The notes below the pieces were generated by a model. The model was not told where the DNA came from. It was given only the letters and a program-made list of their open reading frames with translations, and searched no databases. Position numbers and translations under genes: made by a program. Source: Candidatus Kapaibacterium sp. (GTDB lineage: Bacteria; Bacteroidota; Ignavibacteria; Kapaibacteriales; UBA2268). Taken from it: 64,000 nucleotides of DNA. The stretch lies in NCBI GenBank assembly GCA_963665665.1, contig OY762428.1:3584001-3648000 (forward strand). Direction: 5' to 3'. Below, in pieces: positions 1 through 64,000 of this stretch; position 1 is the first letter of the stretch; the number at the start of each line of letters is the position of its first letter.

Positions 1-406
1 CGGCGCTGAAGCCCTAAAAGCCCTGGAAAATGAAATACCGGATCTTATTTCATTGGATCTGGTAATGCCAAAACACTCAGGCATACAGTTCTATCGTGAT
101 ATGAAAAAGAAAAAAGAATTTTCTTCCATACCAGTGCTTATTGTTACCGGGCATGCTCACGACGATCTGGGAAAAGTAGATTTCGACGCAATGACAATGC
201 AGGGGCCTGGTATTTATCTGGAAAAGCCTGTAAAACCTGCTCAATACGTTCAGTCTGTCTGTAAAATTCTTGGAATTGATCCGCCGGAAGGATATATTAC
301 ATCAGAACCTGAGAGCGGTGACCTGAAGGATGAGTTAAAGAAATCAATGGAAAATGCTGATCCGGATGCTTTGCAAAGGGCCCTTGATGCCCTTAAGAAG
401 AAATAA
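1..406 (+). CDS. Response regulator receiver protein (5' truncated by window)
   Basis: Frame open from position 2: GAEALKALENEIPDLISLDLVMP...IPVLIVTG...YLEKPV = receiver D/T/K motifs. Confidence 0.85.
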   Translation, partial: GAEALKALENEIPDLISLDLVMPKHSGIQFYRDMKKKKEFSSIPVLIVTGHAHDDLGKVDFDAMTMQGPGIYLEKPVKPAQYVQSVCKILGIDPPEGYITSEPESGDLKDELKKSMENADPDALQRALDALKKK

Positions 407-434
407 ATTAATATTTAATACAACGGAGTTTGAG

Positions 435-812
435 ATGGCAAAGAAAATATTAGTTGTGGATGATGAACCGGATGTTTTGTCATATCTGGTTACTTTCCTG
501 AACGATAACGGATTTGATACTGTTGAAGGAAAAAATGGAAAAGAAGCCCTGGAAATGGCAAAATCCGAAAAGCCCGACCTGATAACCCTGGATATTTCAA
601 TGCCGGAGCAGTCCGGTGTAAGGGCATTCAGAGACCTGCAGGAAACAACCGAAACAGCCAATATTCCGGTTATTGTTATTACCGGAGTAACATCGGAATT
701 CAAAAAATTCCTGCTAAGCAGAAAACAGGTTGATCCGCCGGTAGCTTATTTCGAAAAACCGATTGACAGGGAAGAAGTACTTGCTGAAATCAAAAAAATC
801 CTGAAGGTTTGA
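435..812 (+). CDS. Single-domain response regulator (CheY-like receiver)
   Basis: MAKKILVVDDEP...PDLITLDISMP...VIVITG...FEKP; ATG at 435 after GGAG. Confidence 0.9.
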   Translation: MAKKILVVDDEPDVLSYLVTFLNDNGFDTVEGKNGKEALEMAKSEKPDLITLDISMPEQSGVRAFRDLQETTETANIPVIVITGVTSEFKKFLLSRKQVDPPVAYFEKPIDREEVLAEIKKILKV

Positions 813-844
813 TTCTGAATTTTAATGGAATAACTGTATAAATC

Positions 845-880
845 AACAAAGCCGTTCCAATCAGGAAGGGCTTTGTTGTT
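845..880 (+). terminator. Hairpin, probable intrinsic terminator
   Basis: aacaaagcc...ggctttgtt stem just after the receiver gene. Confidence 0.6.
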
Positions 881-1106
881 TCGAGCTGCATGTCTGCCCT
901 GCCATGCAGTTAAGAATTTTATGAAATTTCCTTTTCCCATATCTATTATTTGCGCTTAAAATCAGAGAATGTTAGTTGATTCAGATTTTATAATAGAAAT
1001 TCAGGAACTGCATTTCAAATATTTAACAGGGAATCTATACTTTATTTTTTTTACTTATCTTTGTAACAAAGGATGGTATTAATAAAGATACAAGTGTGGA
1101 TATAAC

Positions 1107-1826
1107 ATGAGCAAAGCTTTTAAATTATTTCTGAAAAAGAATTTTCCCTCTTTAGCATATAAACTATTATCAATCCAGAAGAAAGACTCCCGCTTAAGAA
1201 ATATTTTTCTTAAATATCACAATATCAATCTGGTATTGGATGTTGGAGCAGATATCGGCTTATACGGCCATGCAGTCAGGCATAATGGTTTTTCCGGACG
1301 TATTGTTTCTTTTGAGCCGAGAAAAAGAGGATTTGAACATCTGAAAAAATGGTCTTCGAAGGATCCTCTCTGGGATGCTGAGAATTATGCTTTGGGAGAT
1401 TTTGACGGAGAATCAGAGATTAATGTTTCAGAAAACCAGGTTTCGTCGTCTTTACTGGACCTTTCAAAAAAATCGGTTGAAATTGTACCCGAAACACAAT
1501 ATATTGAAAAGGAGACAATCAAAGTTCACAAACTTGATACTGTGATAAACAACTTTTATAAAAATGGTGATAAGGTTTATTTGAAAGTTGATACACAGGG
1601 GTTTGAGAAAAAAATAATGAACGGATCTCTTAATTCTTTGAATAAATTGGAAGCTATTCAGCTGGAGCTGTCTATTGATCCGCTTTATAAGGAAGTTGAC
1701 AGCCTTAGAGATATGCTTAATTTTATGGATGGCCTCGGTTTCAAACTGGCTTCCTTCGAATACGGGTGGCACGATATCAGTTCCGGGCATATGATGGAAG
1801 TTGACGGAATATTTATCAGAAAATGA
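1107..1826 (+). CDS. FkbM-family SAM-dependent methyltransferase
   Basis: VLDVGADIG, SFEP, ALG, LKVDTQGFE motifs. Confidence 0.9.
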   Translation: MSKAFKLFLKKNFPSLAYKLLSIQKKDSRLRNIFLKYHNINLVLDVGADIGLYGHAVRHNGFSGRIVSFEPRKRGFEHLKKWSSKDPLWDAENYALGDFDGESEINVSENQVSSSLLDLSKKSVEIVPETQYIEKETIKVHKLDTVINNFYKNGDKVYLKVDTQGFEKKIMNGSLNSLNKLEAIQLELSIDPLYKEVDSLRDMLNFMDGLGFKLASFEYGWHDISSGHMMEVDGIFIRK

Positions 1827-1860
1827 AAAACATTATAACAAAGTATAACTGGCACAAACA

Positions 1861-1896
1861 AAAAAGCCGTTCCGATAAGGAACGGCTTTTATTTTT
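1861..1896. terminator. Bidirectional intrinsic terminator between FkbM gene and tRNA
   Basis: aaaaagccgttcc-gataa-ggaacggctttt with A/T tails. Confidence 0.8.
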
Positions 1897-1899
1897 CTG

Positions 1900-1972
1900 A
1901 GCCACAAGACGGACTCGAACCGCCGGCCTGCTGATTACAAATCAGCTGCTCTACCAACTGAGCTATTGTGGC
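1900..1972 (-). tRNA. tRNA-Thr (anticodon TGT)
   Basis: Reverse complement GCCACAATAGCTCAGTTGGTAGAGCAGCTGATTTGTAATCAGCAGGCCGGCGGTTCGAGTCCGTCTTGTGGCT folds as a cloverleaf; CCA not encoded. Confidence 0.97.
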
Positions 1973-2224
1973 CTGAAAGAACGAATACAAAAATAATACT
2001 TTTCCTTAATTCAGCAAAGTAAAAAATTTCGTTTTCAATAAATTATTTGTACTATTTTTTATAATACCTGAGTTTTATTTGCAGGTTGATGATCTTTATG
2101 GCAATAATTCCACACCGGGAGAAAAAAAACAAAAAGTTAAATAACTGAAATTATTAAAGAAATAGAAAATACAATCGGAAATTAATGTTGATATTGCTTT
2201 GAATCAATCCTCTATAAACGATTC

Positions 2225-3115
2225 TCAGGGGTTGCTAAAGCTATAGAGCTTTTCACTGACAATTTTTGCGCCTTCAATATTATTATGAAGCCTGTCGGCA
2301 AAGTATTGGTTTGCCATTAGTAATCCTGACAGATCAATAATTGCTGAACCTGTTGCATCTTCAATTTGTTCTTTTAACTGCTCGAAATTTGTGAATTTCA
2401 CAAGGTAATCTTTTTGGTAAGGAGCAATATATAGATTTGCTTCAATATTCAGTGCTTTCATTTCTCTCAGAAAATCAGCCAGTTTTTTTGCTCCTTCGAT
2501 ATCCGGCAACATTTCAAATGGTTTCATTGTTTCTGCAAGCCTGATAACTTCGTTGCTGATAATCCCCTTGTTTATCCAGTCGAAGTCATTGGGTTTATTC
2601 AGATAATAAAGGCTTCTGTATAGGTATTGGGAATTATAACAATATAATGGCAGAATAGAATTTATATATTTAAGCTTATCATCTTTTGAATAGAGTATAT
2701 CAGAGATTCTGCCCGATTCAGATACGAACATATTGAAGGGATAGCGGTGTTCGTTACTTTCCAGCCTTGTACTATCGTCAAAAAACAGGCAGGAAGCCTC
2801 GATAAATATCTTCTTCGGCTTCGGATTTCTGTCAAGATAGTCTTTTAATAAAGCAACTATCATATCGGCCGGTATTCCGTTGAATGATAAATTGGCGGCT
2901 TTGATATTTTTATTCTCAATCAGGTATGGCACATAAATTGAATTCACTCCACGTGAATTACCAATGAAAAGTATTTCGTTTTCCTGCTTCTGATTGTATA
3001 GCTTTGCATACCTGAAATTACTTTTGGATATTATTATTCCAAGGCCTGTAACTATTACAAACTGGCCTCCGAAGAAGATCAGCAAAAAGAGAATTATATA
3101 TTTTAGATATTTCAT
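2225..3115 (-). CDS. Membrane-anchored SGNH/DltD-like partner of MBOAT acyltransferase
   Basis: N-terminal TM, IGNSRG and FADRLH motifs; directly downstream of MBOAT gene. Confidence 0.65.
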   Translation of the reverse strand: MKYLKYIILFLLIFFGGQFVIVTGLGIIISKSNFRYAKLYNQKQENEILFIGNSRGVNSIYVPYLIENKNIKAANLSFNGIPADMIVALLKDYLDRNPKPKKIFIEASCLFFDDSTRLESNEHRYPFNMFVSESGRISDILYSKDDKLKYINSILPLYCYNSQYLYRSLYYLNKPNDFDWINKGIISNEVIRLAETMKPFEMLPDIEGAKKLADFLREMKALNIEANLYIAPYQKDYLVKFTNFEQLKEQIEDATGSAIIDLSGLLMANQYFADRLHNNIEGAKIVSEKLYSFSNP

Positions 3116-3127
3116 TATCCTGCCTGG

Positions 3128-4555
3128 TTAGAACTGAAAATAAATAAACTGATTATGGGAGAAACTTCCAAAAAGCAGTATCATCCAGATAATTGCTGAA
3201 AAAGCTATATACCTGAATACCGGCTTTTGCAGGATCAATTCATCCACGGGATACTTCTGGTGGAAAAGCTCGCCGGCAAATAATGCAAATACAGGCGGAA
3301 GAACTCTGATAATGTCAAATTTGTATCTGATATATGATAATCCCATTTCTTCGAAAGACAGAATTTTTCCGATAATATAGAAAGCATCGCCAAAAGTCTG
3401 TGCCCTGAAAAAAATCCAGGCCAGGCATACCAGTGAAAAAGTTAACACAATGTTGAAAAATATGTGTAATTTTTTAAACATAATTTTTGCAAGAAAGTCA
3501 TTAACCGGTGCTAAAACTCTTTGCAATACCAGGTAGAGCCCGTGAAGAAATCCCCAGAAAACAAATGTCCAGCTTGCACCGTGCCACAGGCCGCCGAGCA
3601 GCATTGTAAGCATCAGGTTCCTTTGTGTATTAAATTTCCCCTTCCTGTTTCCTCCCAGGGAAATATAAAGATAATCCCGCAGCCAGCTGGATAATGATAT
3701 ATGCCAGCGTTTCCAGAAATCACTGAAATCCCGGGCAAAATATGGGAATCGGAAGTTGACGGGGAAGTCGTAACCCAAAATCCTTGCTATACCTATTGCT
3801 ATGTCGGAATAACCGGAGAAATCACCGTATATCTGTACAGAATAGAGTAATACGAAAATAATGATATTTATAGTAGGGAATAGTTCCGGATTCTCGAAAC
3901 CACGATCGACAATAATTGCAACTGTATCGGCAACGGCCACTTTTTTGAAGAATCCAAGAAGGATCAGGCCCATTCCCGAAATAAAACGCCTGCTGTCGAA
4001 TGTGTGTTCTTTTTGAAATTGTGGCAGAAGATCGCCAGCACGAACAATAGGCCCTGCCACAAGTTGTGGAAAAAATGCCACATAAGTGGAATAAATCAGG
4101 AAGTTGTTTTCCGGTTTAAGTTTCCCGCGATATATATCCAATGTATAGCTTAATGTTTGGAAAGTATAGAAGGATATCCCTACCGGGAGGATAATATTTA
4201 AAGTATGAACCGAAAAAGAAAATCCCATCAGTGTAGTGATATTCTGAAAGGAATCTATGAAGAAATTAAAATACTTGAAGATAGCGAGCAACCCGAGATT
4301 TGCAAGCAAACTAAGAAAAACCAGATTCTTCTTCTTCCCGGGCGAGTCGCTGCGGAATATACTTCTGCCAATGGAATAATCAACAACTGTTGAAAATAAT
4401 ATTAATGATAAAAAGCGCCAGTCCCACCATCCGTAAAACAGATAACTTCCTATCAGGCAAAGAATAATCCTGTGCGTTCTATCTTTCAGGACTCCGAAGT
4501 AGAGGAATAGAAATACAACAAAAAATATTATGAATTCAAAGGAATTAAAGATCAT
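3128..4555 (-). CDS. MBOAT family O-acyltransferase (AlgI/DltB-like)
   Basis: LPVGISFYTFQ, FFPQLVAGPI, DFSGYSD, FWKRWHISLSSWLRDYLYI, GLWHGA, C-terminal FIYFQF. Confidence 0.95.
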   Translation of the reverse strand: MIFNSFEFIIFFVVFLFLYFGVLKDRTHRIILCLIGSYLFYGWWDWRFLSLILFSTVVDYSIGRSIFRSDSPGKKKNLVFLSLLANLGLLAIFKYFNFFIDSFQNITTLMGFSFSVHTLNIILPVGISFYTFQTLSYTLDIYRGKLKPENNFLIYSTYVAFFPQLVAGPIVRAGDLLPQFQKEHTFDSRRFISGMGLILLGFFKKVAVADTVAIIVDRGFENPELFPTINIIIFVLLYSVQIYGDFSGYSDIAIGIARILGYDFPVNFRFPYFARDFSDFWKRWHISLSSWLRDYLYISLGGNRKGKFNTQRNLMLTMLLGGLWHGASWTFVFWGFLHGLYLVLQRVLAPVNDFLAKIMFKKLHIFFNIVLTFSLVCLAWIFFRAQTFGDAFYIIGKILSFEEMGLSYIRYKFDIIRVLPPVFALFAGELFHQKYPVDELILQKPVFRYIAFSAIIWMILLFGSFSHNQFIYFQF

Positions 4556-4639
4556 TGTTTCATGTTGATCAATTTAACAAAGAACAAAAATAAGTATTAT
4601 TATCAATACTGCTTAAATTAAAATTATCGGAAATGGAAA

Positions 4640-5203
4640 TTAAATAATTGTGGCAAAACCAATAAGGTTCCTCTTCAGGTAACTGTCCTCAATTGACTGA
4701 TTGATTACTCCTGCAGATGTAGATGCATGAACAACCCTTCCATCGCCAATGTAAATCCCCACATGGCTTACTAATTTCCCCTTGGTATTGAAGAAAACCA
4801 GGTCGCCGGGCATAGCATCTGCCTGGCTGATCTTTTTCGATGATCTGTATTGATTTGAAGCTGTTCGGGGTATGCTTAGCCCCGCCTTGCTGTATACAGT
4901 TAATACAAATCCGGAACAATCCGTACAGTTTTTGGATTCACCGCCATAACAGTAAGGCGTGCCTATCCAGGATAATGCTTCATTTACAATTTTGTTTCGG
5001 ATATCTGATAAATTGGAGGGAATCGTTGATTTGTGATTTTGAGAATTACGATTTACAGGTTTGTAATTGGATGAAAGACCGCCGGAATTAGTATCTGAAC
5101 TGAAACGAACAGCACTGCTGCAGGAAGATAATAAAAAACTACCTGCTGCAACAATAAAAAACAAACAATATTTTACAGTGCTTTTCACTGTGGTTATATG
5201 CAT
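4640..5203 (-). CDS. NlpC/P60 family lipoprotein (peptidoglycan endopeptidase)
   Basis: Lipobox LSSC; GTPYCYGG, DCSG, GDLVFF, HVGIY, HAS. Confidence 0.92.
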   Translation of the reverse strand: MHITTVKSTVKYCLFFIVAAGSFLLSSCSSAVRFSSDTNSGGLSSNYKPVNRNSQNHKSTIPSNLSDIRNKIVNEALSWIGTPYCYGGESKNCTDCSGFVLTVYSKAGLSIPRTASNQYRSSKKISQADAMPGDLVFFNTKGKLVSHVGIYIGDGRVVHASTSAGVINQSIEDSYLKRNLIGFATII

Positions 5204-5208
5204 TGATA

Positions 5209-5361
5209 TTAATGAATTGCAACATTCTTTGCCGATTTTCTGTTCCTGCCAAACAGCCTTGAAACTATTTTTGCCACATTGCCTCTGAATTCAGAGCTTA
5301 TAACCATGAATCCTATTCCGGCGAGGAGCAAAAATGCTGCTTTTACAATTCCAACTTCCAT
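5209..5361 (-). CDS. Putative 50-aa small membrane protein (below ORF-track cutoff)
   Basis: MEVGIVKAAFLLLAGIGFMVISSEFRGNVAKIVSRLFGRNRKSAKNVAIH; GGGAA upstream; stops 5 nt before the NlpC/P60 ATG. Confidence 0.5.
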   Translation of the reverse strand: MEVGIVKAAFLLLAGIGFMVISSEFRGNVAKIVSRLFGRNRKSAKNVAIH

Positions 5362-5414
5362 TTTATTCCCAACTTGTTCAGTTTATTTTTCATTACTATT
5401 ACGCTTAATAATCT

Positions 5415-5430
5415 AACAAGTTTCATGCCA
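5415..5430 (-). promoter_or_regulatory. Putative sigma54 (-24/-12) promoter
   Basis: TGGCATGAAACTTGTT on minus strand; same spacing and TTGT variant as the site before flgF. Confidence 0.5.
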
Positions 5431-6042
5431 TTATGGAATTTCTACCGGGCATCAAATTGCATGAGCGAACCGATAAAATTTATTATTCTGTTAAGCCGGG
5501 TTTAAGTTGGGGGCAAGTACAAAACAATTTGCTGTACAATCCAATTGCAGAATTTGGTATTGGGAATAATACACAAAATTGAGAGGAAAATATTAATTGT
5601 CAGGCTTGAAAAAATATGCAAAAATTGTGTAACAAAAAACCTGGAGATGTGTTAGTTAAAGAAAGTTTAGCATAAACATAAAAAAAAACCTGGAATCAAT
5701 GATGAAATTAGGGTAAATTCTTGTTGAGGTTAAAGAAACATCATGTTCCAGGTTTTTTTAATATAGTTAAAAACTTTCAAAATAGCAATAAGTTATTGAT
5801 ACATAACAAAATAAAAAAAATATATCCAGATTAACCTGTTAATTTATCAATTATTTACTGAAAAATAAATGTAGTGATACAACTACATTTTTGTAGTTGA
5901 ACCAGCTATATTTTTATCAAAGAACTTCTAAATATTAATACGGAGATGCATTAATTTCATTTTATTATCAGTTTTGTAACTAAATACAATATTAAACCGT
6001 CTCTACAATGATAAAAATTTGGAACTTCTTTAGGATGGAAAA

Positions 6043-9000
6043 TTGAAACGTTTACTTTTGCCGGTGTTCATGATATTAATCTTTGTCGGAGTCAGAAATT
6101 CAGGCGCAGAGCTTACTATGGTTCTGAAAAATATTGATTTTTCTGTAGAAACCATAGATGCCAGCGAATACCCATACTATACTGCAAAATTCAAGCTCAT
6201 GAAGGACGGAAATTATGTTCAGGCTGACGAAAGTAATTTTGTAGTGCTATATGACAATACTTTTTCAATTCCGGAAGAAGTAAGCCAGCCTGAGGATGAT
6301 TGGCAAACTATCCGCTGGTACATGAAAAAAAATGTATCAGGAATAATATTTTTAGCACAGTATGATAATGAAATCACCTTGAAACAAGGCTACCCGGGAA
6401 ATCCAAATGCATCTTTCCTTTCAATAAGGAATCACGACGGCCTTGTAATAAAAGATATGCACATGGGTTATGCCACAGCAGGGGATTCCACCCGCAAACA
6501 GATTTGGGTTGTTCCGCTTACGGGCAAAAGGGATGCAGATAATTATGAAATGGGGATATATGTATCTTCCATTTCTAATAATAAGCCCGAGTTTTCCTGG
6601 GGCTGGCAGGGAAATGAAGTAAACAGAAAAGCTCCGCCTGTAACAACCAATCCGGGGTCTTTCTATCTTGCCGATATCTATTATCATCCCGATGAATACG
6701 GTTATCACAGAGACATTTTAACAGTTGAATATGACAACAGGACAAGATCAAGTATTAATCTAATCGCTGGTTCCTACCCGATTGTAAGGGAAACCCTGCT
6801 TCAATTGGTTCAGCCGGACGGAGGAGAGATACTTGAACCCTGCGAGGAATATGAAATAAAATGGACAGGAAGCGCGAAAGATCTTCCTACAAATATTGAG
6901 TTTTCTACTGATGGCGGTGCTTCCTGGAAGACACTTGGTAAGAGCTATGATTCTGTTCTTGTGTGGACTGTACCAAAAGATTTTACTGAAGAAGGCAGGA
7001 TAAGGTTGAATCAGGATTTTACTGCTAACAAACAATATACTTTCAGATATGATTATACTCCTGTCAGAAAAATTGTATATAATTTTAATGGCAAAAAGCT
7101 TCTTTCAGCGAACGAGGCCGGAACAATAGTAGAATGGGATGTTCACGATAAAGTTGTAATAAAGGACCACCTGCTAAATGATTTTTATCCTGGTATTACA
7201 ACATCTGTTAAAGGGGTTGAATATATTACAGACGATAGATTTGCAGTTGCCTACAGGCTTAATTCTTATTCGCCAGGAATAACTGATTCGATAGCATTTT
7301 TTGATACAGATAAAACAGAAGCTGTTGCCACAGTTTCTGTTGGCGATGATTTTACAGTAAAAGAGATGTATGTTGATTCTGAACGTAATTTCCTTGCTCT
7401 GACCCCGGTACTTGGCAACCGGATGATGCTTCTTTCCCCGGAAGATGCTTCTTTTATCAAATATGTTGATTTCCCATGGCCGATCTATTCTGTCAATTTC
7501 AACAGAGAATTACAGGAAGCGGCTGTTTATATGCTGAATGGTAAGGTTCAGATATTGAATCTGCCTGAATTTACTGTAAAAAAAGAAATAGATTTATCCT
7601 ACCTGCCAATTATTAAAGAAATGGGATTGTCACCGGACGGAACATTACTGGCAATTGGCTGCCTTGCTCCAACGTATTCACACTCGGAAGGAGCGAATAC
7701 CGAAATTCATGTAGTTGATATAAACCTCGGTGATATAGTCAGAACTACCCGGCTTACTGCAAGTGACCCGGTCGGGCTGGAATTCAGCCCAACATCAAAA
7801 ACTCTTGTTGTGGGCTCTGAGGCGCAGCCACAGATTGCTTTCTGGGATTTGACAACAAGCAAGTATATTGGCTCGCTTAGTGGTACAACAAGTGAACTTA
7901 CTGACTTTGCATTTTCGCCGGAAGGACATTCTGTAGCTGTTGGTTCTTCTTCGTCGGATAATCTTGTAATCAGAGAATTTACTTATCCTGAATCCGATGT
8001 TAGTAATGATAGCTTTATTATTGCAGAACCCAACCTTGATATTGATACTTTGACCTTTTCTGCAAAGTATCTCGGCACTGAAAACAGGAAGACTTTCAAT
8101 TCGGTGATTTGTAATAAGGGCCTTGCGCCAATTAGTTTCGAGAAGTTTAAATTCGAAGAAGGCAGAAATTTCAGCCTTGTTGATGAATTTGAACCTTTCC
8201 GGCTTATGCCCGGAGAATGCCGTGATATAGAATTAATTTTCTTCCCCAAAGATACCGGAGATATTATCGATAAGATGATATTTAATTCTGAATGCCTTGG
8301 GGATTACAATGTAATACTAAAGGCCGAGGGTATTAACAGAAATATCACTTTTTCGCGTGAAGAATTCGATATGGGCGAAAGCTGCGTAGGAGTAACTGCT
8401 GAAAAAACAATGGAAATATTAACTAATAACGATCCAGTTCCTCTTATAATTAACTCAATACAGTTTGTTGAAAGCTCAGGCAATCCGTTTGGTGTTACAC
8501 CGGTTTTAATTGATACTGTAATTCCTGCGAAATCATCACTGAAGTATACCTTAACTTTCAAACCTTCGAAACTTGGTGAAATCAGACGTAAAATGATTGT
8601 TTATCATTCTGAGCAGGGAAAGATCATTCCCGAAGTACCGATAAAAGGATTTGGTATAGGCACTAAGATTGATGTCAGCCATACTAATCTGCTTTTTATA
8701 CCGGAAATACCAGAAAGAAATCTGATCATTAAAAATTCAAATGAAAATGATATTGAAATATCAAGCGCTGAAATTGTTCCGGAAGGGAATTTCACAATTC
8801 TTTCATCATTCCCGATAAAGATTCAAAAAGGAGATTCAGCTGAAATCAAAATTCGTTGGAACCGTCAGTCGGAAACACCTGCCGAAATGAATTTCATGGC
8901 GGCCCCATGCGTTTCAAATAATACTGTTTATCTGGGATTTTATACTGCAAATTCCAAATTAAGCCTGCCGACAATTGAAGCAGATCCTAAAGCAAATGCT

Positions 9001-9636
9001 GTTATACCCGTTAATTACTCAACTTCAGAGTATCGGTCTTATAAAGGAATTCGTTTCTTAGAAGCTGAATTTACAATTCACCCGGGTATATTTTTACCTC
9101 TTTCAGTAAGTAGTAAATACGGAGATGCGGAGATTATCAGGAATGAGGTTGTTTCCGGTAAGAGGTATATTGGCGTACGCGTGGACGGTGACTTTCCTGC
9201 AAGCGGGACGGCTGCATTGATTGAAGGTGTTGCCGGGCTGACTGACACAGACAGCTCTCCTATTTTATATACCGAAAGCCCTGAATATTGGGGGACGGCA
9301 GTTAATGTGGAATTGGAAAGCGGACTTTTCAAGCTGACTAATCTTTGTGGAGACAGAAGAATTCTTTCGCCGGATATTTTAGATATCGTATCTGTTAGTC
9401 CCAACCCGACAGACGGAGAGTTTACTCTTGATTTCGATATTAACGAATCCGGGAAATGTGAAATAGAAATTTATGACAACCTGGGGCAAATTGTTATGAA
9501 TACTGATAAGTTCGATGCTAAAGAAGGAATAAACAGAGTAATAATAGATGTTTCCCGATTAAAATCCGGAAATTACAGGGTAGTGGTTAAAAACGGGAAT
9601 ACGTTCGGTTCAACTTCTGTAACGGTGATAAAATAA
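6043..9636 (+). CDS. Large secreted protein: WD40 propeller + Ig-like (ASH/choice-of-anchor D) domains + T9SS C-terminal sorting domain
   Basis: Signal peptide; FSPDG/FSPEG WD repeats; C-terminal VSPNPT...IYDNLGQ...LKSGNY...VIK. Confidence 0.8.
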   Translation: MKRLLLPVFMILIFVGVRNSGAELTMVLKNIDFSVETIDASEYPYYTAKFKLMKDGNYVQADESNFVVLYDNTFSIPEEVSQPEDDWQTIRWYMKKNVSGIIFLAQYDNEITLKQGYPGNPNASFLSIRNHDGLVIKDMHMGYATAGDSTRKQIWVVPLTGKRDADNYEMGIYVSSISNNKPEFSWGWQGNEVNRKAPPVTTNPGSFYLADIYYHPDEYGYHRDILTVEYDNRTRSSINLIAGSYPIVRETLLQLVQPDGGEILEPCEEYEIKWTGSAKDLPTNIEFSTDGGASWKTLGKSYDSVLVWTVPKDFTEEGRIRLNQDFTANKQYTFRYDYTPVRKIVYNFNGKKLLSANEAGTIVEWDVHDKVVIKDHLLNDFYPGITTSVKGVEYITDDRFAVAYRLNSYSPGITDSIAFFDTDKTEAVATVSVGDDFTVKEMYVDSERNFLALTPVLGNRMMLLSPEDASFIKYVDFPWPIYSVNFNRELQEAAVYMLNGKVQILNLPEFTVKKEIDLSYLPIIKEMGLSPDGTLLAIGCLAPTYSHSEGANTEIHVVDINLGDIVRTTRLTASDPVGLEFSPTSKTLVVGSEAQPQIAFWDLTTSKYIGSLSGTTSELTDFAFSPEGHSVAVGSSSSDNLVIREFTYPESDVSNDSFIIAEPNLDIDTLTFSAKYLGTENRKTFNSVICNKGLAPISFEKFKFEEGRNFSLVDEFEPFRLMPGECRDIELIFFPKDTGDIIDKMIFNSECLGDYNVILKAEGINRNITFSREEFDMGESCVGVTAEKTMEILTNNDPVPLIINSIQFVESSGNPFGVTPVLIDTVIPAKSSLKYTLTFKPSKLGEIRRKMIVYHSEQGKIIPEVPIKGFGIGTKIDVSHTNLLFIPEIPERNLIIKNSNENDIEISSAEIVPEGNFTILSSFPIKIQKGDSAEIKIRWNRQSETPAEMNFMAAPCVSNNTVYLGFYTANSKLSLPTIEADPKANAVIPVNYSTSEYRSYKGIRFLEAEFTIHPGIFLPLSVSSKYGDAEIIRNEVVSGKRYIGVRVDGDFPASGTAALIEGVAGLTDTDSSPILYTESPEYWGTAVNVELESGLFKLTNLCGDRRILSPDILDIVSVSPNPTDGEFTLDFDINESGKCEIEIYDNLGQIVMNTDKFDAKEGINRVIIDVSRLKSGNYRVVVKNGNTFGSTSVTVIK

Positions 9637-11609
9637 TGATAGATCGGATCGGAGTGAAAATAAAATTGAATAATACTATGAAATTGCCGGCTTGTTTGTT
9701 TTTGATGTTGATTTTTATATTTACATCTGAATTGAATGCCAAAGAGAAAAAATATACAGCTTATACTTTTCGTGCAGGTGCAGGGCTGAATGGAAATTTA
9801 TATACTTCATCTTTTACTAATCTGCCCGGCTATTACGGTTGCTGTACTGAATACACTGGAGCATTCGGAATTGCCTACGGTTTCAATGCCGGAATGGATT
9901 ATAACCTTAGGAAAAGTATTCTGGGTTCTGATATCTCTATCAGCATTCTGGCGGGATTCAACAATATATCGGCAAAATTCAGCGAAGAAGAATTTATTGG
10001 GAATATTATCCAGGGAAATGACTATACAAAGGGTATTTCTGATTTTATTATCGATCCGACAATAAATCTGCTAACTATTGATCCCGGTGTAAGTTTTGGT
10101 AATATTGCCGGATTGCCGATATCTGTAAGGATTGGTATGCAGTTTGGAATACCAATGACAAAATCCATGGAACAAATGGAGGAATTGAAAAGCCCTTCGG
10201 GGGTAACTTTCGAGAACGGTACAACAACCAGAGATTTCCAGGAAGGTGACATTAATGAATTCACGGGCCTGTATATGGCTGCTACTGCTTCTGTCTCATA
10301 CGAGGTATATAGGTTCGGTGATTTTGCAATTATGCCGGAAATTAAATTTAATTATGGCCTGAATAACATGGTTAAGGATGTTGACTGGAAAGCTAACTAT
10401 TTCCAGGGCGTTGTTAACCTTACATACCGCCTGCCTGTTACTCCTTCAGAACCACCAAAGAAACCACCACTGCCAAGCCTGCCTGAACCAACTCCGCCAC
10501 CAGCGCCGGGAGTACTTGCATTGTCTGCGAATATTGAAGTTGACGGCGAGGCAATGAAAGATAATGATAAGATAATTACAAAAGTATACACCAAAAAGAT
10601 CAGGACCGTTGAATCGCTTATTCCCCTGGTATTTTTTGGCGAGAATGAATATGAAATAAGTGCTTCAAAGTATGATAATGGTGCACCTTCAATTGAAGAT
10701 TTAAAATCAGTTTTAACTGATAATCATGGCGCAAAAATTCAACTGACGGCCTATGCACTTGATTCTGAAAAACCAGGAACAGCGGGTAAAAGACTTGAAA
10801 GCGGTAAGAAAATTCTTGAATCCGGAGGCATGAAGCCCAAGGATTACAAAACAAATGAAATAATTATTAAAACCAGCGAACTGCCACATACTGAGATGCA
10901 GGATGAATACCGCCGCCTTGAATTTAACCTGCCAAATTCTGATATGGCTATTCAGGGAACTGAGAAAGAAATTGTAAGCGGTGGCGAAGTGATGCCCCTG
11001 GAAATAAAGCCTGTAATAAAAAGCGACGGGCAAAAAATAAAATTTACGGGTGTTGTATCATTTAACGGAAAGACAATTGCCAATATTGATAAAAAAGGGT
11101 CGGCAGTTGAACTGAATACCAATAACTACCCGCTTTTCCTTTCGGATAAAAAACCCGGAGAAATTGATATAAATATCGAAGTTGTAGACGAAGACGGACA
11201 AAAAAGAACCGAAACTGTTAAGCTTATTATTGAGAAAACAAAAATCGTTTCCGAGGAAGTAACCAATATTGTTTCTGAAAACGGTACTGATGCTGAGCAA
11301 TATGTTCTGGGCCTTTGTGAATTCGACAGGTCCGATTTCTACTCTATCAATCGCGAAGCGCTAAAGAAAGCAAGAGAAGCTCTTCGATTTGGTGGTAAAA
11401 TCGTATTGATACCAATGACTGACAGCTTCGGGACAGATGAACATAACAGTATGCTTTCCTCAAGGAGGGCAAAAGAAGCTATCAGGCTTATCGGAGGTGA
11501 TTCTGATAATGTTATTATAAGGGAATCTGATGGTTACTATTTTGATAATAGCACACCTTACGGAAGGATGCTGAACCGTTCAGTTATAATCAGGATAATG
11601 AAAAAATAG
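9636..11609 (+). CDS. Outer-membrane beta-barrel + Pro-rich linker + OmpA-like peptidoglycan-binding protein
   Basis: Amphipathic barrel strands, PPKKPPLP linker, TDSFGTDEHNSMLSSRRA and GRMLNRSV OmpA motifs; TAATG overlap with upstream gene. Confidence 0.75.
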   Translation: MIDRIGVKIKLNNTMKLPACLFLMLIFIFTSELNAKEKKYTAYTFRAGAGLNGNLYTSSFTNLPGYYGCCTEYTGAFGIAYGFNAGMDYNLRKSILGSDISISILAGFNNISAKFSEEEFIGNIIQGNDYTKGISDFIIDPTINLLTIDPGVSFGNIAGLPISVRIGMQFGIPMTKSMEQMEELKSPSGVTFENGTTTRDFQEGDINEFTGLYMAATASVSYEVYRFGDFAIMPEIKFNYGLNNMVKDVDWKANYFQGVVNLTYRLPVTPSEPPKKPPLPSLPEPTPPPAPGVLALSANIEVDGEAMKDNDKIITKVYTKKIRTVESLIPLVFFGENEYEISASKYDNGAPSIEDLKSVLTDNHGAKIQLTAYALDSEKPGTAGKRLESGKKILESGGMKPKDYKTNEIIIKTSELPHTEMQDEYRRLEFNLPNSDMAIQGTEKEIVSGGEVMPLEIKPVIKSDGQKIKFTGVVSFNGKTIANIDKKGSAVELNTNNYPLFLSDKKPGEIDINIEVVDEDGQKRTETVKLIIEKTKIVSEEVTNIVSENGTDAEQYVLGLCEFDRSDFYSINREALKKAREALRFGGKIVLIPMTDSFGTDEHNSMLSSRRAKEAIRLIGGDSDNVIIRESDGYYFDNSTPYGRMLNRSVIIRIMKK

Positions 11610-11613
11610 ATCA

Positions 11614-12339
11614 CTAATAATTTTTTGAATGCTTTTTAATATAACCTCTGGAATTTAAACTCGTATAATTTTCCCCGGCAATGATCAGGTGATCAATGAC
11701 GGGGATATTAATTATTTCGCCGGCCTTAACAAGATCGGTTGTCAGTTCGAGGTCATGAGTAGATGGTTCAGGGTTACCTGAAGGGTGATTGTGTACAAGC
11801 ATTACCTTTGCTGCATTTTCAATTATTGCTTTTCGAAAAACTTCCCTCGGATGTATTATTGTAGCATTTAAAATTCCCCTGCTGACAATTTCCTCCCGGA
11901 AAATTACATTCGAAGCATTAAGCAGCAAAATCCGGAATTCTTCTGTTTTTAAATTCCTGAGTTTTGGAATCAGGTATTTGGCAATATTTTCAGGGCCGTT
12001 TACAACCAATTTTTTCTTGAAGGGATTAGATTGTATTCTTTTAGCCAGTTCAAAAGCGGCAGAAAGAGTTATTGCCCGTGCATTGCCAATACCCTTTTTT
12101 GATTTCAGCCTTGCAGTTTCCCAGCTTGCAAGTTCGCTGATATCACCGGCTTCATTTATTATATCTCTTGCTATATCAATTGCGGAATATCCTATGGTTC
12201 CGCTACCAATTAATATTGCAATCAGATCGGCGTCAGAAAGCACTTCAGCACCGTGGGTGATCAATCTTTCTCTTGGCCTGTCTTCGGGTGACCAGTCCTT
12301 TATTGTCCGGTAACCTGGGGTTGTATCATATTCAGACAT
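11614..12339 (-). CDS. radC: RadC family JAB-domain protein
   Basis: RPRERL, HhH region, HPREVF, HNHPSG, DHLII. Confidence 0.95.
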   Translation of the reverse strand: MSEYDTTPGYRTIKDWSPEDRPRERLITHGAEVLSDADLIAILIGSGTIGYSAIDIARDIINEAGDISELASWETARLKSKKGIGNARAITLSAAFELAKRIQSNPFKKKLVVNGPENIAKYLIPKLRNLKTEEFRILLLNASNVIFREEIVSRGILNATIIHPREVFRKAIIENAAKVMLVHNHPSGNPEPSTHDLELTTDLVKAGEIINIPVIDHLIIAGENYTSLNSRGYIKKHSKNY

Positions 12340-12355
12340 AATAATCGATAATTTA

Positions 12356-12715
12356 TCAGTAATACTTTAATTTACGGGATACAAAGGCTGCGATTTCATT
12401 ATATACAGGATTTTTGGATCTTGCAAATTCATGTGGCCAGCCCCAGTATATAAGTTTATTATCCCTGAAGGCAAATATACATAAATTTTGTGTATCTCCG
12501 GTATATATATCGTAAGCTGTAATAGTATAATCAGATTTGTCTGATTTTAAATCAACGTTACTCCATTCGTATTCGTAATCTGAGCCCAGGTAATTGGTCA
12601 CCTGCCTGTAATCCATTCCTTTATAAAGGGGTGAAAGGTCTGAAATTTCTACCCTGAAGCAGGAAGTAAGTATAATCGTGAAGCAAATAATAAATACAAA
12701 ATTGAGCTTATTCAT
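12356..12715 (-). CDS. Hypothetical lipoprotein
   Basis: Lipobox LTSC; KGMDYRQV..LG; LIYWG; paralogous to neighbour. Confidence 0.65.
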   Translation of the reverse strand: MNKLNFVFIICFTIILTSCFRVEISDLSPLYKGMDYRQVTNYLGSDYEYEWSNVDLKSDKSDYTITAYDIYTGDTQNLCIFAFRDNKLIYWGWPHEFARSKNPVYNEIAAFVSRKLKYY

Positions 12716-13166
12716 AGCTGTCTCCTGGTTCGTCAATATTCAGGTTATAAAGTTTTGTTCCGATCTGATTCAGAATTGCGTCGTCCTCTCTTCTATAATC
12801 ATACAAAAAGCCCCAGTAATCAAGGGCATGGTTGTTGAATAGAAATATTATATGGCTTCTTGTAATAATTGTTTCTTCAGCATCTTCTGTATCCTCTTCC
12901 TCATCATCGGAATCAGTCACAAGTGAAGACATTATCGCAGAAAATGCATCTGAGTTGTCCTCCCGGCTGATTTCGAAGATATAATATTGGGCTGAATATT
13001 GTCTGCCATTCAGGCTGAAATTGTGAACGTGCTCCGGTTCGGAATTCAGCATTCCGGATAAATCCGCCGGGGTGATGCCTCTTTTGATGTGCAACAAATT
13101 GTTATAAGTTGGTTCATAGTGGCATGAAGCTAATAGTATAGCTGTTATTATTATTAAATATTTCAC
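12708..13166 (-). CDS. Hypothetical lipoprotein
   Basis: GTG start after GGAGG; lipobox LASC; acidic insert; LDYWG. Confidence 0.65.
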   Translation of the reverse strand: MKYLIIITAILLASCHYEPTYNNLLHIKRGITPADLSGMLNSEPEHVHNFSLNGRQYSAQYYIFEISREDNSDAFSAIMSSLVTDSDDEEEDTEDAEETIITRSHIIFLFNNHALDYWGFLYDYRREDDAILNQIGTKLYNLNIDEPGDSYE

Positions 13167-13224
13167 CGTACCTCCGGTTGATATTCATATTGTTACCTAT
13201 ACTATTAAAACGTTGGATTTATTA

Positions 13225-13599
13225 TTAAGTTTCGCCGAATACTGAACTCATCTTGAAGTTGTCCTTTCCTTTAAGTACTTCATTAATAAACATGCGCAGC
13301 TTTTTAAGTTTAAATTTACTGGTTTTCCAAACTGCATCTTCGTTTACTCCAAGCTCATCAATAACAAAAATTTTTTGGATATCAGTAAATTCATCCCAAA
13401 GTTCTTTCCAGTTATCTTCTTTGAATTCATCCGGAAGTTGATTAACCTTGTCCCTGATACCTTCGAAGAAGCCGACAACATATATTTTGGCTCTTCGGTT
13501 ATTCCTGTAGTCCTCCAGCCCAAGGCCCTGAAGTGTTATCTCAATATCATTGATCATATCAATAATTTCAAGTAGTAAAAATTGAATCTCCCTTTTCAT
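13225..13599 (-). CDS. DUF86/HepT-like HEPN protein with degenerate active site
   Basis: Aligns by eye with DUF86 (KRE..LL.EI...I..I; LPDEFKE; W..........LGVN...VWKT) but lacks RX4HXY. Confidence 0.7.
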   Translation of the reverse strand: MKREIQFLLLEIIDMINDIEITLQGLGLEDYRNNRRAKIYVVGFFEGIRDKVNQLPDEFKEDNWKELWDEFTDIQKIFVIDELGVNEDAVWKTSKFKLKKLRMFINEVLKGKDNFKMSSVFGET

Positions 13600-13722
13600 A
13601 TTCAACCCCTATTGATTTGATATATTATAGCTGTGAATAATATAACATATATTTTTTAAAAATAAAAATATTTTTTGAAATTATTGAAATAATTGTGAGC
13701 ATAGTCTGTTATCCCTATCAAT

Positions 13723-15759
13723 TTATCCGGCCATCTGATTCATTTTTTCCAGCCTTTGGATTTCATCCCTCAGTTCGGCTGCTCTTTCGAAATCGAGGTT
13801 CTTGGCGGCGGTTTTCATTTCTTTGAACATCTGGTCAATTAATTCCTGCCTTTGTTCCCGGGTCATATAATCAATCAGGGGCTCGGCAGCTTTCCTCAAT
13901 TTTGTTTCTTCCTGTTCCTGAATTTGTTTTTGCCTGTTCGTATAGATATCAGCAACAGATGTTGAATTGAGTATTTCCTCGAGAGATTTATAAATTGTTT
14001 CGGGATTTATTCCATGTTTCTTATTATACTCAACCTGGAGTTCACGTCTCCGGTTGGTCTCATCAATCACCAGCTGCATGGAACGCGTAATTTTGTCGGC
14101 ATAAAATATAACAATGCCTTCTGAGTTTCTCGCGGTTCTTCCGGCCACCTGGAGCAGTGAACGCTCGCTCCTCAGAAATCCTTCCTTATCTGCATCAAGT
14201 ACTGCTACCAGAGAAACTTCCGGCATGTCGAGGCCTTCTCTTAACAGGTTTACGCCAACGAGTACGTCATAGTCTCCCAGTCTCAGGCCTCTGATTATTT
14301 CCACCCTTTCCAGCGAACCAATATCAGAATGTATATATGCTACTTTAATATTCAGGTTTTGCATGTATTCGGAAAGGTCTTCAGCCATTCTTTTTGTCAG
14401 TGTTGTAACAAGAACCCTTTCCTTTTTTTCAACCCTGATCCTTATTTCATGAAGCAGATCATCAATTTGATTATTAACCGGCCGTACACTGATTTCAGGA
14501 TCAAGCAGCCCTGTTGGACGAATAACCTGTTCGACTATGGCGCCGCCACTTTGCTCAAGCTCATATGGCCCGGGGGTGGCACTTACATATATTGCCTGGT
14601 TCACGTGCTGCTCAAATTCTTCGAATTTCAGCGGCCTGTTTTCCAGTGCAGAAGGCAGGCGGAAACCATGCTCAACCAGATTCATCTTTCTTGCCCTGTC
14701 GCCGTTATACATTGCCCTTACCTGCGGCATGGTAATATGGCTTTCATCAACAATCAGCAGGAAGTCATCCGGGAAGAAGTTAAAAAGCCCTTCCGGTTGG
14801 TCGCCGAAATTCCTGCCTGCAAGGTGCATCGAATAATTTTCGATTCCCGAGCAATAACCAACTTCTTTCATCATCTCCAGGTCGAAAAGTGTTCTTTGTT
14901 CAAGGCGCTGGGCTTCAAGCAGTTTTTCGTTTGTACGTAGTTCCTTCAGCCTTTCGTAAAGTTCGTCCCTGATCTTTTCCATTGCAAACTGCATTTGTTC
15001 CTCGCCGGTTACAAAGAGCCTTGCCGGGAAGACTGTGACACTATCCAGTGTTTCGATTGTATGGCCGGAAAGAGCGTCAATAAAACTGATTTTTTCAATT
15101 TCTTCTCCGAACATTTCAATCCTGATAGCCTCGCGATTTTCATAAGCTGGGATAACATCAATTACATCACCGCGTACCCTGAAAGTACCGCGTTTGAACT
15201 CAAAATCATTCCTGGAATAGTAGAGGTCTATAAGCCTGTAAAGAAGGCTTTGCCTGGAAATTTGCTGTCCGGTATGAAGTGGCATCAGGTGATCAAGGAA
15301 ATCCTGTTTTCTTCCGATACTATAAATACAACTTACCGAAGCCACGATAATTATATCATTTCTTCCCTCAACCAGCGAACTCGTTGCTTTCAGTCTAAGC
15401 CTGTCAATTTCGTCATTAATCGAGAAATCCTTTTCAATATATGTGTCGGTTGTCGGGATATATGCCTCCGGCTGGTAATAATCATAATAGGAGATAAAGT
15501 ATTCCACGGCATTATTCGGGAAAAACCCCTTGAACTCGCTGTAAAGCTGTGCGGCAAGAGTTTTATTCGGGGAAATTACCAGGGTTGGTTTATTGACAGC
15601 TTTAATCACGTTGGACATAGTAAATGTTTTCCCGGAGCCGGTTACACCGAGCAGCACCTGGTGCTTATCGCCACGAATTATTCCTTCTGTTAATTCTTTT
15701 ATTGCCTCCGGCTGGTCACCGGAAGGTTTATATCTCGATACTAAATCAAATTTTCTCAT
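13723..15759 (-). CDS. uvrB: Excinuclease ABC subunit B
   Basis: [27 protein letters not shown]-terminal UVR domain FERAAELRD. Confidence 0.99.
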
Positions 15760-15964
15760 TATTCCGTTTGCATTATTTCCAATATTCAAATATACGGACT
15801 TGTCCGGTTTTTAGTTGGGAGAAATGTATTATATCAGAGTTATTAATTTATCCCAATGTATTTATGCAGGTATTTGAAGTAAAAAATAAAAAATTTTAAA
15901 TTCAGACATCTGAAATCTACGTAATTTTTAAAGTTTCAGTTTCGAATATTCCAATTAAGATTCC

Positions 15965-16055
15965 GCCCCCTCCCAAACCCTCGTAAGGGGCCGCGCCTCC
16001 CCGAAGGGGGAGGGCTTTGCAGTAAGCCCCTCCTTCGGAGGGGTTTGGGGAGGTC
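15965..16055. repeat. REP-like palindromic element (cccctccttcggagggg family)
   Basis: Composite inverted repeat; related copies at 20617-20687 and 45.7-46.2 kb. Confidence 0.8.
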
Positions 16056-16432
16056 ACGCATGATAATATTTCATAGAACAGAAATATTGATGTGGTAAAA
16101 AATTTGTTAATAAATCCGACATATTAATTTACGGCATTGTTCTTATAACTCTTTGATTTTTAGCTCAGAGGTCAGGAATTCTGAAATTATTTGCAATTGG
16201 ATAACCATTGTATAATTCGAAGATTTATTTGATATCATTGATTTCCTCCCGTAGGGTTGCCCCTACTGCCCAATATTATACACTGGCTAATTTTATATAT
16301 CAATATTAGCCGATTCCACCTTAAATGCTTCCTGATTTTAATCGAATTATAATATTGCAGATAAGAAATATAAATTTTATCTCTAATTATATCAATTGAT
16401 TATAAATTGTGTTGCCGGCCTTATAATATTAA

Positions 16433-16448
16433 TGGCACAGCTCTTGTA
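16433..16448 (+). promoter_or_regulatory. Putative sigma54 promoter of flagellar operon
   Basis: TGGCACAGCTCTTGTA = TGGCAC-N5-TTG(T), about 40 nt upstream of flgF. Confidence 0.65.
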
Positions 16449-16489
16449 AACAAAGGGGCGTGTATGAATTGATGAAATGAAGGGAAATC

Positions 16490-17269
16490 ATGTTAAAAGA
16501 ACTATATACAGCCGCGATGGGAATGCAGCCTCAGCAAACAAAGCTGGAGGTTACGGCTAACAACCTTGCTAACGCGAACACAGACGGGTTCAAGCGCGAG
16601 GGTGTTTTCCAGAGTACTCTTATCGAAGCGGGGCAGAACCTTAACAATGTTCCCGGCCAGGCTGAAAGAGAGGATGCCCCTCTGGGTTCTTTTACAGATT
16701 TTACCGCGGGAGCTTTCCGCCAGACCGGCAATCCTCTGGATATTGCTATTGAAAACGAAGGATTCTTTGAACTTCAGGATGAAGCAGGAAATACATATTA
16801 CACGAGGAACGGCCATTTTCAGTTATCCGAGGACGGATATATTACAGCCAGGGACGGCAACAGACTGATGGGCGACGGCGGAGCAATAGCAGTTCAGACA
16901 GAGTTCCTGAATGATCCGCTTATAACAAAAGACGGAAAGGCACTGAACCTGAATGTCAGGGAAAATGGCGAAGTCTTTATAAATGAGCAGTTCATAGGGG
17001 CTATAAAAGTTTATAATGTTGATAACCCGAATACTTTGAGCAAGTCTTCAAAACAGAATTTTATCGCGGATGAAAGCACTCTGATCAGCGAAATCTCACC
17101 GGATGAGATAAATCTGCGCCAGGGATGGGCCGAAGGATCGAATGTGAACATAGTCAGCGAAATGGTTGAAATGATAAAACTGCAAAGGTATTTTGAAGCA
17201 GGAAGCAAGGTTATCAAAACTAATGAAGCAACGATAGAAAAATCCCTTAGCTTAGGACGATTCTATTGA
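16490..17269 (+). CDS. flgF: Flagellar basal-body rod protein FlgF
   Basis: ANNLANANTDGFK, TGNPLDIAI, YTRNG, EGSNVN; precedes flgG. Confidence 0.88.
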   Translation: MLKELYTAAMGMQPQQTKLEVTANNLANANTDGFKREGVFQSTLIEAGQNLNNVPGQAEREDAPLGSFTDFTAGAFRQTGNPLDIAIENEGFFELQDEAGNTYYTRNGHFQLSEDGYITARDGNRLMGDGGAIAVQTEFLNDPLITKDGKALNLNVRENGEVFINEQFIGAIKVYNVDNPNTLSKSSKQNFIADESTLISEISPDEINLRQGWAEGSNVNIVSEMVEMIKLQRYFEAGSKVIKTNEATIEKSLSLGRFY

Positions 17270-17320
17270 TCGAAGAATTAATCCATGATTCAGGAAGAAC
17301 GATAAATACAGGGATGTACT

Positions 17321-18109
17321 ATGGATAAAACTCTCAGAACAGCAGCCACGGGGCTTTCGGCACAGCAGCAGTACATTGAAATAATATCGAACAACCTGGC
17401 GAATGTCAACACAAATGGTTTTAAAAAAGTAAGGCCGGAATTTCAGGACCTTCTTTATGAAACTCTTCGTCCGGCGGGAAATACCACCCGTACCGGCGTT
17501 GAACCGCTAAATGATGTTCAGATAGGTTCCGGTACTCAGCTTGCAGCAACCAGCAGGCAGTTTCTGCAAGGAGATATCAGCCAGACAGATAATCCCATGG
17601 ACATTGCCATAAACGGCGAAGGGTTTTTCGTAGTACGCAGGCCTGATAATACATTTGCCTATACCAGGGACGGTTCTTTCAATCTGGACAGGAACGGGCA
17701 GATTGTTACATCACAGGGATACGCTCTTGAACCGGGCTTTACCATACCATCGGATGCAGTTGAAATACAGGTTTCAAGGGACGGCGAACTGAAAGTTATC
17801 CTTGAAGGAACGCTTGAAGAACAAACACTGGGGCAGATAGACCTGGCAAGATTTGTAAATCCCGGCGGACTTCGCTCGGTTGGCGACAACCTGCTGCTTG
17901 AAACTGCTGCCTCGGGAAGGGCCATCTTTGAGCAGCCGGGCCACAATAATGCCGGTGAGCTAATCCAGAACCACCTTGAAAGTTCAAACGTTGATATTGT
18001 GGAAGAAATGGTAAACATGATCTCGGCACAGAGATCTTATGAATTGAATTCTAAATCAGTCAGAGCGGCGGATGAAATTTTAAATACAGCCGTAAATCTG
18101 AAACGTTAA
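17321..18109 (+). CDS. flgG: Flagellar basal-body rod protein FlgG
   Basis: SNNLANVNTNGFKK, FQDLLY, YTRDGSF, LESSNVDIVEEMVNMI.AQRSYE.NSK. Confidence 0.96.
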   Translation: MDKTLRTAATGLSAQQQYIEIISNNLANVNTNGFKKVRPEFQDLLYETLRPAGNTTRTGVEPLNDVQIGSGTQLAATSRQFLQGDISQTDNPMDIAINGEGFFVVRRPDNTFAYTRDGSFNLDRNGQIVTSQGYALEPGFTIPSDAVEIQVSRDGELKVILEGTLEEQTLGQIDLARFVNPGGLRSVGDNLLLETAASGRAIFEQPGHNNAGELIQNHLESSNVDIVEEMVNMISAQRSYELNSKSVRAADEILNTAVNLKR

Positions 18110-18125
18110 TTTGAAAATTTAAATT

Positions 18126-18833
18126 ATGATAAAACAAACGGTAAATAACATCAGGACGATCTACGCGGTAATAATAATTGCCGCAATGCCGGTTGTTTTG
18201 TCAGCGGGATCAACCTTTTCAGGAGAAAAGTTAAAATCGGCCTGTAGCAGCTATATTTACAAATACACAGGGCAGGATGCCGTTGTAAACTTTGCTGCAG
18301 AAGTTAAAGACCAGTATTTCGACGAGGACAGAGTGACTGCAAGATGCACGGGCAGCCCGGATAGTTTCAGGAGCCTATGCTATGTTCACGTTGAATTCAG
18401 GCTGAATGGCAGGTTACTAAAAAGGTTGAATATTCCGGTACGCGTGAAAATCTACCGGGAAGTAGCTGTTGCAGGGGAGTCTCTTCCCTCAGGCAGCAAA
18501 ATCAAGGGATCTGACATAAACTACAAAAAGGTAGATATCACGCATTATAGTTCCAACGAACTGCCGGAGTATGATGACATCATCGGATCGACACTGGTAA
18601 CTTCTCTTCCAAAGGGAGCTGTTATCGTTAAATCTTCGCTCGGAGGCGATGTGTTGGTTCGAAGAGGCGACAAAGTGACCGTTGTTGCCTCATCCGGAGC
18701 CGTAAATGTACGGGCTTCCGGGTTTGCCATGCAGGATGCATCGGCAGGAGAACCGGTCAAAGTAAAATGCAATGGAAGCATATTGCGGGGACGCGTTGCC
18801 ATGGACGGCACAATTTTTTTATCCGACCGGTAA
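18126..18833 (+). CDS. flgA: Flagellar P-ring formation chaperone FlgA
   Basis: Signal peptide, SAF domain, LVRRGDKV...G.AMQDA..GE.VKV; position flgG-flgA-flgH. Confidence 0.9.
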   Translation: MIKQTVNNIRTIYAVIIIAAMPVVLSAGSTFSGEKLKSACSSYIYKYTGQDAVVNFAAEVKDQYFDEDRVTARCTGSPDSFRSLCYVHVEFRLNGRLLKRLNIPVRVKIYREVAVAGESLPSGSKIKGSDINYKKVDITHYSSNELPEYDDIIGSTLVTSLPKGAVIVKSSLGGDVLVRRGDKVTVVASSGAVNVRASGFAMQDASAGEPVKVKCNGSILRGRVAMDGTIFLSDR

Positions 18834-18875
18834 ACTTCTTCCGATTGCAGGTTTTTAATATCATCGAGGACTAAG

Positions 18876-19457
18876 ATGAAATCTATGACACAAAAACTTC
18901 TGCCGATCTTCCTCCTGCTTATTTTTATGAGCGGGGCAAAAGCTCAATTCACTGAGGCTAACTCCAGATCCCTGTTTTCTGATGTGAAAGCTTTCCGCAC
19001 TGGGGATGCCGTGATGGTAATAATAACCGAAGTAACAAAAGCCGACAATAGCGCTTCCACCTCAGAATCAAGGGAAACCGAACTTGGAGGTGGCTTCGGG
19101 CTTTCAACAGGATCAAGTAATACTGATATTGACGCCGAACTTGGTACAGGCAATAGTTTTTCAGGGAGCGGACAGACAACACGCCAGGAACAGATAAGTG
19201 CAAAGATCAGTGCCCGTGTTGTTGAAGTAGATGAAAACGGAAACCTGAAAATTGAAGGCCAGAGAAAAACGACCATAAACGGTGAAGAACAGACAATCAT
19301 TATCAGCGGGCTTGTCAGGCCGGTTGATATTATGCCTTCAAATTCTGTTTATTCCTACAATGTTATGGATCTTGCCCTTACAATAGAAGGAATCGGAACT
19401 GTTTCAGATACGCAGGAACCGGGATTACTAACAAAGTTTATACGATTTTTATTTTAG
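18876..19457 (+). CDS. flgH: Flagellar L-ring protein FlgH
   Basis: SLFSDVKA..GD, ARVVEV..NGNL.IEG, SGLVRPVDI. Confidence 0.92.
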   Translation: MKSMTQKLLPIFLLLIFMSGAKAQFTEANSRSLFSDVKAFRTGDAVMVIITEVTKADNSASTSESRETELGGGFGLSTGSSNTDIDAELGTGNSFSGSGQTTRQEQISAKISARVVEVDENGNLKIEGQRKTTINGEEQTIIISGLVRPVDIMPSNSVYSYNVMDLALTIEGIGTVSDTQEPGLLTKFIRFLF

Positions 19458-19460
19458 GAT

Positions 19461-20576
19461 ATGACCATAACCATAAGAAATATAACCATTATAATGTTTC
19501 TCGCGATATTTGCTTCAACCGGAGCTGATGCCGCGAGAATCAAGGATATTGCACGCATTGAAGGATCATCCGGTGTTCAGGTGATTGGTTACGGCCTTGT
19601 TAGCGGCTTGAACCAGTCAGGCGATAACCAGCTTACAACATTCACCGTGCAGTCGGTATCCAACATGCTTAAGCGTTTTGGTATTACCATTCCCAATTCC
19701 AATCCGAGAATGAGGAATGTAGCGGCAGTTATGGTTACTGCAACAATACCGTCATACCTGAAAGAAGGGTCAAAAGTTGATGTTCAGGTATCGTCTATCG
19801 GGGATGCGACTTCACTACAGGGCGGTGTACTTCTAATGACTCCTCTGCTTAGCTCTTCTGGTGAAGTTGTTGGTTTGGCCCAGGGCGGGCTATCCGTGGG
19901 AGGGTTCGATTTTCGCTCGCTTGGGTCCAGAGTAGGACGTAATTTTGTAACAACAGCCAGGGTTCCGAACGGACTGATCCTGGAAAGGGATATTGATGCA
20001 AAGTTCGTTGATAATCAGCTGATTAAAATTACTTTGCTGGAGCCTGATTTCTCTACCTGCAACAGGATGGCAGCTGCAATCAGAACAGTTGCCGGACTTG
20101 CCAATGCAGTAACAGCAATTGACGCTGCTACTGTCCAGATACAGCTTCCTGCAGGGCAGACTTCTGATCAGAATATTCAGACAATTTCCCAGATAGAAAT
20201 TCTGAACATTGCTACAGATGTAGCTGCCAAAGTAGTTATAAACGAAAGGACAGGTACTGTTGTAGTAGGTGGCAATGTTGAACTTTTACCATCAGTAATA
20301 GCTCACGGAGGCCTTGAAATTTCCATACAGAAGAATATCATTGTACCCAACCAGGCTCCGTTTACATTAGCGCCAAGAAATCCTGTTGAAACGGCAACGG
20401 TAATTGTTGAAGAAGAAATGAATCCGTCAACGCCGCTTGAAGTAAACCAGGCTGCAACAGTGCAGGATATTGCAAATTCTTTGAATATGCTGCAGGTGAA
20501 ACCACGTGACCTTATTGCAATTTTTCAGGCGTTGAAGGAATCGGGGGCTTTGCAGGCTGAATTGGTTATACAGTAG
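19461..20576 (+). CDS. flgI: Flagellar P-ring protein FlgI
   Basis: RIKDI, GYGLVSGL, NVAAVMVTA, GDATSLQGG, VVINERTGTVV, GALQAEL. Confidence 0.97.
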   Translation: MTITIRNITIIMFLAIFASTGADAARIKDIARIEGSSGVQVIGYGLVSGLNQSGDNQLTTFTVQSVSNMLKRFGITIPNSNPRMRNVAAVMVTATIPSYLKEGSKVDVQVSSIGDATSLQGGVLLMTPLLSSSGEVVGLAQGGLSVGGFDFRSLGSRVGRNFVTTARVPNGLILERDIDAKFVDNQLIKITLLEPDFSTCNRMAAAIRTVAGLANAVTAIDAATVQIQLPAGQTSDQNIQTISQIEILNIATDVAAKVVINERTGTVVVGGNVELLPSVIAHGGLEISIQKNIIVPNQAPFTLAPRNPVETATVIVEEEMNPSTPLEVNQAATVQDIANSLNMLQVKPRDLIAIFQALKESGALQAELVIQ

Positions 20577-20616
20577 GAATGACTATTAATTATTATGAAA
20601 AATTCTAAAAATATCT

Positions 20617-20687
20617 GACCCCACCCAAACCCTCTCCGAAGGGGAGGGCTTATTCAAAGCCCCTCCTTCGGAGGGGTTGGGGAGGTC
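20617..20687. repeat. REP-like palindromic element within flagellar operon
   Basis: gaccccacccaaaccctctccgaaggggagggct...agcccctccttcggaggggttggggaggtc. Confidence 0.8.
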
Positions 20688-20710
20688 AAAATAAAATATA
20701 TAAGATTATC

Positions 20711-21589
20711 ATGGACGAACTTTTTAACATAAACAGGGATAACGCAGCTGCTTCCATACAGGAAAGCAGGCTTGAGAAGCTTGCTTCTTTGAAAAGCACA
20801 AAAGCCGTAACCCAAATGGATGAATCCGAGAAAGCAGGGTTGGCAAAGGCTGCCCGTGGCTTTGAATCCATGTTCGTTCACATGATGATAAAAGAGATGA
20901 AAAAAGCAATGCTTGAAGAAGACGAAAGCGATATGAATTTCGGCGCCGATACTCTTCTGGGCTATTCAGATATGCTCCTTTCCGAGCAGATATCCAATAC
21001 AGGACAAGGTATGGGCCTGGCTTCTTCATTATATAAGCAATTAACAGGAGAGGATATTGGAGGAATTACATCTGAAATAATTCAGGAAATGCCACCTGCA
21101 TTTAAGCTGCCTGTTAGCGAGCATTTCAATTCCCCATCAGAATCCTCAGGAAATGTGATTCAGATTATGAATACAAATTCTTCAGATAACAGAATCAGCT
21201 CAATTAATGATCTTGTTCAATCTGCCGCAGATAAATATGGTGTTGATTCCAACCTGATAAAGGCCGTGATAAAGGCTGAATCCGCAGGACAGGCAAATGC
21301 AGTTTCACCTGCCGGGGCAAAAGGCCTGATGCAGCTGATGGACGGAACTGCAAAAGATATGGGAGTAAGCAATCCGTTCAATCCTGAAGAAAATATTGAC
21401 GGAGGTGCTAAATATCTTTCGAAAATGTTGGATAGATATGACGGTAATACAGAATTGGCGCTGGCCGCATATAATGCCGGCCCGGGAAATGTAGATAAGT
21501 ATGACGGTATTCCGCCTTTTGCAGAAACAAAAGCCTATGTAAAGAGAGTGGGCAAATATTACGATAACTATAATATAAATAATAAATAG
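20711..21589 (+). CDS. flgJ: FlgJ-like protein: rod-binding domain fused to SLT lytic transglycosylase
   Basis: N-terminal [16 protein letters not shown]; C-terminal [27 protein letters not shown]. Confidence 0.85.
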
Positions 21590-21601
21590 TTCGGTGAATA
21601 T

Positions 21602-22039
21602 ATGACTGAAAAACTGACTGCGCTGATGAACCATGAACTTGAATTGCTGAAAAGGCTTAGTATGCTGGCTGAAAAACAGCAGATAGCTCTAATAAAGCAT
21701 GAAATGTCATCAGTAGAGAAAATAACAAAAGCACAAGAACAGCTTTCCGAACAGTTGAAAAAAGCCGAGGATATCAGGATAAATTTCCTCGCTTCATGGC
21801 TGAAAATTCCAAGGAAAGATGCAGGGAAACTACCACTCTCGTTATTGGAAAAGAACTTCCCGAAAGAGGAAAGCCTTAAGTTACTGGAACTGAAAGCAAG
21901 TGTAAAAGACACAATGACAGAGCTTAAAAATCTGAATACTACAAATAAAATTCTTGCAAACAGGGCAAATAACAGCGTTAATAAAATGATCTCGCTTTTT
22001 ACGAACGGTAAAAATCATGTTTGCAATGTTAAAATTTGA
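21602..22039 (+). CDS. flgN: Flagellar export chaperone FlgN
   Basis: Helical protein, L..LN..N..L motif, upstream of flgK. Confidence 0.75.
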   Translation: MTEKLTALMNHELELLKRLSMLAEKQQIALIKHEMSSVEKITKAQEQLSEQLKKAEDIRINFLASWLKIPRKDAGKLPLSLLEKNFPKEESLKLLELKASVKDTMTELKNLNTTNKILANRANNSVNKMISLFTNGKNHVCNVKI

Positions 22040-22096
22040 TTATTACTTGCAAAATAATAAATAATATCAGGAAGTTTGCTGATTCAGGGAGGAATC

Positions 22097-22453
22097 ATGA
22101 TTGAGAAAAAAAATTATAGGAATACTGATATGTGGCAAAAAACTGATGAACTGGTCAGTAAAATTGTCAGTTTTAGCGAAAGCCTGCCCAAAGACGACCT
22201 GAGGGACATAAGAAAAAGGCTTAGAACTTCAGCAGATATGGTTGCACCTGCACTTGAAGAAGGTTTCAGGAAGCGGAACAAAGTTGATAAAATTCGCCAA
22301 TGGATTAAAGCCAACGGAATGCTTGAAGAATGCAAAGACTATCTTTTGCTTGTAAAAACTTTAAAATACGGCCAGACTGACGAACTGGTAAAACATGTTG
22401 AAGAAGTATCAGAACTTTTAAAAGAAAATTATAATACTGTTGTTTCAAATTAA
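22097..22453 (+). CDS. Four-helix bundle protein (23S rRNA IVP / bAvd-like)
   Basis: YRNTDMWQK..EL, LP..D, LR.SA..V...LEEG, GMLEEC; GGAGG before ATG 22097. Confidence 0.75.
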   Translation: MIEKKNYRNTDMWQKTDELVSKIVSFSESLPKDDLRDIRKRLRTSADMVAPALEEGFRKRNKVDKIRQWIKANGMLEECKDYLLLVKTLKYGQTDELVKHVEEVSELLKENYNTVVSN

Positions 22454-22484
22454 TAAATAGCAGAATAATCACCCCGGAGAAATT

Positions 22485-23930
22485 ATGGCAACCGGACTAT
22501 CAACACTTGAAACTGGAAAAAGAGCCCTTGCAGCACAAAGGCTCGGGCTGGATATCACCTCCAATAATATTGCCAATGTTAATACCGAAGGCTATTCAAG
22601 GCGTACTGCTGTTATCACGGAATCAACGCCCTGGAATAACGCCGGTACTTTTCGGGGCACGGGAGTTGTGGCCGATACCATTAAAACCTACAGGGAAGAA
22701 TTTTTTGACCGGGAAATTAGAAATAATATTTCCAGGCAATCAACCTATGAAAGTGATGTTCAGATTTATACCAGGGTGGAAGCCATACTGGCAGAACCTT
22801 CTGATTCAGGGCTTGGTTCTGTTGTTGAGGATTTCTTTAATTCTTTCAGGGAATTAAGTTCGAAACCGGAAAGTATTGCTTTCAGAACAAATGTCCTTAA
22901 CAACGCGGAAACAATGGTTTATCGTTTGAATACAACGGCAGCACAATTTTCTGATCTTCGCAACGAAGTGGGAGATACTTTATACAGGAAAGTTGATAAT
23001 GCCAATACCCTGATCAAAGAAATAACACAGTATAATAAAGAAATCAATATTAATCGTTCGAAAAACGGACAGGCTGCCCAGGCTTATGTTGACGGGCGGG
23101 AAGCTAAGCTTGAAGAACTTTCGGAACTGATTAATATTAATGTTACTCAAAATGATGATGGTACAATAAATGTTTTTTCCGGAGGTATTAACCTTGTAAC
23201 CGGGCCGATTGCCAATTCACTGAAATTAAATGAAAAAGTTGATTCTGTTACCGGGGAACGAACATTTAGCCTTCGGAAAATTGATTCGGGAAATAATGCT
23301 TTAAGCAATATCAAGCCTCAGGACGGTGAAATTGCTGCTCTTATGCACCATTATAATGTTTCTCTGGATGAGAATGATTCCAGCGGAGATTATTCTGCAT
23401 ATACCGACCTGAACAATCTGGTAAATACTTTGGTAACAAAAGTTAATGATATAACTGTTTCCGGATTTGGCCTGAATGATACTGATGCTGCCGCTCCCGG
23501 AAGAACATTTTTTGAACCCTCGGACGGTTCAGCCGGTATGCTGAATATTCAACTGTCAGATGATATCAAAGATAATCCCGCTGATATACCGGTTTCTTCC
23601 GCAGTCGGTGAGGCCGGGAATAATCAAATAGCACTTGATATCGCTAATCTTTCTGATGATACCGGTTTCCTGGACGGAACAACCCCTAACGAATATTATA
23701 CTAATTATCTTGCAGGGTTTGCCGGGCTGAAACGTGAAGCAGAGAACAACAGTACAACTGCTGTACTGGTTACAGATCAGATGAAATCACAAAGGGAATC
23801 TGTTATTGGTGTGAATACAGACGAGGAAGCTATCAACCTGATAAAATATCAAAAATCTTTCGAAGCTGCTTCAAGAGTGATAAATACAATCGATGAAATG
23901 TTAACCACAATAGTTAATCTTGGAAGGTAA
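22485..23930 (+). CDS. flgK: Flagellar hook-associated protein FlgK
   Basis: NNIANVNTEGYSR, GTGV, FFNSF, GVNTDEEAINLIKYQKSF.A. Confidence 0.95.
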   Translation: MATGLSTLETGKRALAAQRLGLDITSNNIANVNTEGYSRRTAVITESTPWNNAGTFRGTGVVADTIKTYREEFFDREIRNNISRQSTYESDVQIYTRVEAILAEPSDSGLGSVVEDFFNSFRELSSKPESIAFRTNVLNNAETMVYRLNTTAAQFSDLRNEVGDTLYRKVDNANTLIKEITQYNKEININRSKNGQAAQAYVDGREAKLEELSELININVTQNDDGTINVFSGGINLVTGPIANSLKLNEKVDSVTGERTFSLRKIDSGNNALSNIKPQDGEIAALMHHYNVSLDENDSSGDYSAYTDLNNLVNTLVTKVNDITVSGFGLNDTDAAAPGRTFFEPSDGSAGMLNIQLSDDIKDNPADIPVSSAVGEAGNNQIALDIANLSDDTGFLDGTTPNEYYTNYLAGFAGLKREAENNSTTAVLVTDQMKSQRESVIGVNTDEEAINLIKYQKSFEAASRVINTIDEMLTTIVNLGR

Positions 23931-23945
23931 TAAACGGAGAGCGGA

Positions 23946-24929
23946 ATGAGAATAACAACTAATTCAGTATATATTCCATATCAAAGAAATGTTGCGGAGC
24001 TTCAGGAAAGTGTTTACCGTGAACAGATAAGGCTGAATACCGGGAAATATCTTGTTTCCGTTTCCGATTCACCCGACAGGCTGGCTGATACAAAAAAATT
24101 TACCACCGAAATAAATAATAACGAAGCGCACATAAATGTTATTGACGATGCTCTGGCGGAAATGAGAGTTGTGGATGAACAACTTGAAAACGTGTTGGAT
24201 AAACTGATCAGTATCAGGCAGCTTGCAATCGAATCATCTGCAACCGGTAATATGGGAAATCTTTACTCAATGGGTGTATATGTTAAAGGATTGCTTGACG
24301 ATATTGTAAACGATGCAAACCTTGATTTCAAAGGTCGATTTCTTTTTTCCGGTACAAAAACAACGCCTGATTCCCTTGATAACGATGCCAAAATACCTTA
24401 TGTTCTTGTGGAAGGAGAACCGACTGAAGATAATCTGTCCGGCCTGTCCGTTGAATTTAACGGTAACGATAAAGGCAGGAGGGTAAACAAGGATAAATAT
24501 TCGGACGAAAGAATTAATATTCTTCCCTCTGAACTTTTCGGTGAATCTGCAACAGAGATATTTCAGCCGATTATTAATCTCTACAATATTTTTACTTATG
24601 ATTCTGAAGGTAATAAAAGGGATGAAAATTCCAAATTTACCAAGGAAGAACTTGGCCTGATTGATGGCTACCAGAAGGAAATTGCAGATTTCCACACAAT
24701 GATATCAAATGCCTCCTCGCATAATGGCGGGAAAATGGCCAGGCTTGAAGCAATTCAAACACAGATGACTTATGAAAGCTCAATCCTTAAGGATATTCGA
24801 TCTTTAAATGAAGATACTAATGTAACTGAATCCGTAATACAATTGAAGAAAGATGAGACTGCCCTGCAATACTCAATGCGAATAGGCAGCCAGATGATCC
24901 CCGTATCTTTATTTGATTTTCTGGGATGA
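23946..24929 (+). CDS. flgL: Flagellar hook-associated protein FlgL
   Basis: MRITT, LNTGK, FLFSG, C-terminal SLFDFLG; follows flgK. Confidence 0.88.
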   Translation: MRITTNSVYIPYQRNVAELQESVYREQIRLNTGKYLVSVSDSPDRLADTKKFTTEINNNEAHINVIDDALAEMRVVDEQLENVLDKLISIRQLAIESSATGNMGNLYSMGVYVKGLLDDIVNDANLDFKGRFLFSGTKTTPDSLDNDAKIPYVLVEGEPTEDNLSGLSVEFNGNDKGRRVNKDKYSDERINILPSELFGESATEIFQPIINLYNIFTYDSEGNKRDENSKFTKEELGLIDGYQKEIADFHTMISNASSHNGGKMARLEAIQTQMTYESSILKDIRSLNEDTNVTESVIQLKKDETALQYSMRIGSQMIPVSLFDFLG

Positions 24930-24947
24930 TAAGCATATATTTACAGT

Positions 24948-25793
24948 ATGAAAATTAGTACACTCATAGGAATCATTTTCGGCCTGCTTGCCATTTTCGG
25001 AGCTTTTCTCTGGGAAGGCGGTACTATTGATACCCTGTTCATGCTGCCCGCGATGCTTATTGTTTTCGGGGGTACTTTTGCTGCAGGGCTGGCCGGATCG
25101 TCTTTCAGGCAGATGGCAAAAATGCCTCAACTGATTAAGATAGCAATATTTCCGCCTAAATATGATATAGAAGCAATAACCAGGCAGATTGTTAGTTTTG
25201 CATTCATGGCACGTAAAGAGGGAATTCTTTCATTAGAAAAACAACTCGGAAAGGTTAAGCATCCATTCCTGAAAAAATTGTTAACCATTAGCATTGATGG
25301 TGCTGACCCTGAAACTCTCGTTGATATTGTTGAAAAAGAAATGGAATATATCAGTGCCCGGCACAATGCAAATATTAACCTGTTCGTAAAAATGGGCGGT
25401 TATTCTCCTACCATGGGTATTATCGGTACTGTAATGGGGCTTATTGCTACACTTGCTGCGGCAGGCAGCGACCCCAATGTACTTATTCATCATATTGCAT
25501 CTGCATTTATAGCTACCATGTGGGGTATCCTGATGGCAAATATAGTATGGCTGCCAATAGGCGACAAACTTAAAACCCTTCATAATAATGAAATGCAGAT
25601 ACTGAACGTTATGCTTGACGGTATGTATGCCGTACAACTTGGCGAAATGCCATCGGTTATCAAATCAAGGCTTTCTTCTGCCTTCCCTTTGTCACAGCAG
25701 GAGAGCCTGATGAAACAGTCCACCAGTCGTATTCCCCGCTCGGCTCCAACTGTTAACCCGCCGGCACAGCCGGCTCCTGATCCAAAGAAGTAA
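24948..25793 (+). CDS. motA: Flagellar motor stator protein MotA
   Basis: ARKEGILSLE, GGYSPTMGIIGTVMGLI, AFIAT.WGI. Confidence 0.9.
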   Translation: MKISTLIGIIFGLLAIFGAFLWEGGTIDTLFMLPAMLIVFGGTFAAGLAGSSFRQMAKMPQLIKIAIFPPKYDIEAITRQIVSFAFMARKEGILSLEKQLGKVKHPFLKKLLTISIDGADPETLVDIVEKEMEYISARHNANINLFVKMGGYSPTMGIIGTVMGLIATLAAAGSDPNVLIHHIASAFIATMWGILMANIVWLPIGDKLKTLHNNEMQILNVMLDGMYAVQLGEMPSVIKSRLSSAFPLSQQESLMKQSTSRIPRSAPTVNPPAQPAPDPKK

Positions 25794-25831
25794 AAAAAAT
25801 ACCCGGCTGAAATTTCAGTCGGGTATTTTTT
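25793..25831. terminator. Bidirectional intrinsic terminator
   Basis: aaaaaaatacccggctgaaatttcagtcgggtatttttt between convergent genes. Confidence 0.85.
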
Positions 25832-25835
25832 GAAA

Positions 25836-26126
25836 TTATACAAATATTAAAAAGGCTATGATAATAAGCAGGCCAATGATGAAAAAGAGGAGGAAATCCC
25901 TGGTTTTGGTTTTTTTAACTGCTTTTTTTGATTTGTTAATATCCATGTAATATCTGCCCTTGTTTGCTTCCAGTATGATTCCCTTAGATACAAGTTTCCT
26001 GAACACAGGGCTGTCCTTAATCCCTATTTCAGATAATTTTCGTGCCCTGACCGGAATAGTAGCCCCGCTTCGGCGGAATTTCTCGGCAAATTTTTCCTGC
26101 GCCGCAATTAAAGAAGATGATGCCAT
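25836..26126 (-). CDS. Small hypothetical membrane protein
   Basis: Basic N-terminal domain, C-terminal TM helix, GGGAGA RBS. Confidence 0.6.
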   Translation of the reverse strand: MASSSLIAAQEKFAEKFRRSGATIPVRARKLSEIGIKDSPVFRKLVSKGIILEANKGRYYMDINKSKKAVKKTKTRDFLLFFIIGLLIIIAFLIFV

Positions 26127-26252
26127 AAGGCTCTCCCTGTAATATTATCAAAGTACCTTCTGTGAATTTTAAACTTTTATATTTTAATAAGAAAAAATGA
26201 AAAAGGCAAGAAAATAATTCCTGCCCATAAAGAAATTTATATTCGGGAAGTC

Positions 26253-26663
26253 TTAGAAACTCCCGGCATTGTTCATGATCGCAGAAAACATTGTGGCAAA
26301 AAAGGCAATGTAAAAAATTATCATTAATACAATAATTACAAGATAAATGATTGCAATTATTTTAAACAGGTTCATAGATTTGGAAAGAGCCTCAACTGCT
26401 TTGAATAGCATGTGGTCGCTTCCCTGGGTGGCAAATCCCTTGAATCCTTCAGCAGATTCTCTCAATCTGATACCGCCGATTATAATCGGTATGCCGATGA
26501 CTGCTCCAATGATAGATAAGCAGGACAGCGCCCCGAAAATTATTAAGAAAATCCCTACAAGGCCCATATCTGAGCCTAAGCTTGTTGATTGAGCCCTGAT
26601 TGGCCCGAGGTTAATCCTGTTTGCAGCTTCTTCCTGATTCTGATTGGTAAGTTCCTGATCCAT
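26253..26663 (-). CDS. DUF5362-like membrane protein
   Basis: GIFLIIFGALSCLSIIGAVIGIP..IGGIRLRESA. Confidence 0.7.
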   Translation of the reverse strand: MDQELTNQNQEEAANRINLGPIRAQSTSLGSDMGLVGIFLIIFGALSCLSIIGAVIGIPIIIGGIRLRESAEGFKGFATQGSDHMLFKAVEALSKSMNLFKIIAIIYLVIIVLMIIFYIAFFATMFSAIMNNAGSF

Positions 26664-26945
26664 TTCAATTCCCTTAATTTTAAAAACAGAGTATTTAATG
26701 TTTTGAATATTTATTATTATACGAAAAATTATTCAATTATTTATGAAATTATTTTCAATTATTTTTGCCTCGAAATTATCTTGCTATTATTCCGGTAAAT
26801 CAATATGAGTACAACAGTATGAGCTCAGTTTTATTACTATTTATTATGATAATTTTAAAGAAAATAAAATCCCTTCCCAAATATTTACTACCCGGGAAGG
26901 GACTTTCAATTTATCATGAAATCAGTAAAATATTACTGATCTGTT

Positions 26946-27800
26946 TTACTGCCCGATGAAAATCGGTTTTTTGGCTTCTTTTACAAGGTATTTCATCAGG
27001 CTACCTGCCATGAAATCAAGAATACCCTTGCTGGAATGAGCCCCGATAACAAATATATCCGGCCAGTCCATCATGTTGTCATCAACATATTTTATGATGT
27101 TTTTGCTGGTGTAAACTGTTTCTACATCTTTAAACCCATGGGCACGCAGGTATTTTTCCGCGTCGTTCAGGTAGTGGCTTGCCAGCTTATTGTAGTCATG
27201 GCTCATCAGTATCTTTACCCTGATATCAAGCGCATCAGGCCAGCCAACCTGTGCGAATCTCTGCAAGGCCCTGCAGGATGGTTTTTCGCCGTCGAAGCAG
27301 ATCAGTGCATTGAAAGGGCCGTTATCAGCAGAAGGTATTTTCAGGCTTTCCGGCACTGCAAGCAGCGGTGTAACAGCTTCATCGAGTATTTCGCTGAAGG
27401 AATCCCCGGGTTCGTCCTGGGATTCAAAATGGAAGAATGTTTTCGAACCGATTACAAGCAGGTCGTAAAATTTTGCTTCCTCAAGAATTTTATCGCTTGG
27501 GATACCCTGGCGTTCGTGCTCTTCGAATTTTATTCCTGCTTCCTTGCAGGAATTTCTGAATTTCTGCATCAAAATGTTGATCCTTTTATGTGCGGCCTCT
27601 ACCTTAGACTTTTCAAGTTCCCGGGCGTAGTGTGCTGCTCCGGCAGGTATAGAACCGATAGATTTTTCAATTCCGGGTATATCCAGAACAACAAGGCCGG
27701 TTACCTCGGCATGGTGGACTTTTGCCATCTCGATTGCTGTTGCCAGCGCTTTTTTCGAAAACGGAGACGGGTCAAGGGGTATTAATATTCTCTTTATCAT
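26946..27800 (-). CDS. Universal stress protein (tandem USP domains)
   Basis: MIKRILIPLDPS, DLLVIGS, second domain FDG...VIGAHS...GS; AGGAG before ATG 27800. Confidence 0.9.
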   Translation of the reverse strand: MIKRILIPLDPSPFSKKALATAIEMAKVHHAEVTGLVVLDIPGIEKSIGSIPAGAAHYARELEKSKVEAAHKRINILMQKFRNSCKEAGIKFEEHERQGIPSDKILEEAKFYDLLVIGSKTFFHFESQDEPGDSFSEILDEAVTPLLAVPESLKIPSADNGPFNALICFDGEKPSCRALQRFAQVGWPDALDIRVKILMSHDYNKLASHYLNDAEKYLRAHGFKDVETVYTSKNIIKYVDDNMMDWPDIFVIGAHSSKGILDFMAGSLMKYLVKEAKKPIFIGQ

Positions 27801-27987
27801 CTTCTCTCCTGACAAATTATTATTACGTTTTATCTTTTCATAACGATACAAAATTTTTCTTTACAAAAATAATGAAAATTTAACGCAAGCGATACAAATA
27901 ATTCAATAAGTAAATTGCAATTTTGTATGCGTCCGGGTAATTTGCCGTCCTTATAGTTCATACCGGCACCCAAAACTCCTATCCAAA

Positions 27988-28354
27988 GGCTTGAAGCCGC
28001 TGGTTGGATACAGCTAAATCCAATTGCCCCATAGCAATATAGCATTAAAAAAAATAATAAAAAATCTATTTTTTTTTTTTGAATTTCAGATAATTTTGTA
28101 TATTAAGTTATTCTGAGCGGTTAAATGGTAGTATGAAACGGTTGCAACAATAAAACGGAATATTTCCGGTTTATTGGGATTTTGATATTATTATTGTGCA
28201 ATATCAGGAGGCTTATGTAAGAAGAAAAAAGAAAATAAAAACCGACGGCCGGAAGCCGCCGGCTCATCGACGCGGAATAGCAGTTCCGCATGATAATTTG
28301 TTGTACATTTTAAATTTAATGAAAGTTTTTGAAATGAAAAAATTTAGTTTGTTA
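27988..28354 (+). repeat. Module leader, copy 1 (blocks 27988-28104 and 28207-28354)
   Basis: Near-identical to 33596-33710 and 33816-33962, including the first codons MKKFSLL. Confidence 0.95.
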
Positions 28355-29005
28355 TTTATCGCATATGCATTTGTTGCTTTGTTTGGAATTAAAGGAATTT
28401 TGATTGCCGATGATGAACCACCTTGTTTGCCTGATTGTGATAATTCTCAATGGATACCTGCATGGCCTGGAAACCCTTTATGGGTTGATGTACAGTTGTG
28501 TGACAAAACTTTTCACGTTGCATACAGATCAAGATTTGCCTGCAATCTCTATTATGATTATTATATTGAAGTGGTTTGCGGAGATGAAAGTGGTGATGTT
28601 AGAAATTGCATAACTCAGGAATATGGCGATATCGGTACATTTCTTCAGGCTGCGATAGAACAACTTTTGATTATTAATCCAGCTAATTTTCCTCCTACCC
28701 AAGACGGTGATTGTGAACCGAATTGGCGAGTTATGAAGGGATCATGTTGGTACTTGGATTGGTTTGATGATGTGCCCAAACATGAAGAAACACAATCAAT
28801 ATCTTATGGATATCCTGAATGGATTACACCATGTACAACAAATGATTGTTGTCTTGAATTTTTTAAGGTATGTCAAAATAATGGAGTAAGAGAAATAACC
28901 CAGACAGGTTACTTACCACCTGAAGATCCGACTTGCGAAAATACATATCCTGGGACAAATCCTTTTGAATGTCAACCAGTTTGTGGTTCTGTTTATAATA
29001 GGTAA
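28334..29005 (+). CDS. Secreted cysteine-rich hypothetical protein
   Basis: Signal peptide MKKFSLL...; 15 Cys; no recognised family. Confidence 0.75.
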   Translation: MKKFSLLFIAYAFVALFGIKGILIADDEPPCLPDCDNSQWIPAWPGNPLWVDVQLCDKTFHVAYRSRFACNLYYDYYIEVVCGDESGDVRNCITQEYGDIGTFLQAAIEQLLIINPANFPPTQDGDCEPNWRVMKGSCWYLDWFDDVPKHEETQSISYGYPEWITPCTTNDCCLEFFKVCQNNGVREITQTGYLPPEDPTCENTYPGTNPFECQPVCGSVYNR

Positions 29006-29026
29006 TAATTTCAGAAAGGAAAAAAT

Positions 29027-29614
29027 ATGAGAAATATATTAATTGTGATATTGATATTATTTTATTCGGAAAGTGTTTTTTCTACAGATTTTTCATTTGT
29101 AGAAATCAACTATATGAATGGAATAAACAAAGTTTCAGAAGATCAAGGTGTTTCATGGAAAATCCAGAAAAATCGTTTTGATTACGTTATCCTGAAACGA
29201 TTAGGAAAACCTTCCAGAAAAACTTTTGATAATGGTATAAATTGGAAGAGAGTTTCACAAAGTACCAATGTAGTAAAATATACTACACTACATAATGAAA
29301 CTAAGTTGTCTTATGACAATGGTATAACATGGATTTTCGAAGAAAAAAATGAAATTGATCAAAAGTTGAAAATAACTCCGAATCCATCATTGTCAAATGG
29401 AATAGTTAAAATTGGATTTCTGAAAGGTAATAATGAAATTGTAGTTCAGATTTCAAGTTTAAAGGGTAGTATTTTATTTACAGAAATGTTTTATATAAAT
29501 AATTTTGATAATTCAATTAAGTTAACAATCCCTGAATTGAAATCAGGAAGTTATTTTATAATCTTGCTCGGGGATAAAACCAGCCAGAGAGGGATTCTAC
29601 AAGTAAATAACTAA
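29027..29614 (+). CDS. Short BNR/Asp-box repeat protein with T9SS CTD
   Basis: SEDQGVSW, TFDNGINW, SYDNGITW; ITPNP...LKSGSY. Confidence 0.75.
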   Translation: MRNILIVILILFYSESVFSTDFSFVEINYMNGINKVSEDQGVSWKIQKNRFDYVILKRLGKPSRKTFDNGINWKRVSQSTNVVKYTTLHNETKLSYDNGITWIFEEKNEIDQKLKITPNPSLSNGIVKIGFLKGNNEIVVQISSLKGSILFTEMFYINNFDNSIKLTIPELKSGSYFIILLGDKTSQRGILQVNN

Positions 29615-29637
29615 TTCTTATTTGCTAAATTTATTAT

Positions 29638-29674
29638 AGGTTGTCGTATTTCAACTCTTAGGATACGACAACCT
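29638..29674 (+). terminator. Intergenic hairpin (terminator or mRNA stabiliser)
   Basis: aggttgtcgtat...atacgacaacct 12-bp stem. Confidence 0.55.
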
Positions 29675-29715
29675 CATATTAAGAATAATATTTGTAATAT
29701 AATTAAGGTTGCCTG

Positions 29716-31878
29716 ATGAAAAAGATTGTAATATTGCTTGCTTGCCTGTATTCTGTTGCTATTGTAAATGCTGAAGATTGGGAAAAAGTAAGTATCAAAC
29801 CGGGTTCTCAAACATTGAACGATATACTGGATGTGGACGGAGATATTGTTGTAAGCTTTGGTAATTTCGGGCTTATAAAAAGAAGTTCTGATTCGGGTTA
29901 TTCATGGGAGACAATCAGAGGTTCTTCGAAGAACAATAATTTGAATGCAGTAAGTTTGAGTGGTAGTGATTTATTTGCTGTCGGAGACAGGGGAGAAATG
30001 ATTAAATCAACAGATTATGGATTACGCTGGGAATATGTCGATATTTCAGTAGATAACGATCTTGCTGATATTGAATTCAAAGATAATATTGGCGTGGTAG
30101 TCGGCGACAATGGGTTGATACTTATTAGTTCTGATGGAGGTTTAAACTGGGAAATATCAGAAAGCCTTATTAACGATAATTTGAACGGAGTATGTTTAAG
30201 CGATAACAACTATTTGTTGGCTTATGGTGATAACGGAAGTTGTCTTCATTCATTTGATTCAGGAAAAAATTGGACATTGATCAACCTGGGAACGAGCAAC
30301 AAACTTACATGCCATACATCATCTGACAGCCTGATTATAATAGGAGGCGCTGGCCGGACATTAATTAAAAGTACTGATTATTTTAATTCGTTTGAATACG
30401 ATGAAAAAGATTTGCTTTTTGACTATTATAGTTCATTATTATACATTAAAAATGACATCCTGATAGCTGGCGGAACATTCAACGGCAGTAACGGGCAGGC
30501 ATGGTCTGATGACGGTGGAAAATCGTGGTACATTAGTAAATTCTTTGACGTACCATTTTTATCATATTCATTTTACTCAAATCACTTAGTAAGTTGTGGT
30601 TATTACGGTAGAATCTCAAACCTTGATATCACAGATGGTATAGAAAAGGATTTCTTTTTGCTCGGAGATATGGTTGAATCGGGAGATAAGCCTTATGAGT
30701 TTTGGGCTGTAAGAGGTTATGAAATGGAAAAAATTGTTGCCAACGAGGATAAAAATGTCTATTTGTCACTTGACAGCGGGATGACGTGGAAAAATATTAT
30801 TGAGCTTGATTTAAACAAAGTTGTCGATATTAAAATACCTTCTAGTGAAAAATTTATTGCCTTTATAGACAGTTCAAAATTTGTAACAGAAAATGGTAAA
30901 TCCTTTATGAAGCATTGGGCTGTAATAAAAATATCCGAAAACGACGGTAATACATGGAGAGATTATAAATCCGACAAAGAATTTTATATCATAAATGCCT
31001 CGACCCGGGATAATTATTTTGCAGTATTTGCTCCAAAAAACATTTTAATTAGCTCTGATGCCGGTAATAATTGGGATATAAAAGATATACCGGATAATAT
31101 TACGATTAAGTTCGGGATGGTTATTTCACCCGGAGTAATATATGCTATTGTATGGGATGGTACAAAGTATATTTTTGTTAGAACTGATAACGAATTTGCT
31201 GATTACCAGGTTATAAATAACAATATAGAAGCCGCAGTTAATTTTGATTTGGAATTTTTTGATGATTCAAATGGCTGGATTATGATTGGAAATGTTAATA
31301 ATACTGAAGCTAATAAAATATATAAAACAAATGACGGCGGAAAAACCTGGGTTGAGAATATGTCTCCACAACTACCACAGAGTGTTGGTTTGAATAATAT
31401 GGATTTTGTAAATCCTCAATATGGCTATTGCGCATGTAATTTTGGTTACGTCTATTTCACATCAGACAGCGGTACGACATGGATAGAACGGCCTGTTAAA
31501 AATGCAGGAGAAAAGCCGAAAGTAAATATCTATTATCCAAATATTAATTATGCTTTTTATGCCGATGGATATGGTATCTGGAGGTATCATGATGATATAA
31601 ACGTATCAGTACTTGATAATACTGATTTTTCCCTCAGAATGTTTATCTTCCCCAACCCCGCAGCAAATTCAATAACAATCCAGCCTGGAAATGATCTAAA
31701 CGACCTTGCTGAAATCAGCATTACCGATATGGAAGGGAATAGCGTTCTTAGCAAAACAGAATATATAATTACCGGGGATGAAATAAAACTTGATATTTCC
31801 ATGCTTCCCGCAGGCGCTTATGTTGTATCTGTCAGCAGCGGCGGCAATACCCTGAACAGTAAGTTTGTGAAGGAGTGA
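29716..31878 (+). CDS. YCF48/BNR-repeat beta-propeller protein with T9SS CTD
   Basis: Many S.D.G..W repeats; IFPNPA...LPAGAYVV...KFVKE. Confidence 0.85.
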   Translation: MKKIVILLACLYSVAIVNAEDWEKVSIKPGSQTLNDILDVDGDIVVSFGNFGLIKRSSDSGYSWETIRGSSKNNNLNAVSLSGSDLFAVGDRGEMIKSTDYGLRWEYVDISVDNDLADIEFKDNIGVVVGDNGLILISSDGGLNWEISESLINDNLNGVCLSDNNYLLAYGDNGSCLHSFDSGKNWTLINLGTSNKLTCHTSSDSLIIIGGAGRTLIKSTDYFNSFEYDEKDLLFDYYSSLLYIKNDILIAGGTFNGSNGQAWSDDGGKSWYISKFFDVPFLSYSFYSNHLVSCGYYGRISNLDITDGIEKDFFLLGDMVESGDKPYEFWAVRGYEMEKIVANEDKNVYLSLDSGMTWKNIIELDLNKVVDIKIPSSEKFIAFIDSSKFVTENGKSFMKHWAVIKISENDGNTWRDYKSDKEFYIINASTRDNYFAVFAPKNILISSDAGNNWDIKDIPDNITIKFGMVISPGVIYAIVWDGTKYIFVRTDNEFADYQVINNNIEAAVNFDLEFFDDSNGWIMIGNVNNTEANKIYKTNDGGKTWVENMSPQLPQSVGLNNMDFVNPQYGYCACNFGYVYFTSDSGTTWIERPVKNAGEKPKVNIYYPNINYAFYADGYGIWRYHDDINVSVLDNTDFSLRMFIFPNPAANSITIQPGNDLNDLAEISITDMEGNSVLSKTEYIITGDEIKLDISMLPAGAYVVSVSSGGNTLNSKFVKE

Positions 31879-31942
31879 GATAGCTAACAGAATAACGGGG
31901 GAGTATCACTCCCCTGTTTAAAATCAAAAAAAGGAGAAACAA

Positions 31943-33055
31943 ATGAAATTAGTATTTCTATTCCTGATTTTATCATGGAATTATTTATCCGGCGGTATAT
32001 TGGAAAAAGGACAAGAATTTTTACTCTCAAATGATGACATTTGTACTTTTTCAAGTAATTATGAAAATATTCTTTTCGATGGAGAACTGTTTTTCTGCCA
32101 TTACCAGCTTGATGAAAATTGTAAGGCCACGATTTTTAACCATGACAGCAGCAGAGAGTTTACGTTCGAAATTCCCTATGATTTAATTGATAATGAATAT
32201 CCTTGTGAAATTCAGGAAATACATAACCTGAGTTATACTAACGGCAAACTATTTTTTAATAATTATGCCAAAATTCTAATGTATGAATTCGATGGAAATA
32301 ATTTCATCTTTAAGAAAATTTATGATGTAAATAAAATTTTTCCCAATACAAATATAAGTTATGTACCTTCGTTCAAGGTTATAAATAATGTCGTACACGG
32401 CCTGATACTTGATTATAATTCCTCTAATGAATTTCATGAAAAGCCAGGGTATTTTTCTTTCGATTTGTCAAATACACTTAAAAACAAATGGGTTCAACCA
32501 TTATCTATTGAAGGTTTCTATTGGACTCTGTTTCAACCACGTATTTGTATGGACGTAAATGAATCAAATCTCATCGTATCTGATATCACAAGCTACAGGA
32601 TTAAAATATATGATACTAAGGGAAATATCCTGGATACCCTGACAAGAACAATTGATGATTGGCGTGCAGTAAAATATAAAAATGATGATTTCAAATATAA
32701 AGAACCACGTTATTATATAAATAAATTACAGGGTGATTCGATCACAACATCGCTTATTCACCGCGTGGAATTTGTAAAGGAGGATCATATTTTAGTGTGT
32801 TATTCAATTAATAGGGACAAAAAAAGCCAGGAGCTATATCAATTGTATTATGATTTATGGGAAAAGGATGGCAATTCGTGGATACTAAAATACCATGACA
32901 TAAAGAATACTGATATTAATGAAGACAACTCTGATCCTGGTGCTCCAAGGCTTGATACTGGTTACTTCATTTATGGCGAAGATGTTTATAATATCCGAAA
33001 CGGATTTGATAATGATGGCAAAGCATATATTTTAAAAAGATCAATAATATTATGA
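31943..33055 (+). CDS. Secreted hypothetical protein (probable beta-propeller)
   Basis: AGGAG RBS, signal peptide, YRIKIYDTKG-type blade motif. Confidence 0.65.
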   Translation: MKLVFLFLILSWNYLSGGILEKGQEFLLSNDDICTFSSNYENILFDGELFFCHYQLDENCKATIFNHDSSREFTFEIPYDLIDNEYPCEIQEIHNLSYTNGKLFFNNYAKILMYEFDGNNFIFKKIYDVNKIFPNTNISYVPSFKVINNVVHGLILDYNSSNEFHEKPGYFSFDLSNTLKNKWVQPLSIEGFYWTLFQPRICMDVNESNLIVSDITSYRIKIYDTKGNILDTLTRTIDDWRAVKYKNDDFKYKEPRYYINKLQGDSITTSLIHRVEFVKEDHILVCYSINRDKKSQELYQLYYDLWEKDGNSWILKYHDIKNTDINEDNSDPGAPRLDTGYFIYGEDVYNIRNGFDNDGKAYILKRSIIL

Positions 33056-33524
33056 CAATACATAGACTATATGTTTTGTTTTTTATCTTAATGGTTTGTT
33101 CAAATAACACATTGTTCGATCAAAATTTGAATGATGTTCAATTTAAAAATTACAATAACACTGTTTTCATTGTTTGTGATAATTTGTTTTGCAAGGATTG
33201 CTTGTATAATCTGAACAAAGTACAGCATATTTGGCGAAATAATTATAAAACAGTTCTAATTACCAAAGCCAAGAAGGATAAAAAAACGATATACGGAATA
33301 TCAAAATTTTTCAGAAAACAATTGCATTTTGACGAAATACTATTTATCGAAGGAGAAAGATATTTTGGATTCAGCACATTATGTATTGATAAATATGAAT
33401 TCAGGCAAACTCCGGGTTTAATCGTGAAAATAATGATACCTGCTTTTCGGTAGATTACGAAATGATTTTTGGTGGCAATTATGATACATTGTCTCTGAAG
33501 AAAAAACTTCAAAAATATTTTTAA
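33052..33524 (+). pseudogene. Thioredoxin-like (CxxC) hypothetical protein, probably frameshifted at 33427-33430
   Basis: FCKDC and TP motifs; annotated frame stops at 33453, -1 frame continues NNDTCFSVDYEMIFGG...LQKYF to TAA 33522-33524. Confidence 0.5.
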
Positions 33525-33535
33525 ACCCCGATGAT

Positions 33536-33606
33536 GCGGCACTACCCTGAGCGGGAAGTTTGTGAAGGAGTGAGGATAGATAGAAAACATCCGATGGCTT
33601 GAAGCC
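33536..33606 (+). repeat. Orphan T9SS-CTD gene tail + palindrome half; 71-bp exact copy of 38645-38715
   Basis: gcggcactaccctgagcgggaagtttgtgaaggagtgaggatagatagaaaacatccgatggcttgaagcc. Confidence 0.95.
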
Positions 33607-33962
33607 GCTGGTTGGATACGGCTAAATCCAATTGCCCCATAGCAATATAGCATTAAAAAAAATAATAAAAAATCTATTTTTTTTTTGATTTTCAGATAAT
33701 TTTGTATATTGGGTTCATCGAATTAGAAGAACAAGACAAACAGGGAAATATACCAGTTGCCGGGTAGTATTCGTGTGCTAATTAATTGATATTAAAAGTT
33801 TAGAAATACTTTTGGGGAGGCTTATGTAAGAAGAAAAAAGAAAATAATAACCGACGGCCGGAAGCCGCCGGCTCATCGACGCGGAATAGCAGTTCCGCAT
33901 GATATTGTATTAGATATTTTAATTTAATGAAAGTTTTTGAAATGAAAAAATTTAGTTTGTTA
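33596..33962 (+). repeat. Module leader, copy 2
   Basis: Near-identical to 27988-28354 except the central ~100 bp and poly-T length (10 vs 12). Confidence 0.95.
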
Positions 33963-36326
33963 GTTCTATTTTGGATAGTATTTTTTATCACCAATTTAAA
34001 TGCTGAATACGCTTTGGATTCAACACTAATTTCTGTACAGCCAATTGAAATTTCAAGTCCCCCTAATCCTCAAATTGGAGATACAATTACAATTTCAGCA
34101 AAATTTAAATCTGAAAAATGCACAAATGCTCATAGTGTTTTTATTTTTTCTGAAAATATTAAGCCTGTATCATATCAGGGAGATTCATTGTTTTTATATG
34201 AAAATATTTATTTAGATTCAGGAGTAGTATATACAAAATCGTATGATGTAATCTTAAATAGCGTCGGAATTAGTAGTATTTCATTGGGAGCCAGTTTGCC
34301 AAGTACCTCATTTGCTCCTCACCAAAATGATATTCAAAACAGAATTATAAAAGCAGATATGTCAGGAATGTTTAGTTGGACTTTTAGTGATAATGATTTT
34401 TTAGGAGATACATATACTGAAGATATTGATCCAAATTGGCCGGGACTTACTGGAATTCCTAATAGAAGAATTGTTTACAGGGGGGCTGCAAAATTTATAG
34501 ATGTCAATGGGGATAATTACAGAAGACCATACTATCGATATAAATCAGCTTATACAATAGCCCGAATTTGGTTTAAATTACCAAATGACAATACTCTTTA
34601 TCATCCTGTACCACTAAGCAATGGAGAATATATTGAAGGGGTACATTATGCAAAATGTGACGATAATGGAAATTTTGAATTTGATATATCATTTGATAAA
34701 GATTTCCCAGTATCAGATGGAGTAAAAATTGTCATAATGATACAAAAAAACAATGAAGCTATTAACCTTGAAAGCGGAACAGGACATTATGAAGTTAATT
34801 TAGATGATGGATTATCAACAATTTTAAATTTAATGTATAACTTTCAGGAATTTGATGTTAATACTTATCAAAATGAACAATATTTTTTAAAGAATGATTG
34901 GCCGGATGTTGACCAAGACAACTCATTATTTAAAATACATTGGGCTGATGGACCAGCGTTGAGATATTGCACTTTGTCAAGAAGATTCGTAAAAGAAAGA
35001 TTTGATGTTCAAGATTATAGTCAACTTCCGTTCAGTTTACCGACTGAGGATGTAGTAATTTATAAGAATTATCCGTTTGCAGGTAAATATAATAATAGAA
35101 CTAATTGGAGTGGACCGATACATTTTAAATATAATAAACAGACAATTATGGTTGTTTCTCATGAATATGGACATTATGTTGATCATGCAATGGATGATTT
35201 TTATTTTGTGGGTAATCCTGAAAATACAGAGGGATTTGCTATGTTTTTCTCTGCGGCAGTTGCAGCTTATTGTAATAATAAGTTCGGTGATGATTTTGGA
35301 TTTATAGATAATTGTGAAATGGCTCCATTTTATTACGTTACGTGGGATTCTGATCCGTCAAATTCCGTAAGATTTGGCAATATGAATAAAACATTAAGTA
35401 ATGTTAATATGTCAAAATTCGCATCTTATCTTTGGCAAGTATATGATAGTAAAAATGATGGATATTTTATGGCAAATTCTTACTTTGGATGCCAAGATGA
35501 TATTAATGGTTATAATAATGACGATTTTGAAAATTTTGGGAAACAATTGTTTGAAATCTGGATAGATTATCCTAATGGGTATGCTATAAATTTTCATAAT
35601 TATTTAAAGAATAGATTACTTACACAAGATGAACAAGATGCGCTTGACAGGATATATGAATGTATGGATTTTGATAATGATGGTGTTTTTGGAAATATTT
35701 ATCCTACTCAACCAAAAGATATATCTTATCAAAATATTGATGTAAATAATTATCAAATAATGTGGGAAAGTGGATCTTATGAGAATGCCTCATATTCAAG
35801 AGTTGACAGAGGGATTTCCTCTGGTCAGGCTAATTTCAGAAATTTTGAAGATGGATATGTAATTGAAGAATTTGACAATGGAAATTATATTTTTAGTAGT
35901 TCATATTCTATTTTAGATAATAATTCAGTTGATTTAAACAAAAATTCGGCATACAGATTAAGTTCTATTTCATCTGTCAATTCTAATACTTCATTATTTC
36001 CAATTTCACTAGAATGTCCATTCCCAAAAACGAGATATTGTGATTTTTCTTTTGATGTAGCAAAGGATATTGTAAAACCAAACCCGGTAATTGATAATTG
36101 TAGCTTAATTTTAAATTTGAAATCAGTCAGTTATGTTCGGATTTTATTATATAACAATCAAGATTTTGTATCAGAAATTTATTCCGGAACACCGATACAA
36201 ATCAATAATGAAGTCAATATTAATTGTAATAAATTTGCCTCTGGATGTTATTTCTTTGTTATTGAGAAATATTATCAAAGCAATGATAAAAAGACTAATG
36301 ATATTATAAAGTTTGTTAAGTTATAA
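33942..36326 (+). CDS. Secreted HExxH zinc metalloprotease-like protein with T9SS CTD
   Basis: Signal peptide; SHEYGH...TEGFA gluzincin-like motif; VKPNPV...FASGCYF...KFVKL. Confidence 0.7.
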   Translation: MKKFSLLVLFWIVFFITNLNAEYALDSTLISVQPIEISSPPNPQIGDTITISAKFKSEKCTNAHSVFIFSENIKPVSYQGDSLFLYENIYLDSGVVYTKSYDVILNSVGISSISLGASLPSTSFAPHQNDIQNRIIKADMSGMFSWTFSDNDFLGDTYTEDIDPNWPGLTGIPNRRIVYRGAAKFIDVNGDNYRRPYYRYKSAYTIARIWFKLPNDNTLYHPVPLSNGEYIEGVHYAKCDDNGNFEFDISFDKDFPVSDGVKIVIMIQKNNEAINLESGTGHYEVNLDDGLSTILNLMYNFQEFDVNTYQNEQYFLKNDWPDVDQDNSLFKIHWADGPALRYCTLSRRFVKERFDVQDYSQLPFSLPTEDVVIYKNYPFAGKYNNRTNWSGPIHFKYNKQTIMVVSHEYGHYVDHAMDDFYFVGNPENTEGFAMFFSAAVAAYCNNKFGDDFGFIDNCEMAPFYYVTWDSDPSNSVRFGNMNKTLSNVNMSKFASYLWQVYDSKNDGYFMANSYFGCQDDINGYNNDDFENFGKQLFEIWIDYPNGYAINFHNYLKNRLLTQDEQDALDRIYECMDFDNDGVFGNIYPTQPKDISYQNIDVNNYQIMWESGSYENASYSRVDRGISSGQANFRNFEDGYVIEEFDNGNYIFSSSYSILDNNSVDLNKNSAYRLSSISSVNSNTSLFPISLECPFPKTRYCDFSFDVAKDIVKPNPVIDNCSLILNLKSVSYVRILLYNNQDFVSEIYSGTPIQINNEVNINCNKFASGCYFFVIEKYYQSNDKKTNDIIKFVKL

Positions 36327-36342
36327 TTATTTGAGGATTTTT

Positions 36343-38682
36343 ATGAAAAAAATAATCATTTTTTTAATTTTAATTCAAATAAATCACCTTGCTGCCGGGA
36401 CATTCGTTCCCAACCGGGGGCAGTGGCCCGGAGAAGTTAGATTTATGGCTGAGACAAATGGCGCTAATGCCTGGTATACTGATGCAGGAGTTGTTTATGA
36501 TTTCCATACTGATATTATAACTGATGATAGCATAGTTGTAAGAAAAGGGCATGTTGTCGGAATGAGATTCATTGAAAATGAAAGAATTGTCAGTTTGGAG
36601 AAACATGAAGGAAGAATAGCAACCGGCTCCAAAAATAATTATTTCATTGGTTTTGACAGAACTAAATGGCAAACGAATGTGCCAGTTTATAAAGAATTGA
36701 ATTTTTCTATTTTTTCGGCCACTGCACGCTTTTATACAGAAGATGAATTTTTAAGATACGACATAGTTATTCCTGCCGGAGTATGCCCAGAAAATTACAG
36801 CCTTGAATTTTCCGGTCAAAAATCAATTGATCTTATCAATAACGAAATAATACTTGAAACATCAATTGGCAAAATAATCAACTCTAAAATGAAAACCTAC
36901 CAGTTAAAAGACGGTAGGAAAATTCCTGTTGACTGTCGAATTGTCTTTGATAAAAAAAACAGAATAAAATTTATTCCAGGAAATTATGACCCATCACGAG
37001 ATCTAATAATTGACCCTCTATTATTTTGCTCTTTTGTTGGTGGTTCTTCAAACGAGTATATGAGTAAAGGCTTTACCATGAATAACGATAGAAACGCCGT
37101 GTTTACCGGAATGACCAGTTCTTCAGATTTCCCGAGAAGCGAGGGAGCTTATCAAAGCGAATATAAAAACGGGAATAATTATTGTTTTATAACAAAAATT
37201 GATACAGATAATGAAAAACTATTATTTTCGACATTTTATGGTTCAGGTAAATATGAATGCGGAGAAGAAATTCAATTCGATGACGCAGGTAATATTATTG
37301 TAATTGGGACGACGCAAAATCTAATTCCAGTTACAGAAAATGCCTACCAAAAAGCATATGGTGGAAATATTGATAATTTCATTTGCAAATTCACTCCTTC
37401 CGGCGATAGCCTTATTTTTTCAACAATGCTCGGAGGTTGCGATGCAGATATAAGTTCCCCATTCTTTTGGATTGATGGAGACAATAGTATTACAATTATT
37501 GGAACCAGTAAATCTCATGATTATCCTGTAACAACTGATGCAATACAGAAAGTATGGCCTGAGAATGCAATTACTCAGGGAGTTATTACAAAAATTTCTG
37601 CCGATGGTTCAGAACTAATTTATTCTTCTTTCCTGGGTAATTGCCTGGAAACAGTAATCACTGGCGCTGATATAAATGAAAGCGGGGAAATATATATTGG
37701 CGGTTGGCAAAGAGGGGATGGTTTTCCGGTTACAAAAAATGCTATCCGGAATGAAATAGAATATGAAAATGAAAAATTCTTAGTAAAAATCAATTCAGAC
37801 CTTGATAGTATATTATATTCCACTTATTTATATAATGACCAAATCTATGGAATAGAACAAATTAAATGTTCTAAAAATAATGAAGTATATCAGATATTAA
37901 ATTCTGAAAAAAGTGGATATTCAGCTACGGATACTATTAGTGTAATGAGTTTGAATGGCCCAAGAAATACAAAACTATTAAATAAATTTATTGATATTCC
38001 AAATAATATGGAACGCGAGATTCTTCTTGGTATGATGGGAAGTGCTGATGTTACAGATATTGAAATTGATAGAAAGGGTAATTTATACTTATCTACAAAT
38101 AGTATAAATGATACCCGTGATTTTTCAACTTCAAATGCATTGCAAAATGGATATGAGGTTTGGGCAGGCGGAGGTTTATATATTATTGATAATGAGTTGA
38201 AATATTTTAGGCTGGCCTCATATTTTGGTAATGATACAGAGGATTGTTCCACAGACATTAGATGTATTAAAATTGTTGATGAATATGATTTCTATTTTGC
38301 AGGGCTAACCCAGGGTACATTACCAATTACTAGTGATGTAGGCGGGATAAATGGAAAAATGAAAAGTTCTGTTTTTTTAGCAAGAGCTGTAATTGAACCT
38401 TTGAAAGTTGAAGAAATAGGATTTAACGGAGTTCAAAATAATATTTCTTTATATCCAAATCCGGCAAAAAGTGAAATAACAATAAAGCCTGAAAAAGAAC
38501 TAAACGGCCTTGCTGAAATCAGCATCAATGATATGGAAGGGAAAATCGTTCTTAGCAAAACAGAATATATAATTTCCGGAAATGAAATAAACTTAGATGT
38601 TTCCATGATTCCAGCAGGTGCTTATGTTGTATCTGTCACCAGCGGCGGCACTACCCTGAGCGGGAAGTTTGTGAAGGAGTGA
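36343..38682 (+). CDS. SBBP-repeat beta-propeller protein with T9SS CTD
   Basis: FVPNRGQW N-domain, LIIDPL, G.TSSSDFP and FSTFYG repeats; LYPNPA...KFVKE. Confidence 0.85.
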   Translation: MKKIIIFLILIQINHLAAGTFVPNRGQWPGEVRFMAETNGANAWYTDAGVVYDFHTDIITDDSIVVRKGHVVGMRFIENERIVSLEKHEGRIATGSKNNYFIGFDRTKWQTNVPVYKELNFSIFSATARFYTEDEFLRYDIVIPAGVCPENYSLEFSGQKSIDLINNEIILETSIGKIINSKMKTYQLKDGRKIPVDCRIVFDKKNRIKFIPGNYDPSRDLIIDPLLFCSFVGGSSNEYMSKGFTMNNDRNAVFTGMTSSSDFPRSEGAYQSEYKNGNNYCFITKIDTDNEKLLFSTFYGSGKYECGEEIQFDDAGNIIVIGTTQNLIPVTENAYQKAYGGNIDNFICKFTPSGDSLIFSTMLGGCDADISSPFFWIDGDNSITIIGTSKSHDYPVTTDAIQKVWPENAITQGVITKISADGSELIYSSFLGNCLETVITGADINESGEIYIGGWQRGDGFPVTKNAIRNEIEYENEKFLVKINSDLDSILYSTYLYNDQIYGIEQIKCSKNNEVYQILNSEKSGYSATDTISVMSLNGPRNTKLLNKFIDIPNNMEREILLGMMGSADVTDIEIDRKGNLYLSTNSINDTRDFSTSNALQNGYEVWAGGGLYIIDNELKYFRLASYFGNDTEDCSTDIRCIKIVDEYDFYFAGLTQGTLPITSDVGGINGKMKSSVFLARAVIEPLKVEEIGFNGVQNNISLYPNPAKSEITIKPEKELNGLAEISINDMEGKIVLSKTEYIISGNEINLDVSMIPAGAYVVSVTSGGTTLSGKFVKE

Positions 38683-38696
38683 GGATAGATAGAAAA

Positions 38697-38723
38697 CATC
38701 CGATGGCTTGAAGCCATCGGATG
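38697..38723. repeat. Perfect palindrome (REP-like) at island right boundary
   Basis: catccgatggc-ttgaa-gccatcggatg. Confidence 0.85.
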
Positions 38724-38751
38724 AATAAAAAATCAGGGAAAATTTGATTAT

Positions 38752-39654
38752 CTAAATCATTTTCATTGTGAAATCAACGAGGTTTTTATACATAATTTTT
38801 TCAACCTGTTCCTCGCTGAGTTTAAGGTCTTCGCGCAGGATGTTTTCAACATCAGGGTATTCGCTGACATCGCTGAAAGGCGTTTTATCCATTCCGTCGA
38901 AATCGGCGCCAAGGCCAAGAGTATTTTCAGCGCCCATCTCCATGAAATGCTCAACATGCCTTGCAAATGCTTTCCTAATTTCATTCCTGTCTTCAGAATC
39001 TGAAATAAATATAGAGTAAAAATTCAAGCCAATAAATCCGCCCCGGTTGATTATTTCTTTTGCCTGATCGTCATATAAATTTCGAGGGTGGTCAAATATC
39101 CGGCGGGAATTTGAATGGCTCGCTGCAAAGGGCACCCTGGCTGTTTTTACCACATCGTCGAACCCGGCATTATTAATATGGGAAACATCGATTATCATTC
39201 TGAGTTTTTCCATTTCCTCCACCACCTCCCTGCCGAAAGTAGTCAGCCCGAAGGGATTATCAACTCCGTCGGCTACGAAATTCCTGTGGTTCCAGGTAAG
39301 TGTCATGGCTCTGACGCCAAGCTGGTAAAAGGCATATAAGTTACTGATATTATCTATAATCGGCGTTGCGCCTTCGAGCGAAAGTATCACGTTAACTTTG
39401 TTTTCGTCAAAATCTTCAGGCCTGCCAAGATGCTGAATCCTTTCATCTTTCTTCCGCCAGAAATTACCAATGCAGGAGGCGGCTTCCCTGAATGCAGTAT
39501 CGCCGTGTGAAGGCGGCAACACGCATACGGCAAAATATTGCAAAATACCGTTAACTTTATTAAATTTTTCAAGGTTCCAATGAGCATCCTTTTTATCGAA
39601 AGGGGTGTCGATAAACTTTAAAATAGTATCGCAGTGAGCATCTGCAACTTTCAT
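38752..39654 (-). CDS. Membrane dipeptidase (peptidase M19)
   Basis: DAHCD, LSLEG, LTWN, IDVSH, ASHSN, HPRN, GADFDG. Confidence 0.93.
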   Translation of the reverse strand: MKVADAHCDTILKFIDTPFDKKDAHWNLEKFNKVNGILQYFAVCVLPPSHGDTAFREAASCIGNFWRKKDERIQHLGRPEDFDENKVNVILSLEGATPIIDNISNLYAFYQLGVRAMTLTWNHRNFVADGVDNPFGLTTFGREVVEEMEKLRMIIDVSHINNAGFDDVVKTARVPFAASHSNSRRIFDHPRNLYDDQAKEIINRGGFIGLNFYSIFISDSEDRNEIRKAFARHVEHFMEMGAENTLGLGADFDGMDKTPFSDVSEYPDVENILREDLKLSEEQVEKIMYKNLVDFTMKMI

Positions 39655-39688
39655 AATTTTATTCTCTCCGTTGTTACGTTAATTTCAT

Positions 39689-40129
39689 TTACCATTCCCA
39701 TGTTGCGATCTTACCTTCAAAAACAGACGGGGTATTTCCGAAAGTATCGGTATATTCACAACTGATATTAATGAAACCCGGGGTTGGATCAACTGGAGGG
39801 ACGAATAACAATTTTTTTATTGAAATTTTTTGCTGGCCGGACTGAAAATCCCCTGCAAAATAATTATTCGATGAATTCAGGTGCAGGGTAACAAACTCGC
39901 CTGTGTTATTAGATATTATCAGGTCGGCCTGCCTGTTCCCTTCGCCCTTTATATGAACTTCGGTTTTAATATCATTTCCAATTTGCATAATTATAGGCGA
40001 TTCCAGCATGGTAGCGGCTGCATCAGAAATTTTGTTTTCTTCTGTATCATTTGTTTCCAACAAGAAAAACATAAAGAAAGCTATACCGATAATAACGAGA
40101 AGCAGGGCGATTAATCTTCTTGAATCCAT
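39689..40129 (-). CDS. Hypothetical protein with N-terminal membrane anchor
   Basis: 146-aa ORF filling the gap, N-terminal TM helix. Confidence 0.6.
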   Translation of the reverse strand: MDSRRLIALLLVIIGIAFFMFFLLETNDTEENKISDAAATMLESPIIMQIGNDIKTEVHIKGEGNRQADLIISNNTGEFVTLHLNSSNNYFAGDFQSGQQKISIKKLLFVPPVDPTPGFINISCEYTDTFGNTPSVFEGKIATWEW

Positions 40130-40321
40130 TTTTTACGTCTCATATTCTTTTAGAATCATATTCCATTCAGTAATATAGTAAAATATTTTTGCATGATAAA
40201 ATGCTTAAATTACAATTTTTCTATATTTGCTAATAATATGCCACGCTAATAATTATAATCACGTGAAAATTCATTAAATTTGTATAAAAGGAAATTATAC
40301 ATTGAATCTAAGGAATGAATA

Positions 40322-41407
40322 ATGCAGATAGGAATAATTGGACTTCCGTATTCAGGAAAAACAACACTTTTCCAGACTCTTACAGGAACGCTTCTCGGCC
40401 CCGATGCCGTTCAAAAAAGGGATGCCAACCAGGCTGTGGTGAAAGTACCTGATGCCAGGCTTGATGCACTGACGGAAATATTTAACCCCAAAAAGAAAGT
40501 TAATGCAGTTATAGATTTTGTTGATTTTGCCGGTGTACAAAAGGGCGACAGCGCCGGTTCGGCATTCAACAGCCAGTTCATGGCAAAAGTAAAAACCAAC
40601 GATGCCATCCTTCACGTGGCAAGGGGCTTCGAGGATGACGCAGTTCCGCATATCGAAGGAAATGTAAATCTGATCAGGGATATAAGAACCCTGGAAGAAG
40701 AGTTTATATTTGCCGATATGGCTTTCGTGGAATCAAGGCTGGAAAAGCTGGCAAAAGACCTTAAAAAACCTAAAGACAGGGATAAAGTACAGAAAGAAAT
40801 TGATATTATGAAACGCTGGCAGGCCGAACTTGAAAATGAAACACCCCTTAGGGAAGTTGAAATGAGTGATGAGGAGCAATTACTTATTAAAAACTATGCC
40901 CCTCTTTCTGCCAAGCCCCTGCTGATAGCGCTAAACCTGAGTGAAGACGATGTTGCTAAGGCAGAGGAAATTCAGAATAAAGTAAAAGAAGAGATTAAAG
41001 GCAAAAACGTTGCAGTTGAGCCTTTCTTTGCAAAAATTGAAATGGAACTTCTGCAGCTTTCCGATGATGAAAAAGAAATGTTCATGGAAGAATACGGCTT
41101 GACGGATTCGCCACTCAGCAGGCTGCTTCGCAGCGCTTATGCCCTTCTTGGCCTTCAGTCATTCTTTACCGTTGGCGAAGACGAGTGCCGCGCATGGACA
41201 ATCAGGAAAGGCATGAACGCTCAGGAATCTTCCGGGGTTATTCATACTGATTTTTATAACAAATTTATTCGTGCCGAAGTCGTCTCCTATAATGATTTCA
41301 TGGAACACAAATCCATGCAGGCTTGCAAAGAAAAGGGCCTTTTCAGGCTGGAAGGTAAAGAATATATTGTAAACGACGGAGATATTATAAATGTCAGACA
41401 CGGGTAA
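40322..41407 (+). CDS. ychF: Redox-regulated ATPase YchF
   Basis: GIIGLP.SGKTT, VPD.RL, FFTVGEDE.RAW, IHTDF..FIRAE, RLEGKEYIV.DGD. Confidence 0.95.
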   Translation: MQIGIIGLPYSGKTTLFQTLTGTLLGPDAVQKRDANQAVVKVPDARLDALTEIFNPKKKVNAVIDFVDFAGVQKGDSAGSAFNSQFMAKVKTNDAILHVARGFEDDAVPHIEGNVNLIRDIRTLEEEFIFADMAFVESRLEKLAKDLKKPKDRDKVQKEIDIMKRWQAELENETPLREVEMSDEEQLLIKNYAPLSAKPLLIALNLSEDDVAKAEEIQNKVKEEIKGKNVAVEPFFAKIEMELLQLSDDEKEMFMEEYGLTDSPLSRLLRSAYALLGLQSFFTVGEDECRAWTIRKGMNAQESSGVIHTDFYNKFIRAEVVSYNDFMEHKSMQACKEKGLFRLEGKEYIVNDGDIINVRHG

Positions 41408-41903
41408 ATTTTCGAAATATAGTTTAATAATTTCCTTTCTGTTTTTATTTTTATTATCCAATCTTCATTCAGAAGAAAAGGAAATAATTCCCGATGGTTT
41501 TACCGCCGATTTCCCGGGAAAGCTCCTTAGGTTCGACCGTGACGACGAACTTGATGAAACATCCGACCTTCTGATCTATACTACAAGGGATAAAGAAACT
41601 GCTGAATCTTATACCGTTACGGTAATAAATTTCAAAGATAAAATAGACAGCCTTGAGCAGTACAACAAAGCAATTGAAGAATACAAACTGAAATGGAAAC
41701 TATCCGGAACCATTACACCCGACAGGCCCGATATTTTATATTTCACCGGCAAGGGCAATATGTTCTTCTTCCTGAAAATTGTAATCACAGAAAAAACCTT
41801 ATATGAAATTAGCGTTTATGGCTATAGGAACGATTACGGCCCCGAAAGGAAGCTGAAATTTTTTGACTCATTTGAAATCATTGATAAAGACGACAAGGAA
41901 TGA
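41391..41903 (+). CDS. Secreted hypothetical protein
   Basis: Signal peptide; overlaps ychF and the downstream gene; FFDSF C-terminal motif. Confidence 0.6.
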   Translation: MSDTGKFSKYSLIISFLFLFLLSNLHSEEKEIIPDGFTADFPGKLLRFDRDDELDETSDLLIYTTRDKETAESYTVTVINFKDKIDSLEQYNKAIEEYKLKWKLSGTITPDRPDILYFTGKGNMFFFLKIVITEKTLYEISVYGYRNDYGPERKLKFFDSFEIIDKDDKE

Positions 41904-43210
41904 AGAAAGTATTAATTGTAGCTTATTATTTCCCGCCGTCAGGCGGGCCGGGAGTTCAAAGAGTATTAAAGCATATTAAATATCTTCCCGAATTCGGGTG
42001 GCAGCCCGTGGTGCTTACCGTATCCAACGGACAATATCCTGCCATAGACGAATCCCTTTTGAAAGAGATACCTGATACAACTATTGTTGAAAGAGTGAAA
42101 ATCCACGAACCTTATGATATCTACCGAAAGCTTACCGGCAAGTCCAAAGGTACGGCCATTGATGTTAACGTGATTAAGAAAGATGGCCAGAAGCGTTCAT
42201 TCAAGGAAAAAATTGCCGAGTTTATCCGTGCAACTTTTTTCATTCCCGATGCCAGGATTGCCTGGACTTTAACAGCAGCAAAAGCAGCCCGAAAAATAAT
42301 GAGCGAACATAATATAAAAGCAGTTTATAGTTCATCGCCTCCTTATACGGCATCAATTATCGCACGAAATATCAAAAGGGAGTTCGACCTGCCATGGATA
42401 GCAGGCTTCCGCGATCCCTGGACGAAATTTCTTACTACTCCAAAGCGTTGGTTTATCCCGGCACTTATTGATACTCACATGGAGCGCACCTGCTTTGAAC
42501 AGGCAGACAGGGTTGAATCTGCCTGGCAAGGTATAACAAAAGATGCCATTGGAAAATATCCACTTCTTAAGAAGGAAAAGTTTGCCCATGTTCCAAACGG
42601 ATTTGATTCATCGGATTTTCCCGAAGTTGAAAAGGCAGACAACAAAAAATTCACAGTGACTTATACCGGGTCAATGTATGGCAGAAGAAATCCGGCAGCA
42701 TTTTTCGAAGCTCTTCAGAAATTGATAGATACCGGCAAGATTGATAAAAACGATCTGCATCTCCGGTTTGTAGGCCGTTTCGGCGCCGAGGTTGAGGAAA
42801 TGTTTGAAAAAGCTTCCTTCAGGGATTCAATCGAGTTAGTTTCTTATGTACCGCATTCCGAAAGCCTGAAATTCCTGATGAAGTCGGATGCCCTTCTTCT
42901 TGTTGTTGACGAGGCAAAGGAAAGCGAAGAGATAGTTCCCGGAAAAGTATATGAATACGTGGGAGTGCTCAGGCCGATAATTGCTGTAGGGCCGGAAAAA
43001 AGCGCCATAGCCGACCTTCTTGCCGAAACCAAATGCGGACGTATAGCCCACCAGGGCAAAGTTGATGATATTGCTGATATTATTCTGCTATATTATCATA
43101 ACTGGAAGAATAAAAATGAAGATTTTACACCAGTTATTAAAAATGTAAACAAGTACGAACGTCGCGAGGCAGCACGAACATTGGCTGCAATGCTCGACGA
43201 ACTGACATAA
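41900..43210 (+). CDS. Glycosyltransferase family 4
   Basis: YYFPPSGGPGVQR, FRDPW, PNGFD, PGKVYEY. Confidence 0.92.
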   Translation: MKKVLIVAYYFPPSGGPGVQRVLKHIKYLPEFGWQPVVLTVSNGQYPAIDESLLKEIPDTTIVERVKIHEPYDIYRKLTGKSKGTAIDVNVIKKDGQKRSFKEKIAEFIRATFFIPDARIAWTLTAAKAARKIMSEHNIKAVYSSSPPYTASIIARNIKREFDLPWIAGFRDPWTKFLTTPKRWFIPALIDTHMERTCFEQADRVESAWQGITKDAIGKYPLLKKEKFAHVPNGFDSSDFPEVEKADNKKFTVTYTGSMYGRRNPAAFFEALQKLIDTGKIDKNDLHLRFVGRFGAEVEEMFEKASFRDSIELVSYVPHSESLKFLMKSDALLLVVDEAKESEEIVPGKVYEYVGVLRPIIAVGPEKSAIADLLAETKCGRIAHQGKVDDIADIILLYYHNWKNKNEDFTPVIKNVNKYERREAARTLAAMLDELT

Positions 43211-43230
43211 TAATTTAATGAGGTTTTTTA

Positions 43231-45303
43231 ATGAAACGATTTTTTACAATTGTCCTGCTTCTTTCGCTGACTGCCGCCATCCCCGGTATTCATGCAGAGG
43301 AAGGTATGTGGACTTACGACAATTTACCCATCAAAGATATTAAAGAAAAATACGGTTTCGAACCTACTAAGGAATGGCTCGATCATGCCCGCCTGTCCAG
43401 TGTCAGGTTCAATGACGGTGGCTCGGGATCTTTTATCAGCCCGAATGGTTTGGTAATGACAAATCATCACGTCGCTGTTTTCCAGATACAAAAACTCTCA
43501 ACGCCTGAGAACAATTACGTAGATAAAGGCTTCCTCGCAAATTCTTATGATGAAGAATTGAAATGCGCCGACCTTGAACTGAACGTGCTTATGTCCATGG
43601 AAAACATCACCGACAGAGTCAGGTCTGCTGAAAAAGATGATATGAGCCCTTCTGAAAAGCTAAAAGCCGTAAAAGATGAAGTGGCAAAGATACAGAAAGA
43701 GGAAAAAGAAGCAACAGGCCTCCGTTGTGATGTTGTCAATCTTTATCAGGGCGGAGAATACTGGGTTTACAGATATAAAAAATATACCGACATCCGCCTG
43801 GTGATGGCTCCCGAAAGAATGGCTGCATATTTTGGCGGAGACTACGACAACTTTACATATCCCCGTTGGGATCTTGATATGACTTTTTTCAGAGTATATG
43901 AAGACGACAAGCCGATTAAATCCGAGAACTACTTTAAATGGAGTAAGAACGGCGCTAAAGAAAATGAACTTGTTTTCGTTACCGGGCATCCCGGCTCTAC
44001 AAGCAGGCTTTACACTCATGCCGAACTTCTGAACGATCGTGATGAATCCATGCCCAGAAATCTTGATTTAATTGATTATTTTATAAAAACACTTAAAGAT
44101 TATTCCGCAGGCGGCGAGGAGCAGGCAAGGCGTGCTCTGACAACATTGTTCTATCTTGCGAACAGTACAAAGGCACGCGGTGGTATGTACGAAGGGCTTC
44201 AGGACGAAGCTATCATGAAGAAACATCTTGATGAAGAAAAAGCACTTATCAGTAAGATTAAAGCTAATCCGGAATGGAATAAACTTTACGGCAATGCATG
44301 GGACAATATTGCAAAAATCATTAATGATAATAAAGAATTCTCGCTGAAGCATTTCTATCGTGGAATAATTGTTTACCGGGCAACATCTCTTCTCGGCAAA
44401 GCCTTATCTTTTGTTCGCTATGCCAAGGAAATTGAAAAACCCGACATGGAACGCAGGAATGGTTATCACGACACCCAGATAGAAGGACTGAAATTCTCAC
44501 TCCTTTCTCCCGCCCCGATATTCAAAGACCTTGAAGAAGCAAAACTTGCAGCCTTCCTTAAATTCGTAATTGAAAAATCAGGAAAAGACAATGTTGTTGA
44601 AATGTTCCTTCAGGGAAAAAGCCCGGATAAAGCAGCTCACGCACTTATAGCCAATACCAAGATGAATGACGTGAATTACAGGAAAGAACTATGGGATCTT
44701 GACCCCGATGAAATTCTTGAATCAGACGACCCTTTCATCAAGCTTGCTATCAAACTCGATCCTGTTCTTGAAGCAGACAAAGACTATTATGATAACAATA
44801 TTGCCGGACAGCTTAAAGAGGAATCTGTAAAAATTGCCAAAGCACGCTTTGCTGTTTATGGCAAAAGCATTTATCCCGATGCCAACTTCACGCTTAGGCT
44901 TTCCTACGGTTCAATTAAGGGCTACAAGATGAACGGAACCCTTGCCCCGTACAAAACCACTCTTTACGGCCTTTACGACAGAGCGCTCAGTTTTGATAAA
45001 GCAGAAGATTTTAATCCTCCGCAAAGATACTGGGATAAGCAAAACAAACTTGACCTGGCCACTCCGGTAAACCAGGTTTCTACAAATGATATTATTGGCG
45101 GAAACAGTGGCTCTCCGCTTATAAACAAAAACGCCGAAGTAGTCGGGCTTGTTTTTGACGGTAATATCGAAAGCCTGCCGGGAAGATATATCTATGATAT
45201 GGAAGCCAACAGGACAGTTTCCGTCCACAGCTCATATATCATCGAGGCACTGCGTAAACTTTATGATGCAAATAAACTTGCCGACGAGATACAGGGCAAA
45301 TAG
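43231..45303 (+). CDS. S46 family dipeptidyl peptidase (DPP7-like)
   Basis: EEGMW, TNHH, PDANFTLR, DIIGGNSGSP; FDGN (Gly at the S1 position as in DPP7, not the Arg of DPP11). Confidence 0.92.
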   Translation: MKRFFTIVLLLSLTAAIPGIHAEEGMWTYDNLPIKDIKEKYGFEPTKEWLDHARLSSVRFNDGGSGSFISPNGLVMTNHHVAVFQIQKLSTPENNYVDKGFLANSYDEELKCADLELNVLMSMENITDRVRSAEKDDMSPSEKLKAVKDEVAKIQKEEKEATGLRCDVVNLYQGGEYWVYRYKKYTDIRLVMAPERMAAYFGGDYDNFTYPRWDLDMTFFRVYEDDKPIKSENYFKWSKNGAKENELVFVTGHPGSTSRLYTHAELLNDRDESMPRNLDLIDYFIKTLKDYSAGGEEQARRALTTLFYLANSTKARGGMYEGLQDEAIMKKHLDEEKALISKIKANPEWNKLYGNAWDNIAKIINDNKEFSLKHFYRGIIVYRATSLLGKALSFVRYAKEIEKPDMERRNGYHDTQIEGLKFSLLSPAPIFKDLEEAKLAAFLKFVIEKSGKDNVVEMFLQGKSPDKAAHALIANTKMNDVNYRKELWDLDPDEILESDDPFIKLAIKLDPVLEADKDYYDNNIAGQLKEESVKIAKARFAVYGKSIYPDANFTLRLSYGSIKGYKMNGTLAPYKTTLYGLYDRALSFDKAEDFNPPQRYWDKQNKLDLATPVNQVSTNDIIGGNSGSPLINKNAEVVGLVFDGNIESLPGRYIYDMEANRTVSVHSSYIIEALRKLYDANKLADEIQGK

Positions 45304-45325
45304 TTTGCAATTACTATTAAAACTC

Positions 45326-45359
45326 AGGGGCAGGTTTTCCTAAACACCTGCCCTTTTTT
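45326..45359 (+). terminator. Intrinsic terminator
   Basis: ggggcagg...cctgccc followed by T-run. Confidence 0.8.
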
Positions 45360-45729
45360 ATTATGTGTTAGCAAAAGTGGTGAATTTCGGATCATTTCTT
45401 TCCATTGGAGGGGCAGCGGCATTTCACTAATGTTTGAAAGCAAAGAAAAAGAATCCACCCCGACTCGCTGCGCTCGCCACCCCTCCACTGGAGGGGAATT
45501 TTTAGAAAAATCAGCCATCCAGAAAGCGGCGTAGCCGCGACATTTTTGTAGTAAATCGATCCCTGTATGAACAACAGCCCCGTCGGGGCGGCATTTATAT
45601 ATCAGATGTCGCTCCTATGGAGCTTTGAATATTCGTTATGCAAATATTATCTACAAAAATTCCGCTCTTACGGAGCTTATTCCCTCCTTCCGAAGGAGGG
45701 GGGCGGGGTGAGGTAGGAAGGATCAGCTG

Positions 45730-46615
45730 CATTTCACCGATGTTCTAAGTCATTGCCGCCTTGTTTGAAGATAATGACGCCTTGTTCCAAATCAAAGCAA
45801 GAAAACCACCCCTGTATTCCCCTCCTACTTTAGGAGGGGATAAGAAGTTAAATATCATAAGATTAACTCCCCCTCCTTCCGAAGGAGGGGGCCGGGGGGA
45901 AGTAGGAAGGGTCTATGGTAATGCACCGATGGTCGACACTATTGAACCAAAGTTTTAACCTATTGCTGCCTTGTTCGAATCAATACACCGAAGGTTCAAC
46001 CCATTGCTACCTTTTTCTTCTTCAAAGCCCTCTCCTTTGGGGAGGGTTTGGGAGGGGTCTAAGTTATTGCATAGATGTTTGAAACCATTGCTGCCTTGTT
46101 CCGAATCAATACACCGAAGGTTCAACCCATTGCTACCTTTTTCTTCTTCAAAGCCCTCTCCTTCGGGGAGGGTTTGGGAGGGGTCTAAGTTATTGCATAG
46201 ATGTTTGAAGCCATTGCTGCCTTGTTCGGAGATATTGCACCGATGTTTTGCTTTATTGCTACCTTGTTTTAAGTTAATGTCGCCTTGTTAGGAATTATTG
46301 TTGCCTTGTTTGAAGTTATTATCGCCTTGTTCGGAGTCATTGCTGCCTTGTTTGAAGCTATTGATGCTTTGTTCGAAGTCATTGCACCGATGTTCGGAGT
46401 CATTGATGCCTTGGTCGAAGTCATTGATGCCTTGGTCGGAGTTATTGCTGCCTTGTTTGTAGGCATTGCTGCCTTGTTTTGGGGTAATGATGCCTTGTTC
46501 CAAATCGATGCACCGATGTTTGAAGATAATGAACTCTTGGTTGAAGCTATTGCAGCAATGTTTTGCTTCATTGCTGCCTTGTTTGAAGGCATTGAACTCT
46601 TGGTCGGAGGCAAAG
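45730..46615. repeat. Degenerate 21-bp tandem array (ttgctgccttgttcgaagtca), interrupted by palindromes and a ~126-bp duplication
   Basis: Heptad periodicity in translations (SNKAAMT / IAALFEV); 45960-46085 repeated at 46086-46211. Confidence 0.8.
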
Positions 46616-46620
46616 AACAT

Positions 46621-46872
46621 GTTCAGTAAGATCAACCAAGCGTTCAGTAAGGTCAAACAAGTGTTCAGTAAAGCCAACCAAGTGTTCAATAAGGTCAACC
46701 AAGTGTTCAATAAGGTCAACCAAGTGTTCAATAAGGTCAACCAAGTGTTCAATAAGGTCAACCAAGTGTTCAGTAAGATCAACCAAGTGTTCAGTAAAGC
46801 CAACCAAGTGTTCAGTAAGGTCAAACAAGTGTTCAGTAAGATCAACCAAGCGTTCAATGAGGCCAAATTTCA
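46621..46872. repeat. Homogeneous 21-bp tandem array (gttcaataaggtcaaccaagt), about 12 units
   Basis: Direct reading; four exact central copies at 46684-46767. Confidence 0.95.
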
Positions 46873-47604
46873 CTACAATAAGGCCAAAGAATGCTTCAAT
46901 ACCTCCGGTCAAGGCAGTATAAAGCCCTGCCAACAAATCAATTAGCCCAAACATCATGGTTTTAATTATAAACAGTATTGAAATAAGGAAATTATTCGAT
47001 TCATTGAACCCGGAGGATGGGGAATTAAGGCCGGCGGCCTGTTCATTGGGGTGGAAAAACGGGTAAACTGAGCAAAAGAATGAGGTGTTATGTTGCCTTT
47101 CTGACGGAGCGAAGCGACGGAAGAATCCATCTTTGTTCGCCAGATAGTGCATAAAGAATGGATTCTTCGCTGGCGCTCAGAATGACATGCAGTTTTACCA
47201 TCGTCAAGTTCAATAGCCACGTGCTTTAGCTCGTGGGTAAAGATGCAAGGTGCGGAGGCAAAGAAAAAGAATCCACCCCAGCCTGTCCCGACGTGTCGGG
47301 AACTCGCTGCGCTCGCCACCCCTCAACGAGGGGAATTTTTCCGGAAGTCCACCCCCGGCCTTCGGGCATCCCCGCCGGTGGGGGACAGGTGATTTTCCCT
47401 CCTTCCCAAGTTGTACTTGGGAAGGAATATTTCCTGCAAAGTTCTACTTTGGAATTATGAAGCTCAGCTTCAAAAGAAAACTGCATTGCGAATTTCAACT
47501 TCGTAATGAGGGGGAATGTATAAAGAATGGATTCTTCGCTGTCGCTCAGAATGACCGCTTTATCAGATTCTTGAGACATTCCGATTTAAAATTTAAAGTT
47601 TTAC

Positions 47605-48411
47605 CTATCCCTGTTCTTTTGGTTTGTTCAGACGTTTTAAATTTAGCAGAATGATAAGCCCGATCAGTACAAATGGTATGCTAAGCAGCTGCCCCATATC
47701 AAAAGTCATAGTGGATTCGAAGCTTTCCTGTACTTCTTTGAAAAATTCAATTACAAACCGGGCGGTGAATACCAATACAAGGAACAGCCCGAAAAGCATT
47801 CCGTTGGGCGGTTTGTATTCGTGTTTCTTATACATGAAAAACAGGAATAGGAAAATGGCAAAATATGTAAATGCCTCGTACATCTGCGCCGGGTGGCGCG
47901 GAATAAGGTCAACATTTGCAAACACTACTGCCCAGGGCAGATCCGAGGGGGTGCCGATTATCTCGGAATTAAAGAAATTACCCGACCTGATGAACAGTCC
48001 TCCGAGAGCAACCGTAATTACAACTCTGTCAATTATCCACCAGTAGGTGAAGTAGGGGCGCTTGCGCACGAAAAGCCACAATACAAATGGTATTGAAATG
48101 GCCGCGCCGTGGCTGGCAAGGCCGCCTTCCCAGATTTTTAATATCTCGATGGGGTTGGACAGGTAGTAGTCCGGATTATAGAACAGGCAGTGCCCGAGCC
48201 TTGCGCCGATAATTACGGCGGCAATAACCATGAATGTAAGGGATTCAAGGTCTTTGAGTGGTTTGCCTTCTTTTTTAAAAAAGTATGACATCAACTGGTA
48301 GCCAACAACGAATGTTAGAGCGTAAAGCAGGCCGTACCAGCGAATATGTAAAAATCCTATGCTGAATATTTCGGGGGATGCGTCCCAGTAAATTGATGCT
48401 AAAATGTTCAT
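47605..48411 (-). CDS. lgt: Prolipoprotein diacylglyceryl transferase
   Basis: IRWYG, GARLGH, GGLASHG, R.GNFFNSE, RHPAQMYE. Confidence 0.97.
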   Translation of the reverse strand: MNILASIYWDASPEIFSIGFLHIRWYGLLYALTFVVGYQLMSYFFKKEGKPLKDLESLTFMVIAAVIIGARLGHCLFYNPDYYLSNPIEILKIWEGGLASHGAAISIPFVLWLFVRKRPYFTYWWIIDRVVITVALGGLFIRSGNFFNSEIIGTPSDLPWAVVFANVDLIPRHPAQMYEAFTYFAIFLFLFFMYKKHEYKPPNGMLFGLFLVLVFTARFVIEFFKEVQESFESTMTFDMGQLLSIPFVLIGLIILLNLKRLNKPKEQG

Positions 48412-48424
48412 TTTGCCTGATTAT

Positions 48425-49324
48425 TTATAATTTTACTTTTTTATTGTCGTTGCATTCATCGTTATCTCCCGCGCTTGCAGACCACAGAAGCTTGTTCCTT
48501 AACAGATCGTAATAAGACGAATCTATAGGCTTAATAAGTTTAATTTTTTCCTCGGAGCGTTTGAAGATGAGAGAGTCATCATGCTTAAGCGTTCTTTTAA
48601 TCTGTCCGTCGGCCACAAAGCTTACTTCGCCTGTAAGCGACATCACTTTAAGTGTTATCTCGTATCCGTCGTCAATAACAAGCGGGCGGAATGTAAGCGA
48701 GTGAGGACAAATAGGAGTTATACAGAAGACGTTGGTATCGGGTGCAAGGATAGGGCCGCCGCATGAAAGCGAATAAGCCGTCGATCCTGTGGGTGTTGTA
48801 AGTATAAGCCCGTCAGACCTGTATTCACCGATAAAGTTGTTATTTGCGAAGGCATGAATGGTTATCATTCGGGATGAATCTTTCTTTTCGATCACTGCGT
48901 CGTTCAGGGCATAAATTGTTTCGCCTTCGATTGTTGTTTCGATAACGGTTCTGTCCACAACCCTGTAGTTGCCAGCCAGAATATTGGTAAGTGATTCGGT
49001 AAGGTTATTTACGGAGAATTCTGCGAGGAATCCAAGCTTACCCACGTTAAAGCCCATAATGGGAATACCTGTATTTACAAGTTCTCTTGCAGCGCCAAGC
49101 ATAGTGCCGTCGCCTCCGAAGGAGATAACGGTATCAACCTGCTTTTCGAACATATCAGTAGTACAGGGTTTGATTTTTTCTTTCAGGCCATCGGGGAATA
49201 GATCAATAACATTCTGGCCGGCACAGCATTCGGCATCATTTTCGATTAGGAATCTTGCCGTTAGTTCAGCCGGTTTCACTGCTTCCGGTTTTCCGGGGCC
49301 AATAAATAGTCCAAAACTTTTCAT
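48425..49324 (-). CDS. nadK: NAD kinase
   Basis: GGDGT, GKLGFL, ALND, TPTGSTAYSLSCGGP. Confidence 0.96.
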   Translation of the reverse strand: MKSFGLFIGPGKPEAVKPAELTARFLIENDAECCAGQNVIDLFPDGLKEKIKPCTTDMFEKQVDTVISFGGDGTMLGAARELVNTGIPIMGFNVGKLGFLAEFSVNNLTESLTNILAGNYRVVDRTVIETTIEGETIYALNDAVIEKKDSSRMITIHAFANNNFIGEYRSDGLILTTPTGSTAYSLSCGGPILAPDTNVFCITPICPHSLTFRPLVIDDGYEITLKVMSLTGEVSFVADGQIKRTLKHDDSLIFKRSEEKIKLIKPIDSSYYDLLRNKLLWSASAGDNDECNDNKKVKL

Positions 49325-49356
49325 AGTAATCTCGATATCATTATTAAAACCACGGA

Positions 49357-50316
49357 TCAGGCAAGTTCATCAGCCAGCCTGATAAGGTAATCGGGTAATT
49401 CTTTTTTAATATTCCAGGTATCGGGAAGAGCCGTGTATTCAATATTATGATGAGTTCTTCCTACCATCACGTCAGTTTTGCCATCAAGAAGTGCAAGTAT
49501 CGCAGCTTCCCCGAGATGACTTGCAAGTACTCTGTCCCTGACTGTAGGGCTGCCTCCGCGCTGAATATGGCCGAGTATCGTCACTTTGGAATTAATTTCA
49601 TATTTTTCATTTAGGAGTGTAGCTATACGTGTGGCATTACCAAGTTCGTCACCTTCGCCAACTATAACAATTGTACGACGCTTTTTACCCTGCTTCAATA
49701 TCCGCTGGTAAAGAATATCAAGGTTGGTAACGGTTTCGGGAACTGCCACGTATTCAGCGCCGGTAGATATACCGGTATCCATTGCGATAAAACCGGCATG
49801 ACGTCCCATCACCTCTACAATGAATACCCTGCCGTGAGAATCGGCAGTATCCCTGATACGGTCAATTGCTTCGGCCGCGGTATTTACGGCGGTGTCGTAT
49901 CCTATGGTATATAGTGTTCCGTATAAATCATTATCAATTGTTCCTGGAGTTCCGACGATAGGTATGCCATGTTCTTCCCACAAGGCATGAGCGCCATGGA
50001 AGGTACCGTCGCCGCCACAGGCAACAATGCCTTCAATTCCGTGATCCCGGAGTTGGTCCGCAGCGGCTGCCCTTCCGCCCGGATTCATGAACTCTTTGGA
50101 ACGGCTTGTTTTAAGGATTGTTCCGCCGCGGGAAATAATATTTGCTGTTTCCCGGCGTCCGAGTCTTTTAAAATCTCCTTCAATCATACCGGAATAACCG
50201 CCGATAACACCGAAAATTTCAATTCCTTTCCGGAGGGCTGTCCGTACAACCGCCCTGACATGTGCATTCATGCCGGGTGCATCGCCTCCGCTTGTAAATA
50301 CTGCTATTCTTTTCAT
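49357..50316 (-). CDS. pfkA: ATP-dependent 6-phosphofructokinase
   Basis: TSGGDAPGMN, GGDGT, PGTIDND, EVMGR, LGHIQRGG. Confidence 0.97.
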   Translation of the reverse strand: MKRIAVFTSGGDAPGMNAHVRAVVRTALRKGIEIFGVIGGYSGMIEGDFKRLGRRETANIISRGGTILKTSRSKEFMNPGGRAAAADQLRDHGIEGIVACGGDGTFHGAHALWEEHGIPIVGTPGTIDNDLYGTLYTIGYDTAVNTAAEAIDRIRDTADSHGRVFIVEVMGRHAGFIAMDTGISTGAEYVAVPETVTNLDILYQRILKQGKKRRTIVIVGEGDELGNATRIATLLNEKYEINSKVTILGHIQRGGSPTVRDRVLASHLGEAAILALLDGKTDVMVGRTHHNIEYTALPDTWNIKKELPDYLIRLADELA

Positions 50317-50392
50317 TTCTTCCCCAAAGGGTTAGTAGCTAATTCAAGTTTTCAAATTTAACGAATATATAAAAAAAATCAGAAACGCAATT

Positions 50393-51334
50393 TTAATTAT
50401 TATCATGGATGAATAATCCTTCTGTTTCCGCGCGGTATCCGGCAAGAAAATCTTTGATCTTCATATTCTTTTTGCCAGGCATCTGGATTTCAAGGATCTC
50501 GATACATCCATTTCCGCAGGAGACTGTAAAACTACCATTATCTATCAGGAATGAACCGGGCATTCCTGTTTTTGCAGTTGACAGACCGGCACGTTTGATT
50601 TTAATTCTTTTATCGTTCCAGATTGTCCAGGCTCCGGGAACAGGGGACACTCCGTTGATATGATTTCTTATTTCTTTTGAAGGCTTATCCCAGTTAATTT
50701 CGCAGAAATCATTGAATATCTTAGGGGCCGGGCTTGCCATGCTGTTATCCTGTGGCTTTAGTTCATAGTTTCCGGATAGCAATAGTTCAATTGTTTGCAT
50801 AGACAAATCGGCAGCCATTGGCATAAGCATATCATGAAGGTCTCCGGCAGTACAATTTTCCGGGATTTTTATTTTGCTTTGCAGGAGCATATCTCCGGTG
50901 TCAACTTTTTCTTTGAGAACAAAAGAGGTAAGCCCGCTTTCTTTTTCCCCGTTCAGTATTGCCCAGTTTATCGGGGCCGCCCCACGGAATTTTGGCAGCA
51001 AACTTCCGTGAATGTTGAAGGTGGCAATTTTTGAAATATTGAATACTCTTGCCGGTAGTATCCGAAATGCGATAACAACCATTATATCTGGTTCGTATTG
51101 CTTCAGTTGCGGGGCAAAGTCCTCATCTTTTAATTTTTCGGGTTGAAGTACCGGGATACCAAGTTCCAAGGCTTTTTCCTTAACAGGCGATGGGAGAACT
51201 TTCTTACCTCGCCCTTTGGGTTTGTCCGGCACGGTTACAACGGCTTTTATATTATATTTTTCATGTATTGCTTCGAGCGATGGAACGGAAAATTCAGGCG
51301 TTCCCATAAAAATTATAGAAGGTTTGTCTTTCAT
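50393..51334 (-). CDS. fmt: Methionyl-tRNA formyltransferase
   Basis: FMGTPEF, PDKPKGRG, NIHGSLLPKFRGAAPINWA. Confidence 0.97.
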   Translation of the reverse strand: MKDKPSIIFMGTPEFSVPSLEAIHEKYNIKAVVTVPDKPKGRGKKVLPSPVKEKALELGIPVLQPEKLKDEDFAPQLKQYEPDIMVVIAFRILPARVFNISKIATFNIHGSLLPKFRGAAPINWAILNGEKESGLTSFVLKEKVDTGDMLLQSKIKIPENCTAGDLHDMLMPMAADLSMQTIELLLSGNYELKPQDNSMASPAPKIFNDFCEINWDKPSKEIRNHINGVSPVPGAWTIWNDKRIKIKRAGLSTAKTGMPGSFLIDNGSFTVSCGNGCIEILEIQMPGKKNMKIKDFLAGYRAETEGLFIHDNN

Positions 51335-51340
51335 ATCTCC

Positions 51341-52099
51341 TTACCGGGATATAGTGTAAATAAAATAACTTGCAAAAATAATTAAAAATATGCCAAAAGC
51401 CTTTTCCAATGTGCTGTTTTTTAATTTTATAGCTGCTCTGGCGCCAAGTGATGAAAATGGTATAACGGTGACGGCAAGGATAAGTGTTGTAGCTATATCA
51501 ATATTGCCCATGCCATAATGAGCGATACTATTTGTCAGAGCCAGAATTCCGACACAGAAAAGCGAAGTTGCAACGGCTTCTTTCATCGTCAGTTTGTTAA
51601 TTCTTATAAATGCCGTAACAAGGACTATACCACCGCCAACTGCAATATATCCGGAAACCAGCCCTGTAAGAATTCCGGAAATTATTCCTGCTTTGATGTT
51701 TTGATTACTATTGCCGGATTGCTTTTTAAAAAGTTTTGACGCGAAGAAGAATTTAAGTCCAAGTAGCATCAAAAATACGGATTTCAGTATCAGCGGCAGA
51801 CTATCGTTAGTAAAATTATTTAGATAAGCCCCGAGGAATCCAAAAGGAATTGCCGAGAGTACGGCAGGCAGAGCTATATTATATTTGATAAGCCCGGCTT
51901 TTGCATATCTGACAGAGCCTGATACTGCGGACGGCATTGCTGCCGGCAGTGGTGTTGCCAAAGCAAGCATAGCGGACATTCCGGCCATGATTGTAAGCAG
52001 CGGGGTGGCAACCACCGATCCGCCGATACCAAACATACCGGAACTGAAGCCCATTGCTGCTCCGGTAAATATTCTGATAATAATATCTTCAATTGACAT
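51341..52099 (-). CDS. TauE/SafE (TSUP) family membrane transporter
   Basis: GMFGIGG and AVGGG repeats, AVATSL, multiple TMs. Confidence 0.88.
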   Translation of the reverse strand: MSIEDIIIRIFTGAAMGFSSGMFGIGGSVVATPLLTIMAGMSAMLALATPLPAAMPSAVSGSVRYAKAGLIKYNIALPAVLSAIPFGFLGAYLNNFTNDSLPLILKSVFLMLLGLKFFFASKLFKKQSGNSNQNIKAGIISGILTGLVSGYIAVGGGIVLVTAFIRINKLTMKEAVATSLFCVGILALTNSIAHYGMGNIDIATTLILAVTVIPFSSLGARAAIKLKNSTLEKAFGIFLIIFASYFIYTISR

Positions 52100-52283
52100 A
52101 TATAAATGATATTTCTTAAAAAACTAAAGATAACAATTAATAATTATTTGTCAAATTTGATTTTTTCTACAAAAGAAACTATCTTGAGTTGATTTTTACA
52201 AAAAACTTATATTATTGAATATCATTTTTTATATTGCATTCAGAGTAATTTAATTATTTCCATTGGGTAGTTACGGGGCATCA

Positions 52284-52844
52284 ATGAAAATATACTTATT
52301 CCTGATATTATTGTCATCTTTTATACTTCTGTCTTGCGATGAAAAGTCAGAATCAGAAAGAATTAAAAACAGGGCTGAGAAAAAGGAAAATATTACAATT
52401 CCGGGGGCTTATGATTCGCTCTTGCAAAATAGCAGATTTTCATCTCCGGAAAAATTAGTCATGGAGCTTTATAACTCTATAAGTTTCAAGAAAGATTCCC
52501 GCCCCCAACTTAATGAATTCAGGAAATTATTTCATGACGATGGAATTTTGAGAAGCTGCCGCAATAATAAAACTTTGACTCTTTCAGTTTCTGATTTCAT
52601 TAATAATTTTTACAAACAATCCAAATCAGGGAAATTATTATCATTTCAGGAATCTGAAGTAAAAACTGACTTTGAAGTATATGAATTTATAGCTTCTGCG
52701 AGTTCATCTTATACTACCACCGGTGAAACAGAAAAGGGTGAGTTTTGCAGGAAAGGAATAAACCTGATCCAGTTCACAAAATACAGGAACAGGTGGTACA
52801 TTAGCTCGATAATTTGGTCTGATGAAGATATTAAAAAGGATTGA
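52284..52844 (+). CDS. Lipoprotein with NTF2-like domain
   Basis: Lipobox LLSC; GINLIQF...RWYISSIIW. Confidence 0.7.
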   Translation: MKIYLFLILLSSFILLSCDEKSESERIKNRAEKKENITIPGAYDSLLQNSRFSSPEKLVMELYNSISFKKDSRPQLNEFRKLFHDDGILRSCRNNKTLTLSVSDFINNFYKQSKSGKLLSFQESEVKTDFEVYEFIASASSSYTTTGETEKGEFCRKGINLIQFTKYRNRWYISSIIWSDEDIKKD

Positions 52845-52848
52845 TTCT

Positions 52849-53523
52849 ATGCTAACTTTAACCGAAGAATTATTACTGCTCGGACTCCACGACGACAAAG
52901 GCAGCGTCGTATTCAATGCATCAACAGGATTGCCGTTCGGAATGGCCGGAACCATATTAATGGATCTGTTATTTCAAGACAAAATACTGCTTGAAAATGG
53001 TATTGTTAAGATCAAAAGCGAGTCACTTCCGGGAAATCCCATTCTTGACGATGCTTTGCTGGAGATGATTACATACAGAAAAGACAAAGATGTAAAATTC
53101 TGGGTAAACAGGATAAATTCCAAAGTTAAGAATATAAGGGAACGAACGGCTGAAATGCTGGTGCAAAAAGGAATCCTTAAAAAAGAAGAAAAGAAATTTC
53201 TTTTTGTTTTCACAACTGAAAGATACCCTACTTCAAATCCTGTTCCGGAAATTGAACTCCGCAAAAGGATAAAAGATATTGTGCTCGGCGGGGCTGCTGC
53301 AACCGAAAGAGAACTTACCCTGATTGGCCTGATTGAACCATGTGGCCTTGTGGAAGAAATCTTTGAAAAAAGTGAGAGGAAAACTGCCAAAGTAAACATG
53401 AAGAATCTTCAAAAGTCTAATGTTGGCAACGCTGTTAATAAGATAATACAGGAAATGACAACTGCTATCCTCGCAACGGTTATAGCAACCACTGCGGCAA
53501 CAACAGTTGTCACTTCAAGCTGA
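52849..53523 (+). CDS. GOLPH3/VPS74 (GPP34) family protein
   Basis: LTLTEELLLL, G.AG..L.DL, LVQKGIL, RYP. Confidence 0.85.
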   Translation: MLTLTEELLLLGLHDDKGSVVFNASTGLPFGMAGTILMDLLFQDKILLENGIVKIKSESLPGNPILDDALLEMITYRKDKDVKFWVNRINSKVKNIRERTAEMLVQKGILKKEEKKFLFVFTTERYPTSNPVPEIELRKRIKDIVLGGAAATERELTLIGLIEPCGLVEEIFEKSERKTAKVNMKNLQKSNVGNAVNKIIQEMTTAILATVIATTAATTVVTSS

Positions 53524-54126
53524 TCAACTAATTGGTTTTTCCCATCCGGAATCAAAAAATGTATTGCCGAGCGGCCTGCGGAAACGTTCCGCCGTTTCGG
53601 CTTTTTTATACCTGTCATCAAGGATATCCGGCTCGGCCTGGTATCCGATCGCTATCGCTACCATAGGTGTAAACCCATCCGGAACCTTGAAGTCACGAAT
53701 AATCTTATCACCGTCAAAACCTCCCATCGGATGTGCCATCAACCCAAGGCTGACAGCCTGAAGATAAATGTTTTCCGATGCTGCGCCTGTATCAAACTGC
53801 CCCCAGCGATTTGCCTCTCCGTTTTTACGGAATACTTCTGATGACAGCCCGAATAAGAGAACCGGTGCATTTTCAGCCCATCCCTGGTTCCACTCTCCCA
53901 GGCAGGCCATTGCCCGGTTGTATGCCTCTTCGTTATGATTCCTGTCGAACACCATGAACCGCCAGGGTTCATCACCAAAGCAGGAGGGAGCCCATCTTCC
54001 GGCTTCACAAACGGAGAGTATATCTTCCCTGCCAACTGTCCTTTTCTTGTCAAATGCACGGGGACTCCATCTTTTTGCTAAAATTTCTGCTAATTTGGAG
54101 TCAGTTATCGCCAATTTATCTTTCAT
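53524..54126 (-). CDS. Nitroreductase family protein
   Basis: RWSPRAF, WAPSCFGDEPWRF, HPMGGFD, AIGY. Confidence 0.93.
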   Translation of the reverse strand: MKDKLAITDSKLAEILAKRWSPRAFDKKRTVGREDILSVCEAGRWAPSCFGDEPWRFMVFDRNHNEEAYNRAMACLGEWNQGWAENAPVLLFGLSSEVFRKNGEANRWGQFDTGAASENIYLQAVSLGLMAHPMGGFDGDKIIRDFKVPDGFTPMVAIAIGYQAEPDILDDRYKKAETAERFRRPLGNTFFDSGWEKPIS

Positions 54127-54299
54127 ACAATTACCTTCTTTAATAGTGTATAGAATAATTGAATGAGACGAATTTATTCTTAAATATTTTCCAATATTAG
54201 AATTGGAATATATTTTTGAGCTATTGTATTTTTAGAACTACACAATATTAAATGCTAATTATATAATTAGCTATGGCTAATTAGGATGGCTAAATATAA

Positions 54300-54640
54300 C
54301 CATAATTTTCCACAATGTTATCCACACAAGTTATTTAAATCACATCTGTATTATTTTGAAGGAATATTGTAGTAATATTCAGCCTCTTTTGTTAATTTCC
54401 TAAAAGCAGTTATTTATTATGAAAATATAATAATCTATGTAAATTATTGTAATATAAGGAAAAGTAAAATTGCAAGAATTATTTTTCCACAAAATTGCTT
54501 CTTAACACAATTTTAATCGTATCAAAACTATGGTTATGTCCTAAAACCCCATCAATAATAAGTTTCGAAGGGAATAATTCAAAAAAAGAAAGTTTTCCAC
54601 AGCCTGTGTGGAAAAAAATGAAGTTGTGTAGAGAAAAAAT
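54300..54640. promoter_or_regulatory. DnaA-box cluster, candidate replication origin (oriC)
   Basis: TTTTCCACA 54306, TTATCCACA 54318, TTTTCCACA 54483 and 54593, TGTGGAAAA 54607 in a ~630-bp AT-rich intergenic region. Confidence 0.65.
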
Positions 54641-54763
54641 TGTTGACTTTTCTAACGCACAATATTTTCAAAACAGTTATTAATTTTCGTTAAAAACAAA
54701 TATAATTTTGATTAAAATTATATGTTTCTGCAATGTTTTGTAATTGAATATGTTGCTGAAAAT

Positions 54764-55123
54764 TTATATCCATTCACCTATACTGCCATCTGAATTATCA
54801 CCTGTATTAATAGTGCCCGCAGGTTCAATAAGCATTACGGAACATTCCTCTTTAGCAACGGGCTTGTGCTCGATACCTTTGGGAATAACCAGCATTTCTC
54901 CCTCGTTCAAACAAACAGTTCCGTTTCTGAATTCAATATCCAGTGTTCCTTTTATCACAAGAAACATTTCGTCAGCATCATTATGCACATGCCAGACGAA
55001 ATCGCCTTTGAGCTTTGCCAGTTTAACGTGATTATCATTAAGGGAAGCAATTATTCTCGGGCTGTAATGTTCTGTGAACAAAGATAGTTTCTCGTTGATA
55101 TTTATAGATTTTGGTATATCCAT
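54764..55123 (-). CDS. Cupin domain protein
   Basis: KLAKLKGDFVWHVH..ADEMF, PKGIEHKP. Confidence 0.9.
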   Translation of the reverse strand: MDIPKSININEKLSLFTEHYSPRIIASLNDNHVKLAKLKGDFVWHVHNDADEMFLVIKGTLDIEFRNGTVCLNEGEMLVIPKGIEHKPVAKEECSVMLIEPAGTINTGDNSDGSIGEWI

Positions 55124-55133
55124 ATTAATCAGT

Positions 55134-55865
55134 TTAAATTTTCTCAAAATTCAGTTTCGCTCTGAATGACTCATTATCGATTGTCAAGTTCCTGCCGCTG
55201 AAAAGAAAGCAATCACCGGATTGAAATTTTGATATTTCCAGAACGTCACCGGGTTTGGTTTCATGCATAAAATTAATTTTCGCACGTTTAAGCATCATTT
55301 TGTTCCAATACTCAATATCAATCATACTGCTAACCCATCTCAGGTATTTAGCATTATTCACGTGCCCGTTGATATCAAAATCCGGGTATGACGACTTTCG
55401 GATAATTTTAAGATCAGGGTTATTATCAGGAATATCAGGCCTTGAGAAATCAACTTCAAGTGAATTCTCGCTGACGATATCCTTATCAGCTATAAATTGT
55501 GCAGGTTTTACAGGCCTTTTTTTGATGCTGTCAACAAGAAGCCAGGAACTGGCAGCCCTGCATATAATATTTCCTTCGGAATTTAAAATCTGGTAATCCC
55601 TAAGCCCGTAAAATCTCTCAGCTCCGCGAGACCAGGTTTTCACTTCAATTTGATCTTTGAAAGTCGGATATTGTGTCATCTCAAATTCTATTGAATTCAA
55701 TACCCAGAATAATTTTCTTTCAGTCATGTCTTTATAGCCGAAACCAAGTTTCAAAGCATGTTGTTCGGCATTTTCCTGGAAATAATTTAAAATACCTTCG
55801 GGCATCAGCCTTCCAAGAAGGTCGGTATTCCATGTGTTTATCTTAAAATAATCCGAATGTTTCAT
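55134..55865 (-). CDS. Acyl-ACP thioesterase
   Basis: FQE.A..HA, WVL, DINGHVNNAKY. Confidence 0.9.
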   Translation of the reverse strand: MKHSDYFKINTWNTDLLGRLMPEGILNYFQENAEQHALKLGFGYKDMTERKLFWVLNSIEFEMTQYPTFKDQIEVKTWSRGAERFYGLRDYQILNSEGNIICRAASSWLLVDSIKKRPVKPAQFIADKDIVSENSLEVDFSRPDIPDNNPDLKIIRKSSYPDFDINGHVNNAKYLRWVSSMIDIEYWNKMMLKRAKINFMHETKPGDVLEISKFQSGDCFLFSGRNLTIDNESFRAKLNFEKI

Positions 55866-56013
55866 TTTATCCCCGACATTACCAGTATTTTTTATTTTCA
55901 AAAAGCCTAAAATATTTATATGTTATTGTCGAAAACAAATGTAAGAGATTATTTTGATAAAATTCAATAAATTGTAATAATAATTGAATACAAAATTGAA
56001 ATTGAAGAAAAAT

Positions 56014-57942
56014 ATGAAAATATCGAAATACGGATTGTTCAGGGTTGCAGTAGCTACTCCGGAAACACGTGTAGCTGATGTTGAATTTAACACTGAAAAA
56101 ATAGTCAGGTTAGTTGAAAAATCTTCTGAAAAAGGAGCAGTGCTGCTTGTCACTCCTGAATTATCACTGAGTTCATATACCTGCGGTGATTTGTTTTTCG
56201 AGAAAAAACTTAGGTCGGAAGTATTAAAATCTTTAGAACTGATTGCGGCAAAAACAAAAGAAACATCAACAGCAGTTATTGTCGGTGCTCCGATCAGTTC
56301 CAACGGCAGATTGTATAATTGTGCCGTAATGATAAATAACGGAAATGTGGAAGGGATAGTTCCCAAAACATACCTGTGCAATACAAATGAATATTATGAG
56401 GAAAGATGGTTCTCGTCTGAAAAGGACAGGGTAGAGGATTTTATCAGCTTAGGCAGCAATGAAATTCCCTTTGGAGCCGATATTCTATTTGAAATTTCAG
56501 AATTAAATGTAAAAATTGGGATTGAAATCTGTGAAGACCTATGGGCTGTTATACCTCCGAGCCTCGGAATGGCATCGGCAGGAGCAAATATCATTTGCAA
56601 TTTGTCTGCCAGTGATGAAAAACTTGAAAAAATGCAATTGCGTAAAGATGTTGTAAAAATGCAGTCGGCAAGGTGTTTTGGCGCCTATCTGTATTCTGCA
56701 TGCGGCCCCGGTGAATCTACAGGCGACCTTGTTTATTCAGGCCATTCAATGATAGCCGAAAACGGGAATATTATTTCTGAAACAGAAAGATTCAGTTTTA
56801 AAGATCAACTGATAGTAAAAGATATTGATATTGATTACCTTGAAGATTCAAGGCTTAGAAATAACAGCTACGGGTTTTCAGCATTACCATTTGATTACAG
56901 AATAATACCCATCGCGTTCGATGAAAAGAATACAGATGAGATATATCTTAATATTGATTCCACACCTTTCATTCCCAAAGAGGACAGTAATGCATATTTC
57001 AGGGAAGTTATTGATATTCAAACAACAGGGCTTGCAAAAAGGATTATGCATATTGGCTGCAAAAATGTTGTAATTGGTATTTCAGGCGGGCTTGATTCTA
57101 CACTGGCACTTCTGATATGTGCTTCAGCATTCGAGAAATTAAATCTTGATAAAAAAGGTATTCATGCCATAACAATGCCCGGTTTCGGAACAACGGGCCG
57201 AACAAGGGGAAATGCTGAAAAGCTGGCTGATCTTTTAGAGATAAGTTTAAAAGAAATTCCAATATCGGATTCTGTTCTTCAGCATTTTAAGGATATTGGC
57301 CATAACCCTGAGACAAAAGATATTGTTTATGAAAATGCACAGGCCAGAGAAAGAACACAGATATTAATGGACTATGCCAATATTGTAAGTGGTATTGTTG
57401 TTGGTACGGGGGACCTTTCCGAGCTTGCGCTCGGCTGGGCGACTTATAATGGTGATCAGATGTCCATGTACGGGGTAAATGCCGGAATTCCAAAAACATT
57501 GTTAAAGGAAGTTGTCCGGTTTAAAGCTTCGAGTGAATCAAATAAGGATATATCTCAGGTGTTACTGGATATAATTGATACACCAATTTCCCCGGAATTA
57601 CTACCTGCTGATGAAGGTGGTAATATTAAGCAAAAAACAGAAGACAAACTGGGGCCTTATGAAGTTCATGATTTTATATTGTTTCATTTACTCAGAAGGC
57701 ATTTTTCCCCGGGGAAAATATTTTTACTGGCTGAAAGGGCATTTGCCGGGCAGTACGGGGGTGAACAACTTAAAAGCTGGTTCAAGTTGTTTTATTCCAG
57801 GTTCTTCAGCCAGCAATTCAAACGTTCGGCAATGCCCGACGGGGCAAAAATCGGTTTTTACGGTTTGTCTCCCCGTGGAGACTGGCGAATGCCAAGCGAT
57901 GCAACTGCGGTAATATGGCTAAAAGAAATAGATGAATTATAA
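56014..57942 (+). CDS. nadE: Glutamine-dependent NAD(+) synthetase
   Basis: Nitrilase domain (PEL, PKT, EICEDLW) + SGGLDS, ENAQARER, FKRS. Confidence 0.96.
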   Translation: MKISKYGLFRVAVATPETRVADVEFNTEKIVRLVEKSSEKGAVLLVTPELSLSSYTCGDLFFEKKLRSEVLKSLELIAAKTKETSTAVIVGAPISSNGRLYNCAVMINNGNVEGIVPKTYLCNTNEYYEERWFSSEKDRVEDFISLGSNEIPFGADILFEISELNVKIGIEICEDLWAVIPPSLGMASAGANIICNLSASDEKLEKMQLRKDVVKMQSARCFGAYLYSACGPGESTGDLVYSGHSMIAENGNIISETERFSFKDQLIVKDIDIDYLEDSRLRNNSYGFSALPFDYRIIPIAFDEKNTDEIYLNIDSTPFIPKEDSNAYFREVIDIQTTGLAKRIMHIGCKNVVIGISGGLDSTLALLICASAFEKLNLDKKGIHAITMPGFGTTGRTRGNAEKLADLLEISLKEIPISDSVLQHFKDIGHNPETKDIVYENAQARERTQILMDYANIVSGIVVGTGDLSELALGWATYNGDQMSMYGVNAGIPKTLLKEVVRFKASSESNKDISQVLLDIIDTPISPELLPADEGGNIKQKTEDKLGPYEVHDFILFHLLRRHFSPGKIFLLAERAFAGQYGGEQLKSWFKLFYSRFFSQQFKRSAMPDGAKIGFYGLSPRGDWRMPSDATAVIWLKEIDEL

Positions 57943-58009
57943 ATAATTGGTCTGTTTTTTGATTATATGTATTTTTGTATTAACTATATTTCAGAATAAA
58001 GCAATTGTA

Positions 58010-58669
58010 ATGGCAGAAACAGGATATACAGGAAAAATCAGAGTAATATTGGCGGACGATCATGAAATAGTCAGAGCCGGAATGAAAAGGCTTATTTCTA
58101 TTGATAAAGATATAGAAATAGTTGACGAAGCCAAAAATGGCCAGGAAGCTGTTGAATTAGTAACGTATCATAAACCGGATATTGCCATTCTTGATATTCT
58201 TATGCCAAGAATGAATGGAATCGATGCTGCTGCAAAAATTAAAGAGAAGTTTCCGGAAATTCTTGTTATTATGCTTACTGCATTCGAGGATCATGATCAC
58301 GTGGAAAATGCTATTTCGGCAGGAGCGAATGGGTATCTGATAAAGGATATCAGCGCGAAAGAGCTAACCAAAGCTATACGGCAGGTAATGAATGGCGAAA
58401 GGGTTTTTACAAATTCAATTATTAAGTTGATGCAGAAGAAGTATGTGAAGGATAGTTCAGATTCAGAAAAATCTATTGTTATTACAAAAAGGGAGCAGGA
58501 GATACTGAACCTGGTGGCAAAGGGGAAGACCAGTCCGGAAATTGCAGAGGTATTGTTTATCAGTACCCGCACAGTTGAATCTCATCGCTATAACCTTATG
58601 CAAAAGCTTGGAGTTAAAAATGCTGCCGGCTTGGTTCGTTATGCTGTTTCACAAAGTAAGTCATTATAG
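58010..58669 (+). CDS. NarL/LuxR-family DNA-binding response regulator
   Basis: LADDH...LDI.MP...GYLIK; TKREQEIL...EIA..LFISTRTVESH. Confidence 0.95.
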   Translation: MAETGYTGKIRVILADDHEIVRAGMKRLISIDKDIEIVDEAKNGQEAVELVTYHKPDIAILDILMPRMNGIDAAAKIKEKFPEILVIMLTAFEDHDHVENAISAGANGYLIKDISAKELTKAIRQVMNGERVFTNSIIKLMQKKYVKDSSDSEKSIVITKREQEILNLVAKGKTSPEIAEVLFISTRTVESHRYNLMQKLGVKNAAGLVRYAVSQSKSL

Positions 58670-58939
58670 ATATATTTTTAGTTAATAGCTTGTTTGAATT
58701 TCTTTCTTCACCCCGAAAAGTTAAATGGTAAGAAAAAATTTGGTGTGTAATTATTAAGTATTATAATGTCAAATTATGATTAATATATTTTAATCATAAT
58801 TTAATATTATCGTCCTGGCTAATATTATTTGTACATTCAGTAATTATACTGATTGATATTCGTTCAATAAAGATGTAATTTGAAACTACTATGATGAAAC
58901 TGATTTGAAAAATTGATAATTATATTTAACGGGGATCCT

Positions 58940-61900
58940 ATGAGAACTCTGCTACGACATGAAATAGATAGTAAAAAAATTCTAATATTTTTAATTGCTT
59001 TTATAGTTTTTGCTTCACCAGCCTTGGCCCAAACAGAGAATGTAGGGATAGGGACAACCTCACCTGATAATTCTGCGCTTCTTGATGTGGATGTATCATC
59101 AATGGCAACGAAAAGGGGTTTTTTAATTCCCAGGATGACAACTGCGGAAAGAAATTCAATAACCAGCCCGGCTACGGGCCTTGTTGTTTACAATACTGAT
59201 AATGGAAGATTTGAATATAATAACAATACTCCGGCAGCGCCAAACTGGGTTGGGCTGATCTCATCCGAAGCTACTGTGCCTTTTAACCTGATAACAGCTG
59301 GTACTAATTCCGGCCAGGCTTTATTGATTGGTGACGGTTCAACATTGGGGCCTACAGGAACCGGTACTATTACAGCAAATATTTTCACGGGTACAGGTTC
59401 TACATCTGATATGGTTGATCTTGCCACAGGCGAGGTTTCCGGTGTTTTGCCGATTGCAAATGGTGGAACTAATTCATCAGCAGCACTTATCAATGATCAG
59501 TTAATGATCTCATCCGGCGGAGCTATTGTTGAAGCCGGTGCGATGACTGACGGACAACTTGTAATTGGTTCTTCTGGTGCTGCTCCTGTTGTTACGACTT
59601 TAACCGAAGGGGCAAATATATCAATAACTAATGCTCCGGGTTCAATCACAATTGCTTCAGATTTACCGGCTTTAAATTCTGCTGAAATATGGATAGGTGA
59701 TGCCTCAAGCCAGGCTGTATCCCAGTCGATTGGCGGAGATGCCGGCCTTGCTCTTGATGGTACATTAACACTTGCCACTACGGCAGTATCGCCCGGGACT
59801 TATGGTAACGCCACGCAGGTGGCCACTTTCACGGTTGATACGAAAGGACGTTTAACAGCTGCAGGCAATCAGGATATCAGCGGTGTATCACCGGTTGGAA
59901 GTGCCTTGAACCAGACCCAGGTATGGATAGGCGATGCATCAAACCAGGCTGCGGCTCAAACTATTGGTGGCGATGCCACTATTGCTGCAAACGGGGACCT
60001 GACACTGGCTACTACGGCAGTATCTGCCGGGTCTTATGGTAACGCCACGCAGGTGGCCACTTTCACGGTTGATACGAAGGGACGTTTAACAGCTGCAGGC
60101 AATCAGGATATCAGCGGTGTATCACCGGTTGGAAGTGCCTTGAACCAGACCCAGGTATGGATTGGTGATGCATCTAACCAGGCAGCGGCTCAAACTATTG
60201 GTGGCGATGCCACTATTGCTGCAAACGGGGACCTGACACTGGCTACCACGTCAGTATCTGCCGGGACTTATGGTAACGCCACGCAGGTGGCCACTTTCAC
60301 GGTTGATACGAAGGGACGTTTAACAGCTGCAGGCAATCAGGATATCAGTGGTGTATCACCGGTTGGAAGTGCCTTGAACCAGGCCCAGGTATGGATAGGT
60401 GATGCATCTAACCAGGCAGCGGCTCAAACAATTGGTGGTGATGCCACTATTGCTGCAAACGGGGATTTAACTCTTGAACCTTCAGGAGTTACTGCTGCTA
60501 TTTATGGTGATGGCCTTAGTGTTCCGCAATTAACTGTAAATGCAAAAGGCCTTTTAACTTCAGTTACAAATACAACTATAACTTCAAATTCATCAACAAG
60601 CGCGGGTATAGTTGCATCCGGAGCCGGTCAGGCTAATCAGATATGGAAAACTGATGCAACAGGAAATCCTGCATGGAGGGATGATGCAACGGGTATTACA
60701 AGTATAACAGCAGGTACAGGCCTTGACGGCGGTACTATAACTACTACAGGAACGATTGACCTGGCTAATACTACTGTAACACCAGGTTCTTATGGCAGCG
60801 CAACTGAAGTAGCAACTTTTACTGTTGATGCACAGGGCAGGCTGACTGCTGCTGCTAATACAACAATAAGCGGTGTTGCTCCGGGCGGAGCTGCCGGAGG
60901 TGACCTGAGTGGCTCTTATCCCAATCCGGATATTGCCGCTGGGGTTATTATAAATGCTGATATTAATAACAGTGCTGAAATAGATGTATCAAAATTGGCA
61001 GAGGGCGGGACTACCGGTGAGCTTATCCGTACAAACGGTACGGATGTAGAATGGTGGTCCCCCGATTTTCCGACTGGATCAGGAGCAGCAAACCAGGTAA
61101 CATACTGGAGCGGTGTCGGAACTATTACTTCATCAGCCAATTATACTTATGATGGATCTGATCTGGGGCTGACAGGTAATGCCGGAATCACTGGTGACCT
61201 TGACGTAACCGGAACAATTGGTATTATAAACGGAACCGGCGGCGAAAATACTTTTACAACAATTGCCGGGCAGAGTGCTGTGATTAATTACAATCTGCCT
61301 TCAGCCTTACCGGTTTCCACGGGATTTCTTCAATCAAATTCAACAGGACAGTTATCCTGGGTTGATTTTACTTTTCCGACCGGAACAGAAGGACAGACAG
61401 TAAGGTTCGACAATGCCGGACAAATGGAAGCAAGCAGCGCAATTTATAATGACGGATCAAATATCGGTATGGGGCTGACTTCGGCAATAGGTTCCAGGCT
61501 TGTTGTGAAAGGAAGCGGTAATACCATTGCCACAAGCGCTTTGAATGTTACTAATAATGCAGACAATTCTTTGCTTTTCGTTCGGGATGACGGAAAAGTT
61601 GGAATTGGCAATAATACTCCTGGGGCTTTGCTTGATGTTGACGGAAGCGCAATATTCAATGAGAGCGGTACGGACGTAGATTTTCGTGTGGAATCTGATA
61701 ATCTTACTCACATGTTTTTTGTTGATGGTGAAGGAGACCAGATCGGGATAGGTACATCAAACCCTACTTCAACAGTTACTCTTGATATAATTGGTAATAC
61801 AAGAATTGAAGGTGACCTGGAAGTTACCGGCGAGATTGACCCTGTATCAGTTATTTACCAGCCTCAGGCCACAGCGCCGGCTGCATTAAAAGGAAAACTT

Positions 61901-63166
61901 TATTATGATAATTCAAGTGATGAACTCAGGGTATATACCGGTTCATCCTGGGAATCTGTAAGTACAGGCAGTGGCGGTGGTAGTACGGTATGGAGTGAGA
62001 ATGGTTCTGATATATATTATAATTCCGGTAATGTCGGGATTGGTATAAATCCACCCACAGCAACTTTAGATGTTGACGGAAGCGCAATATTCAATGAGAG
62101 CGGTACGGACGTAGATTTTCGTGTGGAATCTGATAATCTTACTCACATGTTTTTTGTTGATGGTGAAGGAGACCAGATCGGGATAGGTACATCAAACCCT
62201 ACTTCAACAGTTACTCTTGATATAATTGGTAATACAAGAATTGAAGGTGACCTGGAAGTAACCGGCGAGATTGATCCTGTTTCAATAACATTACAACCAC
62301 AGGCAGTTGCTCCAACAGGAGTAGAAGGGAAAGTTTATTACGATGCTACCAGCAGTGAATTGAAAGTTCATACAGGGTCTTCTTATGAGACTATTGCTAC
62401 CGGCTCAGGCGGCGGCGGTGGTGTGGGTGGAAGCGGAATAGCAAATCAGATTGCTTTCTGGTCTGACGGATCGACTATAACGTCAGAAAATGGTTCCGCA
62501 GGTTCTATGTACTGGGATGATACCAACAAGAGACTGGGAATCGGCAGAACTTCAACAACTAATACTCTTGAAGTATCGGATAATATCGGTATTTGGGGTA
62601 CAACGCCAACATTGAATTTAAACACGGATGCCAATAATTATTATAAAATAACTTTAGAATCAGGCGATCTTAATATTGATCAGGAAATACCCTCCGGAAA
62701 CACGGGTGGTAGTATTAATTTCAGGGATGATGCTGATAATATTGTTGCCGAAGTTGACCTCGAAAATCAGAATGTTCATATCCCTAACGGTAAGCTTGCC
62801 GTGGGCCACGATTCACCTGATGTGACTCTGGATGTTGACGGCGGGTTGGTTCTCCGGTCTATGGAAGTTACAATCTCGTCGAGTCCTCAGACAATAACAG
62901 TAGGAGATAATTCTTTTATTGTATGTACTCCCACAAGTGGAAATATGACGATTGTTTTAGGTGATGGAGTAAGGGTTGGTCAGATTTTATATCTAACTTC
63001 TACTACCACGAGTGTTAATATAACTACTGGTTCAAACGTAAAGAGAGTTTTAGATCCTAATAATGGAAATCCACTATCCTTTGTCTTAGATGCTAATGAT
63101 ATTTTACATTTGATTTGGAATGGTAACGACTGGCTTGAAGTTTCAAGGTCAAAAAATGAAAATTAA
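58940..63166 (+). CDS. Large secreted fibre/adhesin-like protein with phage tail-fibre-like repeats
   Basis: Signal peptide (ALA-Q); VGIGT..P repeats, GFLIPRMT..ER motif; GTYG...FTVD.KGRLTAA repeats. Confidence 0.75.
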   Translation: MRTLLRHEIDSKKILIFLIAFIVFASPALAQTENVGIGTTSPDNSALLDVDVSSMATKRGFLIPRMTTAERNSITSPATGLVVYNTDNGRFEYNNNTPAAPNWVGLISSEATVPFNLITAGTNSGQALLIGDGSTLGPTGTGTITANIFTGTGSTSDMVDLATGEVSGVLPIANGGTNSSAALINDQLMISSGGAIVEAGAMTDGQLVIGSSGAAPVVTTLTEGANISITNAPGSITIASDLPALNSAEIWIGDASSQAVSQSIGGDAGLALDGTLTLATTAVSPGTYGNATQVATFTVDTKGRLTAAGNQDISGVSPVGSALNQTQVWIGDASNQAAAQTIGGDATIAANGDLTLATTAVSAGSYGNATQVATFTVDTKGRLTAAGNQDISGVSPVGSALNQTQVWIGDASNQAAAQTIGGDATIAANGDLTLATTSVSAGTYGNATQVATFTVDTKGRLTAAGNQDISGVSPVGSALNQAQVWIGDASNQAAAQTIGGDATIAANGDLTLEPSGVTAAIYGDGLSVPQLTVNAKGLLTSVTNTTITSNSSTSAGIVASGAGQANQIWKTDATGNPAWRDDATGITSITAGTGLDGGTITTTGTIDLANTTVTPGSYGSATEVATFTVDAQGRLTAAANTTISGVAPGGAAGGDLSGSYPNPDIAAGVIINADINNSAEIDVSKLAEGGTTGELIRTNGTDVEWWSPDFPTGSGAANQVTYWSGVGTITSSANYTYDGSDLGLTGNAGITGDLDVTGTIGIINGTGGENTFTTIAGQSAVINYNLPSALPVSTGFLQSNSTGQLSWVDFTFPTGTEGQTVRFDNAGQMEASSAIYNDGSNIGMGLTSAIGSRLVVKGSGNTIATSALNVTNNADNSLLFVRDDGKVGIGNNTPGALLDVDGSAIFNESGTDVDFRVESDNLTHMFFVDGEGDQIGIGTSNPTSTVTLDIIGNTRIEGDLEVTGEIDPVSVIYQPQATAPAALKGKLYYDNSSDELRVYTGSSWESVSTGSGGGSTVWSENGSDIYYNSGNVGIGINPPTATLDVDGSAIFNESGTDVDFRVESDNLTHMFFVDGEGDQIGIGTSNPTSTVTLDIIGNTRIEGDLEVTGEIDPVSITLQPQAVAPTGVEGKVYYDATSSELKVHTGSSYETIATGSGGGGGVGGSGIANQIAFWSDGSTITSENGSAGSMYWDDTNKRLGIGRTSTTNTLEVSDNIGIWGTTPTLNLNTDANNYYKITLESGDLNIDQEIPSGNTGGSINFRDDADNIVAEVDLENQNVHIPNGKLAVGHDSPDVTLDVDGGLVLRSMEVTISSSPQTITVGDNSFIVCTPTSGNMTIVLGDGVRVGQILYLTSTTTSVNITTGSNVKRVLDPNNGNPLSFVLDANDILHLIWNGNDWLEVSRSKNEN
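59691..60560 (+). repeat. Intragenic 234-bp (78-aa) tandem repeat, 3 full units plus a diverged 4th
   Basis: Unit starts at 59691, 59925, 60159, 60393. Confidence 0.95.
61634..62280 (+). repeat. Intragenic duplication, ~212-bp near-identical blocks 435 bp apart
   Basis: 61634-61845 vs 62069-62280. Confidence 0.95.
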
Positions 63167-63169
63167 AAT

Positions 63170-64000
63170 ATGAAAATAGTAAACAGATATACAAAATTAT
63201 ATATAATTCTTTCTGCTCTAATCCTACTTTTTACTGTTAAGTCGGAAGGGCAGATAATAACTTTAAGCCCAAATGCAACAGTATCTTTAAAAGACGGATC
63301 TGTTTTGCAGGTAAACGGCGGGTTGGAAATATCTTCTTCTGCCGGTCTAAGCCAGACCGGAAGCGGTAACATATATATCAGCGGTGACTGGACTAATAAC
63401 GGTGGTACTTTTACACCCGGCTCGGGAACCGTTACATTTCTGGGGAGCTCCAATGCTTCGATAAACGGAACTTCTCTTACGGAATTTTATTTTCTTCATA
63501 TTTTGAAAAACGGTGTTGCCGGCAGTGATATTCTAACTCTTATTCAGAATATTCAGGTTAATGATGATTTATTAGGTGAAGATGGTATTTTCAGAATTAA
63601 TAACGGGGCCGTCAGGAGTATTGAAATTTTCGGCGACCTGATTATCAATTCTGACGGAACTTTCGATCTTGCTTCAACAGGTTCTGCAACTCATAATCTT
63701 GATTTGCACGGAGATGTTAATAATTCAGGTATAATTGACTTGTTAGGTTCATCATCTGTAATAACTTCTTTTGTTGGTGTCGGTAATGCTGATGTATTCG
63801 GTAGCGGTCCAACTACTGAATTTTCAAGGATAACTCTTTCAAAAACAAACCCATCTGATATTGTTCATATCTATCCGGATAATTTCAATACTCAGGATCA
63901 GTTTCTGGTTCTGAATACAGGTGTTCTCAGATTTGGCGGAACATACAGCCTTACCAAATCATTTTTCTATTCTTATGCAAGTACTCCGCAAATACCTTCG
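63170..64000 (+). CDS. Large secreted surface protein, 3' truncated by window
   Basis: MKIVNRYTKLYIILSALILLFTVKSEG-Q...GDWTNNGGTFTPGSGTVTF; appears open to the window end, so absent from the ORF track. Confidence 0.75.
   Translation, partial: MKIVNRYTKLYIILSALILLFTVKSEGQIITLSPNATVSLKDGSVLQVNGGLEISSSAGLSQTGSGNIYISGDWTNNGGTFTPGSGTVTFLGSSNASINGTSLTEFYFLHILKNGVAGSDILTLIQNIQVNDDLLGEDGIFRINNGAVRSIEIFGDLIINSDGTFDLASTGSATHNLDLHGDVNNSGIIDLLGSSSVITSFVGVGNADVFGSGPTTEFSRITLSKTNPSDIVHIYPDNFNTQDQFLVLNTGVLRFGGTYSLTKSFFYSYASTPQIPS

Follow-up and report, generated by a model that had tools for sequence, protein, structure and literature searches.

Integron cassettes form arrays of unrelated units separated by imperfect palindromic sites that resemble joints of a right end with a left end. 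Modules of the pdif (Xer) type on Acinetobacter plasmids, like integrative elements that accrete at one att site, carry no recombinase of their own, have short palindrome-like borders and form hybrid sites between neighbours. Among T9SS proteins, the KLIKK proteases of Tannerella forsythia combine unrelated domains with a shared signal peptide/N-terminal region and a nearly identical CTD; an A/T-rich tract lies in front of every gene, and the authors propose fusion of pre-existing or acquired genes to shared SP/NTE/CTE segments (PMC4404884). T9SS surface proteins of Porphyromonas gingivalis diversify by recombination and gene conversion between modular repeated segments, giving strain mosaics (PMC5266723). 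In Escherichia coli, duplication joints lie at short microhomologies, four of them within REP palindromes, and some duplication and amplification joints lie in imperfect intergenic palindromes, with less than the full palindrome as homology and no site-specific enzyme (PMC1428787).

The locus described here is an island within the window, the whole stretch of 64,000 nucleotides that was analysed. It appears to consist of two independently transcribed operons (modules 1 and 2) for secreted or T9SS-sorted proteins, and its arrangement looks like ordinary duplication and recombination, with no new gene-capture machine. The island is AT-rich, as the earlier note on this DNA had said (GC 0.323 against 0.386 for the genome, within the lowest 0.8% of 10.7-kb windows). 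The features run as follows.

26946-27851, minus strand: tandem universal-stress-protein gene, left flank (Pfam Usp, E 4.5e-18), start 130 nt from site L
27981-28009, no strand: site L, half-hairpin; ATCCAAAGGCTTGAAGCC matches left arm and loop of the hairpin family at 16 of 18 bases
27981-28109, plus strand: block B1, copy 1; half-hairpin, TTGGAT-N8-ATCCAA palindrome, A/T tract, promoter-like TTGAAT-16-TATTAA
28207-28295, plus strand: block B2, copy 1; GC-rich double hairpin, presumed 5' UTR
28313-28354, plus strand: block B3, copy 1; exact 42-mer with start region and first 12 codons, encoding MKVFEMKKFSLL
28319-29005, plus strand: geneA, Cys-rich secreted protein without CTD
29027-29614, plus strand: geneB, small protein with borderline BNR motif and borderline T9SS tail
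29716-31878, plus strand: geneC, BNR/Ycf48-like propeller with type-A T9SS CTD (CTD block 31651-31879)
31943-33453, plus strand: geneD (31943-33055) and geneE (33052-33453), secreted proteins
33536-33606, plus strand: stump and site M; last 38 nt of a CTD frame, 3' UTR, hairpin left arm, core
33589-33715, plus strand: block B1, copy 2, beginning with the chimeric half-hairpin M (33589-33617)
33816-33962, plus strand: second copies of B2 (33816-33904) and B3 (33921-33962)
33927-36326, plus strand: HExxH (HEYGH) protein, 799 aa, C-terminus resembling a sorting tail by eye
36313-38682, plus strand: DUF7948 protein with type-A T9SS CTD (38455-38683), overlapping the HExxH gene by 14 nt
38697-38723, no strand: site R, perfect 12-bp hairpin, 15 nt past the DUF7948 stop and 29 nt past the M19 stop
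38752-39654, minus strand: M19 membrane dipeptidase gene, right flank (Pfam E 6.8e-72)

The 11-mer GGCTTGAAGCC, which the earlier note had reported at three sites, was found within the window at 27988 (L), 33596 (M) and 38705 (R) only, where 0.01 copies are expected and none of 100 shuffles reached three. The 5.46-Mb genome holds four copies, the fourth (genome 3159566) without flanking arms. The middle site is chimeric, as had also been claimed: 33536-33606 is identical to 38645-38715 at 71/71 bases, and on the right side of M about 125 bases match the island's left end. There, 27981-28068 and 33589-33676 differ at 3 of 88 bases and, after a 2-nt indel in a T-run, 28081-28109 and 33687-33715 differ at 3 of 29. 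All three sites, L, M and R, have the exact 11-nt core, and the joint reads as right-end and then left-end sequence, as in short-homology tandem duplication. Site M is a crossover product: it opens with R's left arm and loop and switches, within the common 11-nt core, to the post-core sequence of L. At L, ATCCAAAGGCTTGAAGCC is followed by GCTGGTTGGAT, the start of module 1, and the CTD stump to the left of M begins abruptly at 33536.

It is barely credible that this joint is an assembly artefact, with two loci wrongly connected at the 33596 repeat. Short-read contigs do break at each repeat, none of the contigs listed bridges the joint (33566-33656), and there is at least one probable error of the assembly, a 1-nt indel at 33426, after which contigs of both X1 and X4 carry an extra A; the frame of geneE probably extends to about 33524. 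Nevertheless, the genome is a single 5.46-Mb contig, and contigs of two samples run from unique module 1 sequence into the stump: in X1, contig 3 extends from geneA as far as 33565, which places the stump behind geneE in a short-read assembly as well, and a contig of X4 reaches 33588, while another contig runs through module 2 into R. Read depth in the bin holding the repeat is about double, as for two copies, and the 31-mers of the joint would be unique to M.

The earlier note had made the 11-mer the centre of a hairpin at every site. This holds for R, which is the sole strong hairpin of the three (-20.9 kcal/mol, z -9.1), but not for the half-hairpins L and M, whose folds (z -1.3 and -0.9) are no better than shuffles. 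On the minus strand, the GC-rich stem-loop of R comprises 12 pairs, with TTTTCTATCT after it; R answers to the description of an intrinsic (rho-independent) terminator and is a predicted terminator. The genome contains 54 hairpins with at most five substitutions from the consensus, R among them, and the reversed genome none. Nearly all lie 12-37 nt past an ORF end, with compensatory variants in their arms, and as dispersed extragenic palindromes the 54 copies are REP-like. The family is present in 59 of 129 other genomes of the taxonomic family and in 34 of its 55 genera. The CATCCGATG palindrome is a generic gene-end hairpin, seemingly of terminator type. Since L also carries the family left arm (16/18), L and R would have been two copies of one dispersed repeat. 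Tandem T9SS cargo arrays are common in this genome, and one at 4.590-4.594 Mb has a family hairpin at each unit boundary.

No integrase or transposase family was found among the 57 ORFs of the window, in agreement with the earlier note, and of the 10 PF00589 matches in the genome none falls within it; the closest is about 370 kb away, at genome 4021198. The sole Y1/RAYT-like gene of the genome (Y1_Tnp, 75.7 bits; genome 1821817-1822161) has repeats of the GCTCCGTAGGAGC type at its flanks; these REPs belong to a different family and have 28 and 39 genome copies, and no CCGATG/CATCGG motif occurs within 1.5 kb of the gene. A RAYT gene between CATCCGATG palindromes, which the earlier note had proposed to look for, did not appear, and a REP/RAYT system is not supported. 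An integron is likewise not supported: there is no adjacent intI-type tyrosine recombinase, each module has its own promoter-like block, and the ends were found at this locus only.

It is improbable that an integron-like or Xer/RAYT-type system inserts, amplifies or swaps T9SS cargo cassettes in trans at the palindrome core. The crossover interval does coincide exactly with the middle of a palindrome whose arms are 11 nt long, the core-site geometry of tyrosine recombinases, the modules join near-identical ends to unrelated cargo, and the genome holds a Y1/RAYT-like gene and 10 tyrosine-recombinase genes elsewhere. However, only two modules were found anywhere, the window is free of recombinases, the RAYT-like gene has other REPs at its flanks, each module brings its promoter-like block, and the strain differences lie in leader and CTD rather than in the core. 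Nor are the cores recurrent breakpoints, because an arm with intact loop lacking its partner arm was seen only at M and in one degenerate gene-end copy. It is just as doubtful that the widespread CATCCGATG...CATCGGATG palindrome doubles as a recombination site for a trans enzyme (Xer-like, other tyrosine or HUH) stacking promoter-to-tail modules; if it did, this would be a T9SS cargo cassette system without a linked integrase, and the island its first visible two-module array. Of the cassette recombination at the core proposed earlier, the M joint in the 11-nt core and the exchange of DNA at leader and tail stand; a system of standardised mobile cassettes with a dedicated catalyst is not supported.

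The shared leader is a mosaic of blocks and not a single one, with about 100 nt unalignable between B1 and B2 and about 17 variable nt between B2 and B3. The two copies of B1 differ by 6 substitutions and one 2-nt indel; its A/T promoter-like part (about 50 nt) has a further copy at genome 1023388 and weak matches in 9 of 40 relatives, and B1 may act as promoter. The B2 copies (28207-28295 and 33816-33904) differ at 1 of 89 positions; the block resembles an intrinsic terminator on the minus strand and found no match in Rfam. Exact copies of the B3 42-mer are limited to 28313 and 33921. Leader and joint occur nowhere else in the genome; the leader was found in none of the 129 other genomes of the taxonomic family and has no exact match in a metagenome collection or a species-genome collection. 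Standardised ends with further cargo did not turn up in these searches. The modules had also been said to have leader, MKKFSLL start and CTD in common. Leader blocks and 12 exact codons are indeed common, whereas module 1 ends in only the 38-nt CTD stump, its intact CTD being internal, in geneC.

It is very unlikely that these are old paralogous leaders kept alike by purifying selection alone (on a regulator site, RNA structure or translation start) with no recent exchange. The unalignable spacers are nearly equal in length (100 versus about 99 nt), as for unconstrained sequence between constrained blocks. Yet differences of 1/89, 0/42 and 0/71, the last over a stretch that takes in non-coding 3' UTR and a dead CTD stump, are too few for this, and the stump offers selection no function.

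The cargo proteins of the two modules are alike only in signal-peptide start and CTD, and the units are not colinear copies. In module 1, geneA has no Pfam or NCBIfam match, and its 26 homologues (35-100% identity) keep the cysteines invariant. GeneB stays below the cut-offs (Por_Secre_tail 23.6 bits versus 27; TIGR04183 22.9 versus 23), and geneC, which has its own terminator-like hairpin at 31898-31914, is above (48.9 bits, cut-off 27; PF18962/TIGR04183 test). No family was found for geneD and geneE, and no CTD match for geneA, geneD or geneE. The order geneA-geneB/geneC is kept in 5/5 loci of other lineages (other phyla), all with unrelated leaders, and the Cys-rich/small-CTD/BNR trio belongs to a coherent operon. 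In module 2, the HExxH protein has no Pfam or NCBIfam family and no T9SS CTD profile match; its homologues occur in 10 of 129 other family genomes. A paralogue (genome 3194048-3196480) is directly followed by a paralogue of the DUF7948 gene (genome 3191725-3194055), and leader and tail of this pair differ from those of module 2. HExxH and DUF7948 together form a coherent operon.

The DUF7948 CTD scores 51.1 bits (cut-off 27); the CTD blocks 31651-31879 and 38455-38683 are 85% identical (71% at the amino-acid level), and this CTD subtype is found on three genes in the genome. Sharing is per operon: the 12 codons are on geneA and the HExxH gene, the CTD on geneC and the DUF7948 gene, and never both on one protein. 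The two unrelated operons would stand under the same promoter and leader and are therefore probably co-regulated.

Strain data came from four sequencing runs of three studies, in which pieces of both modules are present wherever covered. A fixed arrangement with a leader found nowhere else had been named by the earlier note as speaking against its proposal, and the result comes close to that. Both modules are also present in a second strain of about 99% identity, which has a mosaic patch in one secretion tail and departs from the window 1 nt ahead of the start codon, a probable replacement directly after the leader. In module 2, X4 and the window have 13 differences over 4837 nt, 12 of them within 72 nt of the CTD end, where 7 of the 12 equal the geneC base; this cluster has the form of a conversion-type patch. 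Outside the patch, module 2 shows 1 difference between strains in about 4765 nt, and the right flank 39 in 3316. These data support leader and tail as places of DNA exchange.

With somewhat better than an even chance, a crossover at the core made the tandem structure, and homologous recombination and gene conversion at leader and tail then remodelled the modules. Unequal crossover or template switch between two dispersed gene-end hairpin copies would give a tandem duplication, whose unit would reach from the promoter through 5' UTR, signal-peptide start, cargo and CTD to the half-hairpin. Later replacement of the interior, with the leader/signal-peptide start (5') and the CTD (3') as homology anchors, may have left module 1 with the 38-nt CTD stump at its end. 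Gene conversion would hold the repeated blocks at 97-100% identity while non-homologous spacers and cargo stay different, and a dedicated recombinase would be unnecessary. Several points weigh against tandem duplication: plain duplication predicts colinear copies and the units are homologous at their ends only, three conserved leader blocks with two unalignable spacers need several events or patchy conversion, and no contig listed crosses M. Module 2 is also far more alike between strains than the right flank, which fits recent horizontal arrival as well, and a family hairpin is missing downstream of all 29 M19 orthologues in relatives.

Accretion is a possible but rather doubtful source of the same structure: two pre-formed modules, each ending in a half-hairpin, would have entered one resident gene-end hairpin successively by single (Campbell-type) crossover on 18-27 nt of hairpin homology, e.g., after DNA uptake from a relative with the same hairpin family. 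The left of L and the right of R would together rebuild one family hairpin with typical flanks, and with 34 of 55 genera holding the family, incoming DNA could bring a hairpin. The atypically low GC, the likeness of the island between strains compared with the flank, and unrelated cargo behind near-identical ends also favour it. On the other hand, the shared ends reach far past the hairpin (promoter, UTR and signal-peptide start included), the searched genomes yielded no further site with such ends, no empty site or circle was seen, and the hairpin is missing after M19 in relatives (0/29). Orthologues of the left-flank Usp gene occur in 3 of 30 relatives and have no neighbours in common.

Read as duplication with later exchange, the locus captures, in a clean and datable form, how a secreted-protein repertoire is rewired: unrelated operons receive copies of one promoter/leader and one sorting tail, the crossover remains readable inside a gene-end hairpin and exchange is still visible between strains. 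Its by-products, a sequence-conserved gene-end hairpin family (34 of 55 genera) and a conserved leader element, may outweigh the island itself. Integrons differ in that the island has no intI, attI or common Pc promoter; its promoter-like blocks are its own, and only two units exist, with none found elsewhere. With regard to pdif/Xer modules, there is no sign that the hairpin is a Xer-type site; it has 54 gene-end copies and terminator-type behaviour. The locus warns against an integron-like reading of such arrays. Like the E. coli joints, the new joint falls within a short direct repeat; the E. coli units are colinear, whereas those of the island are alike only at their ends (PMC1428787). In P. 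gingivalis the exchange affects adhesin and catalytic domains of homologous genes, and in the island whole unrelated operons stand behind a duplicated regulatory leader (PMC5266723). Compared with the KLIKK genes, the shared 5' part of the island is mostly non-coding (promoter, about 230 nt of UTR) with only 12 codons, its units are operons rather than single genes, its CTDs are 85% and not nearly identical, it shows a physical joint inside a hairpin, and no inhibitor lipoprotein gene was recognised at it (PMC4404884). In agreement with the KLIKK case, the locus supports the view that general recombination at common expression and sorting signals builds modular T9SS cargo loci.

The 11-mer GGCTTGAAGCC occurs in the window at 27988, 33596 and 38705 and at no other site, where 0.01 occurrences are expected by chance and none of 100 shuffles held three or more. 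The whole 5.46-Mb single-contig genome contains four copies, the fourth without flanking arms. The three sites, designated L, M and R, delimit an island of two modules, listed below with families assigned by Pfam and NCBIfam (plain coordinates are those of the window; "genome" refers to the whole contig).

Left flank: USP gene
27981-28009: site L, palindrome core, start of module 1
Start of each module: leader block B1, a half-hairpin, TTGGAT-N8-ATCCAA palindrome, A/T tract and promoter-like TTGAAT-16-TATTAA
28207-28295 and 33816-33904: leader block B2, GC-rich double hairpin, copies differing at 1 of 89 bases
28313 and 33921: leader block B3, exact 42-mer, start region and codons MKVFEMKKFSLL
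28319-29005, plus strand: geneA
29027-29614, plus strand: geneB, borderline BNR motif and borderline tail
29716-31878, plus strand: geneC, BNR/Ycf48-like propeller with Por_Secre_tail
31943-33055, plus strand: geneD
33052-33453, plus strand: geneE
33589-33617: site M, palindrome core, start of module 2
33927-36326, plus strand: HExxH gene (HEYGH motif)
36313-38682, plus strand: last island gene, DUF7948 with Por_Secre_tail
38697-38723: site R, palindrome core, end of module 2
Right flank: M19 dipeptidase gene, convergent

The middle site is indeed chimeric, as the earlier note had claimed. Its left side matches the right end of the island (33536-33606 against 38645-38715, 71 of 71 bases identical) and its right side follows the left end: over 88 bases (27981-28068 against 33589-33676) there are 3 differences, then comes an indel of 2 nt in a T-run, and the 29 bases beyond it (28081-28109 against 33687-33715) hold 3 more. 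M is the product of a crossover inside the 11-nt core common to two copies of a dispersed gene-end hairpin, and the feature as a whole is real and legible. A hairpin had been placed at each of the three cores; this holds for R (-20.9 kcal/mol, z -9.1) but not for L and M (z -1.3 and -0.9, no better than shuffles). In L, 16 of 18 positions agree with the left arm plus loop of the family and the left flank is typical, but the right side is foreign; M takes its left arm from R and its right side from L; both are therefore half-hairpins. The island thus reads as half-hairpin, module 1, half-hairpin, module 2 and full hairpin.

R lies 15 nt past the DUF7948 stop and 29 nt past the stop of the convergent M19 gene, and on the minus strand it is followed by a T-run. 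Its family comprises 54 genome copies within five substitutions of CATCCGATGACTTTAAGTCATCGGATG, with none in the reversed genome. Members follow the pattern CATCCGATG(A/G/C)C-loop-G(T/C/G)CATCGGATG (for instance at window 38697-38723 and at genome 2775499, 3544295 and 5349618), nearly all of them stand 12-37 nt past an ORF end, and their arms carry compensatory variants (GAC/GTC, CAC/GTG and GGC/GCC). The hairpin family, which has no Rfam entry, is old. Beyond the window's own genome, 59 of the 129 genomes searched from the taxonomic family contain it, at up to 47 copies per genome and with none in controls; with the window's own genome included, it spans 34 of 55 genera. These terminator-like hairpins keep one sequence across genera, for which a protein binding site or a REP-like element are candidate reasons.

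Alignment of its two copies revealed the leader to be a mosaic of B1, B2 and B3, separated by about 100 nt that cannot be aligned between the copies and then by about 17 variable nt. An Rfam scan of 26500-40500 (E<=1) returned three sub-threshold chance matches only, and neither leader nor hairpins were matched. On the minus strand, B2 has the form of a strong intrinsic terminator (GC hairpin and T-run); a TAAAAT box and a second hairpin lie ahead of it, and the block could encode an antisense RNA of ~75 nt there. On the plus strand it opens with GGAGG-N3-ATG-TAA, a start-stop mini-ORF. The 3' ends of the modules are asymmetric. Module 2 closes with the T9SS C-terminal sorting domain (CTD) of the DUF7948 gene, and module 1 with no more than a stump, the final 38 nt of a CTD frame (from 33536), plus the 3' UTR. 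The intact CTD of module 1 sits on the internal geneC (31651-31879 against 38455-38683, 85% identical), which carries its own terminator-like hairpin. At 33426, within geneE, an extra A follows in contigs of two sequencing runs, X1 and X4, probably reflecting a homopolymer indel in the assembly; if so, the corrected geneE would extend to about 33524, 11 nt before the stump.

The earlier note had proposed cassettes recombining at the palindrome core, and had suggested a search for leader, tail and joint elsewhere. Leader and R/L joint are both confined to the present locus in the genome, and none of 129 other family genomes contained the leader core 31-mer at up to 3 mismatches. The exact leader 29-mer gave no match in a metagenome contig collection and a degenerate leader pattern none in a species-genome contig collection, in both of which near-identical records are possibly absent. 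The present CTD subtype is carried by three genes only, the third encoding a BNR propeller (genome 465469-467865); searched against a large protein database, the CTD region matched itself and geneC only. The USP-M19 interval was not recovered in relatives: USP orthologues (3 of 30) and M19 orthologues (29 loci) have no neighbours in common with the window, the family hairpin follows none of the 29 M19 orthologues, and the USP protein found no relatives in metagenome contigs.

The note was right that no integrase or transposase family occurs among the 57 window ORFs; all ten genome matches to PF00589 lie outside the window. A RAYT gene between copies of the island palindrome, which it had suggested looking for, was not found, the sole Y1/RAYT-like gene (genome 1821817-1822161) being flanked by another REP family. 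This gene has its own REP-like repeats on both sides, with GCTCCGTAGGAGC-type hairpins in 28 and 39 genome copies and none in controls, and constitutes a separate REP/RAYT system. In a genome-wide search for half-hairpins, arms with an intact loop and no partner arm were limited to M and one degenerate gene-end copy, so the hairpin cores are not recurrent breakpoints. The single locus of leader and joint, the lack of a recombinase gene in the window, the different REP family and the non-recurrent cores argue against a dedicated recombinase system, which is improbable; it is just as hard to credit that T9SS cargo was captured at the hairpin core by a recombinase acting in trans.

On balance, the most likely reading combines a tandem formed by unequal crossover or template switch, replacement of the interior at shared ends, and gene conversion. 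The crossover or switch between copies of the gene-end hairpin would have produced the tandem. The interior would then have been replaced by homology at two anchors, the CTD and the shared leader/signal-peptide start, leaving the CTD stump behind, and gene conversion would keep the homologous blocks 97-100% alike. Selection alone is a very improbable explanation. The outcome would be one promoter and leader common to two unrelated operons, and for this reason the two probably share regulation. Several tandem arrays of paralogous T9SS cargo occur in the genome, at 1.367-1.387 Mb (>12 units), 3.952-3.959 Mb (5 units) and 4.590-4.594 Mb (2 units). In the last, the family hairpin with the same flanks marks each unit boundary and a stump-like flank precedes the first unit.

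Eight of nine sequencing runs, from three studies, contained at least part of the stretch, and four were compared, all as assembled contigs. Pieces of both modules were present in all four, where covered. Short-read contigs end at every repeat and none listed bridges M; nevertheless, mis-assembly of the joint is extremely improbable, because contigs that hold unique module-1 sequence reach into the stump, as far as 33565 in X1 and 33588 in X4. One contig from module 2 continues through R. X4 represents a second strain, with 39 differences over the 3316 nt of the right flank (38682-41997). Its module 2 (33875-38711) shows 13 differences in 4837 nt, 12 of them within 38593-38664 at the CTD end and 1 outside this 72-nt patch. 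Seven of the 12 are the geneC base, and the patch is a mosaic of the conversion type. Since X4 differs here, the 71-nt identity of the window genome is absent from it. The low divergence of the island suggests that its spread or sweep may be more recent than that of the adjoining DNA. It also favours, as does composition, the main rival, in which pre-formed modules entered one resident hairpin stepwise by single crossover on hairpin homology: the island is indeed AT-rich, as had been noted (GC 0.323, compared with a genome value of 0.386, which places it in the bottom 0.8% of windows of 10.7 kb), and also falls below the mean of 31 CTD-bearing ORFs (0.378). Such stepwise entry is possible and, in our judgement, rather unlikely.

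One X4 contig of 2216 nt covers 31885-33588 and has 511 nt besides. Of these, 53 agree with the leader as far as 28318, the base just ahead of the geneA start codon. Across geneA-geneC the X4 depth is 2-3, about half of that in the rest of the island, where geneD-geneE and module 2 reach about 6. A common X4 variant would thus have ~458 nt of other sequence between leader and geneD, replacing geneA-geneC. A contig of a further run, X6, runs from 28239 directly on to 33849; it omits 5609 nt and has 56 nt that fit either side. It may be a one-module recombinant or equally a de Bruijn chimera across the repeat, and carries no weight. Contig 6 of X1 takes a similar mixed path across the repeat (33848 T>A).

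Neither Pfam nor NCBIfam assigned a family to geneA, geneD, geneE or the HEYGH-motif protein, and PDB sequence searches with the HExxH, geneD and geneA proteins gave no match below E 0.03. GeneA has 26 homologues, with which it forms a conserved but unnamed family of secreted Cys-rich proteins (~220 aa, invariant cysteines, C-terminal ...PVCGSIYNR) that spans several phyla-level lineages. At five loci from other lineages, in every case, a geneB-like or geneC-like gene comes after the geneA homologue, and the upstream regions there are unrelated to the window leader. GeneA homologues regularly precede genes for a small CTD-bearing protein, a BNR propeller or both. In one Kapaibacteriales MAG, a geneA/geneC-like pair lies directly upstream of flgF/G/flgA; the window itself holds a flagellar cluster at 16490-25790 (flgF/G, flgA, flgH, flgI, flgK, a flagellin-like gene and motA) in a T9SS-bearing host. 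The HExxH gene shares its last 14 nt with the DUF7948 gene, and a paralogous pair in equal order occurs at genome 3191725-3196480 with leader, signal peptide, CTD and terminator all different. Of 9 relative loci examined, just one has DUF7948 after the HExxH homologue, so the pair is not universally linked. Because the geneA order is conserved elsewhere and the HExxH/DUF7948 pair has a paralogue, the cargo is not a set of arbitrary cassettes but represents two coherent operons, with the geneD/geneE pair in addition.

An integron has an adjacent integrase, promoterless cassettes and recurring ends, whereas the island lacks an integrase, each of its modules has its own promoter-like block and its ends do not recur; the proposed integron-like system fails on all three points. 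In a REP/RAYT system the dispersed palindrome also flanks the RAYT gene, and here the RAYT-like gene is flanked by other repeats than the island palindrome. Closest in mechanism are the duplication joints of Escherichia coli, which form at microhomologies that in some cases lie within REP palindromes (PMC1428787). In kind, the nearest match is the KLIKK protease set of Tannerella forsythia, in which shared SP/N-terminal segments and nearly identical CTD segments enclose unrelated catalytic domains, an A/T tract precedes each gene, and the authors proposed that existing genes were fused to the shared segments (PMC4404884). The T9SS surface proteins of Porphyromonas gingivalis, described as recombinational mosaics (PMC5266723), are also close in kind. 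The island belongs to a known kind, the modular T9SS cargo loci that owe their form to duplication and general recombination.
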